Shown here: positions 1-64,000 of the stretch, one piece after another
Position numbering within the stretch: position 1 is the first letter of the stretch
How the letters are laid out: each line of letters opens with the position of its first letter
Origin: an uncultured Gammaproteobacteria bacterium
GTDB taxonomy: Bacteria > Patescibacteriota > Microgenomatia > JALYQM01
NCBI GenBank assembly: GCA_964535655.1
Contig: CAZHTP010000001.1
Span: 31,515 to 95,514, forward strand
Direction of reading: 5' to 3'
DNA: 64,000 nucleotides
The notes under the pieces: model-generated
What the model saw: only the letters and a program-made list of their open reading frames with translations
The model's database searches: none
What the model was told of the DNA's origin: nothing
Made by a program: the position numbers and the translations under genes

Positions 1-100
1 GCGACATAAACAGCGTCAGGGATAGTATTAAGGAAAAATCCCAGGCAATTTATGCCCGGGACGAATTTAGATTTATAAGTTAATATTAAGGAAAATTCGC

Positions 101-496
101 ATGGCACGTATTTCAGGTGTTGATCTACCTAATAATAAAAGAGCTGATATCGGACTTCGCTATCTTTTTGGTGTTGGTCCAACGAATGCAAAGAAAATTT
201 TAGATGCAGCCCGAGTTGATTACGCAACTCGCATTAAGGATTTAACCGAAGATGAAATTCTTCGCATTCAGAGAATGGTAGACACCTATCGCGTAGAAGG
301 CGATCTCCATAGAGAAATAATTCAAAATATCCGACATAAGCAATCTATTGGTACCTATCAAGGAAATCGTCATAAAGCTGGCCTTCCCGTTCGCGGCCAG
401 CGTACTCGACATAATGCTCGAACTCGTCGAGGTAAGCGAAAAACTGTTGGTACAGTACGTAAAGAAGTAGTAGCAAAAATGGGAGCAACTAAATAA
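101..496 (+). CDS. rpsM: 30S ribosomal protein S13
   Basis: N-terminus '[34 protein letters not shown]' and a basic C-tail are typical uS13. A strong SD 'aaggaaa' precedes the start. Confidence 0.95.
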
Positions 497-498
497 CT

Positions 499-879
499 AT
501 GGCAGCATCAGCAGCAAAGACAACACGGAAAAACATTAGTAGTGGTCGGGTATATATAACTGCGACCTTTAATAATACACTCGTAACGATTACCGATGGC
601 ACAGGTAATACTGTAGCTTGGGGTTCAGCAGGTGTTTCAGGGTTTAAAGGAGCACGAAAGTCTACTCCTTATGCTGCAACAACTGCAGTTGATCAGACAA
701 TTCGTAAAGCTATGGATATGGGGCTTCGCGATGTGGATGTTTTCATTAAAGGACCTGGAGCTGGTCGTGATGGCGCGATTCGTGCGTTAAAAGCTGCAGG
801 AATGGGTATTAGCTCTATTTCAGATGTAACACCTTTAGCACATAATGGATGTCGTCCTAAAAAGAAGAGGAGAGTATAA
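499..879 (+). CDS. rpsK: 30S ribosomal protein S11
   Basis: Motif '[30 protein letters not shown]' matches uS11, and the gene follows rpsM as in the conserved operon. Confidence 0.95.
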
Positions 880-1493
880 TGGCACGCTACACAGGCCCTA
901 AAACACGTTTAATGCGACGAGAAGGTACCGATCTCGGTTTGAAGTCGTATGTTAAAACTTCCGCTACCAAGCGTCTTACGGTTCCACCTGGAATGCATGG
1001 ACAAAAAGGTAAGCGAAAGACGAGTTCCTATGGAATTCAGCTTCGTGAGAAGCAGAAGGTGAGAACTATTTATGGCCTTGCCGAAAGGCAGTTCCTTCGT
1101 TTTTTTAATTTAGCATCAAAAAGTCGTGGTGCAACAGGTGAGTTGTTTTTACAACTTCTAGAACGCCGCCTTGATAATGTTTTATATCGACTAGGATTTG
1201 CGCCTACACGCGCTGCTGCTCGTCAGTTTGTAAATCATGGACATGTAAAAGTTGACGATAAGCGTGTTTCTATTCCTTCATTTATTGTAGAACCAGGAAT
1301 GGTTATCTCACTTTATGAGCGAGCATTGCAAATCCCATCTTTGAAAGCAACGGTTGATGTAACTAAAGATGCAGAGGTGCCAGTTTGGCTTGAGAAAAAA
1401 GGAATGGTTGGTAAAATTAAAGGTTTACCAGCACGCACAGACGCACCAAATGAAATTGATGAGTCTTTGATAGTTGAATATTATTCAAGATAA
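879..1493 (+). CDS. rpsD: 30S ribosomal protein S4
   Basis: '[19 protein letters not shown]' N-terminus and an S4 RNA-binding domain ('LDNVLYRLGFAPTRAAARQFVNHGHVKVD'). The start overlaps the rpsK stop. Confidence 0.93.
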   Translation: MARYTGPKTRLMRREGTDLGLKSYVKTSATKRLTVPPGMHGQKGKRKTSSYGIQLREKQKVRTIYGLAERQFLRFFNLASKSRGATGELFLQLLERRLDNVLYRLGFAPTRAAARQFVNHGHVKVDDKRVSIPSFIVEPGMVISLYERALQIPSLKATVDVTKDAEVPVWLEKKGMVGKIKGLPARTDAPNEIDESLIVEYYSR

Positions 1494-1533
1494 TGGAGGA
1501 TCCGCCAGGGAAGGCTTCTGGCGAAAACGTATA

Positions 1534-2475
1534 ATGTTAGATTTAACAAAAGTTATTTTAGTGTCAGAAGGAACGAATTCAGCAACTATCTCTATCGAAC
1601 CATTGGAACGAGGATATGGTCAGACTCTTGGTAACGGCCTTCGTCGGGTGCTTTTAACAAGCCTCCCTGGCGCTGCTGTTACTCGAGTACGTATTAAAGG
1701 CGCACCTCATCAGTTCATGACGGTTACTGGTATGACGGAGGATGTAGTGGATCTTCTTCTTAACGTAAAGAAGATTCGTATTAATCTTCATGGGGATGAT
1801 GAAGTAGTTTTGAAATTGCATGCAAAGGGTGCCGGCGCTGTTACTGCAGGTGATATCGAAAAGAACACAGCAGTGGAAATAGTTAATTCAGATTTAGTAT
1901 TGGCTCACCTGGCTGATGATAAAAGTTCACTCGATATGGAGTTAGTAGTAGGGCGTGGAGTTGGTTATGTAACTGCTGAAGAGCGCGTTTCCAATGACCC
2001 AACAGCTGCACAGAAGTTAGGAGAGATTTTACTTGATTCGCATTATTCACCAATAACTCGTGTTAATTACACAATTGAGACTACCCGCGTGGGGCGAATC
2101 ACTAACTTTGATAAATTGAATATGGAAATATTTACTGATGGAACTATTTCGCCGATGGATGCGATGCGTCAGTCTGCATCAATTCTTGCTAAGTATTTTG
2201 GTTTCTTGAGTGGTGCTGAAGCGAATGCAGCTACTGATGATGTTCAGGAAAAGCCAAAAGTTGTTGCACATAACACTGAGAAGTTGACTGTTGACGAGCT
2301 TGATCTTCCCCCTAAGATTGCAAATCGATTAAAAGAGAATGGGTATGAGACTGTTGATGATGTGGTTAATGCAGGGCGCGATAAGCTTTTGAAAATGCCT
2401 AACTTTGGAGAAAAATCACTTAAAGAAGTTGAAGTAAAATTGAAAGAGAAAGGACTCCCGGGGATTGGTAAATAA
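1534..2475 (+). CDS. rpoA: DNA-directed RNA polymerase subunit alpha
   Basis: 'IEPLERGYGQTLGNGLRRVLLTSLPGAAV' matches the alpha N-terminal domain. A C-terminal alpha-CTD-like 'LDLPPKIANRLKENGYETVDD' is present. The internal Met at 1534 was chosen because its spacing to the 'EPLERG' motif matches E. coli; the ORF-track start at 1474 would overlap rpsD. Confidence 0.9.
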   Translation: MLDLTKVILVSEGTNSATISIEPLERGYGQTLGNGLRRVLLTSLPGAAVTRVRIKGAPHQFMTVTGMTEDVVDLLLNVKKIRINLHGDDEVVLKLHAKGAGAVTAGDIEKNTAVEIVNSDLVLAHLADDKSSLDMELVVGRGVGYVTAEERVSNDPTAAQKLGEILLDSHYSPITRVNYTIETTRVGRITNFDKLNMEIFTDGTISPMDAMRQSASILAKYFGFLSGAEANAATDDVQEKPKVVAHNTEKLTVDELDLPPKIANRLKENGYETVDDVVNAGRDKLLKMPNFGEKSLKEVEVKLKEKGLPGIGK

Positions 2476-2551
2476 TAAGACTGAGAAATTGCCAAGCAAT
2501 TAATGCTAGGCACGAAAATAGTTTTTTATTGCTAATTAGAGGAATTTTCGC

Positions 2552-2989
2552 ATGCGACACCGTGTATCAGGAACTAAATTTAATGTAGATCGCGATCATC
2601 GTGCATCGTTACTTCGTAACTTGCTTACGTCGTATATTATTCACCAGGAGATCACTACAACTGAAGCTAAAGCTAAAGCTTTGAAGAGTTTATTTGATAA
2701 GCTTGTAACTCGTGCGAAGAAGAATGATTTGCAAGCTCGCAGAATGGTAGCTACGTATATTACGCAACCTGATGCTATGGTGAAATTGTTTGATGAATTA
2801 TTACCAAAGATGCAAAACAGAGTAAGTGGTTATTCTACTACCGTTAAGCATATTGGTGAGAGGGCCGGTGATAGTTCAAAAATGATGACAATTAAAATGC
2901 TTGTAGAAGAAGCAGCGGTTAAAGAAGAAAAGAAACCAGCAAAGACTACGGCAAAAAGAGTTAGAAAAACTAAAATGGAGGAGAAATAA
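2552..2989 (+). CDS. rplQ: 50S ribosomal protein L17
   Basis: 'MRHRVSGTKFNVDRDHRASLLRNLLTS' is a bL17 signature, and the gene follows rpoA as in the conserved order. Confidence 0.93.
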   Translation: MRHRVSGTKFNVDRDHRASLLRNLLTSYIIHQEITTTEAKAKALKSLFDKLVTRAKKNDLQARRMVATYITQPDAMVKLFDELLPKMQNRVSGYSTTVKHIGERAGDSSKMMTIKMLVEEAAVKEEKKPAKTTAKRVRKTKMEEK

Positions 2990-2994
2990 GGTAT

Positions 2995-3423
2995 ATGAAC
3001 AGCTCAACAGGAATTAGACCATCGCAGATTCAGAGAAAGTGGCATGTTGTTGATGTTGCTGATCAGACTTTAGGTCGAGTGTCATCTCAAATTGCTAAGT
3101 TACTTATTGGTAAACATAAGCCTTACTTTGTTAATCATCAGGATACTGGCGATTATGTAATTGTTATTAATGCTGCAAAAGTAAAAACTACTGGTAATAA
3201 ATTAGCTAATAAAATTTATCATCGACATAGTGGATTCCCCGGTGGTATGAAGACTCGTACTTTGGGTCAACAAATGGATAAGGATTCACGCATTGTTTTA
3301 GAAAAAGCTATTAAAGGTATGTTACCAAAGACTAAGTTGGGTGCACAAATGTTTTCGAAGTTGTTTGTATATTCGGATGATAAGCATCCTTACGAGGATA
3401 AAATTGCAAAAGGAGCTAAATAA
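2995..3423 (+). CDS. rplM: 50S ribosomal protein L13
   Basis: 'KWHVVDVADQTLGRVSSQIAKLLIGKHKPYF' is a uL13 signature. Confidence 0.93.
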   Translation: MNSSTGIRPSQIQRKWHVVDVADQTLGRVSSQIAKLLIGKHKPYFVNHQDTGDYVIVINAAKVKTTGNKLANKIYHRHSGFPGGMKTRTLGQQMDKDSRIVLEKAIKGMLPKTKLGAQMFSKLFVYSDDKHPYEDKIAKGAK

Positions 3424-3827
3424 TGTCAGAGAATACTGAAAGCATATACAAGGGTACTGGTCGACGCAAAACTTCGACCGCACGCGCTCATATTAAATTG
3501 GGTAAAGAGGGGATGACTGTTAATGATCGTCCAATCGAAGAGTATTTTTCAGGTGCAGTCAGTGCAACTGTATACACTCGTCCTTTTAAAGTCACCAATA
3601 CTTTAAGCCGATTTACTGGTTCAATTAGAGTTTCTGGTGGTGGACTTGAAGGTCAGCTAGAAGCTGTAGCGCACGCTTTATCGCGCGCTTTAATGAAATT
3701 TGACCCTACTCTTAAGGTTCAATTGCGTAAGCATAAGCTTTTGACTCGTGATCCTCGCATGAAGGAGAGTCTTAAGTACGGTCTTGCTCATGCAGCTCGT
3801 GCTAAGAAGAGTTCTCCAAAGCGTTAA
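3423..3827 (+). CDS. rpsI: 30S ribosomal protein S9
   Basis: 'GTGRRKTSTARAHIKLGKEGMTVNDRPIEEYF' and a C-terminal 'AARAKKSSPKR' match uS9. The gene overlaps the rplM stop. Confidence 0.93.
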   Translation: MSENTESIYKGTGRRKTSTARAHIKLGKEGMTVNDRPIEEYFSGAVSATVYTRPFKVTNTLSRFTGSIRVSGGGLEGQLEAVAHALSRALMKFDPTLKVQLRKHKLLTRDPRMKESLKYGLAHAARAKKSSPKR

Positions 3828-4038
3828 AACTAAATACCCTGCTTCTTGAGAGTTCGTTGCTCAGAAATTTGAAGTTTAAGTCATACTACTTTTTGCGGCT
3901 TCTTGCTTTCGAATTGTTTCTTAATCCTAGAATTTAACCAGGACGGATGCAAATTTCTTGCGCTACGAATCTCTCAATTCGCAACTCTTAACTTGGAAAT
4001 AAATATTACTTCGGATTAGTATTGATATAATAACCTAT

Positions 4039-4860
4039 ATGCCTGAACTTCCTGAAGTTGAAACTATTCGTCGTGGTTTGGAGTTACTTGTTGTTGGTCA
4101 GCAGATCAATTCGGTTGAAGTGTTACTACCTAAAATGTTTATTGGCTCGGCTGAAGATATTGTAGGGGCTTCTCTTGTGTCTGCCGGAAGGAGGGGAAAA
4201 CTCCTTATTATTCGTACTTCAGGTACTTTCTCGGTTCTTATTCACCTTAAAATGACAGGTCAGTTGCTATTTGTTCGCGCAGGCGAGACTACTTCTTTAC
4301 CTGAAAAAAGTACTAAAGTGATTTTTACTTTTGAATCGGGTGACCGCCTGTTTTTTAATGATTTTCGCACGTTTGGATTTGTTCAACTGTTTGAACAGAC
4401 AAAGCTTGATGAACATCCTTTTATACGAAAAATAGGGATTGAGCCTTTAGAAAATTTTTTTACTCAATCTTCTTTTTATGCATTACTTTCAAAAAGCAAC
4501 AGATCTAATATTAAAGCTTTTTTACTTGACCAGACTAAAATTGCTGGATTAGGCAATATTTATGCTGATGAAGTCTTATTTGCTGCTAAAATTTTGCCTA
4601 CGCGCAGGGTTGATTCGCTTTCTTTTTCTGAGCGTGAACTGCTTTTTGAATCGATTCGGGCAGTACTGTCAAAAGGCATAGATTTACGCGGTTCTTCTCA
4701 CACCAGCTATGTTGACGTTTCTGGTGAACGTGGGGTATTTTTGAACCAGGCAACTGTTTATCAGCGAGCTGGTTTACCATGTCGAGATTGCGGCACTCTA
4801 ATTACTAAAATAAGGCTTGCCGGAAGAGGCACTCACTACTGCCCGAACTGTCAAAAATAG
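4039..4860 (+). CDS. fpg: formamidopyrimidine-DNA glycosylase (Fpg/Nei family)
   Basis: N-terminal 'MPELPEVETIRRGL' has the catalytic Pro2/Glu3. A C-terminal zinc finger 'CRDCGTLITKIRLAGRGTHYCPNCQ' is present. A -10-like 'tgatataat' lies just upstream. Confidence 0.85.
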   Translation: MPELPEVETIRRGLELLVVGQQINSVEVLLPKMFIGSAEDIVGASLVSAGRRGKLLIIRTSGTFSVLIHLKMTGQLLFVRAGETTSLPEKSTKVIFTFESGDRLFFNDFRTFGFVQLFEQTKLDEHPFIRKIGIEPLENFFTQSSFYALLSKSNRSNIKAFLLDQTKIAGLGNIYADEVLFAAKILPTRRVDSLSFSERELLFESIRAVLSKGIDLRGSSHTSYVDVSGERGVFLNQATVYQRAGLPCRDCGTLITKIRLAGRGTHYCPNCQK

Positions 4861-4865
4861 CCGTT

Positions 4866-7430
4866 TTAGAGCATCTCAGCGCCTGTGTGCGGGTTAATTA
4901 CGTGCATTTTCTTATCTGTGGTCTCAGTTGGAGGGAAGACGAAACCTACTCCAGATCCGTTATAGTTAATTCCGCAATGCAGGTTATCAATCCCGGTTGC
5001 GCCGGTTATGCACATTTTTACTCCTGGGGCATCAAATAGTCTTGTATTTACATTGTATTTGGCCGTTCTCTCTTGAACAGTAAATGAAATTTGAGCTGTC
5101 TTATCAATACCCTCATCGGAAATACGTGTCTGCCAGTCTAAGTCCATCTCGTCTGATGTTTTGATGGGCTTTGACCATTTTCCTGGTCCGCCAATTGGTC
5201 CTGAGCGAATGCTGTAGTATATCTGGACAAATTGGTGATTACCATCCCCTCTGGGTATTGATGAATACACAGTATAGACAACAAATGTAGCCGTGTTTCC
5301 GTTTACATCTGTAACTGTTGCGATTTTTGGTGAAGCGTTATTCGCCCAGGTTTCAAATTCAGTCTTTCGGGTTGTTATGCGTTTTGTGATTAGTTCTTCT
5401 GGACTCCATTGACCTAATGGTGAACGAGCCAAGAATACTAAGCTGTTGTCATCATTACTTCCTAATCGGCCGCCTACGAGAACATTCCCTTGATTATCTG
5501 TCTGTATGGTAAACGGTATCGTATTAACTAATCCCACTGTGCTTGCGGAGAATGGCACTTTTTCAGATTCAACAACTGTTTTTAACGTCCTTGAAACCTC
5601 ATCAAACGCTAGCTTACTGTACAAAACTCGAGGGCAGTTATCGTCATCACACCACAGGAGATGAATATTATCGTCATTATCGGAAGCAAAGCGTACTGCC
5701 CACTTTACTCTATTACCTAAAAATGCGTTTGCGGTGGTGTTTTCTTTAAATACACCATTTATAGAATTAAAATACTTATATACTCCTCCAACATTAGTAA
5801 AAGCTATTTTTTCACCATTTTTTCGGATAAAAACTGCGGGAGTACCATAAAATTCACCATCGGCTACTTTTACAATTGGAAGAAGTGGACCGTTGGGAAG
5901 TTCATTAGTGGCTATAAAGAAGCCTTTTTTGTTGTCAGGGTTTTTATATACTTCTACAGCTACAGCCAAATGACCCGCTCTTTCTGTTATAGTAGGCCAA
6001 TGCTGTGCAACACCTAACCGATGACCTACCGGTTGTCCATCTACAAAGAGCGCTCCCGCACGCTCGTTTCCTGCCCTTAGGTAGGCAGAGTGATTCCCTG
6101 CAGTAACAACGGAAGCGCCGATTGGTAGTACATCAGGATTCATGAAACGAGAATCCGCTGAAATTTCAGCATATCCACCTAACTTATCTATATAGTCGTC
6201 AGTGCTGAAAGGTCCATTGCCGGTAGAGGTTGTTCCTGACTTAGTTGATAAAGAAAAGTGCATTTGAGCCGGTAGGTCCTTCATCCATTTTAAGTCATCT
6301 GGAGAGTATATGCCTAATTTGTCACCAAAAGCACGCGAGAAATATAACTCTGCTGCTTCAGTGTCGAACCCAATTTCATTGGTAGGAGCATGAATAGATG
6401 CAATCTTTAAGAATGGAAGTTTTGCTGGATCAACGAGTACGGTTGATTCTGGATTTTCAAATTGCTGTTGCGTATATTTCGGCTCAATTGGTGGCTCATC
6501 ATAACAGACCTTACTTGATAACGTTGTTGCAGGAGGACTAATATTTTCTTCTGAACAGAGTAAATTAGCGGGAAAGGGAAGCGATGCTGTTGTTACTGCA
6601 ACATCAGGTGATGTAGCGCAGATTCCCTTAAATGTACCAATATCAGGAAAAAAAGGTAACGCTGCCGGTGGAATTTCTTGACACGAATAACCGGCACTGC
6701 AGAATGAAGTTGGATCCCCTGGATTGCAGTAGCGGGTATCGTTTGAGATAACTGACGGAATTTTTCGTGCTAGCTCGCGAAGCCCATTGGGGTATGGTAT
6801 TGCAAAATCTTTTCGATCTGAATCGTCAATTGGATTTGAATCGGTAGGTTTTTCCTCATCTACCTCGCAGAGTTCGCCATCGTCTACTATACCGTTTGCA
6901 ATTACAGTATCGCAGCCACTTGCCGAACTTGGAATGGATTCTCCGATAGATAAGGTCCTTTTGGTAGTTTTTAAATATCTAATTACGCCGGTTTCACTTA
7001 CCGTGAAAGATCCCTTACCTATTCCGTCTCTGCTAATACAATATGTCTTCCAACGGTCGGAAAACTGCGGGTCGTTGACTGTAGTGCTGGTAAACGCTCC
7101 GATTACATTATAATAGTTAAGAAAGATTTGTGAAAAAACATTTGTTTTAATCGATGCTTCAGAATCTATAGTTACCGAGTATCCTCCTTCGGAGAATGTA
7201 TGCGAGAATCCAACATCATTCTTGGTATCGACGTCACTGGTGTGATGAGTAGTAAAGTGTGGCAGAGGAAATTGTCCGCCAAAATTGTAAAAAGCTGGGC
7301 ATGTTTGTGCACTTGCGGACGAAATGGGAGCTACTACCAGAGTCGAGAAAACGAGTACAGAACCGATAGCTCCGTACATAAATTTAGTGCTTTTTCTAAA
7401 TCGCCTATTGAACATGTACCCTCTTTTCAT
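4866..7430 (-). CDS. large secreted protein of unknown function (signal peptide, Cys-containing, possible BNR-like segments)
   Basis: The 854-aa ORF starts with a basic stretch plus hydrophobic core '...KFMYGAIGSVLVFSTLVVAPISSASAQ', which is a signal peptide. No catalytic motif was recognised. Confidence 0.6.
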   Translation of the reverse strand: MKRGYMFNRRFRKSTKFMYGAIGSVLVFSTLVVAPISSASAQTCPAFYNFGGQFPLPHFTTHHTSDVDTKNDVGFSHTFSEGGYSVTIDSEASIKTNVFSQIFLNYYNVIGAFTSTTVNDPQFSDRWKTYCISRDGIGKGSFTVSETGVIRYLKTTKRTLSIGESIPSSASGCDTVIANGIVDDGELCEVDEEKPTDSNPIDDSDRKDFAIPYPNGLRELARKIPSVISNDTRYCNPGDPTSFCSAGYSCQEIPPAALPFFPDIGTFKGICATSPDVAVTTASLPFPANLLCSEENISPPATTLSSKVCYDEPPIEPKYTQQQFENPESTVLVDPAKLPFLKIASIHAPTNEIGFDTEAAELYFSRAFGDKLGIYSPDDLKWMKDLPAQMHFSLSTKSGTTSTGNGPFSTDDYIDKLGGYAEISADSRFMNPDVLPIGASVVTAGNHSAYLRAGNERAGALFVDGQPVGHRLGVAQHWPTITERAGHLAVAVEVYKNPDNKKGFFIATNELPNGPLLPIVKVADGEFYGTPAVFIRKNGEKIAFTNVGGVYKYFNSINGVFKENTTANAFLGNRVKWAVRFASDNDDNIHLLWCDDDNCPRVLYSKLAFDEVSRTLKTVVESEKVPFSASTVGLVNTIPFTIQTDNQGNVLVGGRLGSNDDNSLVFLARSPLGQWSPEELITKRITTRKTEFETWANNASPKIATVTDVNGNTATFVVYTVYSSIPRGDGNHQFVQIYYSIRSGPIGGPGKWSKPIKTSDEMDLDWQTRISDEGIDKTAQISFTVQERTAKYNVNTRLFDAPGVKMCITGATGIDNLHCGINYNGSGVGFVFPPTETTDKKMHVINPHTGAEML

Positions 7431-7444
7431 ACATAATATATCGT

Positions 7445-8143
7445 ATGAAACCTGTCAATAAATTGCAACTGTTTTCCCATTCTACCAAGATGGCCGTATA
7501 TTTCTTATATTTTGCTATTGCTGGCCTAATAATTGTTTTTATTATATCTTATTTCATGAAAGGGAGCGATAGTGCAATTACCGATTTCAGCAATTCCGAT
7601 GACATACCCGTAACAGGGCAACGGACTCAATCTCCCGTAGCTTCATTACCTCAAAATGAGGTGAAATCGTATCCGATCAATGACTATTCAGTCGGTGTAG
7701 TTGCACAAAGCGATTATGTTCAGGATCCGAGCACCCCTAAGGATCAAGCTGTTATTTCGTTGGTAAAACCTTCTACAAACCAAAGAATCATTGTGAGAAT
7801 TATTCAGACAAACCCCAATACTACTGCCGAGATTTATGCGCGAGAAAATCTTAAACTTTATGGAGATGCTGTTCAAGATGCGCGAACATTTAAAAAATCT
7901 ATATTTGGCGGTTTCCGCTATGTTGTGTTATCCACTAATAAGACGTTGTTGTTCTCTGTGGCTTTTATAAAAACTCAAGACCAGGTACATACTTTGCAGG
8001 TAAGTGGTCCTGTTGCTGATGGTAATATAGATAGTATTAAGAGTAAAAATGAAGCTGATCTTGATCAACTACTTTCAACCTACAACTTAAGTTCATATGA
8101 AGAAAGGGAGCTCCTGAATGGAAATGGGTATGCTGGACAATAG
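7445..8143 (+). CDS. membrane-anchored hypothetical protein
   Basis: Has an N-terminal TM helix 'VYFLYFAIAGLIIVFIISYF'. The remainder has no recognisable motif. Confidence 0.5.
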   Translation: MKPVNKLQLFSHSTKMAVYFLYFAIAGLIIVFIISYFMKGSDSAITDFSNSDDIPVTGQRTQSPVASLPQNEVKSYPINDYSVGVVAQSDYVQDPSTPKDQAVISLVKPSTNQRIIVRIIQTNPNTTAEIYARENLKLYGDAVQDARTFKKSIFGGFRYVVLSTNKTLLFSVAFIKTQDQVHTLQVSGPVADGNIDSIKSKNEADLDQLLSTYNLSSYEERELLNGNGYAGQ

Positions 8144-8169
8144 TTTTATGGTACCCTCAGTAGTGACCT

Positions 8170-9012
8170 ATGTCTAATGAGGCTTATTCTATCATTATTC
8201 CGTGCCTAAATGAAGAATTTTACATCGGCAAATTGCTTCAGTGTCTTTTGGCGCAATCGCTTAAAAATATAGAGATTATCGTTGTTGATGGCAATTCTGT
8301 AGATAAGACTCGAGAAATTGTAACTCAGTATGTTTCTAACTCTGAAGGAGTTGCAGTTCGCCTTCTTGTTTCAGATAAACGAGGTGTTTCCCATCAGAGA
8401 AACTTGGGAGCATCGCAGGCACAATTTGATAAATTACTTTTTCTTGATGCCGATGTGCAAGTAAAGCCAAATTTTTTAGAACAGACTATCCCTGAAATCT
8501 TGGAGCGGGGATTAGAATTGGCAACGGTACAATTTAAGCCGCTTAGTGTTCGAGTGGAAGATAAGTTCCTCTATTCCTTCGCAAATTCATATATTAGTTT
8601 GTTGCAATTTATTGAGCCTGTATCGTTAGGCTGGTGTATCTTTAGTACAAAACATGTGCATACGTTAATTAACGGATTTGATGAAGAGCTTACATTCGGT
8701 GAAGACTATAATTATGTGGTTCGTGCTGCAGAAAGAGGAATAAAATTAAAAGTCTTAAAAAAGGGGCGAGTATATATCTCTGTGAGAAGACTTAGCGATG
8801 AAGGCAGGCTTAACTTTGCAAAGAAAACTATTGTTGCTGAAGTGTTACGTTTTATGAAAGGGAGAGTAGAGAAAGATCAAATAAATTACGAGTTTGGTAA
8901 ATTTAAAAAAGATATTGATGCGATGAAATTTGGTGATCTTGATACCGGTACCCAAGATATGTGGAAACGTTTATTGCAAGCACTTAATTTGAATAATAAG
9001 GAGAATTCATGA
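8170..9012 (+). CDS. family 2 glycosyltransferase
   Basis: 'IIIPCLNEEFYIGKLLQCLLAQSLKNIEIIVVDGNSVDKTREI' and 'LDAD' (the DxD motif) are GT-A/GT2 hallmarks. Confidence 0.75.
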   Translation: MSNEAYSIIIPCLNEEFYIGKLLQCLLAQSLKNIEIIVVDGNSVDKTREIVTQYVSNSEGVAVRLLVSDKRGVSHQRNLGASQAQFDKLLFLDADVQVKPNFLEQTIPEILERGLELATVQFKPLSVRVEDKFLYSFANSYISLLQFIEPVSLGWCIFSTKHVHTLINGFDEELTFGEDYNYVVRAAERGIKLKVLKKGRVYISVRRLSDEGRLNFAKKTIVAEVLRFMKGRVEKDQINYEFGKFKKDIDAMKFGDLDTGTQDMWKRLLQALNLNNKENS

Positions 9013-9821
9013 GTCCAAAGATTTTGTCTATTGTTACTCCGTGTCTTAATGAAGAGCATTATATTGGTAAACTGTTATATACATTATCTTTACAGACTAA
9101 CCAGGATTTTGAATTTATTGTTGTTGATGGTGGTTCAACAGATAAAACTATCGATGTCCTGAATAAATTCGACAAGATTTTGCCACAAATGCAAATTGTA
9201 CAAGCTGGTAAAAGAGGAGTATCGTATCAGAGAAATTTGGGAGCTAGCAAAGCGTCTACCGATCAACTCCTCTTTTTAGATGCTGATAGTCGACTTGATC
9301 AATATTATATTGCAGATTTCTTAGATGAGGTTCATAAATCGACTGCGGATATTGCCACTGCCTATATTTGGCCAGATAGTAAGAATCCAATGGACTGGTT
9401 TTTCTGGCTTGGTGGAAATGTAGTTACTGATTTATCTCGGTATGTCTGGCCTCTAGGCTACGGAATGAATTTATATATTCAAAAACGTTTATACGATGAA
9501 ATACATGGCTTTAACGAGGAATTGCGTGTTGCCGAGGATGTGGATTTAGTAAAGCGAGCAATTGCTGCAGGCGGCAAGTATGCTGTTCTTAAAAAACCAA
9601 AATATTATACTGATGTCCGCCGATTGCGTAGTGAAGGACATGCACAGTTTATGGTGAAGACAATGTTAATTGCCTGGCAAGCATACCGCCATGGCTCTTT
9701 TTCTAAAGTAGATGTGGAATATAAAATGGGAGACTGGAATGAGAAAGATCAGGAGAAAGATTTAGAAGGTAAAAGTTTATTTGAGAAAGTAAAACAGTCG
9801 ATGTTGTTTTGGAGAGAATAA
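9009..9821 (+). CDS. family 2 glycosyltransferase (tandem paralog)
   Basis: 'IVTPCLNEEHYIGKLLYTLSLQTNQDFEFIVVDGGSTDKT' and 'LDADS' match GT2. The gene overlaps the upstream GT2 by 4 nt and is clearly paralogous to it. Confidence 0.75.
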   Translation: MSPKILSIVTPCLNEEHYIGKLLYTLSLQTNQDFEFIVVDGGSTDKTIDVLNKFDKILPQMQIVQAGKRGVSYQRNLGASKASTDQLLFLDADSRLDQYYIADFLDEVHKSTADIATAYIWPDSKNPMDWFFWLGGNVVTDLSRYVWPLGYGMNLYIQKRLYDEIHGFNEELRVAEDVDLVKRAIAAGGKYAVLKKPKYYTDVRRLRSEGHAQFMVKTMLIAWQAYRHGSFSKVDVEYKMGDWNEKDQEKDLEGKSLFEKVKQSMLFWRE

Positions 9822-9824
9822 CGT

Positions 9825-11162
9825 ATGAAGAAGAAAGTTGAACTTACCTTTAAGGAGCTGCTTTCTAATAAGGCTTTTTTAATTTTGTGGGCTAACCAAT
9901 TCTGCCTGCAGTTGTCTTATAGCATGACGAATTTTGCTTTGATCCTGTGGGTATATGAATTATCTAAGCGCAATACCGTTGTATCTCTGTTAGTGCTTAC
10001 AATTAGTGTGCCTTCTATTTTATTTGGTACATTTGCCGGTGTGATTGCGGATCGTGTTAATCGAAAAAAAATAATTCAAATAACGGATATTTTTTTAGCT
10101 GTATTGTTTCTTTGTTTTTGGTTTGCACACAATTCACTAGGATACATCTTTTTATTGGCTTTTCTAATTAGTATGGTTAGTCAGTTCTTTCTTCCTGCTG
10201 AGGCTGCAACTATTCCCACTATTGTTCCTAAAGATTTACTTGTTAAGGCAAACTCATTATTTTCCCTTACTATTTATGCATCGCTTATAGTAGGCTATTC
10301 ACTGGCTGGCCCTGCTATTAGTTTAAGTGGAAATTATATTACGCCTTTTATGGTTGCAGGTGTCTTATCTCTCATTGCCAGTATTATTTTTACACAGTTT
10401 CCATTTGTGCATCAGAAGTACGATGAACAAAGTAGAAAACGAAAATTTGTTCAAGCTGTTAAGCTGGCATTTGATGAAGTGCGAGAAGGATTACAATATA
10501 TTTTAAAGCAGCGAACTATTCTCGTTTCGATATTACTACTAACTGCTGTCCAAGCTTTTGTAAGCACGCTTAGTGTACTCATTCCTGAATATATTAATAA
10601 CATCCTTCAAATACCAGCGACTAATGCTAGTTATATTATTATGTTGCCACTCGGGTTAGGTCTCATTACTGGGGCATTCTTTAATGGTGCTTATGCAAAA
10701 ATATTCTCAAGGCGGCGGTTGGTTGAATTATCGGTCATTGGTGTAAGTATAATGTTATTATTTTTGGCTTCTGCGCCCGTAATTTCGGATTATCTTGTAT
10801 TACATACCGTTTCGCTATCTCTGAATTTTAGACGACCGCTTGAACATATTATTGGATTATCTAGTTTATTGGCAATTTTTTCTTATTTCCTGGGATTTTT
10901 TAATGTGTCGATTGTTATTCCGGCTCAAACTGTTTTACAAGAATATACGCCGGAGGAGTTACGGGGGAGAGTTTTTGGTGTACTCAATATGTTAATGTCT
11001 TCTCTGGCTACTTTGCCGGTTGTTTTAGTTGGGTCACTCGCAGACTGGCTTGGAACAGTGACTCTTATCAGTACGATCGCTTTGTGTATAATGTTCATCG
11101 GCTTGTTTATTCAGTCCAAACGATTTGTTACCGAGCGATTGTTGTTTAAGAGAGAAGAATAA
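9825..11162 (+). CDS. MFS transporter
   Basis: About 12 predicted TM segments. The MFS-like loop 'GVIADRVNRKKII' lies between TM2 and TM3. Confidence 0.7.
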   Translation: MKKKVELTFKELLSNKAFLILWANQFCLQLSYSMTNFALILWVYELSKRNTVVSLLVLTISVPSILFGTFAGVIADRVNRKKIIQITDIFLAVLFLCFWFAHNSLGYIFLLAFLISMVSQFFLPAEAATIPTIVPKDLLVKANSLFSLTIYASLIVGYSLAGPAISLSGNYITPFMVAGVLSLIASIIFTQFPFVHQKYDEQSRKRKFVQAVKLAFDEVREGLQYILKQRTILVSILLLTAVQAFVSTLSVLIPEYINNILQIPATNASYIIMLPLGLGLITGAFFNGAYAKIFSRRRLVELSVIGVSIMLLFLASAPVISDYLVLHTVSLSLNFRRPLEHIIGLSSLLAIFSYFLGFFNVSIVIPAQTVLQEYTPEELRGRVFGVLNMLMSSLATLPVVLVGSLADWLGTVTLISTIALCIMFIGLFIQSKRFVTERLLFKREE

Positions 11163-11172
11163 TTCCACCTTC

Positions 11173-12276
11173 ATGAATATTTCACATATTCGTTTACAGA
11201 ATTTTCGAAATTTAATCGATGTATCGCTCGATGTAGATTTTCAGACCATTGGTTTACTGGGAGAGAATGCTCAAGGGAAAACGAATATTTTAGAAGGATT
11301 ATTCGTTCTTTCAAGAGGTGAAAGTTGGCGTTCGGCTTTGGATAGCGATTTAATTGGTCATGAATCTTCCTTTACTCGTGTTGATGGGAAAACTATTACT
11401 GATGGTGATGAAACCGATCTTGCGTTGGTGGTAGAGCGTAATGTTGATCGATCGGGAGTAAAAAAATCTTATCTTGTAAACGATATTCGAAGGAAGAAGG
11501 AAACATTTATCCGTTATTTCCCGGCTATATTATTTTCGCCCGAAGATATTTCACTTATTGTTGGGTCTCCTGCTGCGCGTCGTAAAGCTTTAGACGCTTG
11601 TTTATGTGAATCTTTCCCCCATTATACTCAGTTGATTTCGCAATATAGCAAGGTTATTATCTCGCGGAATCGATTGCTGGAGCGTATTCGGGAAGGGGAG
11701 GCTCATGTAAACCAGTTGGAGTATTGGACACAGTCAATGATTCAGCTTGGAGGCCAAATTTATCTCTACCGCTATAGATTTTTTAACTTTCTTGCAAGTA
11801 GACAAGAACAGTATAGAATTTTATATTTACCTAAAATTGTATGTGAAATAGATGTTTCTAATGATACCTTTCTTTCGTCAATGGCGACTCTTTATGCTGA
11901 TCGAGTTCAATCTAATATTGAAAAGGAAATTTATAGTGGAGCTTCGCAGTATGGGCCGCATAAGGATGATTATGGCTTTTTCCTTAAAGAAAAGAACCTT
12001 TCTCTCTATGGGTCACGTGGTGAACAAAGAGCGGGTCTCTTTTTCTTTAAGAAAATTCAACTTCTTTATATTGAACGATCTCGTGGGACTAAGCCAGTAT
12101 TGCTACTTGATGATATTTTTTCAGAATTTGATCGAACTCATCGCGATGAGCTTGCTCAAATGATTGCTGGATATCAAACTTTTGTAACTGGAACAGAAGA
12201 GGAGTTTTTTATTCACGAAAGTTTTGCTTTTGACATTGTGTTTGAAATTAAAGCTGGGAAAGCTTTTGTAAAATAG
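11173..12276 (+). CDS. recF: DNA replication and repair protein RecF
   Basis: 'IRLQNFRNL' N-terminus, Walker A 'GENAQGKTNILEGL', and a C-terminal Walker B/signature 'LLLDDIFSEFD' all fit RecF. The internal Met was chosen as start; the upstream ORF extension overlaps the MFS gene. Confidence 0.85.
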   Translation: MNISHIRLQNFRNLIDVSLDVDFQTIGLLGENAQGKTNILEGLFVLSRGESWRSALDSDLIGHESSFTRVDGKTITDGDETDLALVVERNVDRSGVKKSYLVNDIRRKKETFIRYFPAILFSPEDISLIVGSPAARRKALDACLCESFPHYTQLISQYSKVIISRNRLLERIREGEAHVNQLEYWTQSMIQLGGQIYLYRYRFFNFLASRQEQYRILYLPKIVCEIDVSNDTFLSSMATLYADRVQSNIEKEIYSGASQYGPHKDDYGFFLKEKNLSLYGSRGEQRAGLFFFKKIQLLYIERSRGTKPVLLLDDIFSEFDRTHRDELAQMIAGYQTFVTGTEEEFFIHESFAFDIVFEIKAGKAFVK

Positions 12277-12306
12277 AGTACAATTCTGTATAATACCCTA
12301 TGTTTT

Positions 12307-13038
12307 ATGAGTTTATTTACTAATTTCTACACCATGTTTTTTCTTCACGAAAATCGATCGCGCTACCGCAAGATTTTCTTAATCCGAACGATTGGAAATA
12401 TTCTTATACTCGGATCGTTGCTTTTCGTATTCTCACAGTTTTACCCTGTAATTGCGGCTGAAGTGTCTTATCGGTGGGAGCGATCAACTCATACGAAGCA
12501 AGCGGATGAAGCAAAAATACCTGAGAGCGTGCGCATACCTTCGACAGCAACCAGTTCTGCTGAAGTAACCCCTAAGCCATTGCCAGCGTTATCTGACGAA
12601 CCGATAAATAAAGATTTTGGAATAGTAATTGATAAAATACATGCTAATGCTGCTATTGTAAGTGATGTTGATCCGTTTAACGCGGATGCATATGATTTAG
12701 CACTTAAAAATGGTGTTGCTCATGCAAAAGGGACACATTATCCAGGAGAAGTAGGGAATGTCTATTTATTTGCTCACAATACTTTAAATGCGTGGGACAT
12801 ACCTAAATACAATGCAGTATTTTTTCTTTTACACAATCTTGATGCTGGTGATCGTATCTCAACTTTTTATGAGGAAACTCGTTACGATTACATAGTCTTT
12901 GATAAACAGGTTCGTAGTGCTCGAGATTTAGCACCACTGGAAGCTCAATACTCTGAACCAGTGCTTAGTTTACAGACATGCTGGCCACCTGGAACTACTT
13001 GGCAGCGACTTATTGTTCGAGCAAAGCTTGATCGGTAA
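12307..13038 (+). CDS. sortase-family transpeptidase (membrane-anchored)
   Basis: Has an N-terminal TM helix. A His is in 'VYLFAHNT', the catalytic Cys is in an 'LSLQTCWPPG' (TLxTC-like) motif, and the downstream Arg is in 'RLIVRAKL'. Confidence 0.55.
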   Translation: MSLFTNFYTMFFLHENRSRYRKIFLIRTIGNILILGSLLFVFSQFYPVIAAEVSYRWERSTHTKQADEAKIPESVRIPSTATSSAEVTPKPLPALSDEPINKDFGIVIDKIHANAAIVSDVDPFNADAYDLALKNGVAHAKGTHYPGEVGNVYLFAHNTLNAWDIPKYNAVFFLLHNLDAGDRISTFYEETRYDYIVFDKQVRSARDLAPLEAQYSEPVLSLQTCWPPGTTWQRLIVRAKLDR

Positions 13039-13046
13039 TTTCCGTG

Positions 13047-14369
13047 TTATCTCAAGTTAATGGTATAGATATTGGGTTCAGTTCCTGCTTTAGAATTGAA
13101 ATTAGTAAGGATTACGAGCCTTCCACCATCTGGCCAGGGGAATACGGTGCTATCTTCAAAGGGCCCTGAGTATATGGTCGATTTATTTTTAGCGTCGGTT
13201 TCTATTATTGAAATGCTTCCATCTTCGACCATAATTAAATGTTGAATCTCTCGATCGGCTTTTTCCTCTGCTGGATACCATGCATAGTATTTTGCTTTAG
13301 GTAAATCAAAACTCTTCTTTAATTTAACGTCGTATATTTTTATGTTTAGATCTGCTGAGTAACTTGCTGTTTGAGATTCAATTTTATGGATATATTGAGC
13401 TGAAGCAGTAGCAGTTATTTCTGCAAGTGCTGCAGACTGTGTCGCAATTTTTGATTTTGCTGTTAAAGCTGGCACAATTACGACTTTTGGTTTCTCAGTA
13501 GCGGTTGAGGCTGATGGATCGCGTGTTGCGTATAAGAACATGGTCTCATCGTACGACCATTTAATTGGAATTGCAGATTCGGAGGCAATTTTTGTTCCAA
13601 TTGGATCCCCTGTTAATTTAGATAATCGAACATTTTCTATTTTTATTAATTCGTTATTCCATGTTTTTAACTGGCCATCTCTTGTTAACGTGATATCTAA
13701 TGGATTGCTGTTAAGTCTTGTTATGTCCAATAAGAAATTCCGTGTGTATTTAGCCTCTGATTTATTACCCTCCTGAAGAGTTGCAAGAATTTGCTTACTA
13801 TCAGGGGACCATAGTAATTGAGCTCCACTGAAATCTAGTTCGGCAGTATTGCGGGCAATTTGTGTGAAATCAGTTGACGTGCCTGAGAAGACGGTTCTTT
13901 TTGCCATATCCATTATCCATAGCCCCGCTTTATCTTTCTCACTGAAGCGAATTGCATAGGCTGCTTTTTGCATATCTGGTGAAATCTTAACGTCGATGGC
14001 ACCTGTATTTGTTATTGGATTAACACTTGGGGTTGCTGGCCACATTATTGCTTCAATTTCTGAGATGATCTGGTTATTAATGTTCATTTCTTTTTCCCAA
14101 GGAATGTAGCCTTCTTTTGTTAGGCGGATTGTGTATTTTTTTGCTGGGAGAAACGAGATGCTGGTATTGGTTACATTCTGATAATGCCCATCGATATATA
14201 TTTGTGCGCCGTTAGGGACCGAGTTAACAACTAGTACCCCAGTCTGAACTACTTTTTTGTTCTTAGCATCGAATGTATATCCTTGCACTAACAGTACACC
14301 AATGATTGTTCCAAGACCAAGTATTACTACTGAAGCAATTGAAACGAGAATACGGGTTTTTTTGTCCAT
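13047..14369 (-). CDS. membrane-anchored PEGA-domain / beta-propeller (TolB-like) protein
   Basis: Has an N-terminal TM. A PEGA-like 'NGAQIYIDGHYQNVTNTSISFLPAKKYTIRLTKEGYIPWEKEM' is followed by repeated W/D-containing beta-strand segments. Confidence 0.5.
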   Translation of the reverse strand: MDKKTRILVSIASVVILGLGTIIGVLLVQGYTFDAKNKKVVQTGVLVVNSVPNGAQIYIDGHYQNVTNTSISFLPAKKYTIRLTKEGYIPWEKEMNINNQIISEIEAIMWPATPSVNPITNTGAIDVKISPDMQKAAYAIRFSEKDKAGLWIMDMAKRTVFSGTSTDFTQIARNTAELDFSGAQLLWSPDSKQILATLQEGNKSEAKYTRNFLLDITRLNSNPLDITLTRDGQLKTWNNELIKIENVRLSKLTGDPIGTKIASESAIPIKWSYDETMFLYATRDPSASTATEKPKVVIVPALTAKSKIATQSAALAEITATASAQYIHKIESQTASYSADLNIKIYDVKLKKSFDLPKAKYYAWYPAEEKADREIQHLIMVEDGSISIIETDAKNKSTIYSGPFEDSTVFPWPDGGRLVILTNFNSKAGTEPNIYTINLR

Positions 14370-14492
14370 GGCTTTATTATATACATTCCCGCTCTTAAAA
14401 ACAAAAGTACCAAATGTCGTTCTAGGCGTGGCGCTTGATGCTGTTTTCTGGTATATTTGGTTGACGGTTCTTCCTCCTACTTTTTAAATTTT

Positions 14493-15503
14493 ATGATGAA
14501 TTTTACAAAACGGATTGGTATTGATTTAGGTACTGCAAATTCGCTGGTATATTTGGCGGGTGAAGGGATAGTGCTTAATGAGCCCACTGTTGTCGCTGTA
14601 TCTGTTGATGACAATAAAGTTGTTGCTGTTGGAAATGAAGCACGGGAGATGTTAGGACGTACTCCAACGAATATAATTGCTTCTCGGCCGATGCGAGATG
14701 GTGTTATTGCAGACTATATTATTACTGAAGCAATGCTCCGTTACTTTATTGATAAAGTTTGTGGTACTTCGCGATTTTTTAAACCTGAAGTTATGATTTG
14801 TGTTCCATCAGGAGTTACTTCTGTGGAACGCCGGGCAGTTCTTGATGCTACGATGTCGGCGGGAGCAAAAACAGCATACTTAATAGATGAACCGTTAGCT
14901 GCTTCGATTGGTGCAAAAATTCCGATCGCTCATCCGTCGGGGAATATGATAATTGATATCGGTGGAGGTTCTGCTGAATCGGCGGTTATTTCACTAGGCG
15001 GCGTTGTAGTTCATGGCTCAGTTCGGGTTGCAGGAAATAAAGTAGACGAAGCAATCGCAACGTATATCCGGCGAAAATATAACCTGATAATAGGTGAGCG
15101 GATGTCTGAAGAAATTAAAATAGGAATTGCTTCAGCGATTCCATTAGATTCAGTTATGGCAATGGAGATAAAAGGAAGAGATGCTATTGATGGATTACCT
15201 AAAATTGTTGAAATTACCTCTGATGATGTTACCGAAGCAATAAGTCCTAATTTAATGGCGATTGTTAACATGGCCAGACGTGTTCTTGAGCAAACCCCGC
15301 CAGAACTTGCGGCTGATATTATTGATAAAGGGATTGTTTTATCGGGAGGTACTTCTCAGTTACGAAATCTTGATAAGCTATTAAGTATGTCGACGGGTGT
15401 TCCGGTTTATGTAGCTGAAAATCCGATGATGTGTGTTGCTATTGGAACTGGTGTTGCAATTGAAAATATTGATCTTTATAAACGAGGGATCAGCAGACGG
15501 TAA
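14493..15503 (+). CDS. mreB: rod shape-determining protein MreB
   Basis: 'IGIDLGTANSLVY' and 'MIIDIGGGSAESAVISLGGVV' are actin-fold phosphate motifs. The start was set at an internal Met. Confidence 0.9.
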   Translation: MMNFTKRIGIDLGTANSLVYLAGEGIVLNEPTVVAVSVDDNKVVAVGNEAREMLGRTPTNIIASRPMRDGVIADYIITEAMLRYFIDKVCGTSRFFKPEVMICVPSGVTSVERRAVLDATMSAGAKTAYLIDEPLAASIGAKIPIAHPSGNMIIDIGGGSAESAVISLGGVVVHGSVRVAGNKVDEAIATYIRRKYNLIIGERMSEEIKIGIASAIPLDSVMAMEIKGRDAIDGLPKIVEITSDDVTEAISPNLMAIVNMARRVLEQTPPELAADIIDKGIVLSGGTSQLRNLDKLLSMSTGVPVYVAENPMMCVAIGTGVAIENIDLYKRGISRR

Positions 15504-15602
15504 TTTGACCGAAAAAGTATAGCCTAAGATTTGAAAAAAGTAAAAAACAATCAATGAGTGCCTTATTGTTAGTGCGTGGATAATTGCATATAATGGGCTT
15601 GT

Positions 15603-16802
15603 ATGATTATTGGATTTGATGCTTCACGTGCATTTATTGCTGAGCGCACCGGGACGGAGAATTACTCTTATAATATCCTAGTCAATTTACTTCAAAATGA
15701 TCGCAGAAATGCATATAAAATATATTTGCGATTACCTCCTGAGTTCTTGGCAAAATCTGTAGACAAAGTGTATAAAGGCAAATCTAAAAAAGAACGAATT
15801 CAGAGCTGGGTTGAAGCTGTGCGCAAGCAGTTGCCTACAACTCAGAATTACCGGCTAATTGTTATTCATAGTACATGGTTGTGGACTCAAGTAGGTCTTG
15901 CTCGGGAATTGTGGAAGTATCCGCCTGATGTTTTATTTATTCCAGCACATACCCTTCCGGTAATTCGTAAGAAACGAATTAAAACTGTCGTTACTATTCA
16001 TGATTTAGGATATGAATATTTGCCACAATATCATCAGTTTCCCCAGAAATTATGGCTAAATCGTTCTACGGAATATGCTGTACAACATGCTTCAGCATTA
16101 ATTGCTGTTTCACAAGCAACCAAGGAAGATTTGATTCATAAACTCCATGCAGATGAAAAAAAAATATCTGTAATTTACGAAGGATTGGGTTGGGATATGC
16201 CGCAAAAGCTTTCTTCCGTTAAACAAGAGATTGCCCAGCTTCACCATTCTTTAGTATCTTCTCACTATATTCTTTTTATCGGGACTATTCAGCCGCGAAA
16301 AAATTTAATCCGTTTAATGCAAGCCTTTTCGAAACTTATTGAAAAGCCCTTCATCAAAAATACCTTTCCCGATTTACAGCTTGCAATAATTGGGAAGCGG
16401 GGGTGGATGTTTGAAGAAACTTTACTTGAGCCGGAAAAGCTAGGAATTACCGATAAAATTCGTTTCCTGGGGAGGCTTCCCGACTCTGAAACGTATTCAC
16501 TTTTGAAAGGTGCACTGTGTTTTGCTTTCCCCTCATTATTTGAAGGTTTTGGTATTCCAATTATTGAGGCTCAAGCTTTACGTGTTCCCGTTGTTACTTC
16601 AGCTAAAAAACCCATGACTGAAGTTGGAGCGGATGCTTGCATGTACGTAGACCCTGAGTCGATAGATAGTATTGCGGATGGGTTGCTCAAGGTTTTGGAA
16701 GATAGTGCTTATGCTACTACACTGCGCAAACGGGGCCTTATAAATATTCAACGTTTTAGTTGGAAGAAAGCGGCAGAGGAGACACTCCGTGTACTTACTT
16801 AA
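15603..16802 (+). CDS. family 4 (GT-B) glycosyltransferase
   Basis: The C-terminal 'FPSLFEGFGIPIIEAQALRVPVVTS' is the GT4 EX7E motif region. Confidence 0.75.
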   Translation: MIIGFDASRAFIAERTGTENYSYNILVNLLQNDRRNAYKIYLRLPPEFLAKSVDKVYKGKSKKERIQSWVEAVRKQLPTTQNYRLIVIHSTWLWTQVGLARELWKYPPDVLFIPAHTLPVIRKKRIKTVVTIHDLGYEYLPQYHQFPQKLWLNRSTEYAVQHASALIAVSQATKEDLIHKLHADEKKISVIYEGLGWDMPQKLSSVKQEIAQLHHSLVSSHYILFIGTIQPRKNLIRLMQAFSKLIEKPFIKNTFPDLQLAIIGKRGWMFEETLLEPEKLGITDKIRFLGRLPDSETYSLLKGALCFAFPSLFEGFGIPIIEAQALRVPVVTSAKKPMTEVGADACMYVDPESIDSIADGLLKVLEDSAYATTLRKRGLINIQRFSWKKAAEETLRVLT

Positions 16803-17637
16803 TGTAAAAATTTCCGAGCTTTCACGAAAAGAAGTGTTTAATGCACTACTGGGCTTTTTAGAAGATGGTAACAAGCATCATTTTGTGACAACTAACCCTG
16901 AATTTATTTTAGAAGCCCAAAAAAACGAAGAGTTCAAAAATACTATTAACAGTTCAGATTTATCCCTCATTGATGGGATAGGGATTTTGGTTGCAACTGA
17001 ATATGCGCAGAGAAAAATTCACTCCAGAAATACACTTATTTCGATCGTACATTTTCTTGCTGATTATTTAAAAGTTGGTGTATGCAAGCAGCCCGTTTCC
17101 TACCACGGTAAACATCTAGAGAGAATAAGTGGGGTTGATTTAGTTTTAATGCTTGTGCAACAGGAGTGGATGAGGGGGAGGAAAATATATTTACTGGGGG
17201 GAATGGATATTGTCTCTTCTTTGGCAATGCGTCGACTGCAGCAAATTAATCCAGATATTCAATTTAGAAGTTCGAAAGGTGAATCGCATGTTAAGGAAAG
17301 CCTTGAATCTTTCGAACAAAATAAAGAATCTTCAGTAGTTATTTCCGATATTAATACGTTTAATCCTGATGTATTGCTTGTTGCTTATGGTCATCCCTGG
17401 CAAGATATATGGATTGCGCGATATAAAGATAAACTAAATTTTAAAATTGCAGTTGGAGTAGGAGGTACGTTTGATTTTCTAGCAGGACGCGTACCACGAG
17501 CTCCGACATGGATGCGAAAAATTGGCTTAGAATGGCTTTATCGTATGGTTAAACAGCCAAGGCGATTTAATCGCATCTGGTCTGCAACATGGATCTTTAT
17601 GCGAAAAATAATAGCAAGTGGTACAATTCTCTCATAA
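16789..17637 (+). CDS. WecB/TagA/CpsF-family glycosyltransferase
   Basis: 'LLVAYGHPWQDIWIARYKDKLNFKIAVGVGGTFDFLAGRVPRAPTWMRKIGLEWLYRMVKQPRRFNRIW' is the characteristic family signature. Confidence 0.8.
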   Translation: MYLLNVKISELSRKEVFNALLGFLEDGNKHHFVTTNPEFILEAQKNEEFKNTINSSDLSLIDGIGILVATEYAQRKIHSRNTLISIVHFLADYLKVGVCKQPVSYHGKHLERISGVDLVLMLVQQEWMRGRKIYLLGGMDIVSSLAMRRLQQINPDIQFRSSKGESHVKESLESFEQNKESSVVISDINTFNPDVLLVAYGHPWQDIWIARYKDKLNFKIAVGVGGTFDFLAGRVPRAPTWMRKIGLEWLYRMVKQPRRFNRIWSATWIFMRKIIASGTILS

Positions 17638-17716
17638 AATTCTTAAGCTTACCTCTTGCAAAGCGTAATTTGCAGGTAAATACTATTATTACTACTTTAT
17701 AGTTTGTGAGGTCTTT

Positions 17717-19000
17717 ATGGAAACTTCTTTGCCTTCGGGTGCGTTTTTGGGTCCAACGCAATTGTTTGATCGCGCTTGGGTGATTTTTGAAAAAAAATGG
17801 AAAACTATGCTTGTTGTTGGGTTACCAATGGTTGGTTTTGTCATCATGTGGGTGGTGTTTATTGCCCTACTGGTAGGTGGGGTTGGTGCAGGAATGATGA
17901 TTAACAAGTCCAGTACTTCTGCTTTGGCTGGATTTGGTATAGCTGGTGCTATTGTCGGTATTATTGGATATGTAGCTTTTATTGTAGGGTGTATTTGGGT
18001 GCAGCTGGCAGAGTTGTATGTGATTGCAAATCATACCCGAGAAGTTACTTTTAATGAGGCATACGGTTCAACTAGAAAATATATTCTGTCATTATTTTGG
18101 ATAGGTATACTAACGGCTGCGATTTCAGTAACCGGGTTTATAGCGTTAATCGTTCCGGGAATTATATTGGCAGTCTGGTTTATATTTGCTCAATATGTTT
18201 TAGTTGATCAGAATATTCGCGGTCTGAATGCGCTGCTTACTAGCCGTGAATATGTGCGTGGCCGATGGGGTATGGTATTTGGGCGCCTTGTTCTGTTCTT
18301 TCTGGTGTATTTTGTTCTCTTACTTCTCTTGTCGATAGTGCAAAATGTAGGAAAAGATACAGCACTTGGTGATTTACTTTCAATACTTTCTTTACTTGTT
18401 CAAATGGTTATGGGACTTTTGGCTTCATTGTACATCTTTGCAATGTATGAAAACCTTAAAGAAATTAAAGGAACAAATATTGCAATTGCTGGTGGGACGC
18501 GAACAAAATTTTCAATTCTGGGGTGGGTCGGTATTGTACTATTGTCCCTTGGTGTTCTTGCGCCAATTGGTTTACTTGCACTAAATCCAGCTGGAACACT
18601 TGTGGTTGCACGCAATGCAACTCGAGTAGGGGATGTTATTAAAACTCAGAAAGCTTTAACTATGTACTATGTTAGTGCTAATAAGTATCCTGAATCACTT
18701 CCTGTCCTGGTACAAGGTGGAATGCTTGATGCCGTTCCTGCTGATCCACTTACCAAAGCACCTTTGAGTTATGTGGTAAATTCTGATGGTTCAGATTTTA
18801 GACTTTGTACGCATCTAGAGCCATCTGCAAACGCTGCGTTTAAAAAGCCGCTTGATGCGAATGGTGATTTCTGTATCACTTCGAGAACTACTGAAGCAGG
18901 CATGATGGAAGATCAGTATCCAAGTGGAGCTTCTGGAACATTTCCTGAAGGATATAATGCTTCGGGTAGTGGAATGGTGGAGGATCCAAGCAGATATTAA
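17717..19000 (+). CDS. polytopic membrane protein fused to a C-terminal pseudopilin (GspG-like) globular domain
   Basis: About 7-8 TM helices span residues 30-290. The C-terminal part 'KTQKALTMYYVSANKYPESLPVLVQGGMLDAVPADPLTKAPLSYVVNSDGSDFRLCT' resembles the type II secretion/type IV pseudopilin core. Confidence 0.5.
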   Translation: METSLPSGAFLGPTQLFDRAWVIFEKKWKTMLVVGLPMVGFVIMWVVFIALLVGGVGAGMMINKSSTSALAGFGIAGAIVGIIGYVAFIVGCIWVQLAELYVIANHTREVTFNEAYGSTRKYILSLFWIGILTAAISVTGFIALIVPGIILAVWFIFAQYVLVDQNIRGLNALLTSREYVRGRWGMVFGRLVLFFLVYFVLLLLLSIVQNVGKDTALGDLLSILSLLVQMVMGLLASLYIFAMYENLKEIKGTNIAIAGGTRTKFSILGWVGIVLLSLGVLAPIGLLALNPAGTLVVARNATRVGDVIKTQKALTMYYVSANKYPESLPVLVQGGMLDAVPADPLTKAPLSYVVNSDGSDFRLCTHLEPSANAAFKKPLDANGDFCITSRTTEAGMMEDQYPSGASGTFPEGYNASGSGMVEDPSRY

Positions 19001-19036
19001 TTTTTGAGTCCGGCACTCTGGTAGTATTTTGGTGTA

Positions 19037-20659
19037 CTAAATTTCAATTACTTTTCCACCTATTTTCTTGATGAAGTAGTTGTCGTGGGAAATATATAGA
19101 ATTCCTCCATGGAACGCCTGTAGGGAGTTTTCCAGTTCTTCAATTGAGGGAAGATCGAGGTGGTTGGTAGGTTCGTCTAATACGAGCAGGTTAGGGTTGT
19201 TTGCCAGAAGTTTAATTATTTGAAAACGGGCTTTTTGTCCTCCAGAAAGCGATTCAACCCGCTGATTAGCATCAAGAACAGGATCAAAGAGATATTGTGC
19301 TAAGAGTGCCTTAATGCGTCGGTCTTCAATCATAATTCCACAATCTTCGTAGGCCTCCTTAATAGCTGTCGCTAGGCCTTTCTCTAGATATTTTTGGTGA
19401 ATTTCTTGCTCATATTCTCCAATACGAAGATCTTTTCCTAGCTCAATTTCTCCCGTAAAAACTGTTGCCTGGAGTGTTTCTTGTGCATACATCGAAAGAA
19501 TGGTTCGAACGAAAGTACTTTTCCCCGCGCCATTTCTACCTTTTATAAATATGCGATCATGGCTATGCATCGAAAAATTAACGTTTTCAAAAAGAGGTTG
19601 TGTATATCCTAGAGAAAGTTTCTTAATGGATAGAAGGTGACTTGCTTTCTCTTTACTTTCCTTTACTTGGATGGAGATGTTTTTTTCTTTGTATTTATGG
19701 TATGAATCTGCCATATCTTGATCGAGCATATCTTTTGATTCCTGATCGATCCAAAATGATGGCTTAATTGTTTCTGCCTTGATTTTTTCGTAGTCACGTA
19801 GCCAATGATCGTAGCGAGTTTTCCATTCTTTGCTTTTTGCTCGCATGCGTAAGCCCCAGTCAACCTTTTTCTTGGCATCTTCAAGTCGTTTGAGTTGATT
19901 TTCGTATTGAATAACGGAATTTGTTGTTTGGGTAGTGTTTTGTTTTAGGTAATGATCGTAATTGCCGTTGAACGTTAGTAATTTTTTGTCTTTAAGTTCA
20001 ATTATTTTATTGACATGCTTTAAAACGTCGCGATCGTGTGAGACGATAATGACGCTTTCAGTTGCGCCTTTTAACCATTCAATAAACTGCTCCTTTCCTA
20101 CATAATCCATATGGTTGGTAGGTTCGTCGATGAGTAAAAGGTCGGCTTGAGAATACATAACCCTAACCAGTTCTATAAACCTTTTTTGCCCTCCTGAGAG
20201 AGTGGCTAGGGGCTGTATAGCTTTATCGTTATTTATTTGAAACGATTTAAGAGATTCAAGGATTAAATCTTTAACATAGTAATAGCCGTTATCCGAATAG
20301 AAATTTACTGCATCGGTATAGGCATGAAGGTCTTTATTTTGTCCCGATTCGTAATCCTGTATTGTTTTCCCGTATTCAGTGTAGTTGGGGACGCTTTCAA
20401 GTATATAGTCCAAGGCACGGATTTGATTGTTATGAATATGCTCCTGGCGAGTAAGCACTATTCTGAGATTTTTTCGTTTCTGGATATCTCCTGCAAACTC
20501 GGTATCCTCACCGGAAAGAATACGCAGAAGAGTCGATTTACCATGGCCATTTCTCCCTATTAAGGCGACTTTTTCATTAGGGTAAATGGTGAAATTTAAA
20601 TCGGTAATGAGCTCTTTGGCGCCGATATGCTTGAATAAATTTGCTATTTTAAGTAACAT
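19037..20659 (-). CDS. ABC-F family ATPase (tandem ABC domains, no TMD)
   Basis: Two Walker A motifs ('GRNGHGKSTLL', 'GRNGAGKSTFV') and two ABC signatures ('LSGGQKRFIEL', 'LSGGQKARFQII') are separated by a charged linker. Confidence 0.85.
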   Translation of the reverse strand: MLLKIANLFKHIGAKELITDLNFTIYPNEKVALIGRNGHGKSTLLRILSGEDTEFAGDIQKRKNLRIVLTRQEHIHNNQIRALDYILESVPNYTEYGKTIQDYESGQNKDLHAYTDAVNFYSDNGYYYVKDLILESLKSFQINNDKAIQPLATLSGGQKRFIELVRVMYSQADLLLIDEPTNHMDYVGKEQFIEWLKGATESVIIVSHDRDVLKHVNKIIELKDKKLLTFNGNYDHYLKQNTTQTTNSVIQYENQLKRLEDAKKKVDWGLRMRAKSKEWKTRYDHWLRDYEKIKAETIKPSFWIDQESKDMLDQDMADSYHKYKEKNISIQVKESKEKASHLLSIKKLSLGYTQPLFENVNFSMHSHDRIFIKGRNGAGKSTFVRTILSMYAQETLQATVFTGEIELGKDLRIGEYEQEIHQKYLEKGLATAIKEAYEDCGIMIEDRRIKALLAQYLFDPVLDANQRVESLSGGQKARFQIIKLLANNPNLLVLDEPTNHLDLPSIEELENSLQAFHGGILYISHDNYFIKKIGGKVIEI

Positions 20660-20732
20660 ATGATGTGATTAACCTTTTAATTGTATATTTTCTTGCATAT
20701 TTGAGCAAGATTGTATATACTGCTAATCCTTT

Positions 20733-20966
20733 ATGACCGAACTAGATTCTCTAATTGGCGATGCGACCTATGATGTTCACAACGGTCATTTTACCGATCG
20801 TCCAAAAATAGCCCACCCGGAAACGCGGAAAAATCGGCGAAGTAGAAGGCTCCCTACTGAAGTACCTAAAATTCGTAGATGTCTGCGTAGAAAAAACCGT
20901 ATGTTACATTGGACGGAACGTAAAATGTATCGTGAAGTACAAACGTCTATGCGAAAAGTTTCCTAG
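20733..20966 (+). CDS. small highly basic hypothetical protein (doubtful)
   Basis: A 77-aa Arg/Lys-rich ORF with no clear RBS. It could be a spurious open frame. Confidence 0.2.
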   Translation: MTELDSLIGDATYDVHNGHFTDRPKIAHPETRKNRRSRRLPTEVPKIRRCLRRKNRMLHWTERKMYREVQTSMRKVS

Positions 20967-21004
20967 CTATTGAGAATCCACGATTGGTACAGTATAATCT
21001 ATAG

Positions 21005-21712
21005 ATGAATAGCCAAGACTTCGCTCAATATGAACCAGTACCGTATTTACTTGAAAAAGCAGAGAAAACGGAGATTCCCTTAATCTATTTAAATAAAAAA
21101 CCAAAAATCAATCCAGAGCTTCCTTTGGTGTTTATTCTTATTGGTCCATCTGGGAGTGGTAAGGATACGATTAGTGACTCGCTGTATTCTGAAGGGGCTG
21201 TTGTTCGTGCAACGACTGCAACTAGTCGACCTCGGCGTGTGGAAGAAGATGAGCCTGAAGAACGACACGTATGGATGCGTAGTAAACGAGAAGATGAAAC
21301 GGTTGAAGTGTACGATGCAAATTTAATTAAAGAATATACTCTGATTGAATATGATCGTCATTTTGGTAACTTATATGGATTGCCGCTTGCTAGTTTAGAG
21401 AAAGCGATGCAAAGCGGTACTCCGCTAATTCGCACTGAGCCTCGGGGAGCTAAAACAATTTATACCTTCCTGGAGGGTAAAGCAAATTGTATTGTTGTGT
21501 TTATTGTACCTGAAAGTTTTGAACAAGTTTGGTCGCGTGCCCTTAATAGGGTGAACTTTGAGGAACGAAAAGAGAAAGCGGTTCTTGAAGTAAAAGAAGC
21601 TCCAGAGATTTCTCACTTTTATTTATTTAATCCTGAGGTGTTTAATGGTAGTGCAGGCTTACCTCAAGCCCAGCATGCTTTGATACAGTTAATTCGTTCT
21701 TACGCTCATTGA
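21005..21712 (+). CDS. gmk: guanylate kinase-like protein
   Basis: P-loop 'LIGPSGSGKDT' is followed by 'TTATSRPRRVEEDEPEE...', which aligns with the Gmk 'SxTTRxPRxGE' GMP-binding segment. Confidence 0.65.
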   Translation: MNSQDFAQYEPVPYLLEKAEKTEIPLIYLNKKPKINPELPLVFILIGPSGSGKDTISDSLYSEGAVVRATTATSRPRRVEEDEPEERHVWMRSKREDETVEVYDANLIKEYTLIEYDRHFGNLYGLPLASLEKAMQSGTPLIRTEPRGAKTIYTFLEGKANCIVVFIVPESFEQVWSRALNRVNFEERKEKAVLEVKEAPEISHFYLFNPEVFNGSAGLPQAQHALIQLIRSYAH

Positions 21713-21745
21713 TTTCTCTTCAGTTTGACATGATATACTCTGAGA

Positions 21746-23989
21746 ATGAATACAAAGAAACAATTGGTTCTCATTGATGGTAATGCACTTTTGCATCGTG
21801 CCTTCCATGCGTATCCTCTTTTGACGACTTCAAAAGGTGAACAAGTTAATGCAGTTTTTGGTTTTAGCGTAATGCTTATTCAAGTTCTTGAGCGTTTTAA
21901 ACCTGAATATATCTGCGTAACCTTTGATCAAAAAGGTCCAACATTTCGGCATCAGGAATTCACTCAATATAAGGCGCAGCGAAAACCAATGGATGATGGT
22001 TTGGCTTCACAATTTGAGCGCACATATGAAGTAGTAAGGGCTTTTAATATACCAATATTTGCTATTCCTGGGTATGAAGCTGATGATTTAATCGGAACTA
22101 TTGCAACCTGGGCAAAGTCATCTACAGACGTTGATGAGGTTATTATTGTAACCGGAGACCGCGACCTGTTGCAGTTACTTGATGATAAAGTAAAAGCGTT
22201 TATGCCTGGTAAAACGTTTAGCGAAGGAAGTATTGTTGATATTGTAGGATTTGCTGCAAAATATAACTTCAGTGAACCAAGGCAACTAATAGATTTCAAG
22301 GCCTTGCGTGGAGATGCTTCAGATAATATCCCCGGAGTTCATGGAATAGGGGAGGTTGGAGCAACTAAGTTGATTCAAAAATATGGGTCTTTGGAAAATA
22401 TTTATGCCCACATTGAAGAAATTGACTCTAAGACTAAAATTAAATTAGTGGAAAGCGCGGAGATTGCGGCACTCTCCAAAAAGCTTGCCACCATTGATAC
22501 CAATGTACCGTTACAATTTGAGTTAAAAGGATGTAAAACTGAAGACTATGATAGTCGCGCGGTACGGGTGCTTTTTGAAGAATTGCAGTTTAAATCTTTA
22601 TTGAAAAAATTTTCTGATCCTGAAACTAAAACAGAAGAGCAGCCTCCTAAAAAGATTACTAAAACAAAAGGGCAACTTTCTTTTGATGACTCTATTGAAG
22701 AAGAGATGCTTGATGAAAAAGCGCGAGTTGAGAAATTTTTAACAGGCCAGCCACAGCATGTTATTGATTTGGATTTATCCATGATTGATGTACTGACGCG
22801 AATGCGGGAGAAGGGAATTCTTGTGGATAAAGAGGTCCTGGAAAACCTTAGTACGGATTTTGCAGGTAAACTTGAAAAAATTATAGCTGAAATATATGAA
22901 GCTGCCGGCCATGAATTTAACCTAAACTCTCCCAAACAACTTGCTGAGGTGTTATTTGACCAACTAAATTTGCCGGTTGTTAAACACACTAAAACAGGAC
23001 GATCAACGGATGAAGAAGTGCTTAAGGAGTTGGCAATTGCCAGCCCTGTTGCTGAGAAAATTTTAGAATATCGCGAATTGTATAAATTAAAATCAACATA
23101 TGTCGATGCATTACCTAAATATATTAAAGAGGATGGTCGCATTCATTCAACGCTTTCACTTGATGTTGCGGCGACTGGCAGACTTTCTTCATCTGATCCT
23201 AATTTGCAAAATATACCTATTCGGAGCCAGTGGGGTTTGGCAATACGCCGCGCTTTTGTTGCAGCCAAAGGATATACGCTAATTTCGGCTGATTACTCAC
23301 AAATTGAATTACGCATTCTTGCTCATCTTTCGGGAGATGAAGCAATGCAGTCGATTTTTGCGGAAAATCGTGACATTCATGCCAGCACCGCTGCACTTAT
23401 TTTTAATGTTCCTCTTGATCAAGTTTCTAAAGATCAGCGCAGAAGTGCTAAGACTATTAATTTCGGATTGATGTACGGTATGGGTGCGCATGCTTTATCT
23501 CGAGATTTAAAAATAACTTTTAGTCAGGCCCAATTGTTTATTAAAGCTTATTTCGAAGCTTTTCCCAAAGTAAAAGAATGGGTTGATAAAGTTTTATCTG
23601 AAGGCAAAGAGAATGGGTATGTCGAGACAATCTTAGGGAGAAAACGATTCCTTCCTGAACTTAAATCTCCGGATAAACGATTACAGTCGGCTGGTCAGCG
23701 AATGGCTATTAATATGCCTGCACAAGGCACGCAAGCCGAGATGATAAAACTTGCAATGGTTGATATTGATACGGAAATACGCAATCTGCCTGCCTCGCGA
23801 AAAGATGAAATCGGAATGCTTTTACAGATTCATGACGAACTAATATTTGAAGTAAAAGAAGGTGCTGAAAAAGTCTGGATTCCAATTATTCGAGAAAAAA
23901 TGCTCACAGCATTACCGCTTTCTGTTCCAATTGAAGTAGGGGTTAATAAGGGCAGTAGTTGGGGTGAGATGAAAGAAGTTTCTGACTAG
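21746..23989 (+). CDS. polA: DNA polymerase I, short form (5' nuclease + polymerase; 3'-5' exonuclease region largely absent)
   Basis: The 5'-nuclease N-terminus ('LVLIDGNALLHRAFHA'), pol motif B 'RRSAKTINFGLMYGMGAHALS' and motif C 'LQIHDELIFEV' are present. At 747 aa it is much shorter than E. coli Pol I. Confidence 0.9.
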   Translation: MNTKKQLVLIDGNALLHRAFHAYPLLTTSKGEQVNAVFGFSVMLIQVLERFKPEYICVTFDQKGPTFRHQEFTQYKAQRKPMDDGLASQFERTYEVVRAFNIPIFAIPGYEADDLIGTIATWAKSSTDVDEVIIVTGDRDLLQLLDDKVKAFMPGKTFSEGSIVDIVGFAAKYNFSEPRQLIDFKALRGDASDNIPGVHGIGEVGATKLIQKYGSLENIYAHIEEIDSKTKIKLVESAEIAALSKKLATIDTNVPLQFELKGCKTEDYDSRAVRVLFEELQFKSLLKKFSDPETKTEEQPPKKITKTKGQLSFDDSIEEEMLDEKARVEKFLTGQPQHVIDLDLSMIDVLTRMREKGILVDKEVLENLSTDFAGKLEKIIAEIYEAAGHEFNLNSPKQLAEVLFDQLNLPVVKHTKTGRSTDEEVLKELAIASPVAEKILEYRELYKLKSTYVDALPKYIKEDGRIHSTLSLDVAATGRLSSSDPNLQNIPIRSQWGLAIRRAFVAAKGYTLISADYSQIELRILAHLSGDEAMQSIFAENRDIHASTAALIFNVPLDQVSKDQRRSAKTINFGLMYGMGAHALSRDLKITFSQAQLFIKAYFEAFPKVKEWVDKVLSEGKENGYVETILGRKRFLPELKSPDKRLQSAGQRMAINMPAQGTQAEMIKLAMVDIDTEIRNLPASRKDEIGMLLQIHDELIFEVKEGAEKVWIPIIREKMLTALPLSVPIEVGVNKGSSWGEMKEVSD

Positions 23990-23991
23990 AT

Positions 23992-25080
23992 TTACCCAAC
24001 CCAGATATTGTTTGTAAAGCACCCAATAAAGATTAACTGGACAACTAAAAAAAGCATACAAATTCCGTAGAATATAACGTTTTTCTTAACTATTAAAGGA
24101 AAAACTATAAAAACAGGGAAAGCGGATAGCACAAACCGTGTCATACTCATTATGTTCCCTGTTGCTAAAGGAATAAGTAGTACCCCAAATGTATATAGTG
24201 CATATCTTGGTCCTAGGTTTTTGTAAACCGTTATTCCCAAAAATAGAAATGAGATTGACACAATCCAATCAACCGCCAGTATGGGGGTGTTGCGGATTTG
24301 AGCGTTGTATATGAATTCATGCGGGTAGGTTATTAGTTGTTTAAAAGGTATGTTGAGTCGAGGGTATGCGTTATTGATGGTCCATTGCTGCTGTGCTTGG
24401 AAAAATATTAGTGGTGTTTTACTTGTATACGCTAAAAAGGCTGCATAGATAATAAAACCGGTCAGTGCAACTAAAAAATAAATAGTTTTAGTTTGCAACG
24501 ATTTTTTTAGGAAGCTATATTGTAAAGCGATAATACACCCTATGATGCGAGTTGCGGATGAAAATCCAGCGCAAAGGGCGGATAACAGATAGGATTTTTT
24601 CTCGTAAAGATAATATGAGAGTAGAGAGAACGTTAAAAAAAGTCCTTCACTATACAAGGAATTTAAGAAAAAAGCTGAAGGGAAGGCCATGAAAACTATA
24701 ATTGACTTTTTTGCAACCGCTTGGGTGGTAATTTTTTTTGCAAGGGCATAGAGGAGTACAACGGAAGCAAGCGAAAAGATGTTAACTAAAAAGAATCCAG
24801 CAACATCCAAAGGAATGTGCATATACGTCACTAGTTTCATAAGCAGCGATAATAACGGAAAGAATGCCTGGTTGGGGAATTCATACCCTTTCCAGGCAAT
24901 TTGGAGATAAAAGACTGAGTCCCATCGAGAAACCCAGGAAAGATAGAGTCTTTGAGAAAAGCTTTGGGTAAGCGGGGTACTATAAAAAAGTGGTTCGATG
25001 AAGGAGAGGAAAATAGTTTGGATTAATCGCCATACTATATATACAGTGAACGGAAATATCAACTTAGTACGCATGTACAC
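23992..25080 (-). CDS. GT-C fold integral membrane glycosyltransferase (PIG-V/mannosyltransferase-like)
   Basis: Multi-pass membrane protein. 'SRWDSVFYLQIAWKGYEF' resembles the conserved WDxxxFxxIAxxGY motif of PIG-V/DUF2029-type mannosyltransferases. Confidence 0.45.
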   Translation of the reverse strand: MYMRTKLIFPFTVYIVWRLIQTIFLSFIEPLFYSTPLTQSFSQRLYLSWVSRWDSVFYLQIAWKGYEFPNQAFFPLLSLLMKLVTYMHIPLDVAGFFLVNIFSLASVVLLYALAKKITTQAVAKKSIIVFMAFPSAFFLNSLYSEGLFLTFSLLSYYLYEKKSYLLSALCAGFSSATRIIGCIIALQYSFLKKSLQTKTIYFLVALTGFIIYAAFLAYTSKTPLIFFQAQQQWTINNAYPRLNIPFKQLITYPHEFIYNAQIRNTPILAVDWIVSISFLFLGITVYKNLGPRYALYTFGVLLIPLATGNIMSMTRFVLSAFPVFIVFPLIVKKNVIFYGICMLFLVVQLIFIGCFTNNIWVG

Positions 25081-25082
25081 AA

Positions 25083-26969
25083 TTATAGCGCATAGTGTCG
25101 GGAAAGTGTCTCTGCAATTGCTTCAACTTCATTTTGAGGATTAACATAATAAATGTTTGACTTATTTGCATTCTGCATCAGCCAGGTAGATATGATCATC
25201 AGATCGTCAATGTTTTCTTTAGTTATCTTTATTTCAGTCTTATCTTGGTAAACAGTATTGAGTGAATCAATCCACATCCGTTTATTTTCTTCATTTTTCT
25301 TACCTTGATAATGGATGTATTCTTTTTGATTAAGTGTCGTTTCGAGATATTCGTCATCCAAAAAATAAGGCTCGTTTTTTTGTAAATAAGAATATTTAAA
25401 GGCAGCCAAGTTGTCTTTAACAAAATTTTGTTCTTGATTTGTTTTTTTGATTGAAGTGGCGAGTAGCTTCGCATGAACTATACCGTTTTTAATACAGAAA
25501 ATCTCTTTTGACTTTTTATCCAGTCCATCCTCGATAATAATTACATTGTTTTCTTTTACAGACTTGGTAATTCTTTGTTGTTTGGCAAGGATTCGTTCGA
25601 GGGCAATAAAATTATCCCGAAGTTCAGCGGCTTTCTCAAACTCGAGTAATTCACTTGACTCATCTATTTGTGCCTGGAGTTTGTTTAAGATTATTTGCTC
25701 ATTTCCAGAAAGAAACGCTTTAGCTTTTTCTATTATTTGTGCGTATTCTTGTTGAGACATTTTGCCGCCACAAACGCCTGGACATTCGCCCATCTCGTAA
25801 TAGAGACAAAGCTTCATGTTTTCTGGTTTTTTAGGATTAATTTTCTCTTTACAAGGACGTAAATTAAATGCTTTGTGAAGGTTCGCAATTGTTTGTTGTA
25901 ATGCGCTTGAGGATTTGAATGGGCCATAGTATGTAGCACCGTCAGCCTTAAGTTCTCGTACGGCGTAAATACGAGGAAATGCTTCATTGGAGATTTTAAG
26001 GAATGGGTAGGCTTTATAATCCCGTATCATTTTATTGAAAACTGGTAAGTGCTCTTTAATTTTTTTTGACTCTAGGAGCAAGGCAGAAAGCTCAGAACCA
26101 GTGGGAATATATTCAATTTTTTCTACAGTTTGTACTAGTTTTTCTAATTTTTTAGTTTTGTGGCTGTTATAAAAATAAGATCGTACACGTTTTTGGAGAC
26201 ATTTAGATTTACCTACATATATGATTTGATTGTCATTATCTCTCATGAAATAAACACCGGGAGAAAATGGTAAGAGATCAATCTGATTTTTAATTTGTTG
26301 ATATTTTTTTGCTTCAGGAGGGGTAGTAAGTTCCTGAAGTGATCCAAAAATCTTTTTTCCACTTTCGATGAGCATATCAAACATGTTAAGTAAACTCTTT
26401 CCTGTTGCGATAGCGTCGTCGAGTGCTCGATGCCTATTTGGAATCTCGATATGAAAATGCCGTGCGAGATCATCGAGGGTGTGATGGTGTAGCTGAGGAA
26501 TAAGTTTTCTTGAAAGTTGTACCGTACAGATTTTGGGAGAGGCGAATTCGAATCCTGCTAAGCGTAAATTTTTTTGCAAAAAGTTGTAATCGAAGGCTGC
26601 ATTGTGTGCAACAAAAACAGTATCCTGAATCATTGGTAAAATTGTCGGTGCGATATCTGGCAGCAGTGGGGCGAATTCAACATCACTGTTTCGTATCCCG
26701 GTCATTTGAGAGATAAATGGAGGTATTGTCTCACCTGGATTTAAGAAGGTTTGGTATGTATCTACAATTTCACTATTGAGAATTTTTACTATGCCAATTT
26801 CAATGATTTGACTTACACCAGGCTTTGTGCCGGTCGTTTCGAGATCGACTACACTATACGAAAGATCGCGGAGTGGTGTGTTATAAAGAGTTTCTTGTGT
26901 CATTGATGAAATACGTTGGGCAGAATTCATGACGTGTCTTACTATACGAATTTTTTTATACGAAGTCAA
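25083..26969 (-). CDS. DnaQ-like 3'-5' exonuclease fused to a GIY-YIG/UvrC N-terminal-half (Cho-like) nuclease
   Basis: N-terminal exo motif I 'VVDLETTGT' and later 'HNAAFD'. The middle is GIY-YIG, 'GVYFMRDNDNQIIYVGKSKCLQKRVRSYF'. It is followed by a UvrC-like Cys cluster 'CLYYEMGECPGVCGG' and a UVR-like helix 'EFEKAAELRDNFIALERI'. There is no C-terminal RNaseH/HhH half. Confidence 0.75.
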   Translation of the reverse strand: MTSYKKIRIVRHVMNSAQRISSMTQETLYNTPLRDLSYSVVDLETTGTKPGVSQIIEIGIVKILNSEIVDTYQTFLNPGETIPPFISQMTGIRNSDVEFAPLLPDIAPTILPMIQDTVFVAHNAAFDYNFLQKNLRLAGFEFASPKICTVQLSRKLIPQLHHHTLDDLARHFHIEIPNRHRALDDAIATGKSLLNMFDMLIESGKKIFGSLQELTTPPEAKKYQQIKNQIDLLPFSPGVYFMRDNDNQIIYVGKSKCLQKRVRSYFYNSHKTKKLEKLVQTVEKIEYIPTGSELSALLLESKKIKEHLPVFNKMIRDYKAYPFLKISNEAFPRIYAVRELKADGATYYGPFKSSSALQQTIANLHKAFNLRPCKEKINPKKPENMKLCLYYEMGECPGVCGGKMSQQEYAQIIEKAKAFLSGNEQIILNKLQAQIDESSELLEFEKAAELRDNFIALERILAKQQRITKSVKENNVIIIEDGLDKKSKEIFCIKNGIVHAKLLATSIKKTNQEQNFVKDNLAAFKYSYLQKNEPYFLDDEYLETTLNQKEYIHYQGKKNEENKRMWIDSLNTVYQDKTEIKITKENIDDLMIISTWLMQNANKSNIYYVNPQNEVEAIAETLSRHYAL

Positions 26970-26980
26970 CCCGAAGATGT

Positions 26981-27781
26981 TTATTTTTCTTCATCAATTG
27001 CGTTAGAATTTTTGAAAAATTGCATTAGTGAAACGTTTGCGAATAATCCGAGCCCTGTACCAAGTAACCAACCACCAATAACGTCACTCATCCAATGTTC
27101 ACCGATATACACTTTAGTAAATCCAACAATAAAGGTAAAAGAAAGTAATACAGAGAAAATACTGATAAATGATGCAATGCGAGCAAAGTCTACTATTTCA
27201 AATGAAACGGTATTTTCGCGCGCGAGAACAAATCCAAACGGTAAATTCAATTTAAAATCTGAAATAGCTTTTTTAGTATGTCTTTTAACATAACTTACTA
27301 AATTTTCAAAGAAATAGGGTATCCAGATAAATACAAGAAATGCTGACCTGGCTGCATGTCCTGAAGGATACGATGCCTCTTGGCGAATATAATATTTTGG
27401 AAGATCAAGATGTTGAAACCGAAGGGTCATGAACTGCGGTGGTGGTGGGTGGTGCAGCATAAATTTTCCCAGTAATTCAACCCCGAGAATGAAAAGAAAT
27501 AACAGGCCAATTGTCCAAAAGTGTTTGCGTTGCATAAGCATGGATATAAAAACGGCTATTGACATTACCTGCCAACTACCTAATGTTACAAATTGAATTA
27601 AATATGGTTTAAGTCGCTCTGGCATATGGTCCTGGATGCGAACTGTTGTATCAAAATCAAAGTTGGTAGTTTTATCGTATTTTGCGGCGATTGTTAAAAA
27701 GAAAAATCCAGCCAGTAATAGCAGTGAGATGCCTAAGATGATAAAATTCAGTTGCTTATTATTTTTAAGCATACTTAACAT
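26981..27781 (-). CDS. PAP2-family membrane phosphatase (undecaprenyl-diphosphatase/PgpB-like)
   Basis: 'YPSGHAARSAF' (the PSGH motif) and 'GEHWMSDVIGGWLLG' (SRxxxxxHxxxD-like) sit in a multi-TM protein. Confidence 0.65.
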   Translation of the reverse strand: MLSMLKNNKQLNFIILGISLLLLAGFFFLTIAAKYDKTTNFDFDTTVRIQDHMPERLKPYLIQFVTLGSWQVMSIAVFISMLMQRKHFWTIGLLFLFILGVELLGKFMLHHPPPPQFMTLRFQHLDLPKYYIRQEASYPSGHAARSAFLVFIWIPYFFENLVSYVKRHTKKAISDFKLNLPFGFVLARENTVSFEIVDFARIASFISIFSVLLSFTFIVGFTKVYIGEHWMSDVIGGWLLGTGLGLFANVSLMQFFKNSNAIDEEK

Positions 27782-27792
27782 TATAACAAACT

Positions 27793-28881
27793 ATGAGAAT
27801 AGCTTTAGTACATGATTATTTGCGAGAGTATGGTGGTGGGGAACGGGTTCTTGAAGCATTGCATGAAATGTTTCCTGATGCACCTGTTTACACTTCCTAC
27901 TATTTTGCGGAAACCATGCCCGAAAATTTTAAAAAATGGGATATACGAACCTCGTCGATGCAAGGCTGGTGGAATATTCGGAAGCGATTTTTGTGGTATA
28001 CGTATGCAGTTCCTTGGGTGTTTGAACAATTTGATTTTAAAGAGTTTGATTTGCTGATCTCTTCATCTTCATTTGCTGCAAAAGGTATCCTTACCAACCC
28101 TGGACAGATTCATATAGATTATTGCCATACACCTACTCGATTTATTTGGGGATTGAATCGAACCTCAAACAGAAAGTTTATTCACTCCTTGCTTGCACCG
28201 GTGGATACCTTTTTACGTCAATGGGATTTTGCCGCGGCTCAGAGAGTGGATTATTTCATCGCTAATTCAAAAGTAGTACAACAGAGAATTAAGCTATTTT
28301 ACAAGAGAGATTCGGAAGTGATTTACCCGCCTGTAGTAGCGCCTACAAATATACCTGGCCAGGGAAGTACAGAAAAGTTCTTCTTAGTAGTAAGTCGTTT
28401 GGAGAGACTCAAAAATGTTGAAGTGATTATTCGGGCATTTAATACGTTAGGCTTGCCTTTGAAGGTCGTAGGGACTGGATCTCAGAAAGAATATCTTTCT
28501 TCCATTGTTGGATCCAATGTTGAAATGCTGGGTTATGTTGATGATGAAGCAAGGAATAAGCTTTACGCATCGTGTAGGGCACTGGTAGTTGCAACTGAAA
28601 ATGAGGATTTTGGGATGACAATTCCTGAAGTACAAAGTTTTGGACGACCCGTTATTGCGTTGCGAAGTGGGGGGTATGTAGAATCGATTGTTGAACATAA
28701 AACAGGAGTGTTTTTTGATCATCCTATTGAAACCTCAATACAAGATGCGGTAGAAAATTTTCAGAAACAATCATTTAATGCGGAAGCAATACGTGCTCAT
28801 TCTCAGCAATTTTCAAAAGCAGTCTTTATGCAGAAAATGAAAGATTTTATTGAAAGGGTTTCTTTAGAGAATAAAAAATAA
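27793..28881 (+). CDS. family 4 (GT-B) glycosyltransferase
   Basis: 'ATENEDFGMTIPEVQSFGRPVIALRSGGYVESIVEHKTGVFF' is the GT4 EX7E region. Confidence 0.75.
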   Translation: MRIALVHDYLREYGGGERVLEALHEMFPDAPVYTSYYFAETMPENFKKWDIRTSSMQGWWNIRKRFLWYTYAVPWVFEQFDFKEFDLLISSSSFAAKGILTNPGQIHIDYCHTPTRFIWGLNRTSNRKFIHSLLAPVDTFLRQWDFAAAQRVDYFIANSKVVQQRIKLFYKRDSEVIYPPVVAPTNIPGQGSTEKFFLVVSRLERLKNVEVIIRAFNTLGLPLKVVGTGSQKEYLSSIVGSNVEMLGYVDDEARNKLYASCRALVVATENEDFGMTIPEVQSFGRPVIALRSGGYVESIVEHKTGVFFDHPIETSIQDAVENFQKQSFNAEAIRAHSQQFSKAVFMQKMKDFIERVSLENKK

Positions 28882-29380
28882 AGAGCCATGTTCTTTTGAT
28901 TTGTGCTCCTCGTCTGCGCCAAAATCCTGGGAAGTAAATGATATTCAATAAGATGAGCGAGATGATCATTATTGCTTCATAGGAAATACGAGCATAGTAA
29001 TCATCTTGGAGTTTTAACCAGAGCGCAAATTCATCAAATGTTAATCCTAAACCAATTCCATAAAATATTGCTAATCGGCGGTGAATAACTGGTCGTAGAT
29101 CGTATAAAGCAATAAATCCGACAATTCCTAAAATGCCGATACCCCAGTTCAAATGATGAACATGCACTCCCTTAATATATACATGTTCAATGAGGAACGT
29201 TACTTCGAGGATATCGTTACTGGTGATGTATACATAGGTTCTGGCGATAACAAATGTGATGAGAAAAGATAAAAAAACAATAAAGGGAACTTCTTCAAGT
29301 CTTGACAGAAATAGGTTTCGGAGTATCTTTTTTATTCGGTTCTCTTTGCGGTTTAACCACATCTTTTTGAGCCTACTCAT
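28847..29380 (-). CDS. small integral membrane protein, unknown function
   Basis: A 177-aa ORF with 4-5 hydrophobic helices and no motif recognised. Confidence 0.4.
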   Translation of the reverse strand: MSRLKKMWLNRKENRIKKILRNLFLSRLEEVPFIVFLSFLITFVIARTYVYITSNDILEVTFLIEHVYIKGVHVHHLNWGIGILGIVGFIALYDLRPVIHRRLAIFYGIGLGLTFDEFALWLKLQDDYYARISYEAIMIISLILLNIIYFPGFWRRRGAQIKRTWLFIFYSLKKPFQ

Positions 29381-29769
29381 AGCTTTTGTAAAAACCTTTC
29401 AAGAATCACGACAGCAGCTGCTGAATCGTCCTTGCGTCTTTTTTTCTGTACTATCCCACTGAGAATCATAGATTCCATTGCTTCGTTAGTAGAAAATGAT
29501 TCGTCTTCAAATTTGACCTGGCAATTAAATACTTCCTTAAGTTCCTTACCAAAATGTTTAATTTCTGTGTCAAGAGGAGAATTAGGTAACCCAAGTACAA
29601 TAGTATCTATTGGTTGGGAGAGTCGTTCTTTTAGCTGTTGAATGCGCGAAGGGGAGTTTACAATGGAATGCAATCCTGAAGCAGTAATTCCTTCCGAGAT
29701 CGCGAGTCCTATCTTTTTCTTTCCGTAGTCAATGCCGAGGTACATAGTAGCTTTATTTTTTATCTCCAT
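29377..29769 (-). CDS. ruvX: Holliday-junction resolvase-like pre-16S rRNA nuclease YqgF/RuvX
   Basis: 'MYLGIDYGKKKIGLAISEGITASG' N-terminus, and a later 'VLGLPNSPLDTE' with the conserved acidic residue. Confidence 0.85.
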   Translation of the reverse strand: MEIKNKATMYLGIDYGKKKIGLAISEGITASGLHSIVNSPSRIQQLKERLSQPIDTIVLGLPNSPLDTEIKHFGKELKEVFNCQVKFEDESFSTNEAMESMILSGIVQKKRRKDDSAAAVVILERFLQKL

Positions 29770-30226
29770 CGTCCCAAATGACGGGAGTTGTGAGTATTTT
29801 TTCTATCACATCGTATAAAGTTATATATTCAAGCTTTTTATCTATTAAACCATATTCAATATTTAGATAAGAAAGTATTTCGCGTGCCTTTTGAGCATAA
29901 TCTTTAGAATTGTTTCGCATAGCATAGGCTATTGTGAGGTACGTTAAAAACTCAGCAAGATGACCTTCTCTATTATAATAGTATAGCGTGCGAGCGATAT
30001 GTCCGAGTTCGATATTCGGGGTTTGATAGGCAGATTTTAATTCTTTTCGAATCCAATATGCACGCGACTCAAAAATTCCTGAATCAATAGTTGTTTCGAG
30101 CCAGAGTTTATCACGTTCGTCCTGCTTATCTGTAAGCAGGTCCCCTATAAATAAATGACAAATATCCAATACTGTCTTTTTAAGTTTAGCTATTTCGATA
30201 TCGGAGAGAGTATTTGTGACTGACAT
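29753..30226 (-). CDS. hypothetical protein
   Basis: A 157-aa ORF translationally coupled to ruvX. No recognisable motif. Confidence 0.4.
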   Translation of the reverse strand: MSVTNTLSDIEIAKLKKTVLDICHLFIGDLLTDKQDERDKLWLETTIDSGIFESRAYWIRKELKSAYQTPNIELGHIARTLYYYNREGHLAEFLTYLTIAYAMRNNSKDYAQKAREILSYLNIEYGLIDKKLEYITLYDVIEKILTTPVIWDDGDKK

Positions 30227-30373
30227 GGATATACGATATCAAAGAAAATATTGATAGTAAAGCAGGGTCCGGGGTTCTTCGCGCAAGTTTATAGTAAAAT
30301 ACTTTAAGGTAACTCTGTCGTTTCACTCCAGAGTCAATTCCCCACAATCTAAAGTATCGCGGTTGGGGAATTG

Positions 30374-30448
30374 AGGTGCGGGCCGGATTCGAACCGGCGA
30401 TTTTACGGTTTTGCAAACCGTTGCAATTGGCCACTCTGCCACCGCACC
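30374..30448 (-). tRNA. tRNA-Cys (GCA)
   Basis: The reverse complement folds as a cloverleaf. Acceptor is GGTGCGG/CCGCACC, T-arm is GCCGG-TTCGAAT-CCGGC, anticodon stem is ACGGT/ACCGT with loop TTGCAAA (anticodon GCA), and the discriminator is U as expected for tRNA-Cys. No encoded CCA. Confidence 0.85.
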
Positions 30449-30577
30449 ATGTAACAAGGAATATATCATATTGGCCAATTTAGTTCAAAGCATGTGTTCG
30501 CACTCTTTCATGGCGACTGCAAACATGGTATACTTTTTATATTCGATTACAAATAATTAGGATTCGGGAGAGACCTT

Positions 30578-32467
30578 ATGCCACAACAAAATGATATTCA
30601 AAAAGATAAACCTCCAGGCGGTCGCTGGAAGGGGTTTTTACTTTACTCTGTTTTTGCTTTGATCAGCTTGCTTATCATCTTTGCTCTTGTTAATCCGGTA
30701 CCAAGTGGAACAGAATTACCTCTTTCTACAGTACTTAGTGATTTGAAATCAGATAAAGTTAAAAACCTCGTTGTCGATGGGAATAAAATTACCGTTAAAT
30801 ATAAAGATGACTCAGAAAAAATAACGTATAAAGATAACGATAGTTTTACACGAATACTCGAAAGTTCAGGACTTGACCCCAAAACGGTACCTTTTAAAAT
30901 TAAAGACTCTTCATTTGGTGATGCGTGGATTGGATTGTTAACTACGGTTCTTCCCATGCTCCTTATTGTGGGGTTTTTCTTTGTGATCTTTCGCCAGGCT
31001 CGAGAGTCGCAGGGTTCTTTGTTCTCATTTGGACAGTCGCGAGCTAAATTATTTAATAAAGATCAACCACGAACCAAATTTTCTGATGTTGCTGGTGTTG
31101 ATGAAGCAAAAGCAGAACTTGAAGAAGTTGTTGAATTTCTAAAAGTTCCTGAAAAGTTTCATGCACTTGGTGCGCGTACTCCTAAGGGCGTATTGCTTGT
31201 TGGCCCTGCCGGTGTAGGTAAAACGTTACTTGCAAAAGCTGTGGCTGGAGAAGCCAATGTTGCATTCTTCTCAGTTGCTGGCTCCGAATTTATGGAAATG
31301 CTTGTTGGTGTTGGTGCTTCTCGGGTGCGTGATTTATTCGCGACAGCTAAAAAAAATGGCCCCGCGATTATTTTTATTGATGAAATTGATGCAATTGGAC
31401 GACAGCGTGGAAATGGGTTTTCTGGTGGGCATGACGAGCGTGAACAAACATTAAATCAAATTTTAGTTGAGATGGATGGGTTTGCTGTTAATGACAATGT
31501 GATTGTTTTGGCTGCAACAAACCGACCAGATATGTTGGATAAAGCGTTACTTCGCCCCGGACGCTTTGACCGAATTGTTCATTTAGATTTACCTGATATT
31601 AATGGACGAAAAGAACTGATAAGGATTCATAGCCGGGGCAAGTCGATGGCTAAGGATATTGATTTCGATCGAATAGCTCGTCGTACCGTAGGTTTTAGTG
31701 GAGCTGATGTTGAAAATATGCTTAACGAGGCTGCAATACTCGCTGCACGTCAGAATAAGAAAATCATTGACATTCATGATATTGAAAATGCTGCTTTAAA
31801 GGTAAAACTTGGACCAGAGCGAAAGAGAATGCAATCTGAGGAAGACCGTCGAATGACGGCATATCATGAAGCTGGACACGCAGTGGTTATGTGGGCTATG
31901 GAACACTTAGATCCAGTCAACCGTATTTCAATTGTCTCTCGTGGTATGGCTCTTGGTTTTACTACTGCTACTCCAGAGCAAGACCGCTATAATGATACAC
32001 GAACGCGCTTGTATGAGCTTATTGCTGGAATGTTGGGTGGACGCGCTGCTGAGAAGCTGGTTTACAATGAGTTAACAATTGGTGCGTCTAATGATTTAGA
32101 AAAAGCAAATGGTTTAGCACGAGATATGGTTACTATTTATGGTATGAGTGAACTGGGACCAATCTCTACTGAGAAGCGTGGATCATATGGGTACGATGAT
32201 GTTAAAGAGTACTACTCAAATGATTTAATGTCTAAAATTGATGATCAAGTACAGAAAATTCTACAGAAATCTTCCGATATGGCAGATGAGGCACTTTCAA
32301 CATATCGTAAGGGATTGGAAGCGGTTACTGATGCATTGATGAAAGAGGAAACTATTGATGCAGATCGTTTCAGAGATATTATGGCCAGCGTTACAGGGAT
32401 TGTCCGTGGTGGTGAAATGAAGCAAGTCTCGAGTGAACCAGAGATCCTTGTTGAATCAGCAGTATAA
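30578..32467 (+). CDS. ftsH: ATP-dependent zinc metalloprotease FtsH
   Basis: N-terminal TM. AAA Walker A '[18 protein letters not shown]', Walker B 'IIFIDEIDA', SRH '[20 protein letters not shown]' and zinc site 'HEAGHAVV' are all present. Confidence 0.93.
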
Positions 32468-32486
32468 AATAGCAACGTCTTTATTT

Positions 32487-32516
32487 AAAAGGCCTCGTTT
32501 ATTCGAGGCCTTTTTT
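32487..32516 (+). terminator. rho-independent terminator after ftsH
   Basis: Hairpin 'ggcctcg-tttatt-cgaggcc' followed by tttttt. Confidence 0.6.
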
Positions 32517-32561
32517 GGTACTCGTATTGCTATCTTAAAATAGAAATTATACCATTAGCAT

Positions 32562-34061
32562 ATGAAAGTTCTTTATGTTGCAACGGAACAAACACCTTTT
32601 TCTACTGTGGGAGGACTTGGTAGGGTCGCGTATTTTCTTCCCAAAGAGTTACAAAAACTGGATATTGATGTTCGCGTGATCATGCCTAAATATGGCAAGA
32701 TTGATGAGCAAAAAGCTCATATGGAGACAGTATTGCATGGACTGCATGTTCCCACTCAAGAAGGGTTCAATGATCTTATTTGTAATGTAAAAATGAGCCA
32801 ATCTGAAAATCGAATTACGTATTTTCTTGAGAATCAGGAATATTATGAGCTTCGTGCTAATGAGTATGGGTATTTTGATGATCCAATGCGATTTACGCTG
32901 CTTTGCCGTGGAGCGTTGGAATTCCTATTACATTCGCAAAACGACTGGATTCCTGATGTTATTCACAGCAACGACTGGCAAACAGCGTTAATTTCGCAAA
33001 TGTTATCGCAGCATTATGCTCAAGAACCTCGGTTAGCTCATACCGTTACTCTATACACAATTCATAATCTTGCATACCAGGGAATGTACGACTATCGCTT
33101 TGTGTCAGATTTAGATTTTGATGACGGAAAAAGTGATATTCCAAGGTTTTACGATCCACGTTTATCGAAAATTAATATGATGCGTCGTGGCATTATGTAT
33201 TCGGATATTGTAAATACGGTTTCACCGACCTATGCTTCGGAGATTCTGACGGAAGAATATGGGGCAGGGCTAGAACGACTGTTGCAGGAGCTGAGAACTA
33301 AATTGTTTGGTATTTTAAATGGGATTGATTACGAAGAATTTAACTCGGTGACCGATAAACTGGTGGTCGAAAATTTTGACGCCTTTTCCACTGAAAAAAG
33401 AAAAATTAACAAGTGTGCGCTGCAGAAAGAATTTCAATTACCCGAGGATGAAGATATACCAATATTAAGTATTTCCAACAGACTAGATAGTCAAAAAGGT
33501 ATCGATCTTGTTACTGAAATAATTGAACCCATTCTTGAAGAATATGCGCCGGTACAATTTATCGTAAATGGTGGCGGAGATAATCGTTTTAGAGAATTTT
33601 TTGCAAAGCTTGCTAAAAAATATCCCTATCAGGTTGGGGTAAACTTGAATCCTAATTTTACTTTGCCTCGTCATATTTTTTCGGGGGCTGACGTGATTTT
33701 ATTGCCTTCGCGTTTTGAACCATGTGGAATGACACAGATGGAAGCAATGCGTTATGGTTGTATTCCGCTTGTTCGTAATACAGGAGGCCTTGCCGATACT
33801 GTTGCTGATTATGATCCGGTTACGGGTGAAGGAACTGGTTTTGTTTTTAACAACTATGAATCATTTGCGTTATTTGGATCAATTGTACGGGCACTCGAAA
33901 CGTATAAACATAAGGATGAGTGGAGCAGATTAGTACAGCGAGTAATGGCTCAGGATTTCTCTTGGACAAAATCAGCACAAGAATATAAAAAGTTATATGA
34001 ACGCGCGATTGAACTTCGTCGTCAAACTTCTCAGGCGAAAAGTCATTTTGGAATTAGATAA
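32562..34061 (+). CDS. glgA: glycogen/starch synthase (GT5, ADP-glucose type)
   Basis: 'MKVLYVATEQTPFSTVGGLGRVAYFLPKEL' is the canonical GlgA N-terminus (KVGGL-like motif). The C-terminal 'LLPSRFEPCGMTQMEAMRYG' is also present. Confidence 0.8.
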   Translation: MKVLYVATEQTPFSTVGGLGRVAYFLPKELQKLDIDVRVIMPKYGKIDEQKAHMETVLHGLHVPTQEGFNDLICNVKMSQSENRITYFLENQEYYELRANEYGYFDDPMRFTLLCRGALEFLLHSQNDWIPDVIHSNDWQTALISQMLSQHYAQEPRLAHTVTLYTIHNLAYQGMYDYRFVSDLDFDDGKSDIPRFYDPRLSKINMMRRGIMYSDIVNTVSPTYASEILTEEYGAGLERLLQELRTKLFGILNGIDYEEFNSVTDKLVVENFDAFSTEKRKINKCALQKEFQLPEDEDIPILSISNRLDSQKGIDLVTEIIEPILEEYAPVQFIVNGGGDNRFREFFAKLAKKYPYQVGVNLNPNFTLPRHIFSGADVILLPSRFEPCGMTQMEAMRYGCIPLVRNTGGLADTVADYDPVTGEGTGFVFNNYESFALFGSIVRALETYKHKDEWSRLVQRVMAQDFSWTKSAQEYKKLYERAIELRRQTSQAKSHFGIR

Positions 34062-34063
34062 TT

Positions 34064-35482
34064 ATGAAAGTACTGTTTGTAGCATCAGAGTGTACGCCCT
34101 TTGCAAAAGTAGGTGGATTGGGAGATGTAATAGGTGCTCTACCTCAAGCATTGGTAGCTGAAGGTATTGAAGCGTCAGTTATATTGCCCTTATATAAAAA
34201 CCTTTTGAATACTCAGACAGAGCTTGTTTTAATGCATGGACAACATACTTTTGAGGTATACTTTGAAGGAAAGAGTTCAGTTTGCGAATTGCATAAAACA
34301 ACATTTCATAACTCTCCCATAGTACTGTATTTAGTTAAGAACGAAGAATATTTATCTAATGGCGGTATTTATCTTTCTGATGACGCGATGGTTGTTGGGA
34401 ACGATGAGCCCCGACGATTTATGTTTTTCTGTCGAGCTGTACATCGTTTATTGCAAAGCGGTGTGCTACAAGCAGAAGTAGTACATTCTCACGACTGGCA
34501 TACTTCATTTCTTCTTAAGTTGATTCATCAGGATTTAGACTTAAAACATATCCGTACTGTTCTGTCTGTACACAACCTTGCTAATAAAGGTACAGTTTCG
34601 GATGATGTTTTGAATAAGGAAATTGATGGTACCGTAAACACGCATAGGTTGATGGCTGTAGGCGTAGATGCTGCTGATGCTATAGTCCCGGTATCGAAAA
34701 ATTATGCTAAGGAGTTACTCCGAGGCGAATTTTGCGATGGGTTGGAATATGTAGTTGAAGAGAATTGTAAAAAATTCACTGGTATAACTAATGGAATTGA
34801 TACCTTATATTTTGACCCAAGTAAAGATCCTTTCTTGGTTCATACTTACTCCGCTCGTGACTGGGAAGAAGGAAAACTGCATGCAAAAACTGAATTATTT
34901 AAAAAAGAAGGGTGGAGCGATACTGACCCTCATTCGGTTTTACTTTTTGGATTTGTCGGTCGGATTGCCTTGCAAAAGAATATTGGACTGATAGTCGATT
35001 CTCTTTCTAGTCTTTCAAATCATGCTCTTCGTTTCATATTCTTGGGAGTTGGTGAAAAAGAACTTACGCACCGTCTGCATGCGCTTGCATTGAAACACAA
35101 TAATCGTATAAAGTTTATTAATCGATTTGATGAATCCTATGCTCGACTAATTTATGCGGGGAGCGATGTATTTTTAGTGCCATCTTTGTATGAGCCATGT
35201 GGGCTTACTCAAATGATCGCAATGCGTTATGGCGCTTTACCGATAGGGAGAAGTGTTGGCGGTCTTGTTGATACTATCGATGATAGTGACGAGTCGCAAA
35301 ATGGTTTCTTATTTGAAGAGTCGACCCCTACTGAATTTCAAGATGTTTTGAACTATGTTTTTGATGAATGGCATGATAAACCAGATTACTGGCATAAATT
35401 GGTAATTAATGCCATGACGAGAGATTTTTCCTGGGGGAATGCTGCAAAGGAATATATTAAGATATATAAAAATATGAAGTGA
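34064..35482 (+). CDS. glgA: glycogen/starch synthase paralog (GT5)
   Basis: 'MKVLFVASECTPFAKVGGLGDVIGALPQAL' and 'LVPSLYEPCGLTQMIAMRYG' match GlgA. It is a second, divergent copy directly downstream of the first. Confidence 0.8.
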   Translation: MKVLFVASECTPFAKVGGLGDVIGALPQALVAEGIEASVILPLYKNLLNTQTELVLMHGQHTFEVYFEGKSSVCELHKTTFHNSPIVLYLVKNEEYLSNGGIYLSDDAMVVGNDEPRRFMFFCRAVHRLLQSGVLQAEVVHSHDWHTSFLLKLIHQDLDLKHIRTVLSVHNLANKGTVSDDVLNKEIDGTVNTHRLMAVGVDAADAIVPVSKNYAKELLRGEFCDGLEYVVEENCKKFTGITNGIDTLYFDPSKDPFLVHTYSARDWEEGKLHAKTELFKKEGWSDTDPHSVLLFGFVGRIALQKNIGLIVDSLSSLSNHALRFIFLGVGEKELTHRLHALALKHNNRIKFINRFDESYARLIYAGSDVFLVPSLYEPCGLTQMIAMRYGALPIGRSVGGLVDTIDDSDESQNGFLFEESTPTEFQDVLNYVFDEWHDKPDYWHKLVINAMTRDFSWGNAAKEYIKIYKNMK

Positions 35483-35483
35483 T

Positions 35484-37577
35484 CTATTCTACTGATTGAA
35501 CTCCGCGAACTTTTTGGAGTCGGCTATACAATAATAGCCGTTGACTATCACTTTCAAGACCTACTACAAACTGAATCTTTAAAATGCCGTCGTGAGCAGG
35601 TAACTGTTCAAGTTGTTCTATTGCAACCCTAATATCAGATACGGCTTTAGTGATATCGCGCAGAGCCCCTTCGCGATAAATCATTTCAACTTTCATTCTT
35701 TGGGCTTTGACCATGCCTTCTGGTAATGTCCAGGTGACAGGAATTTGTTTCTCTTTATGTATTATATTCGTTACGTTTGGACATACTGCGCTATGGACTG
35801 AAACTACTTGCGTTTGTGTTACAAAGCCAACTATTTCTTCGCCTGGTAGAGGATTACAACATTTAGCAAGCCGGGTTGCAACACCTTTGAGACCATGTAC
35901 TACAACCGCTGCTTTTTGTGTAACTGGTTTTTTTGTCCATCTGTTTTTAAGTGCTGTTTGAACTTTTCCGACAAGCGTCATGGGGTTGAGTAGTGATTCG
36001 CTGGGAGCTGTTTGTGGGAAATTATCTACTCGTTTAGGTCCATGATTGGGCGATTCCTCGATATCTTCTATAAGTTCTTTTTCTTGTACTTGCTCATATG
36101 AGTTGGTAGCTTTCTGAATGTGCTTTCGAGCGTTATTGGTGATTGCGAATTGTAACCAATCTGATGAGGGAGCTTTCTTTTCTTTAGCTGTTAAGATTTC
36201 AACTATTTCGCCGTTTCTTAATTGGTAATTAAGTGGAACGATATGATTATCTACTTTTGCACCGACTGTTTTATTGCCTATTTCGGAATGGATCGAATAG
36301 GCGAAATCGATCGGAGTCGCGCCTAGAGGGAGGTCTTTAACATCGCCTTTGGGGGTGTAAACGAAAATACGATCTTTAAAAAGGTCGTGCTTTAAGCCTT
36401 TAAGAAAACCCTCACTGTTGGGTGCTTCTTTCTGCCAACGTGTTAACTCTTGAATCCACTCGAGTTGTTCTTTAGAGGCTTTAAATCCTTCTTCCATTTC
36501 TTTATCGGTTACACCTTTTTTAGATTTCGATTGTTCATAAATAATATGTGAGGCGATACCATATTCTGCTTGTTCGTGCATTATTTTTGTCCGAATCTGC
36601 ACTTCCATTACTCGCCCTTTTTCCACAAATACTTTGGTGTGCAAACTCCGATACCCATTGGCTTTAGGGACTGCAATGTAATCGCTGACTCGCCCGGCAA
36701 GCGGAGTCCAGATCTGATGGACTAAGCCGAGTACAACATAGCAGTTCTCAATACTTTCGTCTTGGAGAATAATGCGTACAGCTATCAGATCGGGAATTTT
36801 GGATAAATCATAATTAAATTCCGGTCGCTGCAATTTTTTCCATAACGAGTACATGTGTTTCGCGCGGCCTTCAACATTGGCGTTAATTTTTTCTGTTGCG
36901 AGGGCATCAATTAATTTTCGCTTAACTACGGAGATATACCGATCACCTTCTTTAAAAAGAACACGGGTCTGCTCTTTTAACTGTTCATACTCTTTTGGAT
37001 ACACCCACTGGAAAGCGAGATCTTCAAGTTCGCCGCGTATTTGACCCATTCCTAAGCGAGAGGCGAGGGGGGCATAAATTTCGAGTGTTTCTTTGGATTT
37101 TCTAATTCGTTTTTCTGGTGGCATGTATTTCATGGTGCGCATGTTATGCAATCGATCGGCGAGCTTAATCATGACTACGCGAATATCTTTAGCCATGGCA
37201 AGAAACATTTTGCGCAGGTTTTCGACTAAATAATCCTGTTTATCATCGGATATAAATTTAAGTAATCCTAAATTGGTCTCGCCTTGTACGAGAGAAGCAA
37301 CGTCTGCTCCAAATGCCAATTCAATTTCCTCGATTGGGACTTGGGTATCTTCTACGACATCGTGAAGCAGTGCTGCAATGATTGAAGCATCATCAAGTCC
37401 CATTTCGGCAACGATTAACGCTACTGCAGCAGGATGAATAAAAAACGGTTCACCTGATTTTCTTTTTTGTCCCTCGTGAGATTTTGCCGCATATTCGTAT
37501 GCGCGTTTAATATTGGCTGGGTCTACTTTTTTTCTTTTTTTCTTAGCTGTTTCAATGATTTCCTGTGCAGTGATCAT
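35484..37577 (-). CDS. rel: bifunctional (p)ppGpp synthetase/hydrolase Rel (long RSH)
   Basis: HD domain 'HPAAVALIVAEMGLDDASIIAALLHDVVEDT'. Synthetase motifs 'EGRAKHMYSLWKKL', 'DLIAVRIIL', 'ANGYRSLHT' and 'EVQIRTKIMHEQAEYG'. C-terminal TGS/ACT-like regions are present. Confidence 0.9.
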   Translation of the reverse strand: MITAQEIIETAKKKRKKVDPANIKRAYEYAAKSHEGQKRKSGEPFFIHPAAVALIVAEMGLDDASIIAALLHDVVEDTQVPIEEIELAFGADVASLVQGETNLGLLKFISDDKQDYLVENLRKMFLAMAKDIRVVMIKLADRLHNMRTMKYMPPEKRIRKSKETLEIYAPLASRLGMGQIRGELEDLAFQWVYPKEYEQLKEQTRVLFKEGDRYISVVKRKLIDALATEKINANVEGRAKHMYSLWKKLQRPEFNYDLSKIPDLIAVRIILQDESIENCYVVLGLVHQIWTPLAGRVSDYIAVPKANGYRSLHTKVFVEKGRVMEVQIRTKIMHEQAEYGIASHIIYEQSKSKKGVTDKEMEEGFKASKEQLEWIQELTRWQKEAPNSEGFLKGLKHDLFKDRIFVYTPKGDVKDLPLGATPIDFAYSIHSEIGNKTVGAKVDNHIVPLNYQLRNGEIVEILTAKEKKAPSSDWLQFAITNNARKHIQKATNSYEQVQEKELIEDIEESPNHGPKRVDNFPQTAPSESLLNPMTLVGKVQTALKNRWTKKPVTQKAAVVVHGLKGVATRLAKCCNPLPGEEIVGFVTQTQVVSVHSAVCPNVTNIIHKEKQIPVTWTLPEGMVKAQRMKVEMIYREGALRDITKAVSDIRVAIEQLEQLPAHDGILKIQFVVGLESDSQRLLLYSRLQKVRGVQSVE

Positions 37578-37670
37578 AGGATAATTATACCCTGCAAGAG
37601 CAATAGGTTATAGATATCAATTAACCTATAATAATCTATTCAGGACAATAGCTAGGTCGAGTTGGATATC

Positions 37671-39377
37671 CTAATATTTTAAATCTCTTACTTTTAACTG
37701 CACTGTTTTTTTACCGTTCCATTCGTTGATATCAATATGATACGCAAGATCGATTGGTAACCCGGGGCGAATTTGTGGTGAGTACGATCCAAAGCCAAAC
37801 GCAATTGCTTCAAGCGGTTTATTCCCTGATTCTTGTTGGGTTACTTTTAATTTTAAATGTTTATTTTCTAATCCCAATGTTCTTACTTCTATGACGTTTA
37901 CTTTTTCCGTTGAGAATAATGGTTCTTCGGCATTAATTCCAAACGGCTTTAATTCTTGGATTGCAGAATGGAGTTGCTCGGAAATGTGTTGAAGTGGTAG
38001 ATTACAATCAATATCCAAGCTTGGATCAGTCATATCTTGAGTTATTCTGTGACTGGCAAATATGCGCATGCTTTCTGTAAAGCTTTTTAACGATCCTGGC
38101 GTTACCGAAAGCCCTGCAGCCATAGGATGTCCACCATAACTTAGCAGATGTTCGCTACTTTCAGTGATAGCATCGATAATATTGAAACCTCGGACAGAGC
38201 GTGCTGATGCTTTAAACATATTGGCATGATCGGCTGTTGATCCCCATACGATCGTTGGTTTGTAGTATTCTTCAACCATTCGTGAAGCAACGAGGCCAAT
38301 TACACCCGGATTCCACTGTGGGCTTCCTAAAATTAAAATTTTATGATCTTGCTGTTCTTCGGCCTGTTTCCTTGCAGTATCAATGAGTGTTTGTGTTAAA
38401 TCCTTCCTATCGTCATTAACCATGTTAACTTTTTGAATTAATTTATCAGCTTTTTGTTGGTTATTGGTACAAAGTAGGCGCAGCGAATCCATGGCGTGTT
38501 CAAGTCTTCCCATGGCGTTAATACGGGGGCCAATAATATATCCAATCTGATAGCATTGTGTATCCTTTAGATTAAAATTAGCTGACTTGGCTAAGGCTAG
38601 TAATCCTGGGCGGGTAGTTTTTCTCAATTGCGGTAGCCCATGAATGACCATTGTTCTTGCTTCGCCTTGCAAGGGTATTAAATCACAGACAATCCCGATG
38701 GTAGCTAGCTCCAGAAGCTTGAGAGCATCCGATTTAGGATCAGCAGGATCGTAGGATTCTGTTAACAAATTCTCAATAGATTCGCCAGTTATTTCAGCAA
38801 GTAACTGTACGGAAGTTTTCCAAGCAACACCTGCTCCGGAAATGCGGGAATCGTGGATAATAAGGCAATTTTCCGGAAGTAATTCTGGTTTATGGTGATG
38901 GTCGGTTACTATTACCTCAACTCCTTTTTCTTGCGCGTAGGCTATTTGTTTGCGACAGCTGATTCCTTGGTCCACAGTAATTATGAGGTCTGGTTTTTCG
39001 TTTTCCAGTAGACTGTCTATACCAATTATGGACATGCCATATCCTTCACGTTCGCGGTGGGGAATGTATGGTTTTGCCTTGGCTCCTAGTTTATACAATG
39101 TTTCCCACATTACGGCTGTTGCAGTTACACCATCGGCGTCATAATCACCATAAACAATAATCCTTTCTTTTTTTTCAATCGCTTCTTTTATCCTTAGGAT
39201 AACTTTTCTCATATCGCCAATTTCAAAGTCGATATCGCTCAGGGAAGGGTTTAAGAATGTCTTGATAACAGAGTCATTGTTAAGCGCACGATTTTTATAA
39301 AGAACTTTGAGGATGTCTGAAATTGATGTTATTTGTAGTGGCTCTTTGTTTATTAGATTCCAAATCTTTTGTTTCAT
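37671..39377 (-). CDS. recJ: single-stranded-DNA-specific exonuclease RecJ
   Basis: DHH motifs 'ERIIVYGDYDADGVT', 'LIITVDQG' and 'VIVTDHHH', plus a DHHA1 region 'GGHPMAAGL'. Confidence 0.88.
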   Translation of the reverse strand: MKQKIWNLINKEPLQITSISDILKVLYKNRALNNDSVIKTFLNPSLSDIDFEIGDMRKVILRIKEAIEKKERIIVYGDYDADGVTATAVMWETLYKLGAKAKPYIPHREREGYGMSIIGIDSLLENEKPDLIITVDQGISCRKQIAYAQEKGVEVIVTDHHHKPELLPENCLIIHDSRISGAGVAWKTSVQLLAEITGESIENLLTESYDPADPKSDALKLLELATIGIVCDLIPLQGEARTMVIHGLPQLRKTTRPGLLALAKSANFNLKDTQCYQIGYIIGPRINAMGRLEHAMDSLRLLCTNNQQKADKLIQKVNMVNDDRKDLTQTLIDTARKQAEEQQDHKILILGSPQWNPGVIGLVASRMVEEYYKPTIVWGSTADHANMFKASARSVRGFNIIDAITESSEHLLSYGGHPMAAGLSVTPGSLKSFTESMRIFASHRITQDMTDPSLDIDCNLPLQHISEQLHSAIQELKPFGINAEEPLFSTEKVNVIEVRTLGLENKHLKLKVTQQESGNKPLEAIAFGFGSYSPQIRPGLPIDLAYHIDINEWNGKKTVQLKVRDLKY

Positions 39378-39685
39378 CTCTCTATTTATAGATCATTGAG
39401 TATAAAAGTCAACTTGTTTTTTAAAAATAACATGACTATTATTCTGTGTACTTAACAATTTTTAAGAAAGGACTCTCTCATGAACGCTTCTGACTCTCAA
39501 GAGATTCGAAATATTTTCCGTGAGGAAATGAATGTTGTTTTTAAGCCAATTCACTTTGGTTGAAATAGAAAACACTTTGGGTATCTATTCTGATATGTAT
39601 AAAATTAATCGTGATACTAGTATGAATTTAGAAATGCGGTTAACACTGCTGGAAAAGCGTCGCTAATGATATACTTATAGCTGCT

Positions 39686-41125
39686 ATGGCATCGGGGATT
39701 AGTGTTCCAAACTATATCATTTACATTCTAAAAGCGCTTTCAGAGGCAGGATTTGAAGGCTATATTGTGGGAGGTCCGGTTAGGGATATCCTAGTTGGCC
39801 GCGAGCCTAATGACTGGGATGTTACCACTAATGCAACTCCTGATGAGATTCAAAAAATCTTTCCCGAAAACTTTTATGATAATACGTTTGGTACGGTTGG
39901 TGTGGTACTTCGGGTAAAAGAGAATCAAGTGCTGTCGGAAAAAGATGATAGCGTTGATCCGATGGTTGTTCATGTAACTACGTTTCGCAGTGATGGGGAG
40001 TATTCTGATTTTCGTCGACCGGATTCAGTGGAGTGGGGCAAATCTATCGAAGATGATCTGCAACGACGCGACTTTACGATTAACGCTGTGGCTTTACGAA
40101 TTGAACAGGATATTTATTCTCAACTTCCATTACTTTGGGAAGAAACGTTCTCTAAACTATTTCCTGGTGATTTTGTTCTTATTGATCCGTATGGTGGTTT
40201 AGTCGATCTACAAAAAAAATTAATTCGTGCGGTAGGGAGTCCTGTTGAACGATTCCAGGAAGATGCGTTGCGCATGCTACGGGCGGTTCGATTTTCCTGT
40301 CAGTTAGGCTTTGAAATTGAAGGGGAAACTAAAAATGCCATCAGTACAAAATGTGAGAATTTAACTCATATTTCGGGCGAACGAATTCGCGATGAATTTT
40401 TTAAGATTTTATCTTCGGATCGTCCGTATGAAGGAGTTCAATTGCTAGATCAGCTAGGATTGCTGCAGTTTATTTTTCCTGAATTAGTTGCGGGTCGGGG
40501 AATGGATCAACGAGGGCATCATATTTACGATATTTTCGAACATAGTCTACATGCTCTCAAGTTTTGCCCTTCACCAGATCCGATTGTCCGGCTCGCCGCT
40601 CTTTTACATGATATTGGAAAAGTGCCTACGCATGAGGTTCGTGATGGAATAAACACGTTTTATAACCATGATATTGTTGGTGGAAAAATGGTGCGTGAAA
40701 TTGCGTATCGCTTGCATTTATCTAAAAAAGACCGGGAAAAATTATATACGCTAGTTCGATTCCATATGTTTAGTGTGGATACTATTCAAACTGATGCTGC
40801 AATTCGTCGATTTATAGTAAAAGTTGGTGCTGAAAATATTAATGATATGGTGGATTTGCGGATCGGTGATAGGCTAGGGAGTGGGACAAAAGATCCAGAA
40901 GGATGGAGACTTAAAGAGTTTAAAAAGCGCATTGAAACCTTGTTAATGCCAACATTTACAGTGAAAGATTTAGCCATTGATGGCCGTGATGTAATGCGAA
41001 TATTAAATATTTTGCCGGGTCCAAAGGTTGGCGAAATCTTGAATGCTTTGTTTGACGAAGTACTTGATGACCCTGAGAAGAATACTACGACATACTTAGA
41101 GAAAAGAGCTCTCTCTTTTATCTGA
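39686..41125 (+). CDS. cca: CCA-adding tRNA nucleotidyltransferase (class II, with HD domain)
   Basis: 'GYIVGGPVRDILVGREPNDWDVTT' is the NTase head. 'DALRMLRAVRFSCQLGFEIE' is present. HD motif 'HSLHALK...LLHDIGK'. Confidence 0.85.
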   Translation: MASGISVPNYIIYILKALSEAGFEGYIVGGPVRDILVGREPNDWDVTTNATPDEIQKIFPENFYDNTFGTVGVVLRVKENQVLSEKDDSVDPMVVHVTTFRSDGEYSDFRRPDSVEWGKSIEDDLQRRDFTINAVALRIEQDIYSQLPLLWEETFSKLFPGDFVLIDPYGGLVDLQKKLIRAVGSPVERFQEDALRMLRAVRFSCQLGFEIEGETKNAISTKCENLTHISGERIRDEFFKILSSDRPYEGVQLLDQLGLLQFIFPELVAGRGMDQRGHHIYDIFEHSLHALKFCPSPDPIVRLAALLHDIGKVPTHEVRDGINTFYNHDIVGGKMVREIAYRLHLSKKDREKLYTLVRFHMFSVDTIQTDAAIRRFIVKVGAENINDMVDLRIGDRLGSGTKDPEGWRLKEFKKRIETLLMPTFTVKDLAIDGRDVMRILNILPGPKVGEILNALFDEVLDDPEKNTTTYLEKRALSFI

Positions 41126-42896
41126 GTAATTTTTGCATGATTTCATTTACACCTGATATTACTTGTGGGTTTGACAATAAATCTAGATAATCTTGAAGTT
41201 GTTTTCGGTCAATTAACCCTGAATATACTTTTGGCCTTCTGATAAGATTAAGCAAGAACTGGACTTCGGCTTTAATTCTTTCCCACTCAACTTGAAGTGG
41301 AGTCATGGCAATAGTAGGCTTGTTGGTACCTAAAATTCTTCTATGTGCACCGCTTCGCATCAGTTCCCCAAATTGAGGGTCATTTAATGTTCTAATTCGC
41401 TGACTTTTATCGACCTGGAGAATGTCCATTAAGTACGCGATGTAATGATCGTTGAATAAGCGAGTTATCAGTGGCTCGTGGTCTCCGTTTTGGAATAGTT
41501 TACGGACATAATATCCTTCATGGAAGAATTCTTTATTGTATTTTGTGTTTAGGTGGTCCTTAACAGTTAACACTTGTACCTCTATTGATTTTCCATCAAT
41601 TATTAAATCAAATTGTATGACTTTGCGCTTGGAATTCGTAGCGCGGTTATGTGTATTCTCTGTATAACTGAAGAATATAGGTTCTCCTTCTTGTGGATCA
41701 GCCAAAAATCCCTCTTCGAATATGTTTTGTGTGTACCCGTGCTTGGAGTATGTAAATGAGTTATTTGACTTTCTTATACTGCTGACTAATTTGCTCATGA
41801 GGCTTGGAATGTCTGATTCATCTCTCACGATAAAACGTAATCCATTACTATCATCCGAAATTGCGCCGTTTTTGATTCCTCCTTTGGCGATGGCCCGAGG
41901 CATTTCTTTGTATCTACTGGTAACTTCCACCTGGATAATTTTTCCTTGAAAATTAACTTCACGGTAGGGCATTGCATGGCGCATTACAATGTGTCCTGGT
42001 TCTTGCGGTAGTGGCCCAGAGTCAGTCCAGTCAATGCATTCCCCTGAATGTAGGCTGTGCAGTGCATACACGTCTCTGTCGTGCAACTGGTCAGCTTTTG
42101 AATGGGTGTTTGGTCTGTGCCAAAATTCGGTGGCGTTTAGGATACCGTATAGCTCGTCCATGATTCCGTTTTGGTTTTCTGATGCGACAATTTCTCCAAT
42201 CCCGTGTAGTGTTGTGACAAATTTTGTTTGAGCTTCACTGCGCGCTTTATATGTAAGATCTTGATCAAAAGCAATTCGCAATATTTGTCGAATGCCTCGA
42301 GATGCTTTTACTTCTTGCTGCCACTCGAGCGCTGCATGCAGATCACTGATTATGTCAATTGAGTTGTTTACATGAGTTAGGGCCTTCAATTGATTTTTTC
42401 TTGGAGCGCCGCTGGTTCTTATGTAGTCTGTAAATCTTACTTTTATTCCCTCGATTATGAGTAGTAACCTGTTCCTTTCTTGTTCTGCTAATTCTTCGGC
42501 GTGTTGTGCTGCCACTTTTTGATACGTATCCGTATGAGCGCGGGAGGTAGATTGGGGTAACTTAAATCTTTCTATTAAGAAGTTAGCAACTCTTGCTTCT
42601 TGGGCGTCGATTTCTGATTTATCTGTAGTTTTAAGTGCTCTTTCAATTTCTTGTAATCCTATTGGTGATTCAGCATCGCCGGATGCTATATATCTTACGA
42701 TCTGCAGTAAGTCTTTTGCTGGTTCTTGTTCTGAATCTGGTGCTTCTTCTTGGAGTTGTCTATGCGTGTGGTCTGCTGTCTGCCTGCGTTGTGCTTCAAG
42801 TGCTTGAAAGGCGCCGTTATTGCCAATGAAGTTCCAGATATTAACGTCTGGATTAACTTGTTTTGGTAAAGATAATTTTTCAGTCATATATATCAC
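41118..42896 (-). CDS. protein with C-terminal RelA/SpoT-like nucleotidyltransferase (SYNTH-like) domain and a ~330-aa N-terminal region of unknown function
   Basis: The C-terminal half aligns by eye with synthetase motifs of the Rel in this window. 'RFIVRDESDIPSL' matches 'RIILQDESIENCY'. 'SKHGYTQNIF' matches 'KANGYRSLH'. 'SIEVQVLTVKDHLNTKYNKE' matches 'VMEVQIRTKIMHEQAEYG'. 'QGKIIQVEVTSRYKEM' matches 'EGRAKHMYSLWKKL'. The N-terminal half is unrecognised. Start is GTG at 42896 or ATG at 42887. Confidence 0.5.
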   Translation of the reverse strand: MIYMTEKLSLPKQVNPDVNIWNFIGNNGAFQALEAQRRQTADHTHRQLQEEAPDSEQEPAKDLLQIVRYIASGDAESPIGLQEIERALKTTDKSEIDAQEARVANFLIERFKLPQSTSRAHTDTYQKVAAQHAEELAEQERNRLLLIIEGIKVRFTDYIRTSGAPRKNQLKALTHVNNSIDIISDLHAALEWQQEVKASRGIRQILRIAFDQDLTYKARSEAQTKFVTTLHGIGEIVASENQNGIMDELYGILNATEFWHRPNTHSKADQLHDRDVYALHSLHSGECIDWTDSGPLPQEPGHIVMRHAMPYREVNFQGKIIQVEVTSRYKEMPRAIAKGGIKNGAISDDSNGLRFIVRDESDIPSLMSKLVSSIRKSNNSFTYSKHGYTQNIFEEGFLADPQEGEPIFFSYTENTHNRATNSKRKVIQFDLIIDGKSIEVQVLTVKDHLNTKYNKEFFHEGYYVRKLFQNGDHEPLITRLFNDHYIAYLMDILQVDKSQRIRTLNDPQFGELMRSGAHRRILGTNKPTIAMTPLQVEWERIKAEVQFLLNLIRRPKVYSGLIDRKQLQDYLDLLSNPQVISGVNEIMQKLLR

Positions 42897-42910
42897 TAAC
42901 CATTAACTGA

Positions 42911-42940
42911 AAGACCCCCTCTTTTGGAGGGGGTCTTTTT
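42911..42940. promoter_or_regulatory. perfect GC-rich hairpin flanked by A- and T-runs, in the shared upstream region of two divergent genes
   Basis: 'aagaccccctc-tttt-ggagggggtcttttt' forms a 9-10 bp G/C stem with a T-tract on the + strand. It lies ~20 nt upstream of the start of the minus-strand gene. Confidence 0.45.
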
Positions 42941-43259
42941 AAAATTTTTAATTTAAATGGCTTTCGATTACCCCCTCAACTTATTCGTGTACAAGAGGCC
43001 ACGAATAATGAACTCATTATTAAATGAGAGGTGTGCGTAATTGGAAAAACGTGTGCTTTTATTCATATAACAGACTATTTTTAACTTAATGCTATTGACT
43101 TGTCAAGTCTTAATTCGTTGGCGAGAAAGGTGTTAGCAGGTTTATAACTATTACTTAAATTAATACTTGGCAATAATTTAAACTTGATTTATAATTAAAG
43201 TTATAGGATATTGTACTAAATATTTCATTTTTGTCAAATCAATACTATAATCGTTTCTT

Positions 43260-45695
43260 ATGCTTACCGAGACTGGTGCTATCACTGATCGACCGAGTGG
43301 ATCGCTTACTGCAATTTTAAGGGGAACGTATTCTCGAGCAAAAGATATTCTTCAATATCAAAATACGCGGTTTAATAACGCAATCGAGCTTATAGGGCTA
43401 GATTATGAAGCGTTCAAAACTCGAAATAGATTGCGGTTTTTAGGTGATTACTTGCAAGCTGAAGATTATCCTCAACTAGCTGAAAAATATCGAATAGCTC
43501 CTGAATATGAATATATTCGTGTACTTCAGGAACGGGTGATGTACTACTACAAAGACCCTGATCATGTAAGTTTAATTTTGCGAGCAGCAGAATTTGGTGA
43601 AAATGAGAAGCGAAGAAATGAATCTAGTACCGGTAACGTAAAGAAGCGAGAATCGACTGGAAGAGATGCGTATGAACACCCGGTTGAAGTTGCAACCGTG
43701 GCGATGGATCACTTGTATGAGGAATTTGGTGTCTTACTTTCTCCGGATGTAATTGTGGCTATTCTTTTACACGATTCAATGGAGGATGACAATGTATCGT
43801 ACGAGAGCATTTGTAGTAATTTTGGAGTGCGGGTTGCAGATATTGTTTTTCGCATGACAAAAATTAAAGGTGATCAATTTGAAGGAATGGATCCGTTTGA
43901 GGCTGAGGCTCTTACGGTGGAACGATTGCTTAAATGTATGCAGCATGACCCGCATGGAGAGATGCCTCCTGACTTGGTTGTACTCCTTATAAAGTTTTTT
44001 GATCGAGAGGTTAATTCGCGAACGTTTAAAGAGATGAAGGATAAGAGAGATGCTTCAGGAAAAATAGTTGAGACAGCAGCCGATCGGCAAAGAAGAAAAG
44101 GGGAGGAGACTCTTCATATCTATTATACCCTAGCTGATTACTTCAGAATGTGGAAGTTACGAGATCAAATGGGTGACCGGTCTTTTGAATGTGTTGATCC
44201 GGAGGGGTACCGAAATGCTAAGCGTCTACAAGATTCAAATTCAGCTGATGTTTTGGCTATTGGAGAGAACATTGAAAAAATAATTGATCGGTATTCTGCA
44301 CGTGTACCATATGTTCGTGCTTATCAGGATCGGCATTTGCGTCGTATCCGTCGTGCTGGTGTACTTGATCATTTTGTACCAAAAGTTGCCGATATTCGGA
44401 CTCCTAGTGCTTATGAAATACATCAGCGAATTTTTGAGGAAGGAATGACTGCTGATGAGGCATTGCGTCCAACTATTTACATTGATGCACAGAATCACAA
44501 CCAAAGAGGTAAATTATTTGAGACGTTGTTACGATTCAATCCTTATTCAGGACAAGTAAATTATGAGACAGCTCAAGAAGATGCTGTTGTTGTAGCTAAT
44601 CAGGATCAGCTTACCATTCGTAACTTTAACTTAACACCAGACCAACGTGTTACTATCGTTTTACGTAATGCAGAAACAAGCTGGGTAACCAATATGCCTC
44701 TCGCTCTCAGAGTACAATTTCCTCCGACTGCCGACAGCGTTTTAGCGGAACGAATTACCTATTCTCATTTTTCAAGCCACTTTACGCCGAGAATTGGTGA
44801 GGGAGTTGTTGATAGAATTGATGTCTTTTTAGATGAAATACGTAAAAAAGATTTGACGTACGTATATGTCGTAAATGGATATAAGAAGGATCATTTAAAT
44901 TTTGCGGAACGTGTACTACTTAAAGAAGGCGCAACAGTGCTCGATTATTTATGTCGAAAATATAGTTTAGAAGAAATAGAATCTTTCTCAGAAATCTATA
45001 TTTTTGATCCTTTGACTGGTAAGAAAAATCTTATTAATGATCGATTAGGTGATGTCTTACCACGAGGTTGTTATGTTCTGCTATCTAAAAATAAGCGTAA
45101 AGTATTTCATTACAAACCGAATCCTCGGGACTTGTTTTGTCAAAAAACTGATCCAGCATTGGATTTTATACTGCGAAGGATGTCGGAGCATGTTGCCATT
45201 GATGAAAATTATCTCCTTCATGTTGAGGATTCACTTATTGAAAGAGGCAAGGGTATCTTTTCAGATGCTTTATTTGACGAAGTAGAAGGGCCTGATGTTC
45301 AAAACCCTGAATTTTATGTCGATGAGCTGTTTGATTTCTTTTCAAATGTCTATGGTAGTGAATTTAAGGTAAAGGTATTTAATTTAGCGCTTTCCTATGA
45401 TACCAAAGAGAGAGAGCATTTCTTAAGTGAAGTTATGACATTTATTAATCAACGCAGTATCAACCTGGCGTTATATCCTGGGAGCTCAGGATGTTACACC
45501 GCAGAGCTGAGTGACTTTAAATTGCTCGCACTTCGTGAATATGTTGAAAGCGTTGGTGGAGTTATGCCGTTTGAAAAGACGGTAAGTGCAAATGGTTCTT
45601 TGCGGGTAATTTTACGTGGATACTTAGCTATCAGAGAAGCCTCAGATCTTCCAGATATTGTCCAAGAATTATCTAAGTACATCAAAACTATATAA
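43260..45695 (+). CDS. protein with RelA/SpoT-type HD (ppGpp-hydrolase-like) domain and long uncharacterised C-terminal region
   Basis: 'YEHPVEVATVAMDHLYEEFGVLLSPDVIVAILLHDSMEDD' (HD motif) and 'ETLHIYYTLADYFRMWKLRDQMGDRSF' align with Rel 'HPAAVALIVAEMGLDDASIIAALLHDVVEDT' and 'ETLEIYAPLASRLGMGQIRGELEDLAF'. No synthetase motifs follow. About 450 aa of unknown sequence lie C-terminal. Confidence 0.6.
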   Translation: MLTETGAITDRPSGSLTAILRGTYSRAKDILQYQNTRFNNAIELIGLDYEAFKTRNRLRFLGDYLQAEDYPQLAEKYRIAPEYEYIRVLQERVMYYYKDPDHVSLILRAAEFGENEKRRNESSTGNVKKRESTGRDAYEHPVEVATVAMDHLYEEFGVLLSPDVIVAILLHDSMEDDNVSYESICSNFGVRVADIVFRMTKIKGDQFEGMDPFEAEALTVERLLKCMQHDPHGEMPPDLVVLLIKFFDREVNSRTFKEMKDKRDASGKIVETAADRQRRKGEETLHIYYTLADYFRMWKLRDQMGDRSFECVDPEGYRNAKRLQDSNSADVLAIGENIEKIIDRYSARVPYVRAYQDRHLRRIRRAGVLDHFVPKVADIRTPSAYEIHQRIFEEGMTADEALRPTIYIDAQNHNQRGKLFETLLRFNPYSGQVNYETAQEDAVVVANQDQLTIRNFNLTPDQRVTIVLRNAETSWVTNMPLALRVQFPPTADSVLAERITYSHFSSHFTPRIGEGVVDRIDVFLDEIRKKDLTYVYVVNGYKKDHLNFAERVLLKEGATVLDYLCRKYSLEEIESFSEIYIFDPLTGKKNLINDRLGDVLPRGCYVLLSKNKRKVFHYKPNPRDLFCQKTDPALDFILRRMSEHVAIDENYLLHVEDSLIERGKGIFSDALFDEVEGPDVQNPEFYVDELFDFFSNVYGSEFKVKVFNLALSYDTKEREHFLSEVMTFINQRSINLALYPGSSGCYTAELSDFKLLALREYVESVGGVMPFEKTVSANGSLRVILRGYLAIREASDLPDIVQELSKYIKTI

Positions 45696-45714
45696 TTGTA
45701 CAAAATCGAGTTTA

Positions 45715-45905
45715 TGATATACTAAGCACAAAGCAATGATCCTGTGACGCAGGAGAGCTGAAAGAAGAACAGTCATTTTATGACCCATTAGAACTTTCCG
45801 GGTTTGCCCGTTATCGCTACAATGAGTATAAAGTAAGGTGGCACCACGCCCAATAAGCGTCCTTGCAGAATTATTATTAGAAATAATTTGCAGGGATTTT
45901 TTAGT
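45715..45905 (+). promoter_or_regulatory. candidate T-box riboswitch leader with terminator upstream of aspS
   Basis: T-box-like 'AAGUAAGGUGGCACCACGCC' (45830-45849; compare the consensus AAUUAGGGUGGNACCGCG). It is followed by hairpin 'ccttgcagaatt...aatttgcaggg' and a T-run at 45897-45902. An 'AGAGA'-type motif sits in the upstream stem ('gcaggagagctgaaagaagaacag'). The -35/-10-like 'ttgtac...gatatact' lies at ~45697-45725. Confidence 0.45.
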
Positions 45906-45920
45906 ATTTAGGAGGTTTAT

Positions 45921-47249
45921 ATGCAGAGAACATTAGTCCGGGAAACTCCTACCAAAGTAGGGGAAAAAGTAGTTGTTAAAGGTTGGGTCGATATTAAACG
46001 TGATCACGGCAAGCTTACTTTTATTGATTTGCGAGATCGCAGTGGTCGGGTGCAGCTGGTGGGATATCAGAAAATGTCGGAGCTTGGTAAAGAAGATGTT
46101 ATCGAAGTTACTGGGACTGTTAAAGAGCGTTCAGCTAAGTCGGTTAATGAAAATCTGGAGACAGGGAAGATCGAAATTGATGTTGAGGAATACAACGTAT
46201 TAGCCAAATCAGCAACCCTTCCGTTTGATATGACAAAAGAGGTATTGGACGTGGAACTCCCAACTTTACTTGATCACCGAGCGTTAACTCTTCGGCACCC
46301 TCGTGTTCAGGCAATTTTTAAAGTCCAAGAAGTTGTTATTGATGCGTTTCGTGAGTACATGAAACAGCATGAGTTTTTTGAATTTCAAGCACCGGCAATT
46401 GCGCCAGCAACAGCTGAGGGTGGGGCTGAAGTTTTTGAAGTAAATTATTTTGATAAAAAGGCATATTTAACTCAAAGTCCACAATTATATAAACAAATTG
46501 TAATGACTGCGTTTGAGCGAGTGTTTTCGGTCAATAAAGTATTTCGTGCTGAGCCTTCAGTTACAACACGGCATCTTACGGAAATCGTTTCGCTTGATGC
46601 TGAAATGGGATTTATTGATTCGTGGCTAGATGTACGGGATATGGCCGATGGAGTGGTTAAATATATTTTGCAGCAAGTTAAAGAGAAATGCTCAAAAGAA
46701 GTTGCGCTCTTTGGTATAGACATTCCGGCTACAATTGATAAAACACCGACCATGAGTTTGCGAGAAGCACAAGAGAAAATATTTCAAAAGAACGGACGCG
46801 ATGTGCGGGGAGAGAAAGATTTGAATCCGGAAGACGAGCGAGAGTTGTGCCAGATTATTAAGGAAGAAACTGGTTCTGATCTTGTGTTTGTGTATGGTTA
46901 TCCAACCAAGAAAAAACCGTTTTACGTATACCCTAATCCGGAGGATCCGGAATTTAACGAAGGAATGGATTTACTCTGTCGTGGTGTTGAGTGGTTGTCG
47001 GGAGGACGTCGTGTTAATGATTATGATCAATTGATGCGCCATGTTGAAGAGTGGAAAATGGATCCGGATACGGTCCGCATGTTTCTTGATGCCTTTAAGT
47101 ATGGAGCACCTCCTGAAGGTGGATTTGCCTTTGGAGCAGAACGCATAACAAAACAGATTCTTGGGCTTGAGAACATTCGAGAAGCGGCAATGTTCCCGCG
47201 TGATATGGAACGGATTGATTTCCGGCTGTCACATACAAAAGAAGATTGA
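45921..47249 (+). CDS. aspS: aspartate--tRNA ligase, archaeal/type-2 class IIb (could alternatively be AsnRS)
   Basis: N-terminal OB fold 'VVVKGWVDIKRDHGKLTFIDLRDRSGRVQLV'. Class II motif 2 'FRAEPSVTTRHLTEIVSLDAEM'. Motif 3 'GAPPEGGFAFGAERI'. At 442 aa it fits the short AspRS/AsnRS type. Confidence 0.75.
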   Translation: MQRTLVRETPTKVGEKVVVKGWVDIKRDHGKLTFIDLRDRSGRVQLVGYQKMSELGKEDVIEVTGTVKERSAKSVNENLETGKIEIDVEEYNVLAKSATLPFDMTKEVLDVELPTLLDHRALTLRHPRVQAIFKVQEVVIDAFREYMKQHEFFEFQAPAIAPATAEGGAEVFEVNYFDKKAYLTQSPQLYKQIVMTAFERVFSVNKVFRAEPSVTTRHLTEIVSLDAEMGFIDSWLDVRDMADGVVKYILQQVKEKCSKEVALFGIDIPATIDKTPTMSLREAQEKIFQKNGRDVRGEKDLNPEDERELCQIIKEETGSDLVFVYGYPTKKKPFYVYPNPEDPEFNEGMDLLCRGVEWLSGGRRVNDYDQLMRHVEEWKMDPDTVRMFLDAFKYGAPPEGGFAFGAERITKQILGLENIREAAMFPRDMERIDFRLSHTKED

Positions 47250-47269
47250 TAGGATATTTTGATCACTTG

Positions 47270-47299
47270 AAGGACGGGATGTATTCCCGTCCTTTTTTA
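47270..47299 (+). terminator. rho-independent terminator after aspS
   Basis: Hairpin 'ggacggga-tgtat-tcccgtcc' followed by ttttttat. Confidence 0.6.
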
Positions 47300-47318
47300 T
47301 TGGTATAATTCATATATT

Positions 47319-48245
47319 ATGCGTGTTCTTGCTAATCCTTCATTCTATTTTTTACTACTTTTACTTGTAGTTTTTACACAAGTGCCTGGGTATTCTTATT
47401 ATCGCAATTTAGATTATTCTCAATTGCGGGCAGCGTATCGGCCTTTACCGCAGTGGTTTACCGATGTTCCTGTAGCTCTATATCCCGAAAAAACCGGAGT
47501 TGAAAATTTTCCGAGCCTAAGTGCTGAAGGAATATTTATTATTGATGTAGATTCAGCTGTTCCGATTTACCAAAAAAATGCTCATCAGGAATTATTCCCT
47601 GCTTCTACAACTAAAATCATGACGGCGCTAATTGCGCTTGAAGAATATCGGCTGGATGATGTTATTGAAGTTCCTGAGGCGAGTTTTTCCGGCTCCTTAA
47701 TGCGACTTGTTTTTAAAGAGCGCATAACGGTACGAAATCTTTTAAATGGGCTTCTTATCAATTCAGGTAATGATGCCGCGGATACTTTTGCTTTAACCTA
47801 TCCGGGAGGATACCCCGCATTTATTGATCGGATGAATTCGCGGGCTACTGAGTTGGGTCTGCGAAATACTCACTTTGTTAATCCTTCAGGGCTTCCTGAC
47901 ACAAATCATACAATGTCAGCCTGGGATTTAGGTCAACTGGCCGTTTATGCTTTGCATAATGAAACATTTAAATCCATAGTGAGCACTAAAGAAAAGACCA
48001 TTTATGGATTAACTGGTGAGAGGCATGTTTTAAAATCGACTAACAAATTGCTTGGTGACGTTCCTGGTTTGGATGGGGTTAAAACAGGATATACTGAGGA
48101 CGCTGGTGAAGTGCTTGTATCTACTGTGCAACGTAATGGTCATCGCATCTTAGTGGTGCTCCTTAAGAGTGCAGATAGATTTGGCGAAACTAAATCTGTC
48201 GTTGAGTGGATATACAGAAACTACGAATGGAAGAAAATAGAATAG
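47319..48245 (+). CDS. D-alanyl-D-alanine carboxypeptidase (S11 peptidase, PBP5/6-like)
   Basis: Signal peptide. SxxK 'ASTTKIMTAL', SxN 'LINSGNDAAD', KTG 'GVKTGYTEDAG'. Confidence 0.8.
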   Translation: MRVLANPSFYFLLLLLVVFTQVPGYSYYRNLDYSQLRAAYRPLPQWFTDVPVALYPEKTGVENFPSLSAEGIFIIDVDSAVPIYQKNAHQELFPASTTKIMTALIALEEYRLDDVIEVPEASFSGSLMRLVFKERITVRNLLNGLLINSGNDAADTFALTYPGGYPAFIDRMNSRATELGLRNTHFVNPSGLPDTNHTMSAWDLGQLAVYALHNETFKSIVSTKEKTIYGLTGERHVLKSTNKLLGDVPGLDGVKTGYTEDAGEVLVSTVQRNGHRILVVLLKSADRFGETKSVVEWIYRNYEWKKIE

Positions 48246-48246
48246 T

Positions 48247-49374
48247 TTATTCTTGGTTTATATATCCTTCTTGGACCGCGGGTACGAAAGCCCTAAAGAG
48301 GAAACTACTATCACTTACTTTATCTCCTTCAAATACCCACACTGGCTGAATGTTCTCTTGAAAAGTTGGCGGCTCATAATAAGCCAAGTAAATACTTCGA
48401 ATATTATACTCATCTCCTGGATTTGAAGGGCTCAAAATTGTCGCTTTACCATTGTTTAGCATCTCCCAAGCTGTTTTGGTGGAACGGGTTGGGTACACTC
48501 CAAGAACTACTGGACGGGTATTAATTGGCCAGAAGGTTATTTCTGCATTAACCAATCTATCTTGAAAATCTTTTGAATTATCACTTCTGGTAATCCCGGT
48601 ATAGGTAAAATTAATTAAACTTTTAGTGGTATACGGGCTAATTATTGGTATTCCGTTAATAGGTAAGCGAGGAATATCTACTTTTGTTAAGTTCGCTTGA
48701 AGTTGGGAAGCGACTGGAGCAGATGTCTGGAGAGTAGGATCAAGGTAAATATAACTTCCGTGTGGTGCAGTCTCAGTTTCTAGTATGTTTTTCTGTTGGC
48801 GTAGTTCAGGTCTGGCTTGGCCTAAATATGAAACTGCGTTTCGTTTGGCTTTATCTATGGTAGGTGTTGCGCCTCGTTCCAGTGATACATATGCCGCCAA
48901 ATTGTCATAACTATAGTGAAGATTGTAATAGGTAAAATCTACTTCGAGTTTTTTATTTGGATCGGTTGGATCTTGAAACAGGAAAGTCCGGTCCGTGTTC
49001 TTTACCGGATTTACATTAGGGAACCCGAGTATTCCAGCGAGTTTTACAGAACTGACTTGGTAATCTAATTCCGGGCTTTTTTTAACTACTTCGTATACTG
49101 TAGCGCTACCTGTTCCTTCTGGAATTGTTCCGTCAATTGTTTCGAGGATAAATTTCTTTCCAGCGCTGGTTGTTGTGCCGGCTGGCAATGCTGGTGCAGA
49201 AAGTACGCCGTATGTTGGGTTTATGTAGGGAGTAGGCGTAGGCGTAGGGCGAACACAACATAGGGTGTATGCTGCTCTAAAGGTATATCTGAGTGCAATA
49301 AATGCGATTATTGCTATCCCAAGTATAATCGCGCCTTTTTTAGTAGCGTCAGCGGTAGAGGTAAGAGAAGCCAT
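48247..49374 (-). CDS. membrane-anchored/secreted hypothetical protein
   Basis: An N-terminal TM/signal anchor 'AIILGIAIIAFIALRY' is followed by a Thr/Pro-rich segment. No catalytic motif. Confidence 0.45.
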   Translation of the reverse strand: MASLTSTADATKKGAIILGIAIIAFIALRYTFRAAYTLCCVRPTPTPTPYINPTYGVLSAPALPAGTTTSAGKKFILETIDGTIPEGTGSATVYEVVKKSPELDYQVSSVKLAGILGFPNVNPVKNTDRTFLFQDPTDPNKKLEVDFTYYNLHYSYDNLAAYVSLERGATPTIDKAKRNAVSYLGQARPELRQQKNILETETAPHGSYIYLDPTLQTSAPVASQLQANLTKVDIPRLPINGIPIISPYTTKSLINFTYTGITRSDNSKDFQDRLVNAEITFWPINTRPVVLGVYPTRSTKTAWEMLNNGKATILSPSNPGDEYNIRSIYLAYYEPPTFQENIQPVWVFEGDKVSDSSFLFRAFVPAVQEGYINQE

Positions 49375-49418
49375 AACTCATATGAGTATAGCTAGTGGTA
49401 TGTTAAAATGCAATTATT

Positions 49419-50897
49419 ATGGATACATCTGTACGTACTAGAATTGCCCCTTCGCCCACGGGTTTCCCTCATATTGGAACTATTTATCAGGTTTTATTTG
49501 ATTTTGTTTTTGCCCATAAGTATAACGGACAATTTGTGGTACGTATTGAAGATACCGACCGTAATCGTTTTGTTGAAGGAGCGGAGGAAGTTATCTCCCG
49601 CAGTCTACACTGGTTTGGTCTTGATGGTGATGAAGATCCCTGGAAAGGTGGTCCGTATGCTCCGTATCGTCAGTCTGAGCGACTTCAGACATATACGGTA
49701 TATGTTGAAGAACTTATTCAAAAGGAACGTGCGTATTATTGTTTTTGTACTAAAGAGCGTTTAGAAGAGATGCGTAAGCAGCAGGAAGCTAACCATCGGC
49801 CGCCAATGTATGACAGGCATTGCCGCAATTTAACATCCCATGAGGTTGCAGATCGTCTGGATAGTGGTGTGCCTCATGTTGTTCGTATGCGCGTGCCGGA
49901 TGGTGAAGTGATTAAAATTCATGATCTTTTGGTGGGGGATGTTGAGTTTAGAAGTGAGCTAATTGATGACCAGGTCATCTTGAAGGCGGATGGTTTTCCT
50001 ACTTACCACTTAGCTGTGGTAGTTGATGATCATTTAATGCAGATTTCGCATATTATACGTGGAAGAGAATGGTTACCTTCAACTCCAAAACATATTTTGC
50101 TGTATACTTTTTTTGGATGGGACGTTCCTGAGCATATTCATTTGCCACTTATTTTGAATAGTGAGGGTAAAGGCAAATTGTCAAAGCGCCATGGGCATGC
50201 TTCGGTTGACTATTACCGTAATTTGGGATATTTGCCTGAAGCGGTACTTAATTATCTTTCTAATATTGTATGGAATCATCCAGAGGGTAAAGAGATTTAT
50301 GATTTGGATGAGTTTACTCGACTTTTTGAAGTTGAAAAGATTACTTCTCAAGGAGCGCGTTTTGACTTAAAAAAATTAGATTGGGTTAATGGACAATGGG
50401 TTCGTAATATGTTGGATATTGAGTTAGTGTCACGTTTAACGACGCATGATGAAGTTGCTGGTACGCCGTATTCTAAATACTCCCCCGAAGAAATTGAGCG
50501 AGTTTTGCCGCTCGTTAAAGATCGACTTAATTTACTTTCAGGATTTGATGATTTAGTAACTATTTTCTATGAGGATATTGAAAAAATAATTGAGTCTCCT
50601 GAACAATGGAAACTGCAGCTATTAGGAAAACATTCTGATTTCGATCTTACTACTAAAATGCTTGAGAGAGCTTTGGGCGTTTTAGAAAAGACTGAAACCT
50701 GGACTCATACGGTACTTGAGGAATTGATGCGTGGTGTACTTGCTGATGAGGCATGGGAAATAGGGGATTTCTTTATGGTTCTTCGTGTAGCGGTAACTGG
50801 TCGTTCGGCAACTCCGCCGTTGTTTGAAACAATGGAGGTTTTGGGTAGAGAAGTTTCTCTTGAGAGAATAAGAAAAGCTTTTAAGATTTTTAGTTAA
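49419..50897 (+). CDS. gltX: glutamate--tRNA ligase
   Basis: 'RIAPSPTGFPHIGTIYQVLFDFVFA' is the HIGH motif region. 'VRIEDTDRNR' is present. 'KLSKRHG' is the KMSKS motif. Confidence 0.92.
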   Translation: MDTSVRTRIAPSPTGFPHIGTIYQVLFDFVFAHKYNGQFVVRIEDTDRNRFVEGAEEVISRSLHWFGLDGDEDPWKGGPYAPYRQSERLQTYTVYVEELIQKERAYYCFCTKERLEEMRKQQEANHRPPMYDRHCRNLTSHEVADRLDSGVPHVVRMRVPDGEVIKIHDLLVGDVEFRSELIDDQVILKADGFPTYHLAVVVDDHLMQISHIIRGREWLPSTPKHILLYTFFGWDVPEHIHLPLILNSEGKGKLSKRHGHASVDYYRNLGYLPEAVLNYLSNIVWNHPEGKEIYDLDEFTRLFEVEKITSQGARFDLKKLDWVNGQWVRNMLDIELVSRLTTHDEVAGTPYSKYSPEEIERVLPLVKDRLNLLSGFDDLVTIFYEDIEKIIESPEQWKLQLLGKHSDFDLTTKMLERALGVLEKTETWTHTVLEELMRGVLADEAWEIGDFFMVLRVAVTGRSATPPLFETMEVLGREVSLERIRKAFKIFS

Positions 50898-51331
50898 TTA
50901 TTTACGCAGGTGTGAATTTTAGTTCCATCCTTATCATAGTCGTAACAACCATTAGTATCTAGTTCTACTTTTTGGCCATTAACTTCGGCATAGCGTTTAC
51001 CATTTTCGCTGTAAACTTTAACGTTGGTACCGTTTGATGTGATATTAATATTCGTTGAAGAGTTTGAAGTGTTATACGATTTCACTGATCCATTTATGTT
51101 GGAATTAATATTTACGTTGCTCTTAGATTTTCCATTATTTATAACGGACTTATGTGTTGGGCTTACGGTTGGTGACGCCGAAGGCGAGGATGTTGGTGTC
51201 GTAGTTGGTGCAGTTTGTGGTGTTTGAGTAGCCGTGCTTGGGGATGGGGATGTTGATAGTGTAGAGTTTGAAGTACAGGCGCTAAGAAATACTACTGCTG
51301 TCAGGGCAATGAGCATAATTTCTTTATTCAT
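50894..51331 (-). CDS. lipoprotein with Ser/Thr/Pro- and Asn-rich low-complexity region
   Basis: Lipobox 'VFLSAC' after a signal peptide. A 'TPQTAPTTTPTSSPSASPTVSPT' linker and an Asn-rich repeat 'NVNINSNINGS' follow. Two Cys lie near the C-terminus. Confidence 0.5.
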   Translation of the reverse strand: MNKEIMLIALTAVVFLSACTSNSTLSTSPSPSTATQTPQTAPTTTPTSSPSASPTVSPTHKSVINNGKSKSNVNINSNINGSVKSYNTSNSSTNINITSNGTNVKVYSENGKRYAEVNGQKVELDTNGCYDYDKDGTKIHTCVNN

Positions 51332-51423
51332 ACAATAATACTATCACATTCTTTTTAAATTAGAAAGAGAAAAAGAGTCTTGTCAGGATGTCGTTTTTAT
51401 TGCATACTCAATTTTAATTAAAT

Positions 51424-51573
51424 ACATCAAGAGTGATAGGGAGAGTTCCGGCTCGTTAATCTATCCAGCAACCGATTCAATTAGAAAACGGTGCTCCATC
51501 CGGCCCGAAAGGGAAGATGCGGTCATGTACATGACAATTTAGCCTCGTCTTCCTAGTAGGGAGAGAGGTTTTT
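51424..51573 (+). promoter_or_regulatory. SAM-I (S-box) riboswitch with terminator/SD-sequestering hairpin upstream of metK
   Basis: 'AUCAAGAG..AGGGAG..GGC..UUAAUCUAUCCAGCAACC....CGGUGCUCCAUCCGGCCCGAAAGGGAAGAUG' matches the S-box conserved segments (AUCAAGAG, GCAACC, GGUGCU, GAAAG..GAUG). Hairpin 'cctcgtcttcc..gggagagagg' plus a T7 run lies immediately before the metK ATG. The promoter 'ttgtca-17-catact' is at ~51380-51408. Confidence 0.55.
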
Positions 51574-51575
51574 TT

Positions 51576-52691
51576 ATGGCTACAATAAGCCGTTCGTTTA
51601 CTTCTGAGAGTGTTTGTGCTGGGCACCCCGATAAAATATGTGATCAAATTAGCGATGCGATAGTTGATGCAGTGTTGCATGAAGATCCCTACGGTCGTGT
51701 AGCAATAGAAACATTAGTTACAACTAATAAGGTTATTTTGGCAGGCGAAGTAACTAGCCGTGCTGTTATCGATTATGCAAGAGTTGCGCGAGATCAAATT
51801 GAAAGATTAGGTTACACAGATGATAAATATGGTTTTTCTCATAAAGCATTAATAGATGTATATATTCATGAACAGTCATCCGAGATTGCAGTTGGTGTAG
51901 ATGATGCTGGAGCTGGTGATCAAGGGATGATGTTTGGCTATGCTTGCCGTGAAACAAATAATTTTATGCCGATGCCTATTGCTATTGCTCACGCACTCAC
52001 TGCGCGGATTGACGAAGTGCGCGAAGAGAAGCTATTACCATATCTTCGTCCTGATGGAAAAGCTCAAGTGACTGTTGGCTATGACAATGATGTACCTGTT
52101 GAAATTGTATCGGTTGTTTTAGCAGTTCCTCATGAAGAATCGGAAGAATTGGAAAAAGTGAAAGATGATCTTTACCGGCAGGTTGTTTTGCCTGTTCTTT
52201 CGGGATTTGAGCTATCCTATCCGCAATTTCATTTAATAGTTAATGGAACCGGTGTTTGGCATATTGGTGGGCCGGCGTCAGACACCGGAGTGACGGGACG
52301 AAAAATTGTAGTGGACACCTATGGAGGGTATGCTCGAGTAGGGGGTGGAGCCTTTAGTGGCAAAGATCCTACAAAAGTTGATCGCTCGGGTGCATATGCT
52401 GCTCGGTATCTGGCGAAGAATCTCGTTGCTCACCGTTTTGCGGATAAGGCGGAAGTCTCACTTGCGTATTTTATTGGAGCTAAAAAGCCGGTAATGCAGG
52501 AAGTAGAAACCTTTGGTACGGCTAAGAAATCTGATCAAGAGATTAAAGCCTTTGTATCTGAATTGTTGGATACTTCAGTTCAGGGGATTCTGGAAGGGCT
52601 GCAGTTGCGAAAACCATTGTACTTAGCTACTGCTACTTATGGTCACTTTGGACGCAAGGGCTTCCCGTGGGAGGAAATAGTTCAGAAATAA
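51576..52691 (+). CDS. metK: S-adenosylmethionine synthase
   Basis: 'FTSESVCAGHPDKICDQISDAIVDAVL' and 'GGGAFSGKDPTKVDRSGAYAARYLAKNLVA' are canonical MetK motifs. Confidence 0.93.
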   Translation: MATISRSFTSESVCAGHPDKICDQISDAIVDAVLHEDPYGRVAIETLVTTNKVILAGEVTSRAVIDYARVARDQIERLGYTDDKYGFSHKALIDVYIHEQSSEIAVGVDDAGAGDQGMMFGYACRETNNFMPMPIAIAHALTARIDEVREEKLLPYLRPDGKAQVTVGYDNDVPVEIVSVVLAVPHEESEELEKVKDDLYRQVVLPVLSGFELSYPQFHLIVNGTGVWHIGGPASDTGVTGRKIVVDTYGGYARVGGGAFSGKDPTKVDRSGAYAARYLAKNLVAHRFADKAEVSLAYFIGAKKPVMQEVETFGTAKKSDQEIKAFVSELLDTSVQGILEGLQLRKPLYLATATYGHFGRKGFPWEEIVQK

Positions 52692-52759
52692 GCCCAATTA
52701 ATTTGCTGAATGTTGCCTGGGCTTAGGTTTTTGTGGTACTATTGGCGTTAGTTTTTGAA

Positions 52760-52830
52760 TGCCGGATGGTGAAATGGTATCACAAAGGACTCTGAATCCT
52801 TTTTTCTAGGTTCGAATCCTAGTCCGGCAA
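52760..52830 (+). tRNA. tRNA-Gln (CTG), compact 71-nt form
   Basis: Cloverleaf. Acceptor is TGCCGGA/TCCGGCA with a U1-A72 pair as in bacterial tRNA-Gln. D-stem is GTGA/TCAC. Anticodon stem is AAGGA/TCCTT with loop CTCTGAA (anticodon CUG). A 4-nt variable loop, T-arm CTAGG-TTCGAAT-CCTAG. No encoded CCA. Confidence 0.75.
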
Positions 52831-52868
52831 CAATCTGACTTGCAAATAGAACCTGGTATACTTATTCC

Positions 52869-53408
52869 ATGAATATTATTTTGTCTGCACACTTTGATTT
52901 AGCACATCCTGTTATGTGTATTCGGTTAAACTCTGAAAAGCTATCTGGACTAGTTGATAACTTTGCGGGGGTTTTTGCATCGTATCAAGTATCGAGAAAG
53001 ACCGGAGTTCCCGTTTATTTCACTAATTACGAAGAGCTTGACTATGATGGTGCTATCTCAGTTGCGGAGAAGCTAGATAAAGAAACTATTGTGATTGTTG
53101 TGGATACTATCAAAGAATCGGATATTTCTGGAAAAGGTGCAAGTATAGCAAATGTATATGATCTTGATGTTTCTGGTATCAAAGAAACGTTGAGAGAATC
53201 GGTTCATTATATTGAGGGTCTTTTTGAAGAAACAGAAGATGAAACATGGATCTATGGTCACCAATTTGGCCTTAAGACTTTATACTTTGGAATACCTATT
53301 CCCGGAGAATATCATTCCGTAGATAACGCTATACTGTTGGAGAAGATCGATAATGCTGCTGAAATTCTTGGTAAATTAGTAAGCTATCTTCAAGTCGTTC
53401 GAGAGTAA
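52869..53408 (+). CDS. hypothetical protein
   Basis: A 179-aa soluble ORF ('MNIILSAHFDLAHP...'). No motif assigned with confidence. Confidence 0.4.
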   Translation: MNIILSAHFDLAHPVMCIRLNSEKLSGLVDNFAGVFASYQVSRKTGVPVYFTNYEELDYDGAISVAEKLDKETIVIVVDTIKESDISGKGASIANVYDLDVSGIKETLRESVHYIEGLFEETEDETWIYGHQFGLKTLYFGIPIPGEYHSVDNAILLEKIDNAAEILGKLVSYLQVVRE

Positions 53409-53508
53409 AATAGGTTCGAGCGTTGTCTAAGACCTGCAACTTAGATTATAGATAAGCCTTTTTATTTTGATAAGAATATTTCAAGGTTGTTTGTGGTATC
53501 ATAATATT

Positions 53509-53799
53509 ATGAGTGATTTAATATCTAAGAATTTACATAGTATCAATGATTTATGCCAAGATTTTGGAATTAGCTACTTGGGATTATTTGGCTCTCAAGC
53601 TCGCGGTGATGCACGAGAGGATAGTGATGTGGATATTCTGGTCGAATTTAAGGAAACACCAGGATTGATAGAATTTATCAGGACAAAACAGAGGTTAGAA
53701 CAAATTCTTAATAAAAAAGTAGATTTAGTCACCCGACGCGGGCTATCTAAACATTTGTCTAGTTATGTAAATCAGGACTTACAAAAGATATATGGTTAA
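53509..53799 (+). CDS. minimal nucleotidyltransferase (MNT/MntA-type antitoxin)
   Basis: 'LGLFGSQARGDAREDSDVDILVEF' is the GSx(n)DxD NTase motif, and 'KVDLVTRRGL' is present. It overlaps the downstream HEPN gene by 8 nt. The start was set at an internal Met. Confidence 0.75.
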   Translation: MSDLISKNLHSINDLCQDFGISYLGLFGSQARGDAREDSDVDILVEFKETPGLIEFIRTKQRLEQILNKKVDLVTRRGLSKHLSSYVNQDLQKIYG

Positions 53800-54142
53800 A
53801 GATCCACATGTTTTTCTGGCTCATATAATTGAAGCAGTAGGGTTAATAGAAAGCTATGTTGCAGGTGTTACTTTTGAACAGTTTGAGCATGATACTAAAA
53901 CGAGAGATGCGGTCATTCGTCAGTTGGAAATAATAGGAGAGGCAGTATCAAATTTGGAGCAGGATTTTCGTTCTGAGTATGCTGAGATCCCTTGGAGGGA
54001 AATCAGTGATTTTCGCAATGTGTTGGCGCATGAGTATTGGGATATCGATATCGAAATTGTTTGGAAAGCGGCTACGGAAGAAGCCCCTGAATTGAAAAAG
54101 GCAATTATTCATATCATACCAAATTCTGAAATAAATCCTTAA
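53792..54142 (+). CDS. HepT/DUF86 HEPN-domain toxin
   Basis: Rx4HxY motif 'RNVLAHEYWDID'. Size and position downstream of the MNT are typical of type VII HepT/MntA TA pairs. Confidence 0.75.
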   Translation: MVKDPHVFLAHIIEAVGLIESYVAGVTFEQFEHDTKTRDAVIRQLEIIGEAVSNLEQDFRSEYAEIPWREISDFRNVLAHEYWDIDIEIVWKAATEEAPELKKAIIHIIPNSEINP

Positions 54143-54278
54143 GATAATTTGTGTCTTTACTTAATAGCAGTATGTTTTCCAGATAAGTAGTTCGAAATGT
54201 GTCCACTAGTGGCAACATTGTTTTATTAAAGCCATTATCATATGTCTGATAATGTTAAAAAAATAAACATATTACAAT

Positions 54279-54503
54279 GTGATTGATATGGATTTTCAAT
54301 ATAAATATCAGGCTATATATCTTGATATATTTGGGTCAGTGTATTGTGGAGATCAGACTCAGATTTTGGATATTGATTTGTTAGTTAAATTTTCTCCAGA
54401 AAATAAGAGCGGGCTATTCGCCTTGTCGGCAATGAGGGATGAGTTGCAAGGAGTATTGGGACGAAAAATGGATTTGCTTGCGGAAGGTATCTCAGGAACA
54501 TAA
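54279..54503 (+). pseudogene. truncated orphan MNT-like nucleotidyltransferase
   Basis: 'FGSVYCGDQTQILDIDLLVKF' and 'LGRKMDLLAEGIS' match MNT. It ends about 25 aa early and no HEPN partner follows. Confidence 0.5.
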
Positions 54504-54677
54504 AAGTTGTGCACTTACTTTTTTGGCCATTGGACATCGTCATCATTGAAGACGTTTGAGTGATGGCTCTTCTTGGCACCAGGATTGGATGCTTCATAGG
54601 ATTGAAGTAGAACCCATTGCGTGTTATATTTCGCAATATGCCAAATCCAGAATATCTGTTGTTACTTCCTCAGCCTC

Positions 54678-55013
54678 CTAGTGTCTTTGAGGTATAACTA
54701 AACCATTTATCAGATGATCATCACTTGGATGAATGTAGATCGGAGGGTAGTTCTTTGAAGATTCAGAGTAAAGAACTATTCTTTCATTATGGGTATCATA
54801 ATTGAACTTTTTGATATTTGCGCAACTGTCAATGATTGATAAGATGTAATCACCGTTTTTAGGATTTGTTTTGTTGCTATCTACTAACAAATAGTCACCT
54901 TCCTCAACATTTTTACCATTAATATGCGCTTTATCCATAGAATCGCCTTCTGCACGCAAATGTAGAATACCCGCATGAAGAAGCTGAGCGGGGATTTGGC
55001 TATAGTGTCTCAC
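54678..55013 (-). pseudogene. LexA/UmuD-like S24 peptidase domain lacking N-terminal HTH and cleavage-site region (GTG start; possible remnant)
   Basis: 'LLHAGILHLRAEGDSMDKAHI' has the catalytic Ser in a GDSM-type motif. The later 'NIKKF' carries the catalytic Lys. The ORF begins right at the protease core, and upstream frames show no HTH. Confidence 0.5.
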
Positions 55014-55292
55014 TGCTTTTTGATTGCTCCGTACCTGATACTACGTTTACTCGTGATGAACAGATAGAGTTTTTCCTTTCGACACCAGAGAATACTGTGG
55101 AAGAGCAGAAAAAATTAATTTCTGACTTGGGGGATGTACGCCGTCGTGATCTTTTTCATTTTCATTATTACAGTGCACTAAAATAAGATTCCGTCCTGTC
55201 TCATTCGATCGAGATATTCGAGAATCGGGTAGAGTTGATCTACGTGATGAATAAATGCAATATATCGTTCATCGGTGGTTTTCCTTCATTTT

Positions 55293-56081
55293 TTACCCTT
55301 CATTTCGTGCGAATTGTCCTGTTTCTTTTGATGTTTCAAACAGTTTGTTAAAGATAATAATTGCGAGTATGAGGTATAGTATTGAGAGTAGCGCAGCAAT
55401 TAAAAACTGTCCATATCCTTCTTTTTTATTCACAAGTAACGCTCGTGCTCCTTCGAAGATATAAGTCGGAGGTAATGTTAAGGCTATTTTCTGTAAAATA
55501 TAAGGAAGAGTTTTTACAGGATAGAATGCTGCTACAAGTGGCTGTAGGATAGAAATAAAACCCCAGGCGAGCGCTTGAATTTTAGTCCCAAAGCGGAAAA
55601 TGAATCCGAGCAACATGATTCCCAGAGCAACTCCAAAAAGCATTAAATTGAAAATTATTATAAGTAAAGGCATAAATCCTAGTGAAAGTAAATTAAAACC
55701 AAAGGAGTATGATACTGCGATTGAGCTTATAGTCAAGACTAAAAGCGCCTTTACTAACCCCGTTATTGCGTGTGCAAGCAGATATTCTTGCAATCGAATA
55801 GGCGAGACAAACATATTGCTTAAGTTTCTTGACCAAACATTCCAAAGACTTGGTACGGTGATGCTATATTGCATCACAAACATCGCCTGCCATAGTAGCA
55901 TACCCATAATTACATAGTTGGAGGCGGCTTTGTTGCCTGCTCCAGAAAGATAGGTGGCTAAGAAACCGAAAACAACTATACTTAATATCGGCATTACAGC
56001 AATGTCAAAAAAAGTTTCGACAGAACGGCGTGTTAGAAAGAATTCCTGTAATAATATTCCCTTAACTCTTTGAAAATTCAT
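55293..56081 (-). CDS. ABC-2 type exporter permease
   Basis: A six-TM hydrophobic protein translationally coupled downstream of an ABC ATPase. Confidence 0.7.
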   Translation of the reverse strand: MNFQRVKGILLQEFFLTRRSVETFFDIAVMPILSIVVFGFLATYLSGAGNKAASNYVIMGMLLWQAMFVMQYSITVPSLWNVWSRNLSNMFVSPIRLQEYLLAHAITGLVKALLVLTISSIAVSYSFGFNLLSLGFMPLLIIIFNLMLFGVALGIMLLGFIFRFGTKIQALAWGFISILQPLVAAFYPVKTLPYILQKIALTLPPTYIFEGARALLVNKKEGYGQFLIAALLSILYLILAIIIFNKLFETSKETGQFARNEG

Positions 56082-56084
56082 AGA

Positions 56085-57008
56085 TTATTCCGATCGTGCG
56101 ATCTGTAAAAATACATCTTCCAGGTTTGGTTTGACAATTTCAATATCTGCTATCTCTACTCCTTTACCGCCAAGTTCAAGAATTAGCGGAGCGATATTAT
56201 TTTCTTCTGTTTTGATGTGAACTTTATTATGATCTTTTATATCGTAAATTAAACTTTTTTCGATTAATATCTTTTCGGTATGTTCTTTATTTCTTACTAT
56301 TAAAACTAACGATGAGGTATCGACATTTTTTGTTAAGTTTTCAGGCGTATCATGAGCTACAATTTTTCCTTTATCAAGAAAAATAACTTCATCACAGATT
56401 CGGGTAATTTCATCCATATTATGGCTGGTGTACAGAATTGATAGATTCCGCTCTTTACGCAATTTTTCAATTAGAGATAGTGTTTTGTCAGCTACATCAG
56501 GATCAAGCGAAGCAGTAGGTTCATCCATTAAAATTAATTCAGGATCGTTTACTAATGATTTAATTAAATTTACGCGTGTTTTTTGACCTGCAGAAAGATT
56601 CCAATATACCTCATTCTTAATTTCATCCAGTTCAAAGTACTCGCCTAATTCGGCAACTTTTTTTTGAGGATTTTTAACACCGTACAAATTCGCGTAGACT
56701 ATCAGATTTTCATAAACCGAAATACGACCAAGTAAGGTATTAAAGGCCGAGGTGAAGTTAATCTTTGATAAGGATGCTTCTTTATTGTATTTAAATTCTT
56801 TATCAAAGTAGCGGATAGTTCCCGAGGTTTCTTTGGTTACTCCGATAAGAATTTGAATTGTTGTCGTTTTTCCTGCGCCATTAGGACCTAAAAAACCGAT
56901 AACTTTACCGCGTGGTACATTAAAGGATATGTCGTTAACGGCGACATAATTCTTATATTTTTTTACTAGATGTGAGACTTCTAACACATTATCAGCTTTT
57001 TTAACCAT
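56085..57008 (-). CDS. ABC transporter ATP-binding protein
   Basis: Walker A 'GPNGAGKTTTIQIL', signature 'LSAGQKTRVNL', Walker B 'ILMDEPTASLD'. Confidence 0.85.
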   Translation of the reverse strand: MVKKADNVLEVSHLVKKYKNYVAVNDISFNVPRGKVIGFLGPNGAGKTTTIQILIGVTKETSGTIRYFDKEFKYNKEASLSKINFTSAFNTLLGRISVYENLIVYANLYGVKNPQKKVAELGEYFELDEIKNEVYWNLSAGQKTRVNLIKSLVNDPELILMDEPTASLDPDVADKTLSLIEKLRKERNLSILYTSHNMDEITRICDEVIFLDKGKIVAHDTPENLTKNVDTSSLVLIVRNKEHTEKILIEKSLIYDIKDHNKVHIKTEENNIAPLILELGGKGVEIADIEIVKPNLEDVFLQIARSE

Positions 57009-57084
57009 ATCTGGCTATTATACCTTATACTAAAAAATATTTAAGCTTGACATGTCACAGTAGCACTATTACGCTAGTTATACG

Positions 57085-58698
57085 ATGAAAAAACGTTACT
57101 ATATTGTAATAATTTCTTTGACTGCGGTGCTATCTCTTTCAATTGTCTTTTTTACCCAAAATTTTCGAGTATCATCTTTTCTGAGAAGTTTTGATACTTC
57201 GAGCGCACAATCTGCGCCTTGTACCAGTGCAACACTTAATGCCATTGGAGCGAGAAGTGGTGCCTCCTTTACCACGGAAGTCGGATGTATGCAGTCGGGA
57301 ACACAAATTTATCTGAATGACAGCCAGTATACTTTTTTTCAGGCTCCTTCTTCTCTTGCCTCTAAAGGCGTTGCCTACATTAAAACTCCTAATAGTGAAG
57401 TAATGAATTCTCCGTTGAATTGGAGTGTGAATATTACCACGCCTTCAGATGTTTATATTTTTTATCGTAAAATTCCAGGAATTTTGCCTCCTAATTGGAT
57501 TACGTCGTCGTATATAAAACAGACTCCAGAGTCATTTTCGGACTTAGCTCCTTTTTTGTTGCGCAAAAATAGTAACGGATTGATTGGTGTGTATGATGTG
57601 TATAAACTTCAGACTTTAAATAAAGTTGGAGTATTGGATTTGCATGATGCAATTCCATCTAACAATATTACAGCATATTCTATGTATATCGTTGGTGTTG
57701 TGCCAAATAACCCCAATAATACGACTAACCCTACGGCCTCCGTTACTCCGACGACAACTGCAAGGCCTACAAGTGCACCAACGACTCCAACTCATACAGA
57801 ACCGCCTGTTTCAGGTGACTTTCCTTGTGGTAAATATCCAAATGCTAATCCAGGGTGCATGCCAGTGTCGTTTCAATCATGGTTTGATAATGTTCCTGCT
57901 TCGGCCGAAACAATGAATGTTAACTATACACCACGTCTTGTACATCAGCACTATGAGTGCAATGTGCCTGCTGTTCGTGCTAATGGGCAATACTTAAAGC
58001 AAGGAATGAAGATAGTTTGCCAGTTTGTTAGATATAACAGTATTATTCCTTTTAACAGTGGCAATTCGTCGTGGTTTCGATCTCAGAATCAAGGTAGCAC
58101 GTATGAGCAATTTACAATGAATTTGGCTCCGTGTCAGGGTAATAAATACGAGGGAAAAGAATGTAAATCTGAAAATGTCCATACGGTTCGTGCTAGCGAT
58201 TTTTCGAGCGCTACTGAGATGCGCTATACTCCTAATACTAATTTTGCGGGAATGGGTGGACAACGTCACTTCTTGTCGTCTAACTGGCAAACTGGAATTG
58301 GATACCGAAGCTCTTCGGAATTTACTTCTCGTTATTGGATTGGTGAATGTGGTAATTATCAGCGAATGATTTTAAGCACAGTTGATAAATACATGCGAGG
58401 AAACGAACCAATAGCTACTGTAAGAGGTACGATTACACTTCCATTTGAATCTAATGGAGGTTGTGGGACACAATTTAAAACTTTTGTGTTCTTAGATCCA
58501 GCTCAGCATGTGACGGTTGCTGGAACTCAAACAGGCACTACTTTATTTGAATCGAATTCTCATGTTAAAACTAATTTAACCTGGGATACGACTAAAACTA
58601 CTAATGGACTGCATAGCTTGCTTTTTATCAATATGGAAGGTACTGGTAAGTATGTTTCGGCCTCAGGAGTAGCGGTCAAATATATAGTTCAAAATTAG
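57085..58698 (+). CDS. secreted hypothetical protein with Thr/Pro-rich linker
   Basis: Signal peptide 'IVIISLTAVLSLSIVFF'. Linker 'NPNNTTNPTASVTPTTTARPTSAPTTPTHTEPP'. A Cys-containing C-terminal domain. Confidence 0.55.
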   Translation: MKKRYYIVIISLTAVLSLSIVFFTQNFRVSSFLRSFDTSSAQSAPCTSATLNAIGARSGASFTTEVGCMQSGTQIYLNDSQYTFFQAPSSLASKGVAYIKTPNSEVMNSPLNWSVNITTPSDVYIFYRKIPGILPPNWITSSYIKQTPESFSDLAPFLLRKNSNGLIGVYDVYKLQTLNKVGVLDLHDAIPSNNITAYSMYIVGVVPNNPNNTTNPTASVTPTTTARPTSAPTTPTHTEPPVSGDFPCGKYPNANPGCMPVSFQSWFDNVPASAETMNVNYTPRLVHQHYECNVPAVRANGQYLKQGMKIVCQFVRYNSIIPFNSGNSSWFRSQNQGSTYEQFTMNLAPCQGNKYEGKECKSENVHTVRASDFSSATEMRYTPNTNFAGMGGQRHFLSSNWQTGIGYRSSSEFTSRYWIGECGNYQRMILSTVDKYMRGNEPIATVRGTITLPFESNGGCGTQFKTFVFLDPAQHVTVAGTQTGTTLFESNSHVKTNLTWDTTKTTNGLHSLLFINMEGTGKYVSASGVAVKYIVQN

Positions 58699-58705
58699 GA
58701 TACTT

Positions 58706-59290
58706 ATGAGAAGAAAGAATCAATCTTTAATTGTGACTATAATATTAGTAATTGTTGCGGTAGTTGTTTTTATTTTTTCGCAATATCGTGGAACGAATTC
58801 TGTCGAACCAATTGGGGCCGCAGATCGTATTCCTAAAAAGCAATTATCAGATGTAGAAGTATTAGAAACTGTTAGTTTTAGTGCTGTAATTCCACAGTTT
58901 CGTTTAAATGTTCAGGCAGATAACGCCTTATATATACCAACTAGAATTGCGTTAATTGACAAAACTACGCGTGCTACTCGAATGGAGTTGCCTGTTACTG
59001 ACTCCCAATATCCCAGTGAATGTATGACACATAAGAAAATGGATGGACATGATCAAATGCGAATGTCGATGAAAAAATGGAATACTGATTGGTTTACGCT
59101 GCCAGAGCTTGGACCACTTGATGCGAGTTATACTCCTAAATTATCTTCAAATTATTTAGTTGAATTAACGTATTCGGATTCCTCTGTAGCGTATGTTAGT
59201 GTTAATGAGATTAAAGATGTTTGTTATCAGGTTTCAAAAAATGACCCCATGATTCCGAACGCCCGTGACGAGGTACCCGAAAAAGAATGA
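58706..59290 (+). CDS. membrane-anchored hypothetical protein
   Basis: N-terminal TM 'LIVTIILVIVAVVVFIF'. Co-oriented with and adjacent to the upstream secreted protein. Confidence 0.45.
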   Translation: MRRKNQSLIVTIILVIVAVVVFIFSQYRGTNSVEPIGAADRIPKKQLSDVEVLETVSFSAVIPQFRLNVQADNALYIPTRIALIDKTTRATRMELPVTDSQYPSECMTHKKMDGHDQMRMSMKKWNTDWFTLPELGPLDASYTPKLSSNYLVELTYSDSSVAYVSVNEIKDVCYQVSKNDPMIPNARDEVPEKE

Positions 59291-59817
59291 TTTCACACCA
59301 ATTAATTTCTCTTTTTGTAACCCTTAGTTTTTTCTTTTGGGCACTTTTTATGGTGCTCTCGATTATCAAGGGGGCTCCATTTATTCGTTCAACTAAAAAA
59401 CGGATTTCAGGAATACTAGATCTTGCTGAAGCAGCAACTACTGATCGTGTTTTAGACTTAGGCTCTGGTGATGGATCTATACCGATTGCTTTTGCTCAAA
59501 AAGGAATTCGAGCCGATGGTTGTGAAATAAATTTTTTCCTTGTCGTTTACTCTCGAATTCGCGCACAGCTTCTTCATTTAGATACTCTTTCGCATTTTTA
59601 CTGGGGAAATATGTGGCGATATGACACTGGTGGTTATTCGGTTGTTACCGTCTATGGCTTCCCATCAATTATGGCTGATTTAGAAAAAAAACTACTCAAA
59701 GAACTTGCTCCTGGTTCGCGGGTAATTTCTAACTCGTTCCAATTTCCCAATTGGAAAGCCGAAAGAGTCGAAGGTTCGCTCTTTCTTTATATTGTTCCTT
59801 CTTCATATCAAAATTAG
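59287..59817 (+). CDS. small membrane-anchored class I SAM-dependent methyltransferase-like protein
   Basis: An N-terminal TM is followed by motif I 'VLDLGSGDGSIPIAFA'. The gene overlaps the upstream stop by 4 nt. Confidence 0.5.
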   Translation: MISHQLISLFVTLSFFFWALFMVLSIIKGAPFIRSTKKRISGILDLAEAATTDRVLDLGSGDGSIPIAFAQKGIRADGCEINFFLVVYSRIRAQLLHLDTLSHFYWGNMWRYDTGGYSVVTVYGFPSIMADLEKKLLKELAPGSRVISNSFQFPNWKAERVEGSLFLYIVPSSYQN

Positions 59818-59868
59818 TTCATGAACTTATCACCTGCTCATTTTTCATTTTTATGATATATTCATACT

Positions 59869-60489
59869 ATGAGTACACCTGAATCATTAACAACTAAAAA
59901 ATATATACAAAGTTTTTTTGCAGAATTTATTGGAACGTTATTTCTTTCTCTTGTTATTATAACGTTGGCAGGAGGATCCAGGGCAGAGTGGACGCCTTTT
60001 GCTGTAGGTGCATTAATCGCCTTAATGATTTATTTGCTAGGAAGCGTGAGCGGCGGTCAATTTAATCCAAGTGTTACCGTTGGGCTTGTGTCAGCTGGCC
60101 TAATTTCCTGGAAGCAGGGTTTGGTTAATATTTGTGGTCAGATAGTCGGGGCTTTAGCTGGTTTTTGGATAAGTGTGCGTTATTTGGCTATGGAAATGCA
60201 GTTTCCTGAAGCACATAGTAATGAATGGCTGTACGAGATGTTAGGGGCGTTTCTCCTTTCTTTTGCTGTTGCCGCTGCTTTGCGCAAACAGATATCGCCT
60301 GCGATTTCAGGAATAGTTGTTGGAATGGCATTAACGTTAGGTATATTATTGTCTGAGCCAGTTAGTGGTGGAGTACTCAATCCAGCTATCGCACTTGGCG
60401 GACAGATCTATTCGTGGGACTATATTATTGCACCGCTCCTTGGAGGAATACTTGCTCAATATGCCTATTACGCTTTGATTCGAGAATAG
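59869..60489 (+). CDS. MIP-family channel (aquaporin/glycerol facilitator-like)
   Basis: A first 'SGGQFNPSVT' (NPA-box variant NPS) and a second 'GVLNPAIALG' sit in a six-TM protein. Confidence 0.7.
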   Translation: MSTPESLTTKKYIQSFFAEFIGTLFLSLVIITLAGGSRAEWTPFAVGALIALMIYLLGSVSGGQFNPSVTVGLVSAGLISWKQGLVNICGQIVGALAGFWISVRYLAMEMQFPEAHSNEWLYEMLGAFLLSFAVAAALRKQISPAISGIVVGMALTLGILLSEPVSGGVLNPAIALGGQIYSWDYIIAPLLGGILAQYAYYALIRE

Positions 60490-60566
60490 TTATTGAAAGG
60501 ATGCTCCAATGAAGATACTCTAAATATATATTTATATTTGATACATTTTAAAGGAGTGTGATTTAT

Positions 60567-60635
60567 ATGGCTAAAGGTGAAAATCGCGATAAAAGTAATA
60601 AAAATAAGAAGAAACCTAAGAAAGATAAAAAGTAG
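60567..60635 (+). CDS. 22-aa lysine-rich microprotein 'MAKGENRDKSNKNKKKPKKDKK'
   Basis: A strong SD 'aaaggag' lies 9 nt upstream of the ATG. A perfect terminator hairpin follows immediately. It was not in the ORF track because it is below the length cut-off. Confidence 0.45.
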   Translation: MAKGENRDKSNKNKKKPKKDKK

Positions 60636-60648
60636 GCTTTTTCGTTTT

Positions 60649-60676
60649 GGCCCCTTACAAAGTAAGGGGCTTTTTT
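60649..60676 (+). terminator. rho-independent terminator after the microprotein ORF
   Basis: 'ggcccctta-caaa-gtaaggggc' followed by tttttt. Confidence 0.55.
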
Positions 60677-60727
60677 ATTGCTTTTCAGTCTTGTAATTCG
60701 GGTTATATTTGCTAGTATGAGATAACT

Positions 60728-61936
60728 ATGACAGATGAATTGCTTTGCCCTTCCTGTGGAACTACTATTCAAGTTACTCAGGCGCTTATGAATCAATTGT
60801 CCGGCCAAATCCGAGACGATTTAAAAGCGCAAAATGAAGCTGAAAAAAAACTATTGGAATCTTCTTTGACTGAAAAAATGCAAAAGCAGCTGCTTTTGCA
60901 TGAGAGTGAACTTAAGAAAAAATTAGAAGCAGAAAATGAGCTTCGACAAAAAGATTTGGCGAATCGCTTAAGAGAGAATGAAGAGAAACAGAAAAAAGAT
61001 CAGCAAATGATGCTTGAGTTGATGAAGCAGATTCGTGAGAAGGACGTAAAAACTCAAGAGATGCAGATTGAAATGCAAAATAAATTGACTGAAGAGGTTC
61101 GTCAGTCGTTTGCTAAAGCTCAGAAGATGGCATCAGAACAATACGAGATGCAAATAAAAGAACGAGACAAGATGAATGAAGATTTGCGCAAAAAAATTGA
61201 AGAATTGCAAATGAAAGCCACCGAAAGTTCGGTGCAAATTAGGGGAGAGATTCAAGAATTGGCGCTTGAGGCGTTACTTGGCGAAATGTTTCCGATGGAT
61301 GTTATTGAGCCAATCGGTAAGGGGAAATATGGCGCTGATGTTGCTCAGAAAGTGCGTGATCAGTATGGTCGCACGTGTGGTGTAATTTTGTGGGAATCAA
61401 AACATACTAAAACCTGGCAAGCAGAATGGCTTCCTAAATTACGAGAAGATTTGCGTACATATAAAGGGCATATTGCGGTTCTTGCAACGCAGACCCTGCC
61501 GGAAGGTGTTGAAACATTTGGATTAAAAGACGGTATTTGGGTTACTAATTATGACTGTTTGACAGGGCTTGCTACAGCTTTGCGCCATCAATTAATTTAT
61601 ATTGCCTATGAACGAAATGCAGCAAGCGGTAAGGGTGAAAAAATGGAAATGCTGTACAACTATTTGATTGGCCATGAATTTAAGCAAAAGATTGAGGCAA
61701 TTGTTGAAGTATTTACCACCATGCGTGAAGATATGGAAAAAGAGAAGAATGTGCAGGAGCGAATATGGAAGAAGCGTGAGATGCAGTTGGCTCGACTTGC
61801 TGTGAATACATCGCGAATGTATGGTGAGATGCAGGGGCTTGTAGGATCTGCATTGCCCGATGTTCGAGGTCTAGAGTTGGAGTCTGGACTTGAGCCGCAA
61901 AAAGAAGCAAAAAACCTACTCGATTTAATGGCTTAG
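60728..61936 (+). CDS. Zn-ribbon / coiled-coil / C-terminal PD-(D/E)xK-like domain protein (DUF2130-like architecture)
   Basis: N-terminal 'CPSCGTTIQ' is a CxxC zinc ribbon. A ~170-aa heptad-rich charged segment follows. The C-terminus is 'FPMDVIEPIGKG...GVILWESKHTK', i.e. D...ExK spacing typical of the restriction-endonuclease fold. Confidence 0.5.
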   Translation: MTDELLCPSCGTTIQVTQALMNQLSGQIRDDLKAQNEAEKKLLESSLTEKMQKQLLLHESELKKKLEAENELRQKDLANRLRENEEKQKKDQQMMLELMKQIREKDVKTQEMQIEMQNKLTEEVRQSFAKAQKMASEQYEMQIKERDKMNEDLRKKIEELQMKATESSVQIRGEIQELALEALLGEMFPMDVIEPIGKGKYGADVAQKVRDQYGRTCGVILWESKHTKTWQAEWLPKLREDLRTYKGHIAVLATQTLPEGVETFGLKDGIWVTNYDCLTGLATALRHQLIYIAYERNAASGKGEKMEMLYNYLIGHEFKQKIEAIVEVFTTMREDMEKEKNVQERIWKKREMQLARLAVNTSRMYGEMQGLVGSALPDVRGLELESGLEPQKEAKNLLDLMA

Positions 61937-62163
61937 ATATTTTTTCTTTCGAGTTTAGCAACTCTCTTTTGTAATTTTTCAATTTGTTCGCTTACGATGT
62001 CTTCAGTTTCTAACAAGTGATTAAGAATGCTGTTAACACCTTTTAATTGTGCACGAGATGATTTTTTTAGCTCATCAAGATCTTGTTTTAAAGGAATTAT
62101 TTTAAGATCAATTTCTTCCTCTAGTAAAGAAGCAATTCTTTGAAAATCTATTTCTTCTAACAT
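61933..62163 (-). CDS. small coiled-coil protein
   Basis: A 76-aa Leu/Glu/Lys heptad-rich ORF. Confidence 0.35.
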   Translation of the reverse strand: MLEEIDFQRIASLLEEEIDLKIIPLKQDLDELKKSSRAQLKGVNSILNHLLETEDIVSEQIEKLQKRVAKLERKNI

Positions 62164-62205
62164 ATTGACTCCAGTTTATAAGAATTAATCGTCAATTTAT
62201 AGCGT

Positions 62206-62778
62206 TTACTTTGACCGTTTTGGAGGTGCGATAGAAACTTTTACCACGAGATCGCGGGTATTCCCTTCGGCATCGTCGATTTCTTTAACGCGCATAGTTT
62301 CGTAATACTCAACAAGCATGTCCGAAAGAGAACCCATTTGATCCTTAAGCATTTCGTGGGCTTCGTCGTATTTGCCTTGCAATGTTTTTGCTTCTGCTGT
62401 TCCCATGATGGTTGCTTTAACCTGTTTTTTTATCTTAAGAGCTTCTTTAGCCGCTTTATCTGCTTTATAATATTCTTCACTGTTGGCTGCGATATCTTTA
62501 AGTTGTGTTGAAAGCTCAGAAAGTTCAAGTTGCGATTTTTCAATAATACTGAGTCTTTGACGAATGACATTTTCGAGTGAAGAGAGTGCAAAGTCGACCT
62601 TTTCATCTTCATCTTCCTTATCGTTATTTGCGGGTACATCGTATGCATCATTAAATGTTCCCATTCCAATTGGGGCGGCAGTTGCATAACTTGAATTTTG
62701 AGAATTATCGAGGGTGCCTTCGTCGGCTTTTCCCTGATTTGGCAAATTGTTGAGATCTTCAGGCAGATTGTTATTCAT
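62206..62778 (-). CDS. acidic coiled-coil protein, unknown function
   Basis: A 190-aa ORF with a low-complexity N-terminus and a long predicted helix. Confidence 0.4.
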   Translation of the reverse strand: MNNNLPEDLNNLPNQGKADEGTLDNSQNSSYATAAPIGMGTFNDAYDVPANNDKEDEDEKVDFALSSLENVIRQRLSIIEKSQLELSELSTQLKDIAANSEEYYKADKAAKEALKIKKQVKATIMGTAEAKTLQGKYDEAHEMLKDQMGSLSDMLVEYYETMRVKEIDDAEGNTRDLVVKVSIAPPKRSK

Positions 62779-62819
62779 AATTTGGTATACTAGCGGGTAT
62801 TGTTTGGAGAGTCAAGTAG

Positions 62820-63569
62820 ATGATCGAAGTATATAAGAAAAAATATCAAACGTGTTTGGAAATGCTTGAGGAATTACGACAGAAGCAGCCGGAGTTACGA
62901 ACAGAAATTTTAAGTTATAACGGTATTCTTGATCCAATGGCTGAGGGTATTGTTCCGGTACTTGTTGGCGAAGAAAATAAGCGAAGAGATGATTTTACTG
63001 GCTCTGAAAAAGTGTATGAGGTGGAAGTACTCACAGGGGTGTCAACTGATAGCGGCGACTTGCTTGGGGTTGTAAATAATTCAAATACCGATGTTTTAGT
63101 TGAGCAATCAGTACCGGGGGCAACCATAAATTCACGAGGAAAGTTTGAACAAATAGTGCCTATGCATTCAAATCGTAAAGTGAATGGGAAGCGACTGTGG
63201 TGGTGGGCTCTCCATGGGACTGAGATTCCAAAAGAGCATAGACCAAAAAATGTTGTTGAACTTAAACAAATAACTTTTGGGGAGAAGCGAGAGATTAGTA
63301 GGGTTCAATTGCAGCAGGAGATAGATTTGATGAGGGAAAATATTGGTGAACGCTTCCGATTACTAAAAGTTGCTACGTCTTGGGAAGATTTTTTTAGTAA
63401 TTCTAGCCAGAAAAATTTTAATGTTTTTAGATTTGATGTTCATGTGACCAGTGGCTTTTATGTGCGGACTTTTGTTGAGGAGATTGGTGAGCAACTGCGT
63501 CTGCCAATGGTGGTTTATTCGCTTAAGCGAACTAAAGTTATTTATTCACACGGCAGCTCAATCTTGTGA
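62820..63569 (+). CDS. truB: tRNA pseudouridine(55) synthase TruB-like (short N-terminus)
   Basis: 'NGILDPMAEGIVPVLVGEENK' carries the catalytic Asp in the GxLDP context. 'KVYEVEVLTGVSTDSGDLLG' is present. 'PMHSNRKVNGKRLWWWALHGTEIPKEHRPKNVVELKQITF' matches the TruB 'YSALK..GKrLYeyAR.G.eV.R..R.v.i.el' region. Confidence 0.7.
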   Translation: MIEVYKKKYQTCLEMLEELRQKQPELRTEILSYNGILDPMAEGIVPVLVGEENKRRDDFTGSEKVYEVEVLTGVSTDSGDLLGVVNNSNTDVLVEQSVPGATINSRGKFEQIVPMHSNRKVNGKRLWWWALHGTEIPKEHRPKNVVELKQITFGEKREISRVQLQQEIDLMRENIGERFRLLKVATSWEDFFSNSSQKNFNVFRFDVHVTSGFYVRTFVEEIGEQLRLPMVVYSLKRTKVIYSHGSSIL

Positions 63570-63587
63570 TATCGTGGAGGGGTGATT

Positions 63588-64000
63588 ATGAAGACTAATT
63601 GGCAAAAACTATATGATGGGCAGTTGAAATTTGATACTTTTTTGATGCGCGAAAAAGTCATTGACGCGATTCGTTTGTTTTTTAAGTCGCTGGAGTTTCA
63701 TGAAGTTGAAACACCATTGATGGTGGCCTCTCCTGGTATGGAGCCATACCTCGAAGTATTTGAAACTGAATTACTTGATGCTCCAGGAAAGAAGTATCGA
63801 ACATTTTTAACTACATCTCCTGAGTACGGTATGAAAAAATTACTGGTAGCTGGTCTTCCTAGGATTTTTCAAATATGTAAGTCTTTTCGAAATGGCGAAG
63901 ACTTGCGAAGTACAAGCCATAACCCAGAGTTTACGATTATGGAATGGTATCGCGCTGATGCTGACTACACAGATATTATGCTTGATTGCGAAAAAATGAC
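63588..64000 (+). CDS. epmA: EF-P (R)-beta-lysine ligase EpmA/PoxA-like class II aaRS core (5' part; continues beyond window)
   Basis: It starts directly at the catalytic core: 'LMREKVIDAIRLFFKSLEFHEVETPLM' is motif 1 and 'FRNGEDLRSTSHNPEFTIMEWY' is motif 2. There is no anticodon-binding domain. A strong SD 'ggagggg' is present. Confidence 0.7.
   Translation, partial: MKTNWQKLYDGQLKFDTFLMREKVIDAIRLFFKSLEFHEVETPLMVASPGMEPYLEVFETELLDAPGKKYRTFLTTSPEYGMKKLLVAGLPRIFQICKSFRNGEDLRSTSHNPEFTIMEWYRADADYTDIMLDCEKM

What the first reader, a model, noticed from the sequence alone, without database searches (positions are those of the whole stretch)
17717..19000. Fusion of a polytopic membrane domain with a GspG/pseudopilin-like globular domain
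Pseudopilins normally have a single N-terminal hydrophobic helix after a prepilin-peptidase site. Here the pseudopilin-like core ('KALTMYYVSANKYPESLPVLVQGGMLDAVPADPLTKAPLSYVVNSDGSDFRLC') is appended to a ~280-aa domain with 7-8 TM helices. No G/FTLIE prepilin cleavage motif is present.

This could be a pilus-anchoring or pilus-sensing membrane protein, which is relevant to the type IV pilus-dependent lifestyles of CPR bacteria.
Basis: partly seen in the sequence, partly recalled or inferred. Interest (0 to 1): 0.5.

Follow-up and report, generated by a model that had tools for sequence, protein, structure and literature searches.

The report
Uncleavable pilin head on a membrane anchor
This gene encodes a seven-helix membrane protein whose last helix and outer domain are a type IV pilin that has lost the signals for cleavage and filament assembly, and at least 134 sequence clusters, mostly from CPR bacteria, share this undescribed design of unknown function.

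Summary
ORF 17717..19000 (+), 427 aa, joins a six-helix membrane domain distantly related to E. coli YciC/UPF0259 (hhalign 92.6%, E 4.6e-7) to a complete pilin module: a seventh hydrophobic helix, an amphipathic helix and a small beta-sheet head.

The pilin assignment has three supports:
- A profile search hits solved pilins and pseudopilins at E about 1e-6.
- The AlphaFold model has mean pLDDT 80.8.

The junction KFSILG is a degenerate prepilin site. Lys replaces Gly-1 and Gly replaces Glu+5.

The gene is not a one-off. At least 134 clusters at 50% identity share the design, and none has Glu or Asp at +5. Named source genomes are almost all Patescibacteria/CPR.

Charge bias places the head outside the cell. 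No pilus genes lie in the window, and no neighbour recurs in 20 related loci. Some relatives carry two heads, or a signal peptidase, PsbP-like or Ig-like domain instead.

My best reading is a permanently tethered pilin-fold ectodomain, not a filament subunit. A pilus-linked role is not excluded.

I rate it a new variant of a known kind, of moderate interest.

The parts
17708..17711 (+). GAGG ribosome-binding site, 5 nt before the ATG
   Evidence: Read directly from the sequence. It supports 17717 as the true start, so no N-terminal extension is missed.
17717..19000 (+). Whole gene: 427-aa fusion protein, stop codon included
   Evidence: ORF list. An identical protein, P0001, is on record from a 327-kb NCBI contig.
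17753..17806 (+). Cytoplasmic N-terminal helix, residues 13-30, with conserved A20 and W21 and the basic patch EKKWK
   Evidence: AlphaFold helix starting at residue 13. Nearly invariant A20 and W21. 4 K/R in residues 1-30.
17807..18448 (+). Six-helix membrane domain, residues 31-244, distantly related to YciC/UPF0259. It includes the VPGII hairpin (residues 146-150, 18152-18166) and the cytoplasmic SREYVRGRW motif (residues 176-184, 18242-18268).
   Evidence: Pfam UPF0259 E 0.003 and NCBIfam YciC E 2.2e-6, both below the curated cut-offs. hhalign against E. coli YciC gives 92.6%, E 4.6e-7. Invariant P147, G148, S176, R177 and G182.
18449..18508 (+). Basic cytoplasmic loop, residues 245-264, in the place of a prepilin leader peptide
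   Evidence: 4 K/R. 100% identical to P0002 and 70% identical to P0003.
18506..18523 (+). Degenerate prepilin site K264-F-S-I-L-G269: Lys replaces Gly-1, Phe+1 is kept, Gly replaces Glu+5
   Evidence: Alignment to the canonical pilin P0013, GFTFIE, and to mature GspG from Phe1. Family counts: +5 is G68/A38/S12/T6 and never E or D; -1 is Gly in only 10 of 134.
18509..18586 (+). Seventh transmembrane helix, residues 265-290, in the position of pilin alpha1-N and ending in LNP
   Evidence: Hydropathy. AlphaFold helix 259-289. Gly at +8 in 118 of 134 and small residues at +5 in 124 of 134.
18587..18691 (+). Amphipathic alpha1-C helix, residues 291-325 (ARNATRVGDVIKTQKALTMYY...)
   Evidence: AlphaFold helix 291-321. 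The family consensus A-R-D-A-x-R-x-x-D-...-L-E-L-Y-Y-x-D-N-G-x-Y-P matches canonical pilins.
18692..18889 (+). Pilin head, residues 326-391: short helix and three beta-strands, with the Cys364/Cys386 pair (18806-18808 and 18872-18874)
18890..18997 (+). Low-complexity C-terminal tail rich in Gly, Ser, Met and Glu, residues 392-427, predicted disordered
   Evidence: pLDDT below 50 for residues 392-427. Only 33% identical to P0003.

Best explanation
The gene makes a seven-pass inner-membrane protein. Residues 13-244 form a conserved six-helix core of the YciC/UPF0259 superfamily, with both of its ends in the cytoplasm. The seventh helix and everything after it form a complete pilin module (alpha1-N-like helix, alpha1-C helix, beta-sheet head with a cysteine pair), so the head sits on the outer face of the membrane.

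The pilin's leader peptide has been replaced by the six-helix core. Gly-1 and Glu+5 have been lost across the whole family. From this I infer that prepilin peptidase cannot cut the module and that the module cannot be pulled out of the membrane into a filament.

My reading is that the module works as a permanently tethered surface domain, probably a binding or spacer module in the cell-envelope space, serving whatever the conserved six-helix core does.

Shown here: the architecture, the pilin homology and fold, the loss of the processing and assembly residues, the wide occurrence of the design, and the lack of linkage to pilus genes. Inferred: the outside location of the head, the lack of cleavage and polymerisation, and the tethered-module role.
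For: Pilin homology:
- A profile of 7 C-terminal modules hits Thermus PilA4 (1.3e-6), geopilin (1.5e-6) and PulG (1.8e-6). N-terminally truncated pseudopilin 3g20 still scores 3.1e-4.
- The AlphaFold model has mean pLDDT 80.8 and the pilin shape.

Processing and assembly residues:
- In 134 independent 50%-identity clusters, +5 is never Glu or Asp and -1 is Gly in only 10.
- Only 1 of the 134 has any acidic residue in the seventh helix.
- No canonical prepilin motif occurs anywhere in these proteins.

Topology: 15 K/R in the four predicted cytoplasmic segments against 2 in the outer loops. A conserved cysteine pair in the head fits an extracytoplasmic location.

Module-like behaviour:
- 10 representatives have a second match to the module profile after the first, nine of them a second alpha1-C plus head; P0017's second head, read in full, has no hydrophobic helix.
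- Others add TSP3, PsbP/DcrB-like, Ig-like, TPR or BSP-peptidase domains after the head.
- The same six-helix core carries signal peptidase S26, a PsbP-like domain or Ig-like domains instead of a pilin.

No pilus linkage.

Divergence: the pilin module diverges faster than the core, 77% against 92% identity with P0002 and 42-46% against 53% with P0003. Neighbouring genes are 60-94% identical where this gene is 50%. This is the pattern expected of a surface-exposed part.
Against: - Nothing here measures function.
- The alpha1-C helix and head stay very close to the consensus of canonical pilins. That could mean selection for pilin-pilin contacts rather than only for the fold.
- Type IV pili are reported as nearly universal in Saccharibacteria (PMC11623550), so a partner machine is probably present in most host genomes even if it is unlinked.
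- I could not examine the rest of the 327-kb source contig.
- Homology of the seventh helix to alpha1-N rests partly on hydrophobic composition. Its conserved Gly+8 and Pro+13 are not in the register of the canonical Gly14 and Pro22.
- Non-cleavage is inferred from the known Gly-1 requirement of prepilin peptidases; it was not tested.
Confidence: 0.55

Rival explanations
1. Pilus-linked role. The tethered pilin module mimics a pilin in the membrane. Through its alpha1 helix and head it docks onto the base of a type IV pilus or onto the membrane pool of pilins. It would then act as an anchor, an assembly terminator or nucleator, or a sensor of pilin levels.
For: - The module is a complete pilin, including a hydrophobic helix of nearly canonical length (Phe+1 to Asn-Pro is 26-27 residues against 25-26 in pilin P0013).
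- Phe, Tyr or Leu occupies +1 in 111 of 134.
- The alpha1-C consensus is canonical.
- There is precedent for membrane-retained pilin-like paralogues. Archaeal FlaF has an archaellin domain without the class III signal peptide and anchors the archaellum by binding the S-layer (PMC4425475).
- Membrane pilin pools are sensed in Caulobacter (PMC7196804).
- Type IV pili are nearly universal in Saccharibacteria (PMC11623550).
Against: - No pilus gene lies in the 64-kb window.
- No conserved neighbour occurs in 20 loci, and only L006 has pilin genes within a few kb.
- Glu+5 is absent in every member. From established pilus models, an incoming subunit uses Glu5 to pair with the N-terminal amine of the subunit before it.
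- Tandem heads and bulky C-terminal add-ons are hard to fit under a filament.
- The same anchor carries unrelated ectodomains.
Confidence: 0.25
2. Transport or envelope-biosynthesis role. The six-helix core is a small-molecule or lipid-linked-precursor exporter, as E. coli YciC is proposed to be for D-alanine. The pilin head is an accessory outer domain acting in cell-wall polymer assembly.
For: - Overexpressed E. coli YciC lowered intracellular D-alanine in a screen (PMC10299036).
- Here the gene follows mreB, a GT4 glycosyltransferase and a WecG/TagA-family transferase on the same strand, with gaps of 99, -14 and 79 nt. That order is kept in the relative L001.
- A sortase, a PEGA protein, PAP2 and further glycosyltransferases lie nearby.
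- L019 has WecG, MreB and PEGA genes 5-8 kb from its family member.
Against: - The neighbourhood is conserved only in the closest lineage.
- Similarity to YciC covers only 77 columns, the TM3-TM4 hairpin.
- Curated family cut-offs are missed by a wide margin.
- The YciC export result is a single overexpression study.
- Foldseek of the full model against the PDB found nothing significant. The weak CysZ and CTL1 matches have probability 0.3.
Confidence: 0.1
3. Processed precursor. A cryptic cut, made either by prepilin peptidase before Phe265 or by signal peptidase I after the seventh helix, releases a mature pilin or a soluble head.
For: - Phe is kept at +1.
- Small residues follow the helix (L-N-P-A-G here, S-L-S-S-A in the consensus).
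- 10 of 134 members do have Gly at -1.
Against: - Lys is at -1 here, and Gly-1 is missing in 124 of 134.
- The 'leader' would be 264 residues with six membrane helices, unlike any known class III signal peptide.
- Canonical pilins have the same small-residue stretch after alpha1-N and are not cut there.
- The predicted helix continues into alpha1-C with only a kink at Pro291.
Confidence: 0.07
4. Artefact. A frameshift or misassembly has joined a UPF0259 gene to a downstream pilin gene.
For: Two related loci, L022 and L024, do show the gene split into two ORFs.
Against: - The same continuous architecture occurs in 134 clusters below 50% mutual identity, from many assemblies.
- An identical protein is on record.
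- The junction has no leader peptide or start codon remnant and is 100% conserved with P0002.
- No unfused UPF0259 gene followed directly by a canonical pilin gene was seen in 61 loci.
Confidence: 0.01

Closest known systems
Type II secretion major pseudopilins (GspG/EpsG/PulG) and type IVa pilins such as Thermus PilA4 and the Shewanella pilin
   Different: There is no short class III leader. Lys replaces Gly-1 and Gly replaces Glu+5. The N-terminus is covalently continuous with a 264-residue six-helix domain. There is no gene linkage to pilus or secretion machinery. The window protein does not reach the Pfam T2SSG or N_methyl models.
E. coli YciC / UPF0259 (Pfam PF06790), with the related GPDPase_memb (PF10110) membrane domains
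   Same: Six-helix inner-membrane domain with the V-P-G-I-I hairpin between helices 3 and 4. hhalign 92.6%. Weak Pfam and NCBIfam hits.
   Different: It scores far below the curated cut-offs (17.8 against 31.4 bits; 27.6 against 227 bits). It has its own strongly conserved cytoplasmic SREYVRGRW motif, plus a seventh helix and an ectodomain that YciC lacks.
Archaeal FlaF/FlaG, membrane-anchored archaellin-domain proteins
   Same: A filament-subunit fold that has lost its class III signal peptide, stays in the membrane and is not part of the filament. FlaF binds the S-layer (PMC4425475). This is the nearest functional precedent for a retained pilin-like paralogue.
   Different: FlaF has one membrane helix rather than seven, a beta-sandwich archaellin fold rather than the bacterial alpha-beta pilin fold, and it is encoded inside the archaellum operon. 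This gene has no such linkage.
Modular type IV pilins, meaning pilins with extra domains grafted onto the C-terminus (from my own knowledge of the Streptococcus sanguinis work; not checked in the paper library)
   Same: The pilin module is used as a carrier for other domains. Some family members add TSP3, PsbP-like, Ig-like, TPR or peptidase modules after the head.
   Different: Modular pilins keep a cleavable leader and Glu5 and are polymerised. Here the extra domain is at the N-terminus, where it blocks processing.

Membership tests
Type IV pilin / pseudopilin (class III signal peptide proteins; Pfam N_methyl PF07963, T2SSG PF08334) | Short basic leader peptide ending in Gly at -1, cut by prepilin peptidase | tested here: not met
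   Lys264 is at -1 and is preceded by 263 residues containing six membrane helices. Gly is at -1 in only 10 of 134 relatives.
Type IV pilin / pseudopilin (class III signal peptide proteins; Pfam N_methyl PF07963, T2SSG PF08334) | Glu at +5 of the mature protein | tested here: not met
   Gly269 is at +5. None of the 134 relatives has Glu or Asp there.
Type IV pilin / pseudopilin (class III signal peptide proteins; Pfam N_methyl PF07963, T2SSG PF08334) | Hydrophobic residue (Phe or Met) at +1, N-methylated after cleavage | tested here: inconclusive
   Phe265 is present and aligns with Phe1 of GspG and of P0013. Methylation needs a free N-terminus and cannot be tested with these tools.
Type IV pilin / pseudopilin (class III signal peptide proteins; Pfam N_methyl PF07963, T2SSG PF08334) | Helix of about 50 residues: hydrophobic alpha1-N followed by amphipathic alpha1-C | tested here: met
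   AlphaFold helices 259-289 and 291-321, and 3-27 plus 30-60 in the module model. Hydropathy peak at 266-290.
Type IV pilin / pseudopilin (class III signal peptide proteins; Pfam N_methyl PF07963, T2SSG PF08334) | Alpha-beta head: alpha1-C packed on an antiparallel beta-sheet | tested here: met
Type IV pilin / pseudopilin (class III signal peptide proteins; Pfam N_methyl PF07963, T2SSG PF08334) | Score above the curated Pfam threshold for T2SSG or N_methyl | tested here: not met
   No hit for the window protein or its C-terminal piece, even at E up to 10. Relatives reach E 0.011-0.18. Only the second heads of L002 and P0017 pass, at 32.7 and 25.6 bits against 21.
Type IV pilin / pseudopilin (class III signal peptide proteins; Pfam N_methyl PF07963, T2SSG PF08334) | Encoded with, or dependent on, PilB/PilC/PilD-type machinery; polymerises into a filament | tested here: inconclusive
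   No such gene is in the window or recurs near relatives. The rest of the genome could not be read. Polymerisation cannot be tested with these tools.
YciC / UPF0259 (PF06790; NCBIfam NF002774) | Score above the curated family threshold | tested here: not met
   Pfam 17.8 bits against a cut-off of 31.4. NCBIfam 27.6 bits against 227.
YciC / UPF0259 (PF06790; NCBIfam NF002774) | Six-helix inner-membrane domain with a conserved VPGII-type hairpin between helices 3 and 4 | tested here: met
   Six helices before residue 245. hhalign against E. coli YciC gives 92.6%, E 4.6e-7 over 77 columns centred on VPGII.
YciC / UPF0259 (PF06790; NCBIfam NF002774) | D-alanine export activity, proposed for E. 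coli YciC | not testable with these tools
   The only evidence is the overexpression screen in PMC10299036.

The most novel reading that the evidence does not exclude
CPR bacteria maintain a large dedicated family of 'dead-end' pilins. These are pilin modules welded to a six-helix membrane core that take part in type IV pilus biology from within the membrane. For example, they could cap or anchor the pilus base, seed assembly, or report the membrane pilin pool, in the way FlaF serves the archaellum. That would be a new component class of type IV filament systems in the group of bacteria that depends most on them.
Probability: 0.2. Interest if true: 0.75.

Novelty: new variant of a known kind. 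Interest (0 to 1): 0.45.

Why it matters
Type IV pili are central to how CPR/Patescibacteria attach to and live on their hosts, and pilin-like genes are among the most expanded and least understood parts of their small genomes.

This work defines a widespread architecture, with at least 134 clusters at 50% identity, in which a pilin has been made uncleavable and unassemblable and fixed to a conserved membrane core. My literature searches found no description of it. Where the records of its relatives carry a name, they call it a hypothetical protein.

If the module turns out to contact pili, it would add a new part to type IV filament machines. If it does not, it shows that the pilin fold has been reused as a general surface domain, which is a caution against counting every 'pilin-like' CPR gene as a pilus subunit.

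The fusions also give the uncharacterised YciC/UPF0259 superfamily its first set of informative partners: pilin, signal peptidase I, PsbP/DcrB-like and Ig-like domains. All of them are extracytoplasmic.

Tried and rejected
- Pfam and NCBIfam on the whole protein gave only sub-threshold UPF0259/YciC hits. Pfam on the C-terminal piece alone gave nothing.
- Single-sequence search of the PDB gave only E = 2 for GspG. A profile was needed.
- The second and third homologue searches, with profiles, added almost no new sequences, so the AlphaFold alignments stayed shallow at 9 and 11 rows.
- The look-up of encoding contigs had no record for the exact protein, so the rest of the 327-kb contig could not be checked for pil genes.
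- The afdb50 fold library was not available.
- Foldseek of the full-length model against the PDB found nothing significant for the membrane core. CysZ and CTL1 scored probability 0.3.
- tblastn of 19 window neighbours against 61 loci found synteny only in L001, and partly in L019.
- Clustering 192 neighbour ORFs from 20 fusion loci gave no family shared by 3 or more loci.
- A regex for prepilin motifs found none in the window and only a few in the loci.
- Five literature searches and a term search inside the Saccharibacteria pilus paper found no description of this fusion. The 2026 preprint on a novel CPR pilus concerns unrelated donor-strand-exchange pilins.
- I considered a co-variation analysis between helix 7 and helices 1-6 and dropped it, because about 140 sequences are too few.
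Full report
**1. The observation**

The window has a 427-codon ORF at exactly 17717..19000 on the + strand. A GAGG ribosome-binding site sits 5 nt upstream of the ATG.

Kyte-Doolittle hydropathy and the AlphaFold model give seven hydrophobic helices, at about residues 31-56, 70-95, 121-143, 145-165, 186-208, 216-243 and 266-290. No G/FTLIE motif occurs in this protein or in any reading frame of the window.

**2. The C-terminal part is a pilin**

A single-sequence search of the PDB gave only a hint: GspG at E = 2. That alignment was still informative, because GspG residues 6-64, which include its membrane helix, matched query residues 271-331.

A profile built from the C-terminal modules of seven homologues (alignment A1) gave clear hits:
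- Thermus PilA4 6xxd, E 1.3e-6
- geopilin 9egp, E 1.5e-6
- PulG 5wda, E 1.8e-6
- truncated pseudopilin 3g20, which lacks the membrane helix, E 3.1e-4 (all)

The PulG alignment starts at Phe1 of the mature protein. That residue pairs with the conserved Phe of the module, F265 here. A canonical pilin found with the same profile, P0013 (MGKKGFTFIELLVAV...LLVMNPNQLRAKTRDAKRVNDLKAVQAALEQYFADNESYP; Pfam N_methyl), aligns with the module from its cleavage site onward.

**3. The junction is a dead prepilin site**

Aligned to GFTFIE of P0013, the window protein reads K-F-S-I-L-G (residues 264-269). Lys replaces Gly-1, Phe+1 is kept and Gly replaces Glu+5.

The pilin's leader peptide has been replaced by 264 residues.

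One caution applies. The match of this helix to alpha1-N rests partly on hydrophobic composition, and its conserved Gly+8 and Pro+13 are not in the register of the canonical Gly14 and Pro22. Homology of the helix itself is likely but not proven. Homology of alpha1-C and the head is firm.

**4. The N-terminal part**

Pfam UPF0259 (E 0.003, 17.8 bits against a cut-off of 31.4) and NCBIfam YciC (E 2.2e-6, 27.6 bits against 227) are the only hits, and both fall below threshold.

A profile comparison with E. coli K-12 YciC, fetched, gives 92.6% probability and E 4.6e-7 over 77 columns centred on the V-P-G-I-I hairpin between helices 3 and 4. The domain is therefore a distant relative in the YciC/UPF0259 superfamily, not a member by the curated criteria.

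It has its own invariant cytoplasmic motif, S-R-E-Y-V-R-G-R-W. The full-length model (pLDDT 74.5) has no significant match among solved structures.

**5. Topology**

The four segments predicted to be cytoplasmic are the N-terminus and the loops after helices 2, 4 and 6. Together they hold 15 Lys and Arg. The three outer loops hold 2. By the positive-inside rule the N-terminus is inside and the pilin head is outside, as in real pilins. A conserved cysteine pair in the head (C364 and C386 here) fits that location. This is inference, not measurement.

**6. It is a family, not an accident**

A profile search of 1.84 billion representative proteins gave 41,464 hits at E up to 0.001, 8,028 at E up to 1e-10 and 1,913 at E up to 1e-30.

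All but 12 of the 159 proteins collected at that point, most of them the listed representatives, matched the pilin-module profile. In 134 proteins the module starts at its own beginning and lies after the membrane domain. In those 134:
- Position +5 is G 68, A 38, S 12, T 6, and never E or D.
- Position -1 is Gly in only 10.
- Position +1 is F 72, Y 22, L 17.
- Only one has any acidic residue in helix 7.
- None has a canonical prepilin motif anywhere.

After the helix the consensus reads S-L/P-x-x-A-R-x-K-A-R-D-A-R-R-x-S-D-I-x-Q-I-Q-x-A-L-E-L-Y-Y-x-D-N-G-x-Y-P-x-S-L, and later D-P-x-T-x-x-P-Y-x-Y-...-G-x-D-Y-x-L-C-A-x-L-E. This is the canonical pilin pattern.

In a scan of one genome per species, 61 loci encode relatives. 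About 18 of them extend into the pilin head. Where the record names a lineage, these come from Saccharibacteria, Uhrbacteria, Microgenomates, Amesbacteria, Liptonbacteria, Paceibacterota or 'Patescibacteria group'. The exceptions are three co-assembly MAGs labelled Gammaproteobacteria, whose labels I did not verify. Relatives from Geobacterales, Nitrospirae, Elusimicrobia and Bacillota stop after the seventh helix, and many of them then carry other C-terminal regions.

Its nearest relative is an unclassified 'bacterium' MAG, L001.

**7. Context**

The gene follows mreB (14457), a GT4 glycosyltransferase (15603) and a WecG/TagA-family transferase (16789) on the same strand. It is followed by a convergent ABC-F ATPase, then a guanylate-kinase-like gene and polA. 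A sortase, a PEGA protein, PAP2 and further glycosyltransferases lie nearby.

Pfam scans of about 40 ORFs, a prepilin-motif scan and an HMM scan of all six frames found no pilin, PilB/C/D/M/T or secretin in the 64 kb.

Gene order is kept only in L001. There the neighbours are 60-94% identical, while this gene is only 50% identical. Clustering 192 ORFs lying within 6 kb of the gene in 20 fusion loci gave no family shared by three or more loci. Only L006 has a pilin gene cluster nearby.

**8. What the variants say**

Ten representatives have a second match to the module profile after the first. Nine of them have a second alpha1-C plus head; P0017's, read in full, has no hydrophobic helix. Two of these second heads pass Pfam's T2SSG threshold.

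Others add domains after the head: TSP3 repeats, PsbP/DcrB-like, Ig-like Kre9_KNH, TPR or a BSP-family peptidase.

The same six-helix core plus a seventh helix carries a signal peptidase S26 domain in a Levybacteria genome (L061), a PsbP-like domain in L009 and Ig-like domains in L040.

Between close relatives the pilin module diverges faster than the core: 77% against 92% identity with P0002, and 42-46% against 53% with P0003.

**9. Mechanism**

It is established knowledge that prepilin peptidases need Gly at -1, and that Glu5 is needed for pilin assembly, where it pairs with the N-terminal amine of the preceding subunit. Both residues are gone family-wide, and the N-terminus is continuous with a six-helix bundle.

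I therefore infer that the module is neither cleaved nor polymerised. It would stay as a tethered ectodomain on the outer face of the membrane.

The conserved small residues at +5 and +8 of helix 7 (124 and 118 of 134) look like a helix-packing face. That fits a helix docked against the bundle, but this too is inference.

Tandem heads, bulky add-ons, interchangeable ectodomains and the absence of pilus linkage all point to a general surface module, either a binding domain or a spacer, serving the conserved core. What the core does is unknown. The only experimental lead in the superfamily is that overexpressed E. coli YciC lowers cellular D-alanine (PMC10299036). I give this reading 0.55.

**10. 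Rivals**

The module is a whole pilin with a canonical alpha1-C. Type IV pili are nearly universal in Saccharibacteria (PMC11623550). There is also a precedent in archaeal FlaF, an archaellin-domain protein without a class III signal peptide that stays in the membrane and binds the S-layer (PMC4425475).
- A transport or envelope-synthesis role for the core, with the head as an accessory: 0.10.
- Cryptic processing: 0.07.
- Assembly artefact: 0.01. The census excludes it in practice.

**11. Comparison and novelty**

By fold and sequence the C-terminal module works like, and descends from, a pilin or pseudopilin. It fails three defining features of that family: the class III leader with Gly-1, Glu5, and the curated Pfam thresholds. 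I therefore do not file it as a pilin.

The N-terminal domain is a YciC/UPF0259 superfamily relative that also fails the curated thresholds.

Five literature searches and a term search inside the Saccharibacteria pilus paper found no description of the combination. The one close relative whose record carries a name is called a hypothetical protein.

I rate it a new variant of a known kind and of moderate interest (0.45). The architecture is clear, widespread and unexpected for pilus specialists. Its function is open, and domain shuffling of pilin-like modules in CPR genomes is not in itself surprising.

Noticed in passing
L061:9953-11464 (Candidatus Levybacteria); also L009:9800-11812 and L040:9929-11968: The same six-helix YciC-like core plus a seventh helix carries a signal peptidase I (S26) domain instead of a pilin (L061), a PsbP-like domain (L009), or Ig-like domains (L040). 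Like pilins, these are proteins that normally have a single N-in/C-out anchor helix.
   Followed up: partly
P0052, P0022, P0102 (family representatives): Some fusions add DcrB/PsbP-like domains after the pilin head. From memory, E. coli dcrB is synthetically lethal with yciB, and yciB lies next to yciC. This may be a fusion-based hint linking the YciC superfamily to envelope or lipoprotein homeostasis.
   Followed up: no
P0012 (207 aa, found): Another uncleavable pilin-head protein of a different design: a proline-rich cytoplasmic N-terminus, one membrane helix, a charged helical spacer and then a pilin head, with no prepilin site. Tethered pilin heads may therefore be a wider theme.
   Followed up: no
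window 17717-19000 compared with L001:9992-11365: The gene is only 50% identical to its orthologue in L001, while 16 of the 17 flanking genes compared are 60-94% identical (the remaining match, at 39%, is to a paralogous gene). Within the gene, the pilin module diverges faster than the membrane core. This fits a fast-evolving surface protein.
   Followed up: partly
L022:232-1511 and L024:1177-2477: In two loci the family gene is split into two adjacent ORFs between helices 5 and 6. This could be a sequencing frameshift or a natural split gene.
   Followed up: no
window 51419-51551 (+): A SAM-I/IV riboswitch (43.8 bits, just above the gathering score of 41.1) lies directly upstream of the S-adenosylmethionine synthetase gene at 51576-52691.
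   Followed up: no
window 25083-26969 (-): A 628-aa protein combines an RNase T/DnaQ-type exonuclease, a GIY-YIG nuclease and a UVR motif.
   Followed up: no
window 35484-37577 (-) and 43260-45695 (+): A full RelA/SpoT protein (HD_4, RelA_SpoT, TGS and ACT domains) and, 6 kb away, an 811-aa protein with only an HD_4 domain hit.
   Followed up: no
window 4866-7430 (-), 41118-42896 (-), 48247-49374 (-), 57085-58698 (+): Four large ORFs of 854, 592, 375 and 537 aa have no Pfam match at E up to 1e-5.
   Followed up: no
window 32562-35482 (+): Two tandem glycogen/starch-synthase-type (Glyco_transf_5) paralogues.
   Followed up: no
N-termini of P0005, P0006, P0007 and P0008: These relatives, unlike the window protein, start with a conserved cytoplasmic domain of about 45 aa (pattern ...Q-L-x-D-Y-I-K-x-Q-L-x-x-G-x-S-x-E-x-I-x-x-x-L-x-x-x-G-W-x-x-x-x-I-x-x-A-F). 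Pfam gave no N-terminal domain hit for P0005, P0006 or P0008. Relatives from Desulfuromonadaceae and Geothermobacter have a zinc ribbon there instead.
   Followed up: partly

Follow-up and report, generated by a model that had tools for sequence, protein, structure and literature searches.

What does a protein do that joins an epsilon-like 3'-5' exonuclease to the N-terminal half of UvrC, and does it matter that it is encoded close to a DNA polymerase I with no 3'-5' exonuclease domain of its own? The question is raised by a minus-strand gene in a 64-kb stretch of DNA from an uncultured bacterium, here called the window, for which a first-pass annotation had proposed a division of labour between the two proteins.

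The fusion gene and its domains

The maximal open reading frame of the fusion covers 25083..26969 on the minus strand and, read from TTG 26969, has 628 codons. The ORF behind the 628-aa protein first described is real, but the product is likely to be 615 aa long (25083..26930, minus strand; stop at 25083-25085), with translation probably starting at ATG 26930, which is Met-14 of the TTG ORF. This start is favoured because TTG 26969 falls on the -35 hexamer of what looks like a promoter and because the database protein identical to the fusion (P0001) has 615 aa. The site (TTGACT-17 nt-TATAGT; 26941..26969, minus strand; 10/12 matches) ends 10 nt before ATG 26930 and might give the gene its own promoter with a very short leader, although it is weak evidence, given that such sites are no more numerous in the region than expected by chance. 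The numbers of single conserved residues of the fusion given below are counted from ATG 26930, and conservation was read from a 63-sequence alignment of fusion homologues.

Pfam, NCBIfam and conserved motifs agree with the three-part make-up given by the first-pass annotation, namely an epsilon-like exonuclease, a GIY-YIG nuclease, and a Cys cluster with a UVR helix. In the Pfam search RNase_T was matched at residues 40-190 (E 7.8e-33), GIY-YIG at residues 237-309 (E 5.6e-9) and UVR at residues 427-453 (E 1.9e-4), the last with a score exactly at the 21.5-bit cutoff; on the C-terminal fragment alone the UVR match reaches E 7.1e-5 and 22.9 bits. When the full fusion model was compared with the PDB by Foldseek, only exonuclease domains and UvrC N-domains were matched.

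The first domain (26400..26852, minus strand) is a DEDDh 3'-5' exonuclease of the DnaQ/PolC/DinG type, as judged from the RNase_T match, from Foldseek matches to DnaQ, PolC and DinG exonuclease folds, and from PDB matches with aligned motifs to the PolC exonuclease of T. maritima (2p1j, 2e-28) and the DinG exonuclease of S. aureus (8zef, 7e-27). Its motifs are Exo I (D29/E31), Exo II (N110..D114) and Exo III (H167..D172). D29, E31, D114, H167 and D172 do not vary across the 63 sequences, which completes the DEDDh set, and the acidic residues checked by alignment (D29, E31, D114 and D172) are thus all in place.

An intact DEDDh set, a score above the subfamily-domain cutoff of the "dnaq" model TIGR00573 (93.6 versus 71.5 bits) and the fact that PolC-type proofreading domains are its closest relatives would all suit an exonuclease that serves as the replicative, epsilon-like proofreader of the organism. 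We regard that role as extremely unlikely, with the DnaQ equivalog TIGR01406 reaching 74.4 bits, far under its cutoff of 222.7, with the exonuclease joined to a repair nuclease, and with mycobacterial proofreading assigned to another DnaQ homologue and a PHP domain, not to Rv2191, the mycobacterial protein of this type discussed below.

The second domain (26043..26261, minus strand) is a UvrC-type GIY-YIG endonuclease with the motif residues Y227, Y238, K241, R248, E287 and N299, of which Y227, Y238, R248, E287 and N299 are invariant. The N-domain of B. caldotenax UvrC (1yd6) matches it at 4.8e-21 with the motifs aligned and with 42% identity in the Foldseek alignment. Both predicted nuclease active sites therefore have intact catalytic residues. 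We discarded a homing-endonuclease or defence role for this GIY-YIG domain, since the domain is UvrC-type and the neighbourhood consists of conserved housekeeping genes.

Downstream of the two nucleases lies a four-cysteine cluster (C360, C375, C383 and C387; 25770..25853, minus strand) inside the UvrC_M region, PF27096, for which precomputed annotation exists on all fusion homologues. C360, C375 and C387 are invariant and C383 is at least 90% conserved, and hhalign aligns the cluster with the Cys region of E. coli UvrC. It is followed by the UVR (UvrB-binding) helix-hairpin motif LEFEKAAELRDNFIALERI (25611..25691, minus strand), identified by Pfam and by the UvrC alignment, in which its counterpart is LEFEEAARIRDQIQAVRRV, the part of E. 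coli UvrC that binds UvrB (hhalign). E432, A434 and R438 of this motif are conserved in all or at least 90% of the sequences.

The likeness to UvrC ends soon after. The family profile covers positions 8-282 of the 610 residues of E. coli UvrC (hhalign, E 5.8e-51), the uvrC model TIGR00194 is matched at model positions 3-300 of 574 only (246.7 bits versus a cutoff of 285.45), and no EndoV-like nuclease or HhH domain was matched by Pfam in the fusion protein. Hence, the EndoV-like nuclease that makes the 5' incision in UvrC and the HhH region are absent, as the first-pass annotation had it in writing that the C-terminal half of UvrC is missing. The fusion ends in a C-terminal domain of ~164 aa (25086..25577, minus strand) that consists of a three-strand beta-meander and helices and has a low-confidence insert of ~45 aa specific to the clade. 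The domain is kept across the whole family (G483, W583) and had no match in a permissive Pfam scan. With hhalign its profile aligns with only 32 columns of E. coli UvrC (probability 2.6%) and 16 columns of E. coli Cho (1.6%), so that its identification with the C-terminal domain of Cho is unsupported.

Family membership and known relatives

At the level of architecture, the fusion is a member of the family known as Cho-like+Exo, PRK07883 or Rv2191-type. It matches NCBIfam PRK07883.1-4, "DEDD exonuclease domain-containing protein" (E 3.9e-129), but the best of the five models of the family, NF005906, scores 431.5 bits versus a cutoff of 495, and with the remaining four the shortfall is larger. 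As the fusion falls under all five NCBIfam cutoffs, we place it as a divergent member by architecture and not as an equivalog. The order of ExoIII/DEDDh exonuclease, GIY-YIG, C4 cluster and UvrB-binding domain is that of Cho-like+Exo/Rv2191, as are the lack of EndoV and HhH domains, the conserved catalytic residues and a C-terminal domain in which a Gly and a Trp are conserved. The differences are that identity to the named actinobacterial members is only 29-37%, that the C-terminal domain carries the ~45-aa insert, and that the host is Patescibacteria-like and not from the Actinomycetota.

Such fusions had been called rare, a view that does not survive the database comparison. All 120 best database clusters share the exonuclease plus UvrC_M (plus GIY-YIG) architecture, with an E-value still at 3e-72 at rank 120, and those among the best 120 that carry organism names are Actinomycetota. 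Five NCBIfam models are devoted to the family, and the architecture has been in the literature since 2002-2006, both as "Cho-like+Exo", catalogued by Dunin-Horkawicz, Feder & Bujnicki 2006 (PMC1564403), and as Rv2191. M. tuberculosis Rv2191 and M. bovis Mb2214c are described as a damage-inducible dnaQ-uvrC paralogue, with inducibility reported for the mycobacterial gene only. The family is common in Actinomycetota, occurs elsewhere and is not rare; only the host lineage is new here, the architecture itself being known already.

The description "Cho-like" holds only with a reservation: the N-terminal half of UvrC, with its UvrB-binding domain, is a much closer match than E. coli Cho, for which hhalign aligns Cho 22-206 of 295 at E 2.7e-24 and ends before the C-terminal domain of Cho; the Cho model NF007833 gives 79.4 bits versus a cutoff of 367. 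The fusion shares with UvrC the GIY-YIG 3'-incision domain, the Cys cluster, the UVR domain and the ~40 first residues of the next domain, and differs from it in lacking the EndoV-like 5'-incision nuclease and (HhH)2 and in adding an N-terminal DEDDh exonuclease. Cho is a back-up nuclease of NER that makes the 3' incision only. E. coli Cho (YdjQ) likewise has a UvrC-derived GIY-YIG domain and Cys cluster without a 5'-incision domain, but it has neither exonuclease nor UVR domain and ends in a C-terminal domain of its own. In the original Cho work, the cut of UvrC reportedly falls at the 4th-5th bond and that of Cho ~4 nt further 3'. Betaproteobacterial Cho+Exo proteins also join an N-terminal epsilon-like exonuclease to a GIY-YIG domain of the Cho/UvrC type; the fusion in the window differs from them in having a UVR domain. 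It is this retained UVR domain that sets the Cho-like+Exo family apart from both orthodox Cho and Cho+Exo.

PolA and the gene neighbourhood

The polA gene (21746..23989, plus strand) encodes a 747-aa protein with a 5'-3' exonuclease and a DNA_pol_A family-A polymerase domain, according to Pfam, NCBIfam and an alignment with Taq polymerase. In that alignment, residues 4-294 pair with Taq 11-290 and residues 346-744 with Taq 437-832, so that a 51-residue linker (residues 295-345; 22628-22780, plus strand) stands in place of the 146 Taq residues that make up its vestigial 3'-5' exonuclease domain. The protein scores above the NCBIfam Pol I cutoffs (892 versus 720 and 855 versus 600 bits), its 5'-nuclease and polymerase domains being intact and the middle domain absent. 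The exonuclease region said to be largely missing is thus missing as a whole domain. The short form is common to the 120 best PolA homologues without exception, among them some named as Daviesbacteria, Microgenomates and Patescibacteria. This complete loss of the Pol I 3'-5' exonuclease domain across Microgenomates-type bacteria may merit a description of its own; a literature search for a Pol I of this kind in Patescibacteria gave no pertinent paper.

Among named organisms, PolA and RpoA have their nearest relatives in Daviesbacteria, Gottesmanbacteria, Curtissbacteria and Patescibacteria. The fusion belongs to an uncultured, Microgenomates-like lineage of Patescibacteria in which the order of the genes around it is conserved. 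Only one gene separates polA from the fusion, a PIG-V-like mannosyltransferase membrane protein (23992..25080, minus strand) that is not at this position in the relative L002. Across the clade, the gene upstream of the fusion on the same strand is always that of a PAP2 phosphatase (26981..27781, minus strand), and the whole region, FtsH-RuvX-GT4-PAP2-fusion...polA, is syntenic in the clade.

Given a PolA without a 3'-5' exonuclease domain, a fusion zero to three genes away from it throughout the clade, and the fact that both proteins act in gap-filling repair, the fusion could supply in trans the 3'-5' proofreading that Pol I has lost, the two proteins sharing the work in a reduced genome. We find this reading, which the first-pass annotation had suggested, very unlikely. 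The two genes converge, hence they are not an operon but separate transcription units, and with 0, 1 or 3 genes between them in relatives their spacing varies from 12 bp to ~6 kb. Their proximity is not specific to the pair, as the synteny extends over the whole region. All 120 best PolA homologues share the short form, and the Daviesbacteria and Microgenomates names among them are absent from the 120 fusion homologues listed, where no such Patescibacteria (CPR) name occurs. Fusion homologues elsewhere have no polA nearby (none within 10 kb at two distant homologues in other phyla), and Actinomycetota that carry the fusion have a Pol I that keeps its 3'-5' exonuclease domain (for example mycobacterial Pol I, 6vde, 908 aa). 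The fusion protein also has no module resembling a Pol I-binding one; its exonuclease is instead covalently joined to an incision nuclease that would dock on UvrB.

A candidate cut-then-resect repair enzyme

We consider it probable that the protein is a divergent Cho-like+Exo member that makes a 3' incision under the guidance of UvrB and then resects the strand 3'-5' through the lesion, and that its closeness to polA is incidental, a by-product of the lineage-wide synteny and not a functional pairing. In this mechanism, the UVR domain would dock the fusion onto the UvrB-DNA pre-incision complex, and the GIY-YIG domain would nick the damaged strand on the 3' side of the lesion. The tethered exonuclease would then degrade the nicked strand 3'->5' through the lesion, standing in for the missing 5' incision, after which Pol I could extend the remaining 3'-OH and ligase could seal the nick. 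Cutting followed by resection was first proposed for the mycobacterial protein, as cited in PMC1564403. The literature found reports no biochemical activity for any family member, which leaves the mechanism a 20-year-old hypothesis. Weighing against it here are the NCBIfam scores under cutoff, the UVR match right at its cutoff and the absence of uvrA and uvrB from the ORFs scanned in the window.

The borderline Pfam UVR match also gives room for a UvrB-independent repair nuclease, in which the GIY-YIG domain would be a structure-specific nickase and the exonuclease would trim, with interstrand cross-links, 3'-blocked ends, stalled forks or ADP-ribosylated DNA as substrates. The conserved C-terminal domain might provide another mode of recruitment, and E. 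coli Cho is reported to take part in the repair of cross-links. A further parallel is B. subtilis MrfAB, where MrfB, the DnaQ-like exonuclease of mitomycin-C excision repair, is likewise a DEDDh exonuclease dedicated to removal of the lesion strand and acts in UvrABC-independent excision; MrfB is, however, a separate TPR-repeat protein with a helicase partner and without GIY-YIG or UVR domains. We nevertheless think such an enzyme unlikely, as the UVR motif and the UvrB-binding stretch of E. coli UvrC align residue for residue, and the family-wide conservation of its key residues is hard to explain without UvrB.

A UvrB-guided enzyme could also be the sole NER incision nuclease of the lineage, with canonical uvrC lost and a single 3' cut followed by exonucleolytic resection. 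The UvrB-binding domain is intact, as are the active sites of the two nucleases, the genome is small (a related contig has 1.57 Mb), and no uvrA, uvrB or uvrC was found in the 64-kb window among all ORFs of at least 330 aa and ten smaller ones. The window is ~4% of a ~1.5-Mb genome, however, so the absence of uvrC from it says little, and the fusion coexists with uvrC in complete genomes of Actinomycetota and betaproteobacteria. Sole responsibility for incision is hence rather improbable. A literature search for NER or uvrC in the Candidate Phyla Radiation found no paper.

A wider reading, which we hold to be speculative and quite improbable, is that the fusion has replaced canonical UvrC in this Microgenomates-like lineage, with a UvrB-guided 3' nick, removal of the lesion by the DEDDh exonuclease and fill-in by a Pol I without 3'-5' exonuclease, whose errors the tethered exonuclease might also trim at the same gap. 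If true, NER would be a single-incision pathway in this lineage.

The Rv2191-type family is widespread and is damage-inducible in mycobacteria. For the long-standing "cut then resect" hypothesis of excision repair, a member as small and divergent as this one, encoded in a reduced Patescibacteria-like genome, could serve as a practical test case.

Architecture and conservation of the fusion protein

The open reading frame at 25083-26969 on the reverse strand opens with a TTG and comprises 628 codons. We take the ATG at 26930 as the start, because the TTG at 26969 supplies the first three bases of the −35 hexamer in a promoter-like site, TTGACT-17-TATAGT (26941-26969, reverse strand), and because the identical database protein has 615 aa. 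The site ends 10 nt before the ATG and, if used, would yield a nearly leaderless mRNA; such sites are not above their chance count in the region. Residues are numbered from this ATG unless stated. In the TTG-initiated frame, Pfam matches RNase_T, a DEDD exonuclease (residues 40-190, E 7.8e-33), GIY-YIG (237-309, E 5.6e-9) and UVR (427-453, E 1.9e-4, a score equal to the gathering threshold). Among NCBIfam models, 'DEDD exonuclease domain-containing protein' (PRK07883.1-4, E 3.9e-129) matches best, and the match to the uvrC equivalog TIGR00194 is confined to model positions 3-300 of 574. In PDB sequence searches the N-terminal domain resembles the exonuclease domain of Thermotoga maritima PolC (2p1j, 2e-28) and the Staphylococcus aureus DinG exonuclease (8zef, 7e-27), and residues 224-321 of the TTG-initiated frame resemble the Bacillus caldotenax UvrC GIY-YIG domain (1yd6, 4.8e-21) with catalytic motifs in register.

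We aligned 63 sequences: the fusion, members of its own clade (47-93% identity) and more distant homologues (28-36%). Invariant residues include the DEDDh set (D29, E31, D114, H167, D172) together with N110 and F113, the GIY-YIG set (Y227, Y238, G240, R248, E287, N299), cysteines C360, C375 and C387, and E432 and A434 of the UVR; C383 and R438 are at least 90% conserved. Given this invariance, purifying selection acts on both nuclease domains as active enzymes. The same alignment gave a confident AlphaFold2 model (mean pLDDT 83.8), which Foldseek matches to DnaQ, PolC, DinG and ExoX exonucleases and to the UvrC N-domain. A family-wide C-terminal domain (25086-25577, reverse strand) has neither a Pfam model nor a solved structural relative; distant homologues lack a low-confidence insert of roughly 45 residues that it has in the clade of the window (residues 498-529 of the 615-aa protein). 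The first-pass annotation had proposed an exonuclease, a GIY-YIG nuclease and the UvrC cysteine cluster with UVR helix, and Pfam, the PDB and the alignment bear this out: both nuclease profile matches are significant, and the acidic residues of the exonuclease motifs (D29, E31, D114, D172) are kept in all 63 sequences.

Relation to UvrC and a putative mechanism

Columns 223-500 of the family profile pair with residues 8-282 of the 610 in Escherichia coli UvrC (E 5.8e-51), covering the GIY-YIG domain, the cysteine region, the UvrB-binding helix (LEFEKAAELRDNFIALERI in the family, LEFEEAARIRDQIQAVRRV in E. coli UvrC) and, in the UvrC domain that follows, the first beta-meander. The pairing ends there, confirming the proposed loss of the UvrC C-terminal half, and the same comparison finds no family counterpart of the EndoV-like 5'-incision nuclease or the HhH pair. 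E. coli Cho gives a much weaker and shorter match (E 2.7e-24, residues 22-206 of 295). Given this difference, the fusion is, by profile comparison, a derivative of the UvrC N-terminal half with its UvrB-binding domain kept; an orthodox Cho is ruled out.

Exactly this architecture was described as 'Cho-like+Exo' (N-terminal ExoIII; C4-UvrBb) by Dunin-Horkawicz, Feder and Bujnicki in 2006, when it was known from Actinobacteria, and was classed apart from 'Cho+Exo', a betaproteobacterial group that has the Cho C-terminal domain (PMC1564403). The same paper also quotes an older suggestion, in which the exonuclease starts at the GIY-YIG nick and degrades the damaged strand until it has passed through the lesion. 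A 2024 paper presents the Mycobacterium tuberculosis member, Rv2191, as a potential second homologue of DnaQ, one that also has a UvrC-like region, and the literature we found reports no biochemical activity for any family member.

Both nuclease active sites are intact, the UvrB-binding motif is conserved and a 5'-incision domain is missing. The most likely mechanism is a UvrB-guided 3' nick with 3'-5' resection, which we consider probable mostly because the UVR region is strongly conserved. The fusion would dock on the UvrB-DNA pre-incision complex, the GIY-YIG domain would nick 3', the tethered exonuclease would resect 3'-5' through the lesion, and Pol I fill-in and ligation would follow. 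That it is instead a UvrB-independent repair nuclease seems rather unlikely. A role as the sole nucleotide excision repair nuclease of the lineage is a little more doubtful still. No Uvr protein was found among all window ORFs of at least 330 aa and ten smaller ones scanned. The host is not stripped of repair functions, since the same 64 kb encode fpg/mutM (4039-4860, forward), a recF-like SMC_N ATPase (11125-12276, forward), ruvX (29377-29769, reverse) and recJ (37671-39377, reverse).

The neighbouring polymerase

The forward-strand polA (21746-23989) encodes 747 aa with only the 5'-3' exonuclease and DNA_pol_A domains. Residues 4-294 align with Taq 11-290 and 346-744 with Taq 437-832, with polymerase motifs intact; a charged 51-residue linker (22628-22780) replaces 146 residues in Taq and the full proofreading domain in Klenow. 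The 3'-5' exonuclease region, previously noted as largely missing, is thus wholly absent. All of the best 120 PolA homologues are likewise short (697-805 aa, without this domain), many being named Daviesbacteria or Microgenomates, and every named organism among them belongs to Daviesbacteria, Microgenomates or Patescibacteria. Judged from these homologues, the short PolA is a lineage-wide trait of the Candidate Phyla Radiation (CPR); our literature search found no description of it in Patescibacteria.

The first-pass annotation also suggested that the fusion proofreads in trans for this Pol I, a division of labour that the comparisons do not support and that we regard as improbable. The two genes are convergent and hence separate transcription units, and their spacing varies: they lie tail-to-tail 12 bp apart at the related locus L002, are separated by one gene in the window and in the relative L001, and by three genes (about 6 kb) on the contigs of two homologues at 68% and 49% identity (P0009 and P0017). 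The block FtsH-RuvX-GT4-PAP2-fusion is collinear in the window and all compared relatives, so that proximity to polA is general synteny, and the gene that always stays beside the fusion is PAP2, not polA. None of the Daviesbacteria or Microgenomates names of the PolA list recurs among the 120 listed fusion homologues, which suggests, rather than concludes, that most short-PolA lineages manage without the fusion, a minority of those 120 clusters carrying organism names. Betaproteobacteria and Actinomycetota commonly carry the fusion, and in the latter Pol I keeps the middle domain (for example, the 908-aa mycobacterial structure 6vde). A replicative proofreader is the least credible reading, and very improbable.

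Elsewhere in the window, a SAM-I/IV riboswitch (51419-51551, forward; 43.8 bits, gathering score 41.1) lies directly upstream of metK, encoding S-adenosylmethionine synthetase (51576-52691, forward). An 811-aa protein (43260-45695, forward) has HD_4, a RelA/SpoT-type hydrolase, as its sole recognisable domain, and a complete RelA/SpoT homologue lies 6 kb away (35484-37577, reverse). Tandem glycogen/starch-synthase paralogues (Glyco_transf_5 and GT1; 32562-34061 and 34064-35482, forward) compare with one copy seen in the P0017 contig. Four ORFs have no Pfam match at E≤1e-5: 4866-7430 (854 aa), 41118-42896 (592 aa) and 48247-49374 (375 aa), all reverse, and 57085-58698 (537 aa, forward). Of 32 consecutive 2-kb segments, 31 show positive GC skew, even with genes on both strands; the stretch probably lies within one replichore.

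Host lineage and spread of the family

Exo-Cho fusions had been called rare, which is incorrect for this family: all of the best 120 database clusters have the exonuclease and UvrC_M (plus GIY-YIG) domain set, with E 3e-72 still at rank 120, and five NCBIfam models are devoted to the family. At two distant loci, L005 (a contig of GCA_964524155.1) and L006 (an ENA scaffold), homologues at 33-36% identity adjoin Omp85 and Por_Secre_tail genes; these contexts suggest diderm, possibly FCB-group, hosts and a range beyond Actinomycetota, wider than the Actinobacteria reported in 2006.

A genome-collection scan found two relatives, with fusion identities of 81% (L001, CAYOFQ010000001.1, a 1.57-Mb contig) and 79%. 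Outside the clade, the nearest named relatives of PolA (50-53% identity) are Candidatus Daviesbacteria, Microgenomates group and Patescibacteria group, and those of RpoA (47-50%) are Candidatus Gottesmanbacteria, Curtissbacteria and Patescibacteria group. This makes a Microgenomates-like CPR member the most likely host, and the Gammaproteobacteria label, also borne by L001, is probably wrong. Fusion identity is at least 47% within the clade and at most 37% beyond it, where all named matches among the best 120 clusters are Actinomycetota; the protein also scores below all NCBIfam PRK07883 cutoffs (431.5 versus 495 bits). The architecture was already known, and what is new is the divergent sequence and its Patescibacteria-like host: a family member in an unexpected lineage, either laterally acquired or kept in this branch alone.

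Follow-up and report, generated by a model that had tools for sequence, protein, structure and literature searches.

Locus, host and regulated gene

The window analysed here, a stretch of 64,000 nt of DNA from a 327-kb contig, carries an aspS gene whose product is an archaeal-type aspartate--tRNA(Asn) ligase (467.6 bits against NCBIfam NF003483, for a cut-off of 353) with homologues annotated as non-discriminating AspRS, in support of the type-2 AspRS originally placed under T-box control. The gene is preceded by a Shine-Dalgarno (SD) motif and by a T-box-type leader (Table 1). The host had been described from its DNA as CPR-like, and this was borne out by a GC content of ~39% and by AspRS and GluRS sequences whose named relatives belong to CPR lineages (Patescibacteria group, Levybacteria, Woesebacteria, WWE3, and Daviesbacteria). 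Recent horizontal transfer of aspS and its leader from the Firmicutes or Actinobacteria was considered but lacks support, given that AspRS identity to those phyla is just 37-43% and that the leader architectures differ. ARAGORN, applied to the window and to ~175 loci, detected no gene for tRNA-Asp or tRNA-Asn.

Table 1. Elements of the aspS leader region, in window coordinates
Feature	Position	Strand	Description
Promoter-like region	45695-45723	+	Putative; weak -35 TTGTAC (45695-45700), extended -10 TGaTATACT (TG 45715-16, TATACT 45718-23)
T-box-type leader	45730-45902	+	Upstream of aspS; covariance model and homologue alignment
Ultrashort Stem I with K-turn	45733-45758	+	Rfam alignment, covariation, RNAalifold
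Stem I C-helix	G45733-C45758, C45734-G45757	+	Followed by 3-nt bulge AAU
K-turn tandem G.A/A.G	G45738 A45739 with G45755 A45756	+	Invariant; aligns to UGA...GAG of the model
Stem I hairpin	45740-44 with 45750-54	+	Terminal loop UGACG, 45745-49
Specifier GAC (Asp)	45746-45748	+	In Stem I terminal loop; purine G45749 follows
Stem II	45760-45798	+	Basal helix 45760-64 with 45794-98; distal hairpin 45772-84
Stem II S-turn-type internal loop	45765-70 opposite 45787-93	+	5' AAGAAC opposite 3' AUUAGAA
Stem IIA	45799-802 with 45807-10	+	92.5% of cells pair, 2 pairs covary
F-box-like CCCGUUA	45807-13	+	Within 45799-45818
Pseudoknot helix IIB	45805-07 with 45816-18	+	IIA loop with downstream strand; 80% of cells pair
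Single-stranded linker	45819-45832	+	In place of Stem III; ends in conserved purines, AAAG into antiterminator
Antiterminator	45833-45866	+	A1 45833-38 with 45861-66; A2 45846-49 with 45857-60
Antiterminator 7-nt bulge UGGCACC	45839-45	+	UGGC 45839-42; predicted pairing with tRNA 3' end G73-C-C-A
Intrinsic terminator	45860-45902	+	Hairpin 45860-45896, 15 pairs and one bulge; UUUUUU 45897-45902
SD AGGAGG	45910-45915	+	Ahead of aspS
aspS	45921-47249	+	442 aa; archaeal-type aspartate--tRNA(Asn) ligase; ATG at 45921

A consensus promoter/terminator scan called neither a promoter nor a terminator, missing the former because its -35 matches at just 3/6 positions and the latter because its hairpin has a bulged stem whose inner part is A/U-only; folding and homologue comparison were used in its place. 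In the CPR homologues, too, a TATAMT hexamer precedes the base of Stem I by 9-10 nt, and transcription would start at about position 45730, ~3 nt 5' of Stem I.

T-box signal and its conservation

A near-consensus T-box sequence, AAGGUGGCACCACGCC, had been predicted ahead of aspS and is located at 45835-45850. Its core, GGTGGNACCRCG, matches the window once (45837-45848) and is not significant by itself, since at least one match arises in 28 of 100 shuffles and ~0.3 chance matches are expected per window. The motif core alone would hence be compatible with a 14-16-mer that resembles the T-box consensus by chance, beside an ordinary terminator, but the T-box covariance model (RF00230) yields E = 1.6e-7 when the whole window is searched against all 4227 Rfam families, and the element is conserved with covariation at the same gene in at least 10 genomes. 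Chance resemblance, to which we assign a negligible probability, is thus already refuted by the full-model E-value, the covariation and the RNAalifold prediction.

The RF00230 match covers 45727-45867 and spans model positions 1-219, with 48.3 bits (E = 7.6e-10 for the local stretch searched), below the Rfam gathering score of 93 bits. The original prediction had stated that a score below threshold would make the motif coincidental; the score does fall below it, but the match is significant. Furthermore, canonical aspS T-boxes with a long Stem I, run as controls, also score below 93 bits (L032, 84.1; L027, 83.4; L038, 64.5), so that the gathering threshold discriminates poorly and a score below it was rejected as a refutation. 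At the gathering threshold, Rfam reports no T-box in the window or in 14 related loci, and annotation at that score misses the whole CPR class and even canonical aspS T-boxes. A strict motif search (GGTGG.ACC) likewise missed divergent leaders (L011, L015, L024, and L104), which were found with a custom model (R1).

Ten CPR aspS leaders, including the homologues L164, L168, L006, and L008, were aligned structurally. Across these leaders the fold pairs in 97.3% of alignment cells, versus 33-55% in slid controls, and 14 of 26 pairs change on both sides, which none of 500 shuffles attains. RNAalifold independently recovers the same helices, with compensatory changes in 17 of 29 pairs. Compensatory changes preserve all helices even where AspRS identity drops to ~66%, and the invariant single-stranded bases comprise the GAC triplet, the UGG-ACC bulge, the GA/AG of the K-turn and the S-turn purines.

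Stem I and specifier

The original prediction doubted that the motif would be genuine if no Stem I could be folded. A Stem I does fold, in an ultrashort form, with covarying pairs (15-27 and 17-25; CG/GC, UA/AU) and with a helix predicted identically by RNAalifold. Its base has the sequence features of a K-turn, and in the Rfam alignment 5 nt replace 76 Stem I positions of RF00230. The canonical long Stem I is absent: there is no internal specifier loop, AG bulge, or distal loop to form the tRNA-elbow platform. The putative promoter lies ~10 nt upstream, and therefore no longer Stem I can be appended. The AGAGA/GAA element assigned to Stem I at gcaggagagctgaaagaagAACag had been misplaced, as GGAGAGC spans the K-turn and the 3' side of Stem I.

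A GAC specifier exists, as had been envisaged, but in the terminal loop of Stem I rather than in the stretch originally put forward. It is invariant in the ten CPR leaders (alignment columns G20 A21 C22), where it is preceded by U, C, or A and followed by A or G, and it occurs in the same loop in L001, L003, L011, and the Actinobacterial aspS leaders. The triplet codes for Asp, in agreement with the downstream AspRS, and has the purine typical of its 3' side. If the invariant G-C pair that closes it (G45744-C45750) forms, the loop spans just 5 nt and leaves little space for a codon-anticodon helix of 3 bp.

Bacterial tRNA-Asp has anticodon GUC and G73, and G73 is also present in tRNA-Asn. Since the enzyme is non-discriminating, the leader might sense tRNA-Asn, or both tRNAs, with GAC reading the Asn anticodon GUU by way of a G.U pair in the first codon position. 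The non-discriminating AspRS family charges both tRNAs, and AAC replaces GAC in the same Stem I loop of the related CPR leaders L015 and L104, which implies that the lineage has explored Asn sensing. The function of these AAC-bearing leaders is doubtful, however, because their T-box halves are degenerate or missing. Only tRNA-Asp is perfectly matched by GAC, and T-boxes favor a single tRNA species and disfavor wobble (TBDB), which makes sensing of tRNA-Asn unlikely.

Stem II, pseudoknot and linker

In the ten CPR leaders, all five basal pairs of Stem II show compensatory changes and pair in 100% of cells, the GAA and A-UAGA of the S-turn are invariant, and the distal helix covaries according to RNAalifold. 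The S-turn motif, which matches that of ultrashort ileS T-boxes, has been structurally shown in those RNAs to stabilize the codon-anticodon helix (PMC7583486). The window carries a U at the bulged-G position of the S-turn, where a G67U substitution is nearly neutral (PMC7583486).

The identification of Stem II bears on whether the leader is instead a canonical T-box, in which a normal Stem I with the AGAGA/GAA element would hold an internal specifier loop and an AAC/GAC codon at 45768-45770. The stretch concerned, GAAAGAAGAAC, does resemble the purine runs of specifier loops, and AAC fits tRNA-Asn, a substrate of non-discriminating AspRS. Nonetheless, the AAC proposed as specifier belongs, together with the S-turn purines, to the 5' strand of Stem II, which pairs with 45794-98 through the five covarying pairs; it reads AAA or AAG in 4 of the 10 CPR homologues (L164, L168, L006, and L008); and GGGAAGAAC recurs in the aspS leaders of the Chloroflexi, which have a long Stem I and carry their GAC specifier there, away from this motif. 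As there is also no space for a longer Stem I after the promoter, a canonical arrangement is extremely improbable.

Stem II is followed by a IIA/B element in which all three IIB pairs show compensatory changes (e.g., ACG/CGU, GAG/CUC, UCAGC/GCUGA, and AAAUC/GAUUU). In the window itself IIB is weak, with just 2 Watson-Crick pairs. An alternative IIB, in which the IIA loop pairs with a conserved CAAUGAG, was dropped in favor of the covarying register 4-7 nt after IIA. The Rfam alignment places no Stem III hairpin at 45819-45832, and among the leaders only L164 and L003 have one; the linker found in its place contains three bases that are invariant in the ten CPR leaders (alignment columns A104, A105, and G107). 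The leader is as unusually compact as first described, but the cause of its compactness had been overlooked: Stem III and the 76 model positions of the distal Stem I platform are both missing.

Antiterminator and terminator

Both antiterminator helices, A1 and A2, pair in 100% of cells in the ten CPR leaders, with 3 covarying pairs, and the bulge is invariant save for its N position (C in 8 leaders, U in 2); L168 and L170 have UGGU. In the window UGG is followed by C at the variable position, as had been read from the sequence. Downstream, the anticipated terminator hairpin is present and its T-run indeed ends 19 nt before the start codon. The antiterminator alone folds at -9.2 kcal/mol, and the terminator hairpin, which is the minimum free energy (MFE) fold of the 3' domain of the leader, at -14.6 kcal/mol (z = -4.2). 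Both energies fall within the ranges typical of T-boxes in TBDB (-7.4 +/- 4.2 kcal/mol for antiterminators and -19.5 +/- 7.9 kcal/mol for terminators). The 5' arm of the terminator holds the entire 3' strand of A1 (45861-66), and the two folds are therefore mutually exclusive, which settles a point that had been left for manual folding.

Translational or dual control, in which an alternative helix hides the ribosome-binding site as in actinobacterial ultrashort T-boxes, has two arguments in its favor: all ultrashort T-boxes described to date are translational (10.1101/2023.02.28.530422), and in 7/7 actinobacterial aspS leaders a CCUCC immediately following the antiterminator sequesters the SD. 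In the window, however, six U come directly after the competing helix, whose last position is 45896; this helix does not include the SD, no anti-SD adjoins the antiterminator, and where the MFE fold pairs the SD and the U-run it does so with weak A-U and G-U pairs. Furthermore, a hairpin and U-run are present in 12/14 CPR leaders, with unrelated stem sequences and at a distance to the start codon that varies from 1 to 70 nt. Control at the level of translation is hence considered very unlikely, and transcription attenuation is the preferred reading.

Erosion of the leader in related CPR genomes

In L001, the closest relative of the window, the leader (L001:4863-4981) has lost Stem II and IIA/B and keeps only the K-turn hairpin with GAC and the UGGC antiterminator, in ~85 nt overall. 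The leader has diverged in L175 and is absent from L173 and L176, and ~85% of CPR aspS loci carry no T-box leader. Because close relatives have eroded or lost it, the T-box element is dispensable in some lineages.

This pattern could be taken as evidence that the window leader is a decaying T-box relic, neutral or acting as a constitutive partial terminator, which no longer senses tRNA. The weak IIB of the window would fit such decay, as would the lack of Stem III and of the distal platform of Stem I, to which the affinity and speed of transcriptional T-boxes are ascribed. Purifying selection is nevertheless evident, both in the compensated helices and in the invariant GAC, bulge, K-turn, and S-turn bases, and the same Stem I/Stem II design has been experimentally found to work in actinobacterial ileS T-boxes. 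An unrelieved strong terminator before what may be the sole AspRS gene would, moreover, be deleterious. A relic is thus an unlikely explanation, and a functional switch is favored.

Discussion

The aspS leader described here combines the sequence elements of a T-box, covarying helices, two mutually exclusive folds and a conserved terminator. It is probably a tRNA-Asp-sensing T-box built on a minimal scaffold and controlling aspS through transcription attenuation, in which tRNA binding, charge sensing, the transcription start and termination in vivo would operate as follows. RNA polymerase would start ~3 nt 5' of Stem I, and the nascent RNA would fold into the K-turn, a Stem I of 4-5 bp presenting GAC and a purine in its terminal loop, Stem II and the IIA/B pseudoknot. 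The S-turn purines of Stem II would clamp the codon-anticodon helix sideways, as in actinobacterial ileS T-boxes, while the tRNA elbow would stay ungripped, with no distal Stem I platform and with Stem III also missing. Uncharged tRNA-Asp (anticodon GUC) would pair its free G73-CCA end with the UGGC of the 7-nt bulge and thereby stabilize the weak antiterminator (-9 kcal/mol), allowing readthrough into aspS. With aminoacylated tRNA, the stronger terminator (-15 to -21 kcal/mol) would form, taking up the antiterminator's 3' strand, and transcription would end at the U-run, 19 nt short of the start codon. An Asp-responsive T-box is also supported by the homologous aspS genes of the Chloroflexi, Firmicutes, and Actinobacteria, which carry T-boxes, with GAC specifiers in the Chloroflexi and Actinobacteria. 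Counting against a switch are the RF00230 score (48.3 versus 93), the missing elbow platform and Stem III, the weak IIB, the 5-nt loop, and the eroded relatives.

Translational ultrashort ileS T-boxes (from Mycobacterium smegmatis, Mycobacterium tuberculosis, and Nocardia farcinica) are reportedly the subject of work by Sherwood et al. in 2015 and of crystal structures from 2019. The class definitions used for comparison were drawn from a review (PMC7583486), a preprint (10.1101/2023.02.28.530422), and TBDB, where ultrashort T-boxes correspond to class II. This class is defined by a short Stem I with the specifier in its terminal loop and a retained Stem II domain (10.1101/2023.02.28.530422; PMC7583486), and all its members are said to regulate ileS (10.1101/2023.02.28.530422). 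The CPR leader has the short Stem I, terminal-loop specifier, and Stem II of class II, and it resembles the actinobacterial ileS T-boxes also in its K-turn, the purine 3' of its codon, its Stem II S-turn and IIA/B element, its two-helix discriminator with a UGGN bulge, and the absence of an elbow platform. In contrast to them, it has a terminator and U-run instead of an SD sequestrator and pairs GAC with aspS instead of AUC with ileS; furthermore, it lacks Stem III, and its host belongs to the CPR and not to the Actinobacteria.

With canonical class I T-boxes (RF00230; B. subtilis tyrS type), the leader shares the competition between terminator and antiterminator, the T-box sequence with its 7-nt bulge, the K-turn, Stem II with its S-turn, the F-box, the IIA/B element, and the agreement of specifier and regulated aminoacyl-tRNA synthetase. 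Class I T-boxes of the glyQS type have no Stem II, which is present in the tyrS type. Unlike the class I model, the CPR leader has neither the ~76-nt upper Stem I (specifier loop, AG bulge, and a distal loop contributing to the interdigitated T-loop platform) nor Stem III, its sensing domain measures ~138 nt, for 219 model positions, and its score is just 48 bits.

The literature searched lists T-boxes in the Firmicutes, the Actinobacteria, the Chloroflexi, Deinococcus-Thermus, and a few Proteobacteria. No paper linking T-boxes with CPR/Patescibacteria was found in the literature searched, and the extension of range proposed for this leader agrees with that literature. Since ultrashort T-boxes are described there as translational and restricted to ileS, and no CPR T-boxes are described, an Asp-specific, terminator-coupled CPR T-box would be new. 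The tie between ultrashort Stem I and translational ileS T-boxes also makes the missing Stem I platform the more interesting departure. The leader would place T-box regulation in the CPR, whose regulatory RNAs have barely been charted. It would also break two generalizations, namely that ultrashort T-boxes are translational and specific to ileS, and that transcriptional T-boxes require the elbow platform for fast co-transcriptional capture. Small tRNA-responsive transcriptional switches of this kind might also serve as engineering templates.

It is conceivable, if rather doubtful, that the CPR harbor a natural reduction series of co-transcriptional T-boxes, leading from the ~138-nt form of the window, with neither elbow contact nor Stem III, to the ~85-nt form of L001. 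If both forms were functional, the anticodon and NCCA pairings would suffice for a kinetic, transcription-coupled sensing of tRNA charge. Such a series would overturn the view of the tRNA-elbow platform as essential in transcriptional T-boxes (PMC7583486), and the aspS leader common to the CPR and the Chloroflexi could then stem from a common ancestor.

The leaders of the same gene family in the Chloroflexi (L027, L038, L137, and L138), the Firmicutes (L032 and others), and the Actinobacteria (L062-L075) offer a further close comparison. The archaeal-type aspS carries three designs in these groups and the CPR (long Stem I with terminator, ultrashort Stem I with SD sequestrator, and ultrashort Stem I with terminator), which would amount to a natural experiment on the scaffold needed for kinetic versus thermodynamic control. 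The GAC specifier is common to the CPR, Chloroflexi, and Actinobacteria leaders, and the UGGC bulge of the window is also found in the Chloroflexi and Actinobacteria, whereas the Firmicutes have UGGU. The GGGAAGAAC...AGUA motif of Stem II is shared by the window and the Chloroflexi leaders. A long Stem I is retained in the Chloroflexi and Firmicutes leaders, which score 64-84 Rfam bits, and in the Chloroflexi leaders examined the codon lies in an internal loop, unlike the terminal loop of the CPR. The Actinobacteria leaders have an ultrashort Stem I, as in the CPR, but sequester the SD. Among the aspS leaders compared, an ultrashort Stem I is combined with a terminator only in the CPR.

Detection of a T-box leader upstream of aspS

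The region studied lies between the gene of an 811-aa HD-domain protein (43260-45695) and a 442-aa ORF (45921-47249) encoding an archaeal-type, non-discriminating aspartate--tRNA(Asn) ligase (NCBIfam NF003483, 467.6 bits, cut-off 353). It contains a T-box-like 16-mer, AAGGUGGCACCACGCC, at 45835-45850. The short T-box core alone is not significant, with 0.3 chance matches expected per window; the Rfam T-box family (RF00230) aligns end to end with 45727-45867 (48.3 bits; E = 7.6e-10 locally, and 1.6e-7 when the whole window is searched against all families), the only T-box-like site that the Rfam covariance-model search finds in the 64 kb. Together with covariation in ten leaders (see below), this E-value excludes chance resemblance and bears out the T-box leader before a type-2 AspRS proposed in the original prediction.

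That prediction also held that a score below threshold would make the core coincidental. The score does fall under the RF00230 gathering score of 93 bits (Rfam 15), but this threshold does not sort real aspS T-boxes from false ones, because controls with a full-length Stem I also score only 64-84 bits: 84.1 for a Firmicute (L032) and 83.4 and 64.5 for two Chloroflexi (L027 and L038). All 14 loci tested stay under the gathering score, which misses canonical long-Stem-I leaders (L027, L038, L032) and all CPR leaders alike, and an actinobacterial ultrashort leader (L062) goes undetected by RF00230 even at E <= 0.01. The lower score of the window is due to the replacement of 76 Stem I consensus positions by 5 nt and of Stem III by nothing, in keeping with the unusual compactness noted at first reading. 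Pipelines relying on the RF00230 gathering score will hence under-report aspS T-boxes, a blind spot in threshold-based annotation.

Leader architecture

Features of the aspS leader and tRNA genes of the window
Feature	Position	Strand	Description
Extended -10, TGaTATACT	45715-23		predicted promoter; 9-10 nt upstream of Stem I
Stem I	45733-45758		two-pair helix, 3-nt bulge, invariant tandem GA/AG, 4-5 bp stem, loop UGACG
Predicted specifier GAC	45746-48		Stem I terminal loop; invariant, flanking loop bases vary
Stem II	45760-98		covariation in each of the five basal pairs
Antiterminator	45833-66		helices A1 and A2 on either side of bulge UGGCACC
Terminator hairpin	45860-45896		-14.6 kcal/mol, z = -4.2 against shuffles; followed by UUUUUU (45897-45902)
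SD, AGGAGG	45910-15	+	before aspS ATG at 45921
tRNA-Cys	30373-30448	-	
tRNA-Gln(CTG)	52760-52831		

A TATAMT hexamer occupies the position of the extended -10 in homologues, and its placement suggests that the transcript would start about 3 nt before the first helix, so that Stem I cannot be extended further. The base of Stem I, up to the tandem GA/AG, carries a K-turn signature, and pairs of the upper stem swap from CG to GC and from UA to AU among homologues. The loop codon GAC is invariant in all ten aligned CPR leaders, recurs in the equivalent loop of three further leaders (L001, L003, L011) and is always followed by a purine; this pattern of conservation marks it as the predicted specifier. 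The alternative placement in the original prediction, with Stem I around an AAC specifier (45768-70), is excluded, since that stretch is the covarying 5' strand of Stem II, where the codon overlaps an invariant GAA and four of the ten leaders have AAA or AAG instead. The leader could conceivably sense tRNA-Asn or both tRNAs, as the enzyme is non-discriminating and the loops of two other leaders (L015 and L104) read AAC, but GAC is a perfect match only for tRNA-Asp.

The Stem II internal loop (AAGAAC/AUUAGAA) matches the S-turn of ileS T-box structures from N. farcinica and M. tuberculosis, in which five stacked S-turn purines clamp the codon-anticodon helix (PMC7583486). The bulged-G position of this motif is U in the window and G in most homologues; the equivalent substitution, G67U, is described as nearly neutral (PMC7583486). 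Stem IIA, with the F-box CCCGUUA, follows on the 3' side, and its pseudoknot helix IIB, which in the window itself is limited to two Watson-Crick pairs, covaries in seven leaders (e.g., ACG/CGU, GAG/CUC, UCAGC/GCUGA, AAAUC/GAUUU). No hairpin is present in the window at the position of Stem III; one is found only in L164 and L003.

The terminator state is the minimum free energy fold, and its T-run ends 19 nt before the start codon, as originally described. The exclusivity of the two folds, also raised there, follows from the 5' arm of the terminator (from 45860), which holds the entire 3' strand of A1. Their energies, -9.2 kcal/mol for the antiterminator versus -14.6 to -21.3 kcal/mol for the terminator, are inside the typical TBDB ranges.

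Comparative evidence

With AspRS homologues as the starting point, 160 loci were retrieved from collections of genomes and metagenomes, and contigs of the closest relatives were added. Ten CPR leaders were aligned (the window, L161, L163, L164, L165, L168, L170, L002 from WWE3, L006, and L008) and, scored on the structure derived from the window, they show standard pairs in 97.3% of cells, versus 33-55% with partners slid by 1-3 columns, and two-sided changes in 14 of 26 pairs, values that none of 500 shuffles reached. Without a supplied structure, RNAalifold arrives at these helices too, and 17 of its 29 pairs are compensatory. R1, a custom covariance model of the leader, detects further members upstream of aspS (L011, L001, L003, L024, L015, L104) and nothing else in the window. 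The element is patchy in the CPR, occurring in about 10 of roughly 63 CPR-type aspS loci, and is absent in L173 and L176, among the closest relatives. The main rival reading, a non-functional relic, would draw on the fragility suggested by these losses, by erosion in L001 and L175, and by the missing Stem I platform and Stem III, but it is improbable, because every helix is maintained by compensatory change and every functional single-stranded base is invariant across about 66-89% AspRS identity, as expected under selection.

The best-supported interpretation is classical, tRNA-Asp-specific T-box attenuation; the analysis shows the elements, how they covary and that the folds exclude each other, and tRNA binding, charge discrimination, transcription start and termination are predicted from them. 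In the proposed mechanism, the GUC anticodon of tRNA-Asp would pair with GAC in a helix buttressed by the S-turn of Stem II, and the uncharged G73-CCA end would pair with UGGC, stabilizing the antiterminator. Charged tRNA-Asp could not form the latter contact, and the terminator would then form ahead of the start codon. Translational control is unlikely because the SD of the window lies outside the switch.

Divergent and eroded leaders

The leader of the closest relative (L001:4863-4981, MAG 'bacterium isolate MDV bin63'; AspRS 88% identical to that of the window) has cleanly lost Stem II and Stem IIA/B, 49 model positions in all. It retains the K-turn, a 7-nt GAC loop with a broken closing pair, the antiterminator with its UGGC, and a strong terminator followed by a U-run. 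With a sensing domain of about 85 nt and only two possible tRNA contacts, its sequence suggests a T-box that may either still work in minimal form or have been disabled recently. At L175:2845-2936, a diverged copy with kinship to L170 lacks IIA/B and the Stem II 3' half; its loop codon is GAU, still Asp, its core has become UUGGUAU, and an intact terminator and U-run precede an intact aspS.

The AAC-bearing leaders (Asn in place of Asp) of L015:4213-4341 (Shapirobacteria) and L104:176-268 share the K-turn, ultrashort Stem I, Stem II, and IIA layout of the window and precede an AspRS of like type (48-49% identity). Both have unusual 3' halves: L015 carries GGUGGAGCC (UGGA), and the 5' arm of its terminator is the complement of the T-box core, and L104 lacks any recognizable core. 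In a Paceibacterota locus (L024:1433-1610), the core GGGUGGCACCGCG, a terminator and a U-run lie about 850 nt upstream of aspS, before a 233-aa ORF of no known function (1722-2423) that appears to form an operon with aspS, since it overlaps the aspS start. The Stem I region of this leader is divergent, and the adjacent trpS (81-1064) has no leader. The bulge reads UGGU in two CPR leaders (L168:2849-2857 and L170:2905-2913) and in all Firmicute aspS leaders (L032, L124, L130, L131, L147, L156), implying that the tRNA carries A73 or, if it has G73, pairs by a U.G wobble.

Relation to known T-box classes

Leader designs of aspS by phylum
Group	Stem I	GAC	Platform
Chloroflexi	long	internal loop	mixed; U-run terminators in several
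Firmicutes	long		terminator
Actinobacteria (7/7)	ultrashort	terminal loop	no U-run; SD paired to CCUCC
CPR (12/14)	ultrashort	terminal loop	strong hairpin, then directly at least 5 U

Archaeal-type aspS thus carries three leader designs across phyla. The decoding half of the window leader corresponds to that of ultrashort-Stem-I (US; TBDB class II) T-boxes, whose TBDB model, 'isoleucyl translational', was built from Actinobacteria, but it departs from descriptions of the class in its Asp/aspS specificity, its terminator platform and its lack of Stem III. The actinobacterial leaders (L062, L064, L066, L068, L075, L126, and L135, from Nocardia, Flexivirga and others), in which the sequestrator CACCUCC pairs with GGAGGUG, indicate that the translational US class, called ileS-only in the literature consulted, reaches beyond ileS, and the CPR leaders add to it the combination of ultrashort Stem I and terminator.

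T-box surveys name Firmicutes, Actinobacteria, Chloroflexi, Deinococcus-Thermus, and a few Proteobacteria. Full-text searches returned no link of T-box riboswitches with Patescibacteria, the candidate phyla radiation or Saccharibacteria, although an uncommented Rfam or TBDB entry is possible, and the suggested extension of range to the CPR agrees with this literature. Judged on its sequence, the window leader is a real T-box-type leader, mechanistically still a T-box, in a phylum group for which no reports were found. It offers a natural test of whether contact with the tRNA elbow is needed for co-transcriptional sensing.

Genomic context

The window is part of a 327-kb contig. The named relatives of AspRS and GluRS belong to the Patescibacteria group, Levybacteria, Woesebacteria, WWE3, and Daviesbacteria. 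The neighborhood at 37671-45695 and 47319-50897 is conserved and common to L161, L163, and L164: RecJ, CCA-adding enzyme (39686-41125), a 592-aa protein of no known function and the 811-aa protein, whose sole domain, HD_4, resembles RelA/SpoT hydrolase, precede aspS, and an S11 D-Ala-D-Ala carboxypeptidase, a 375-aa protein of no known function and gltX follow it. No leader element was found at gltX of the window, and no tRNA-Asp or tRNA-Asn gene in the window or any fetched locus. A second 'Gram-positive-style' riboswitch of this CPR genome, a SAM-I/IV aptamer at 51419-51551 (+) (43.8 bits, gathering score 41.1; SAM-I also matches, at 38.2 bits), immediately precedes metK (51576-52691), whose product matches all three S-AdoMet synthetase domains.
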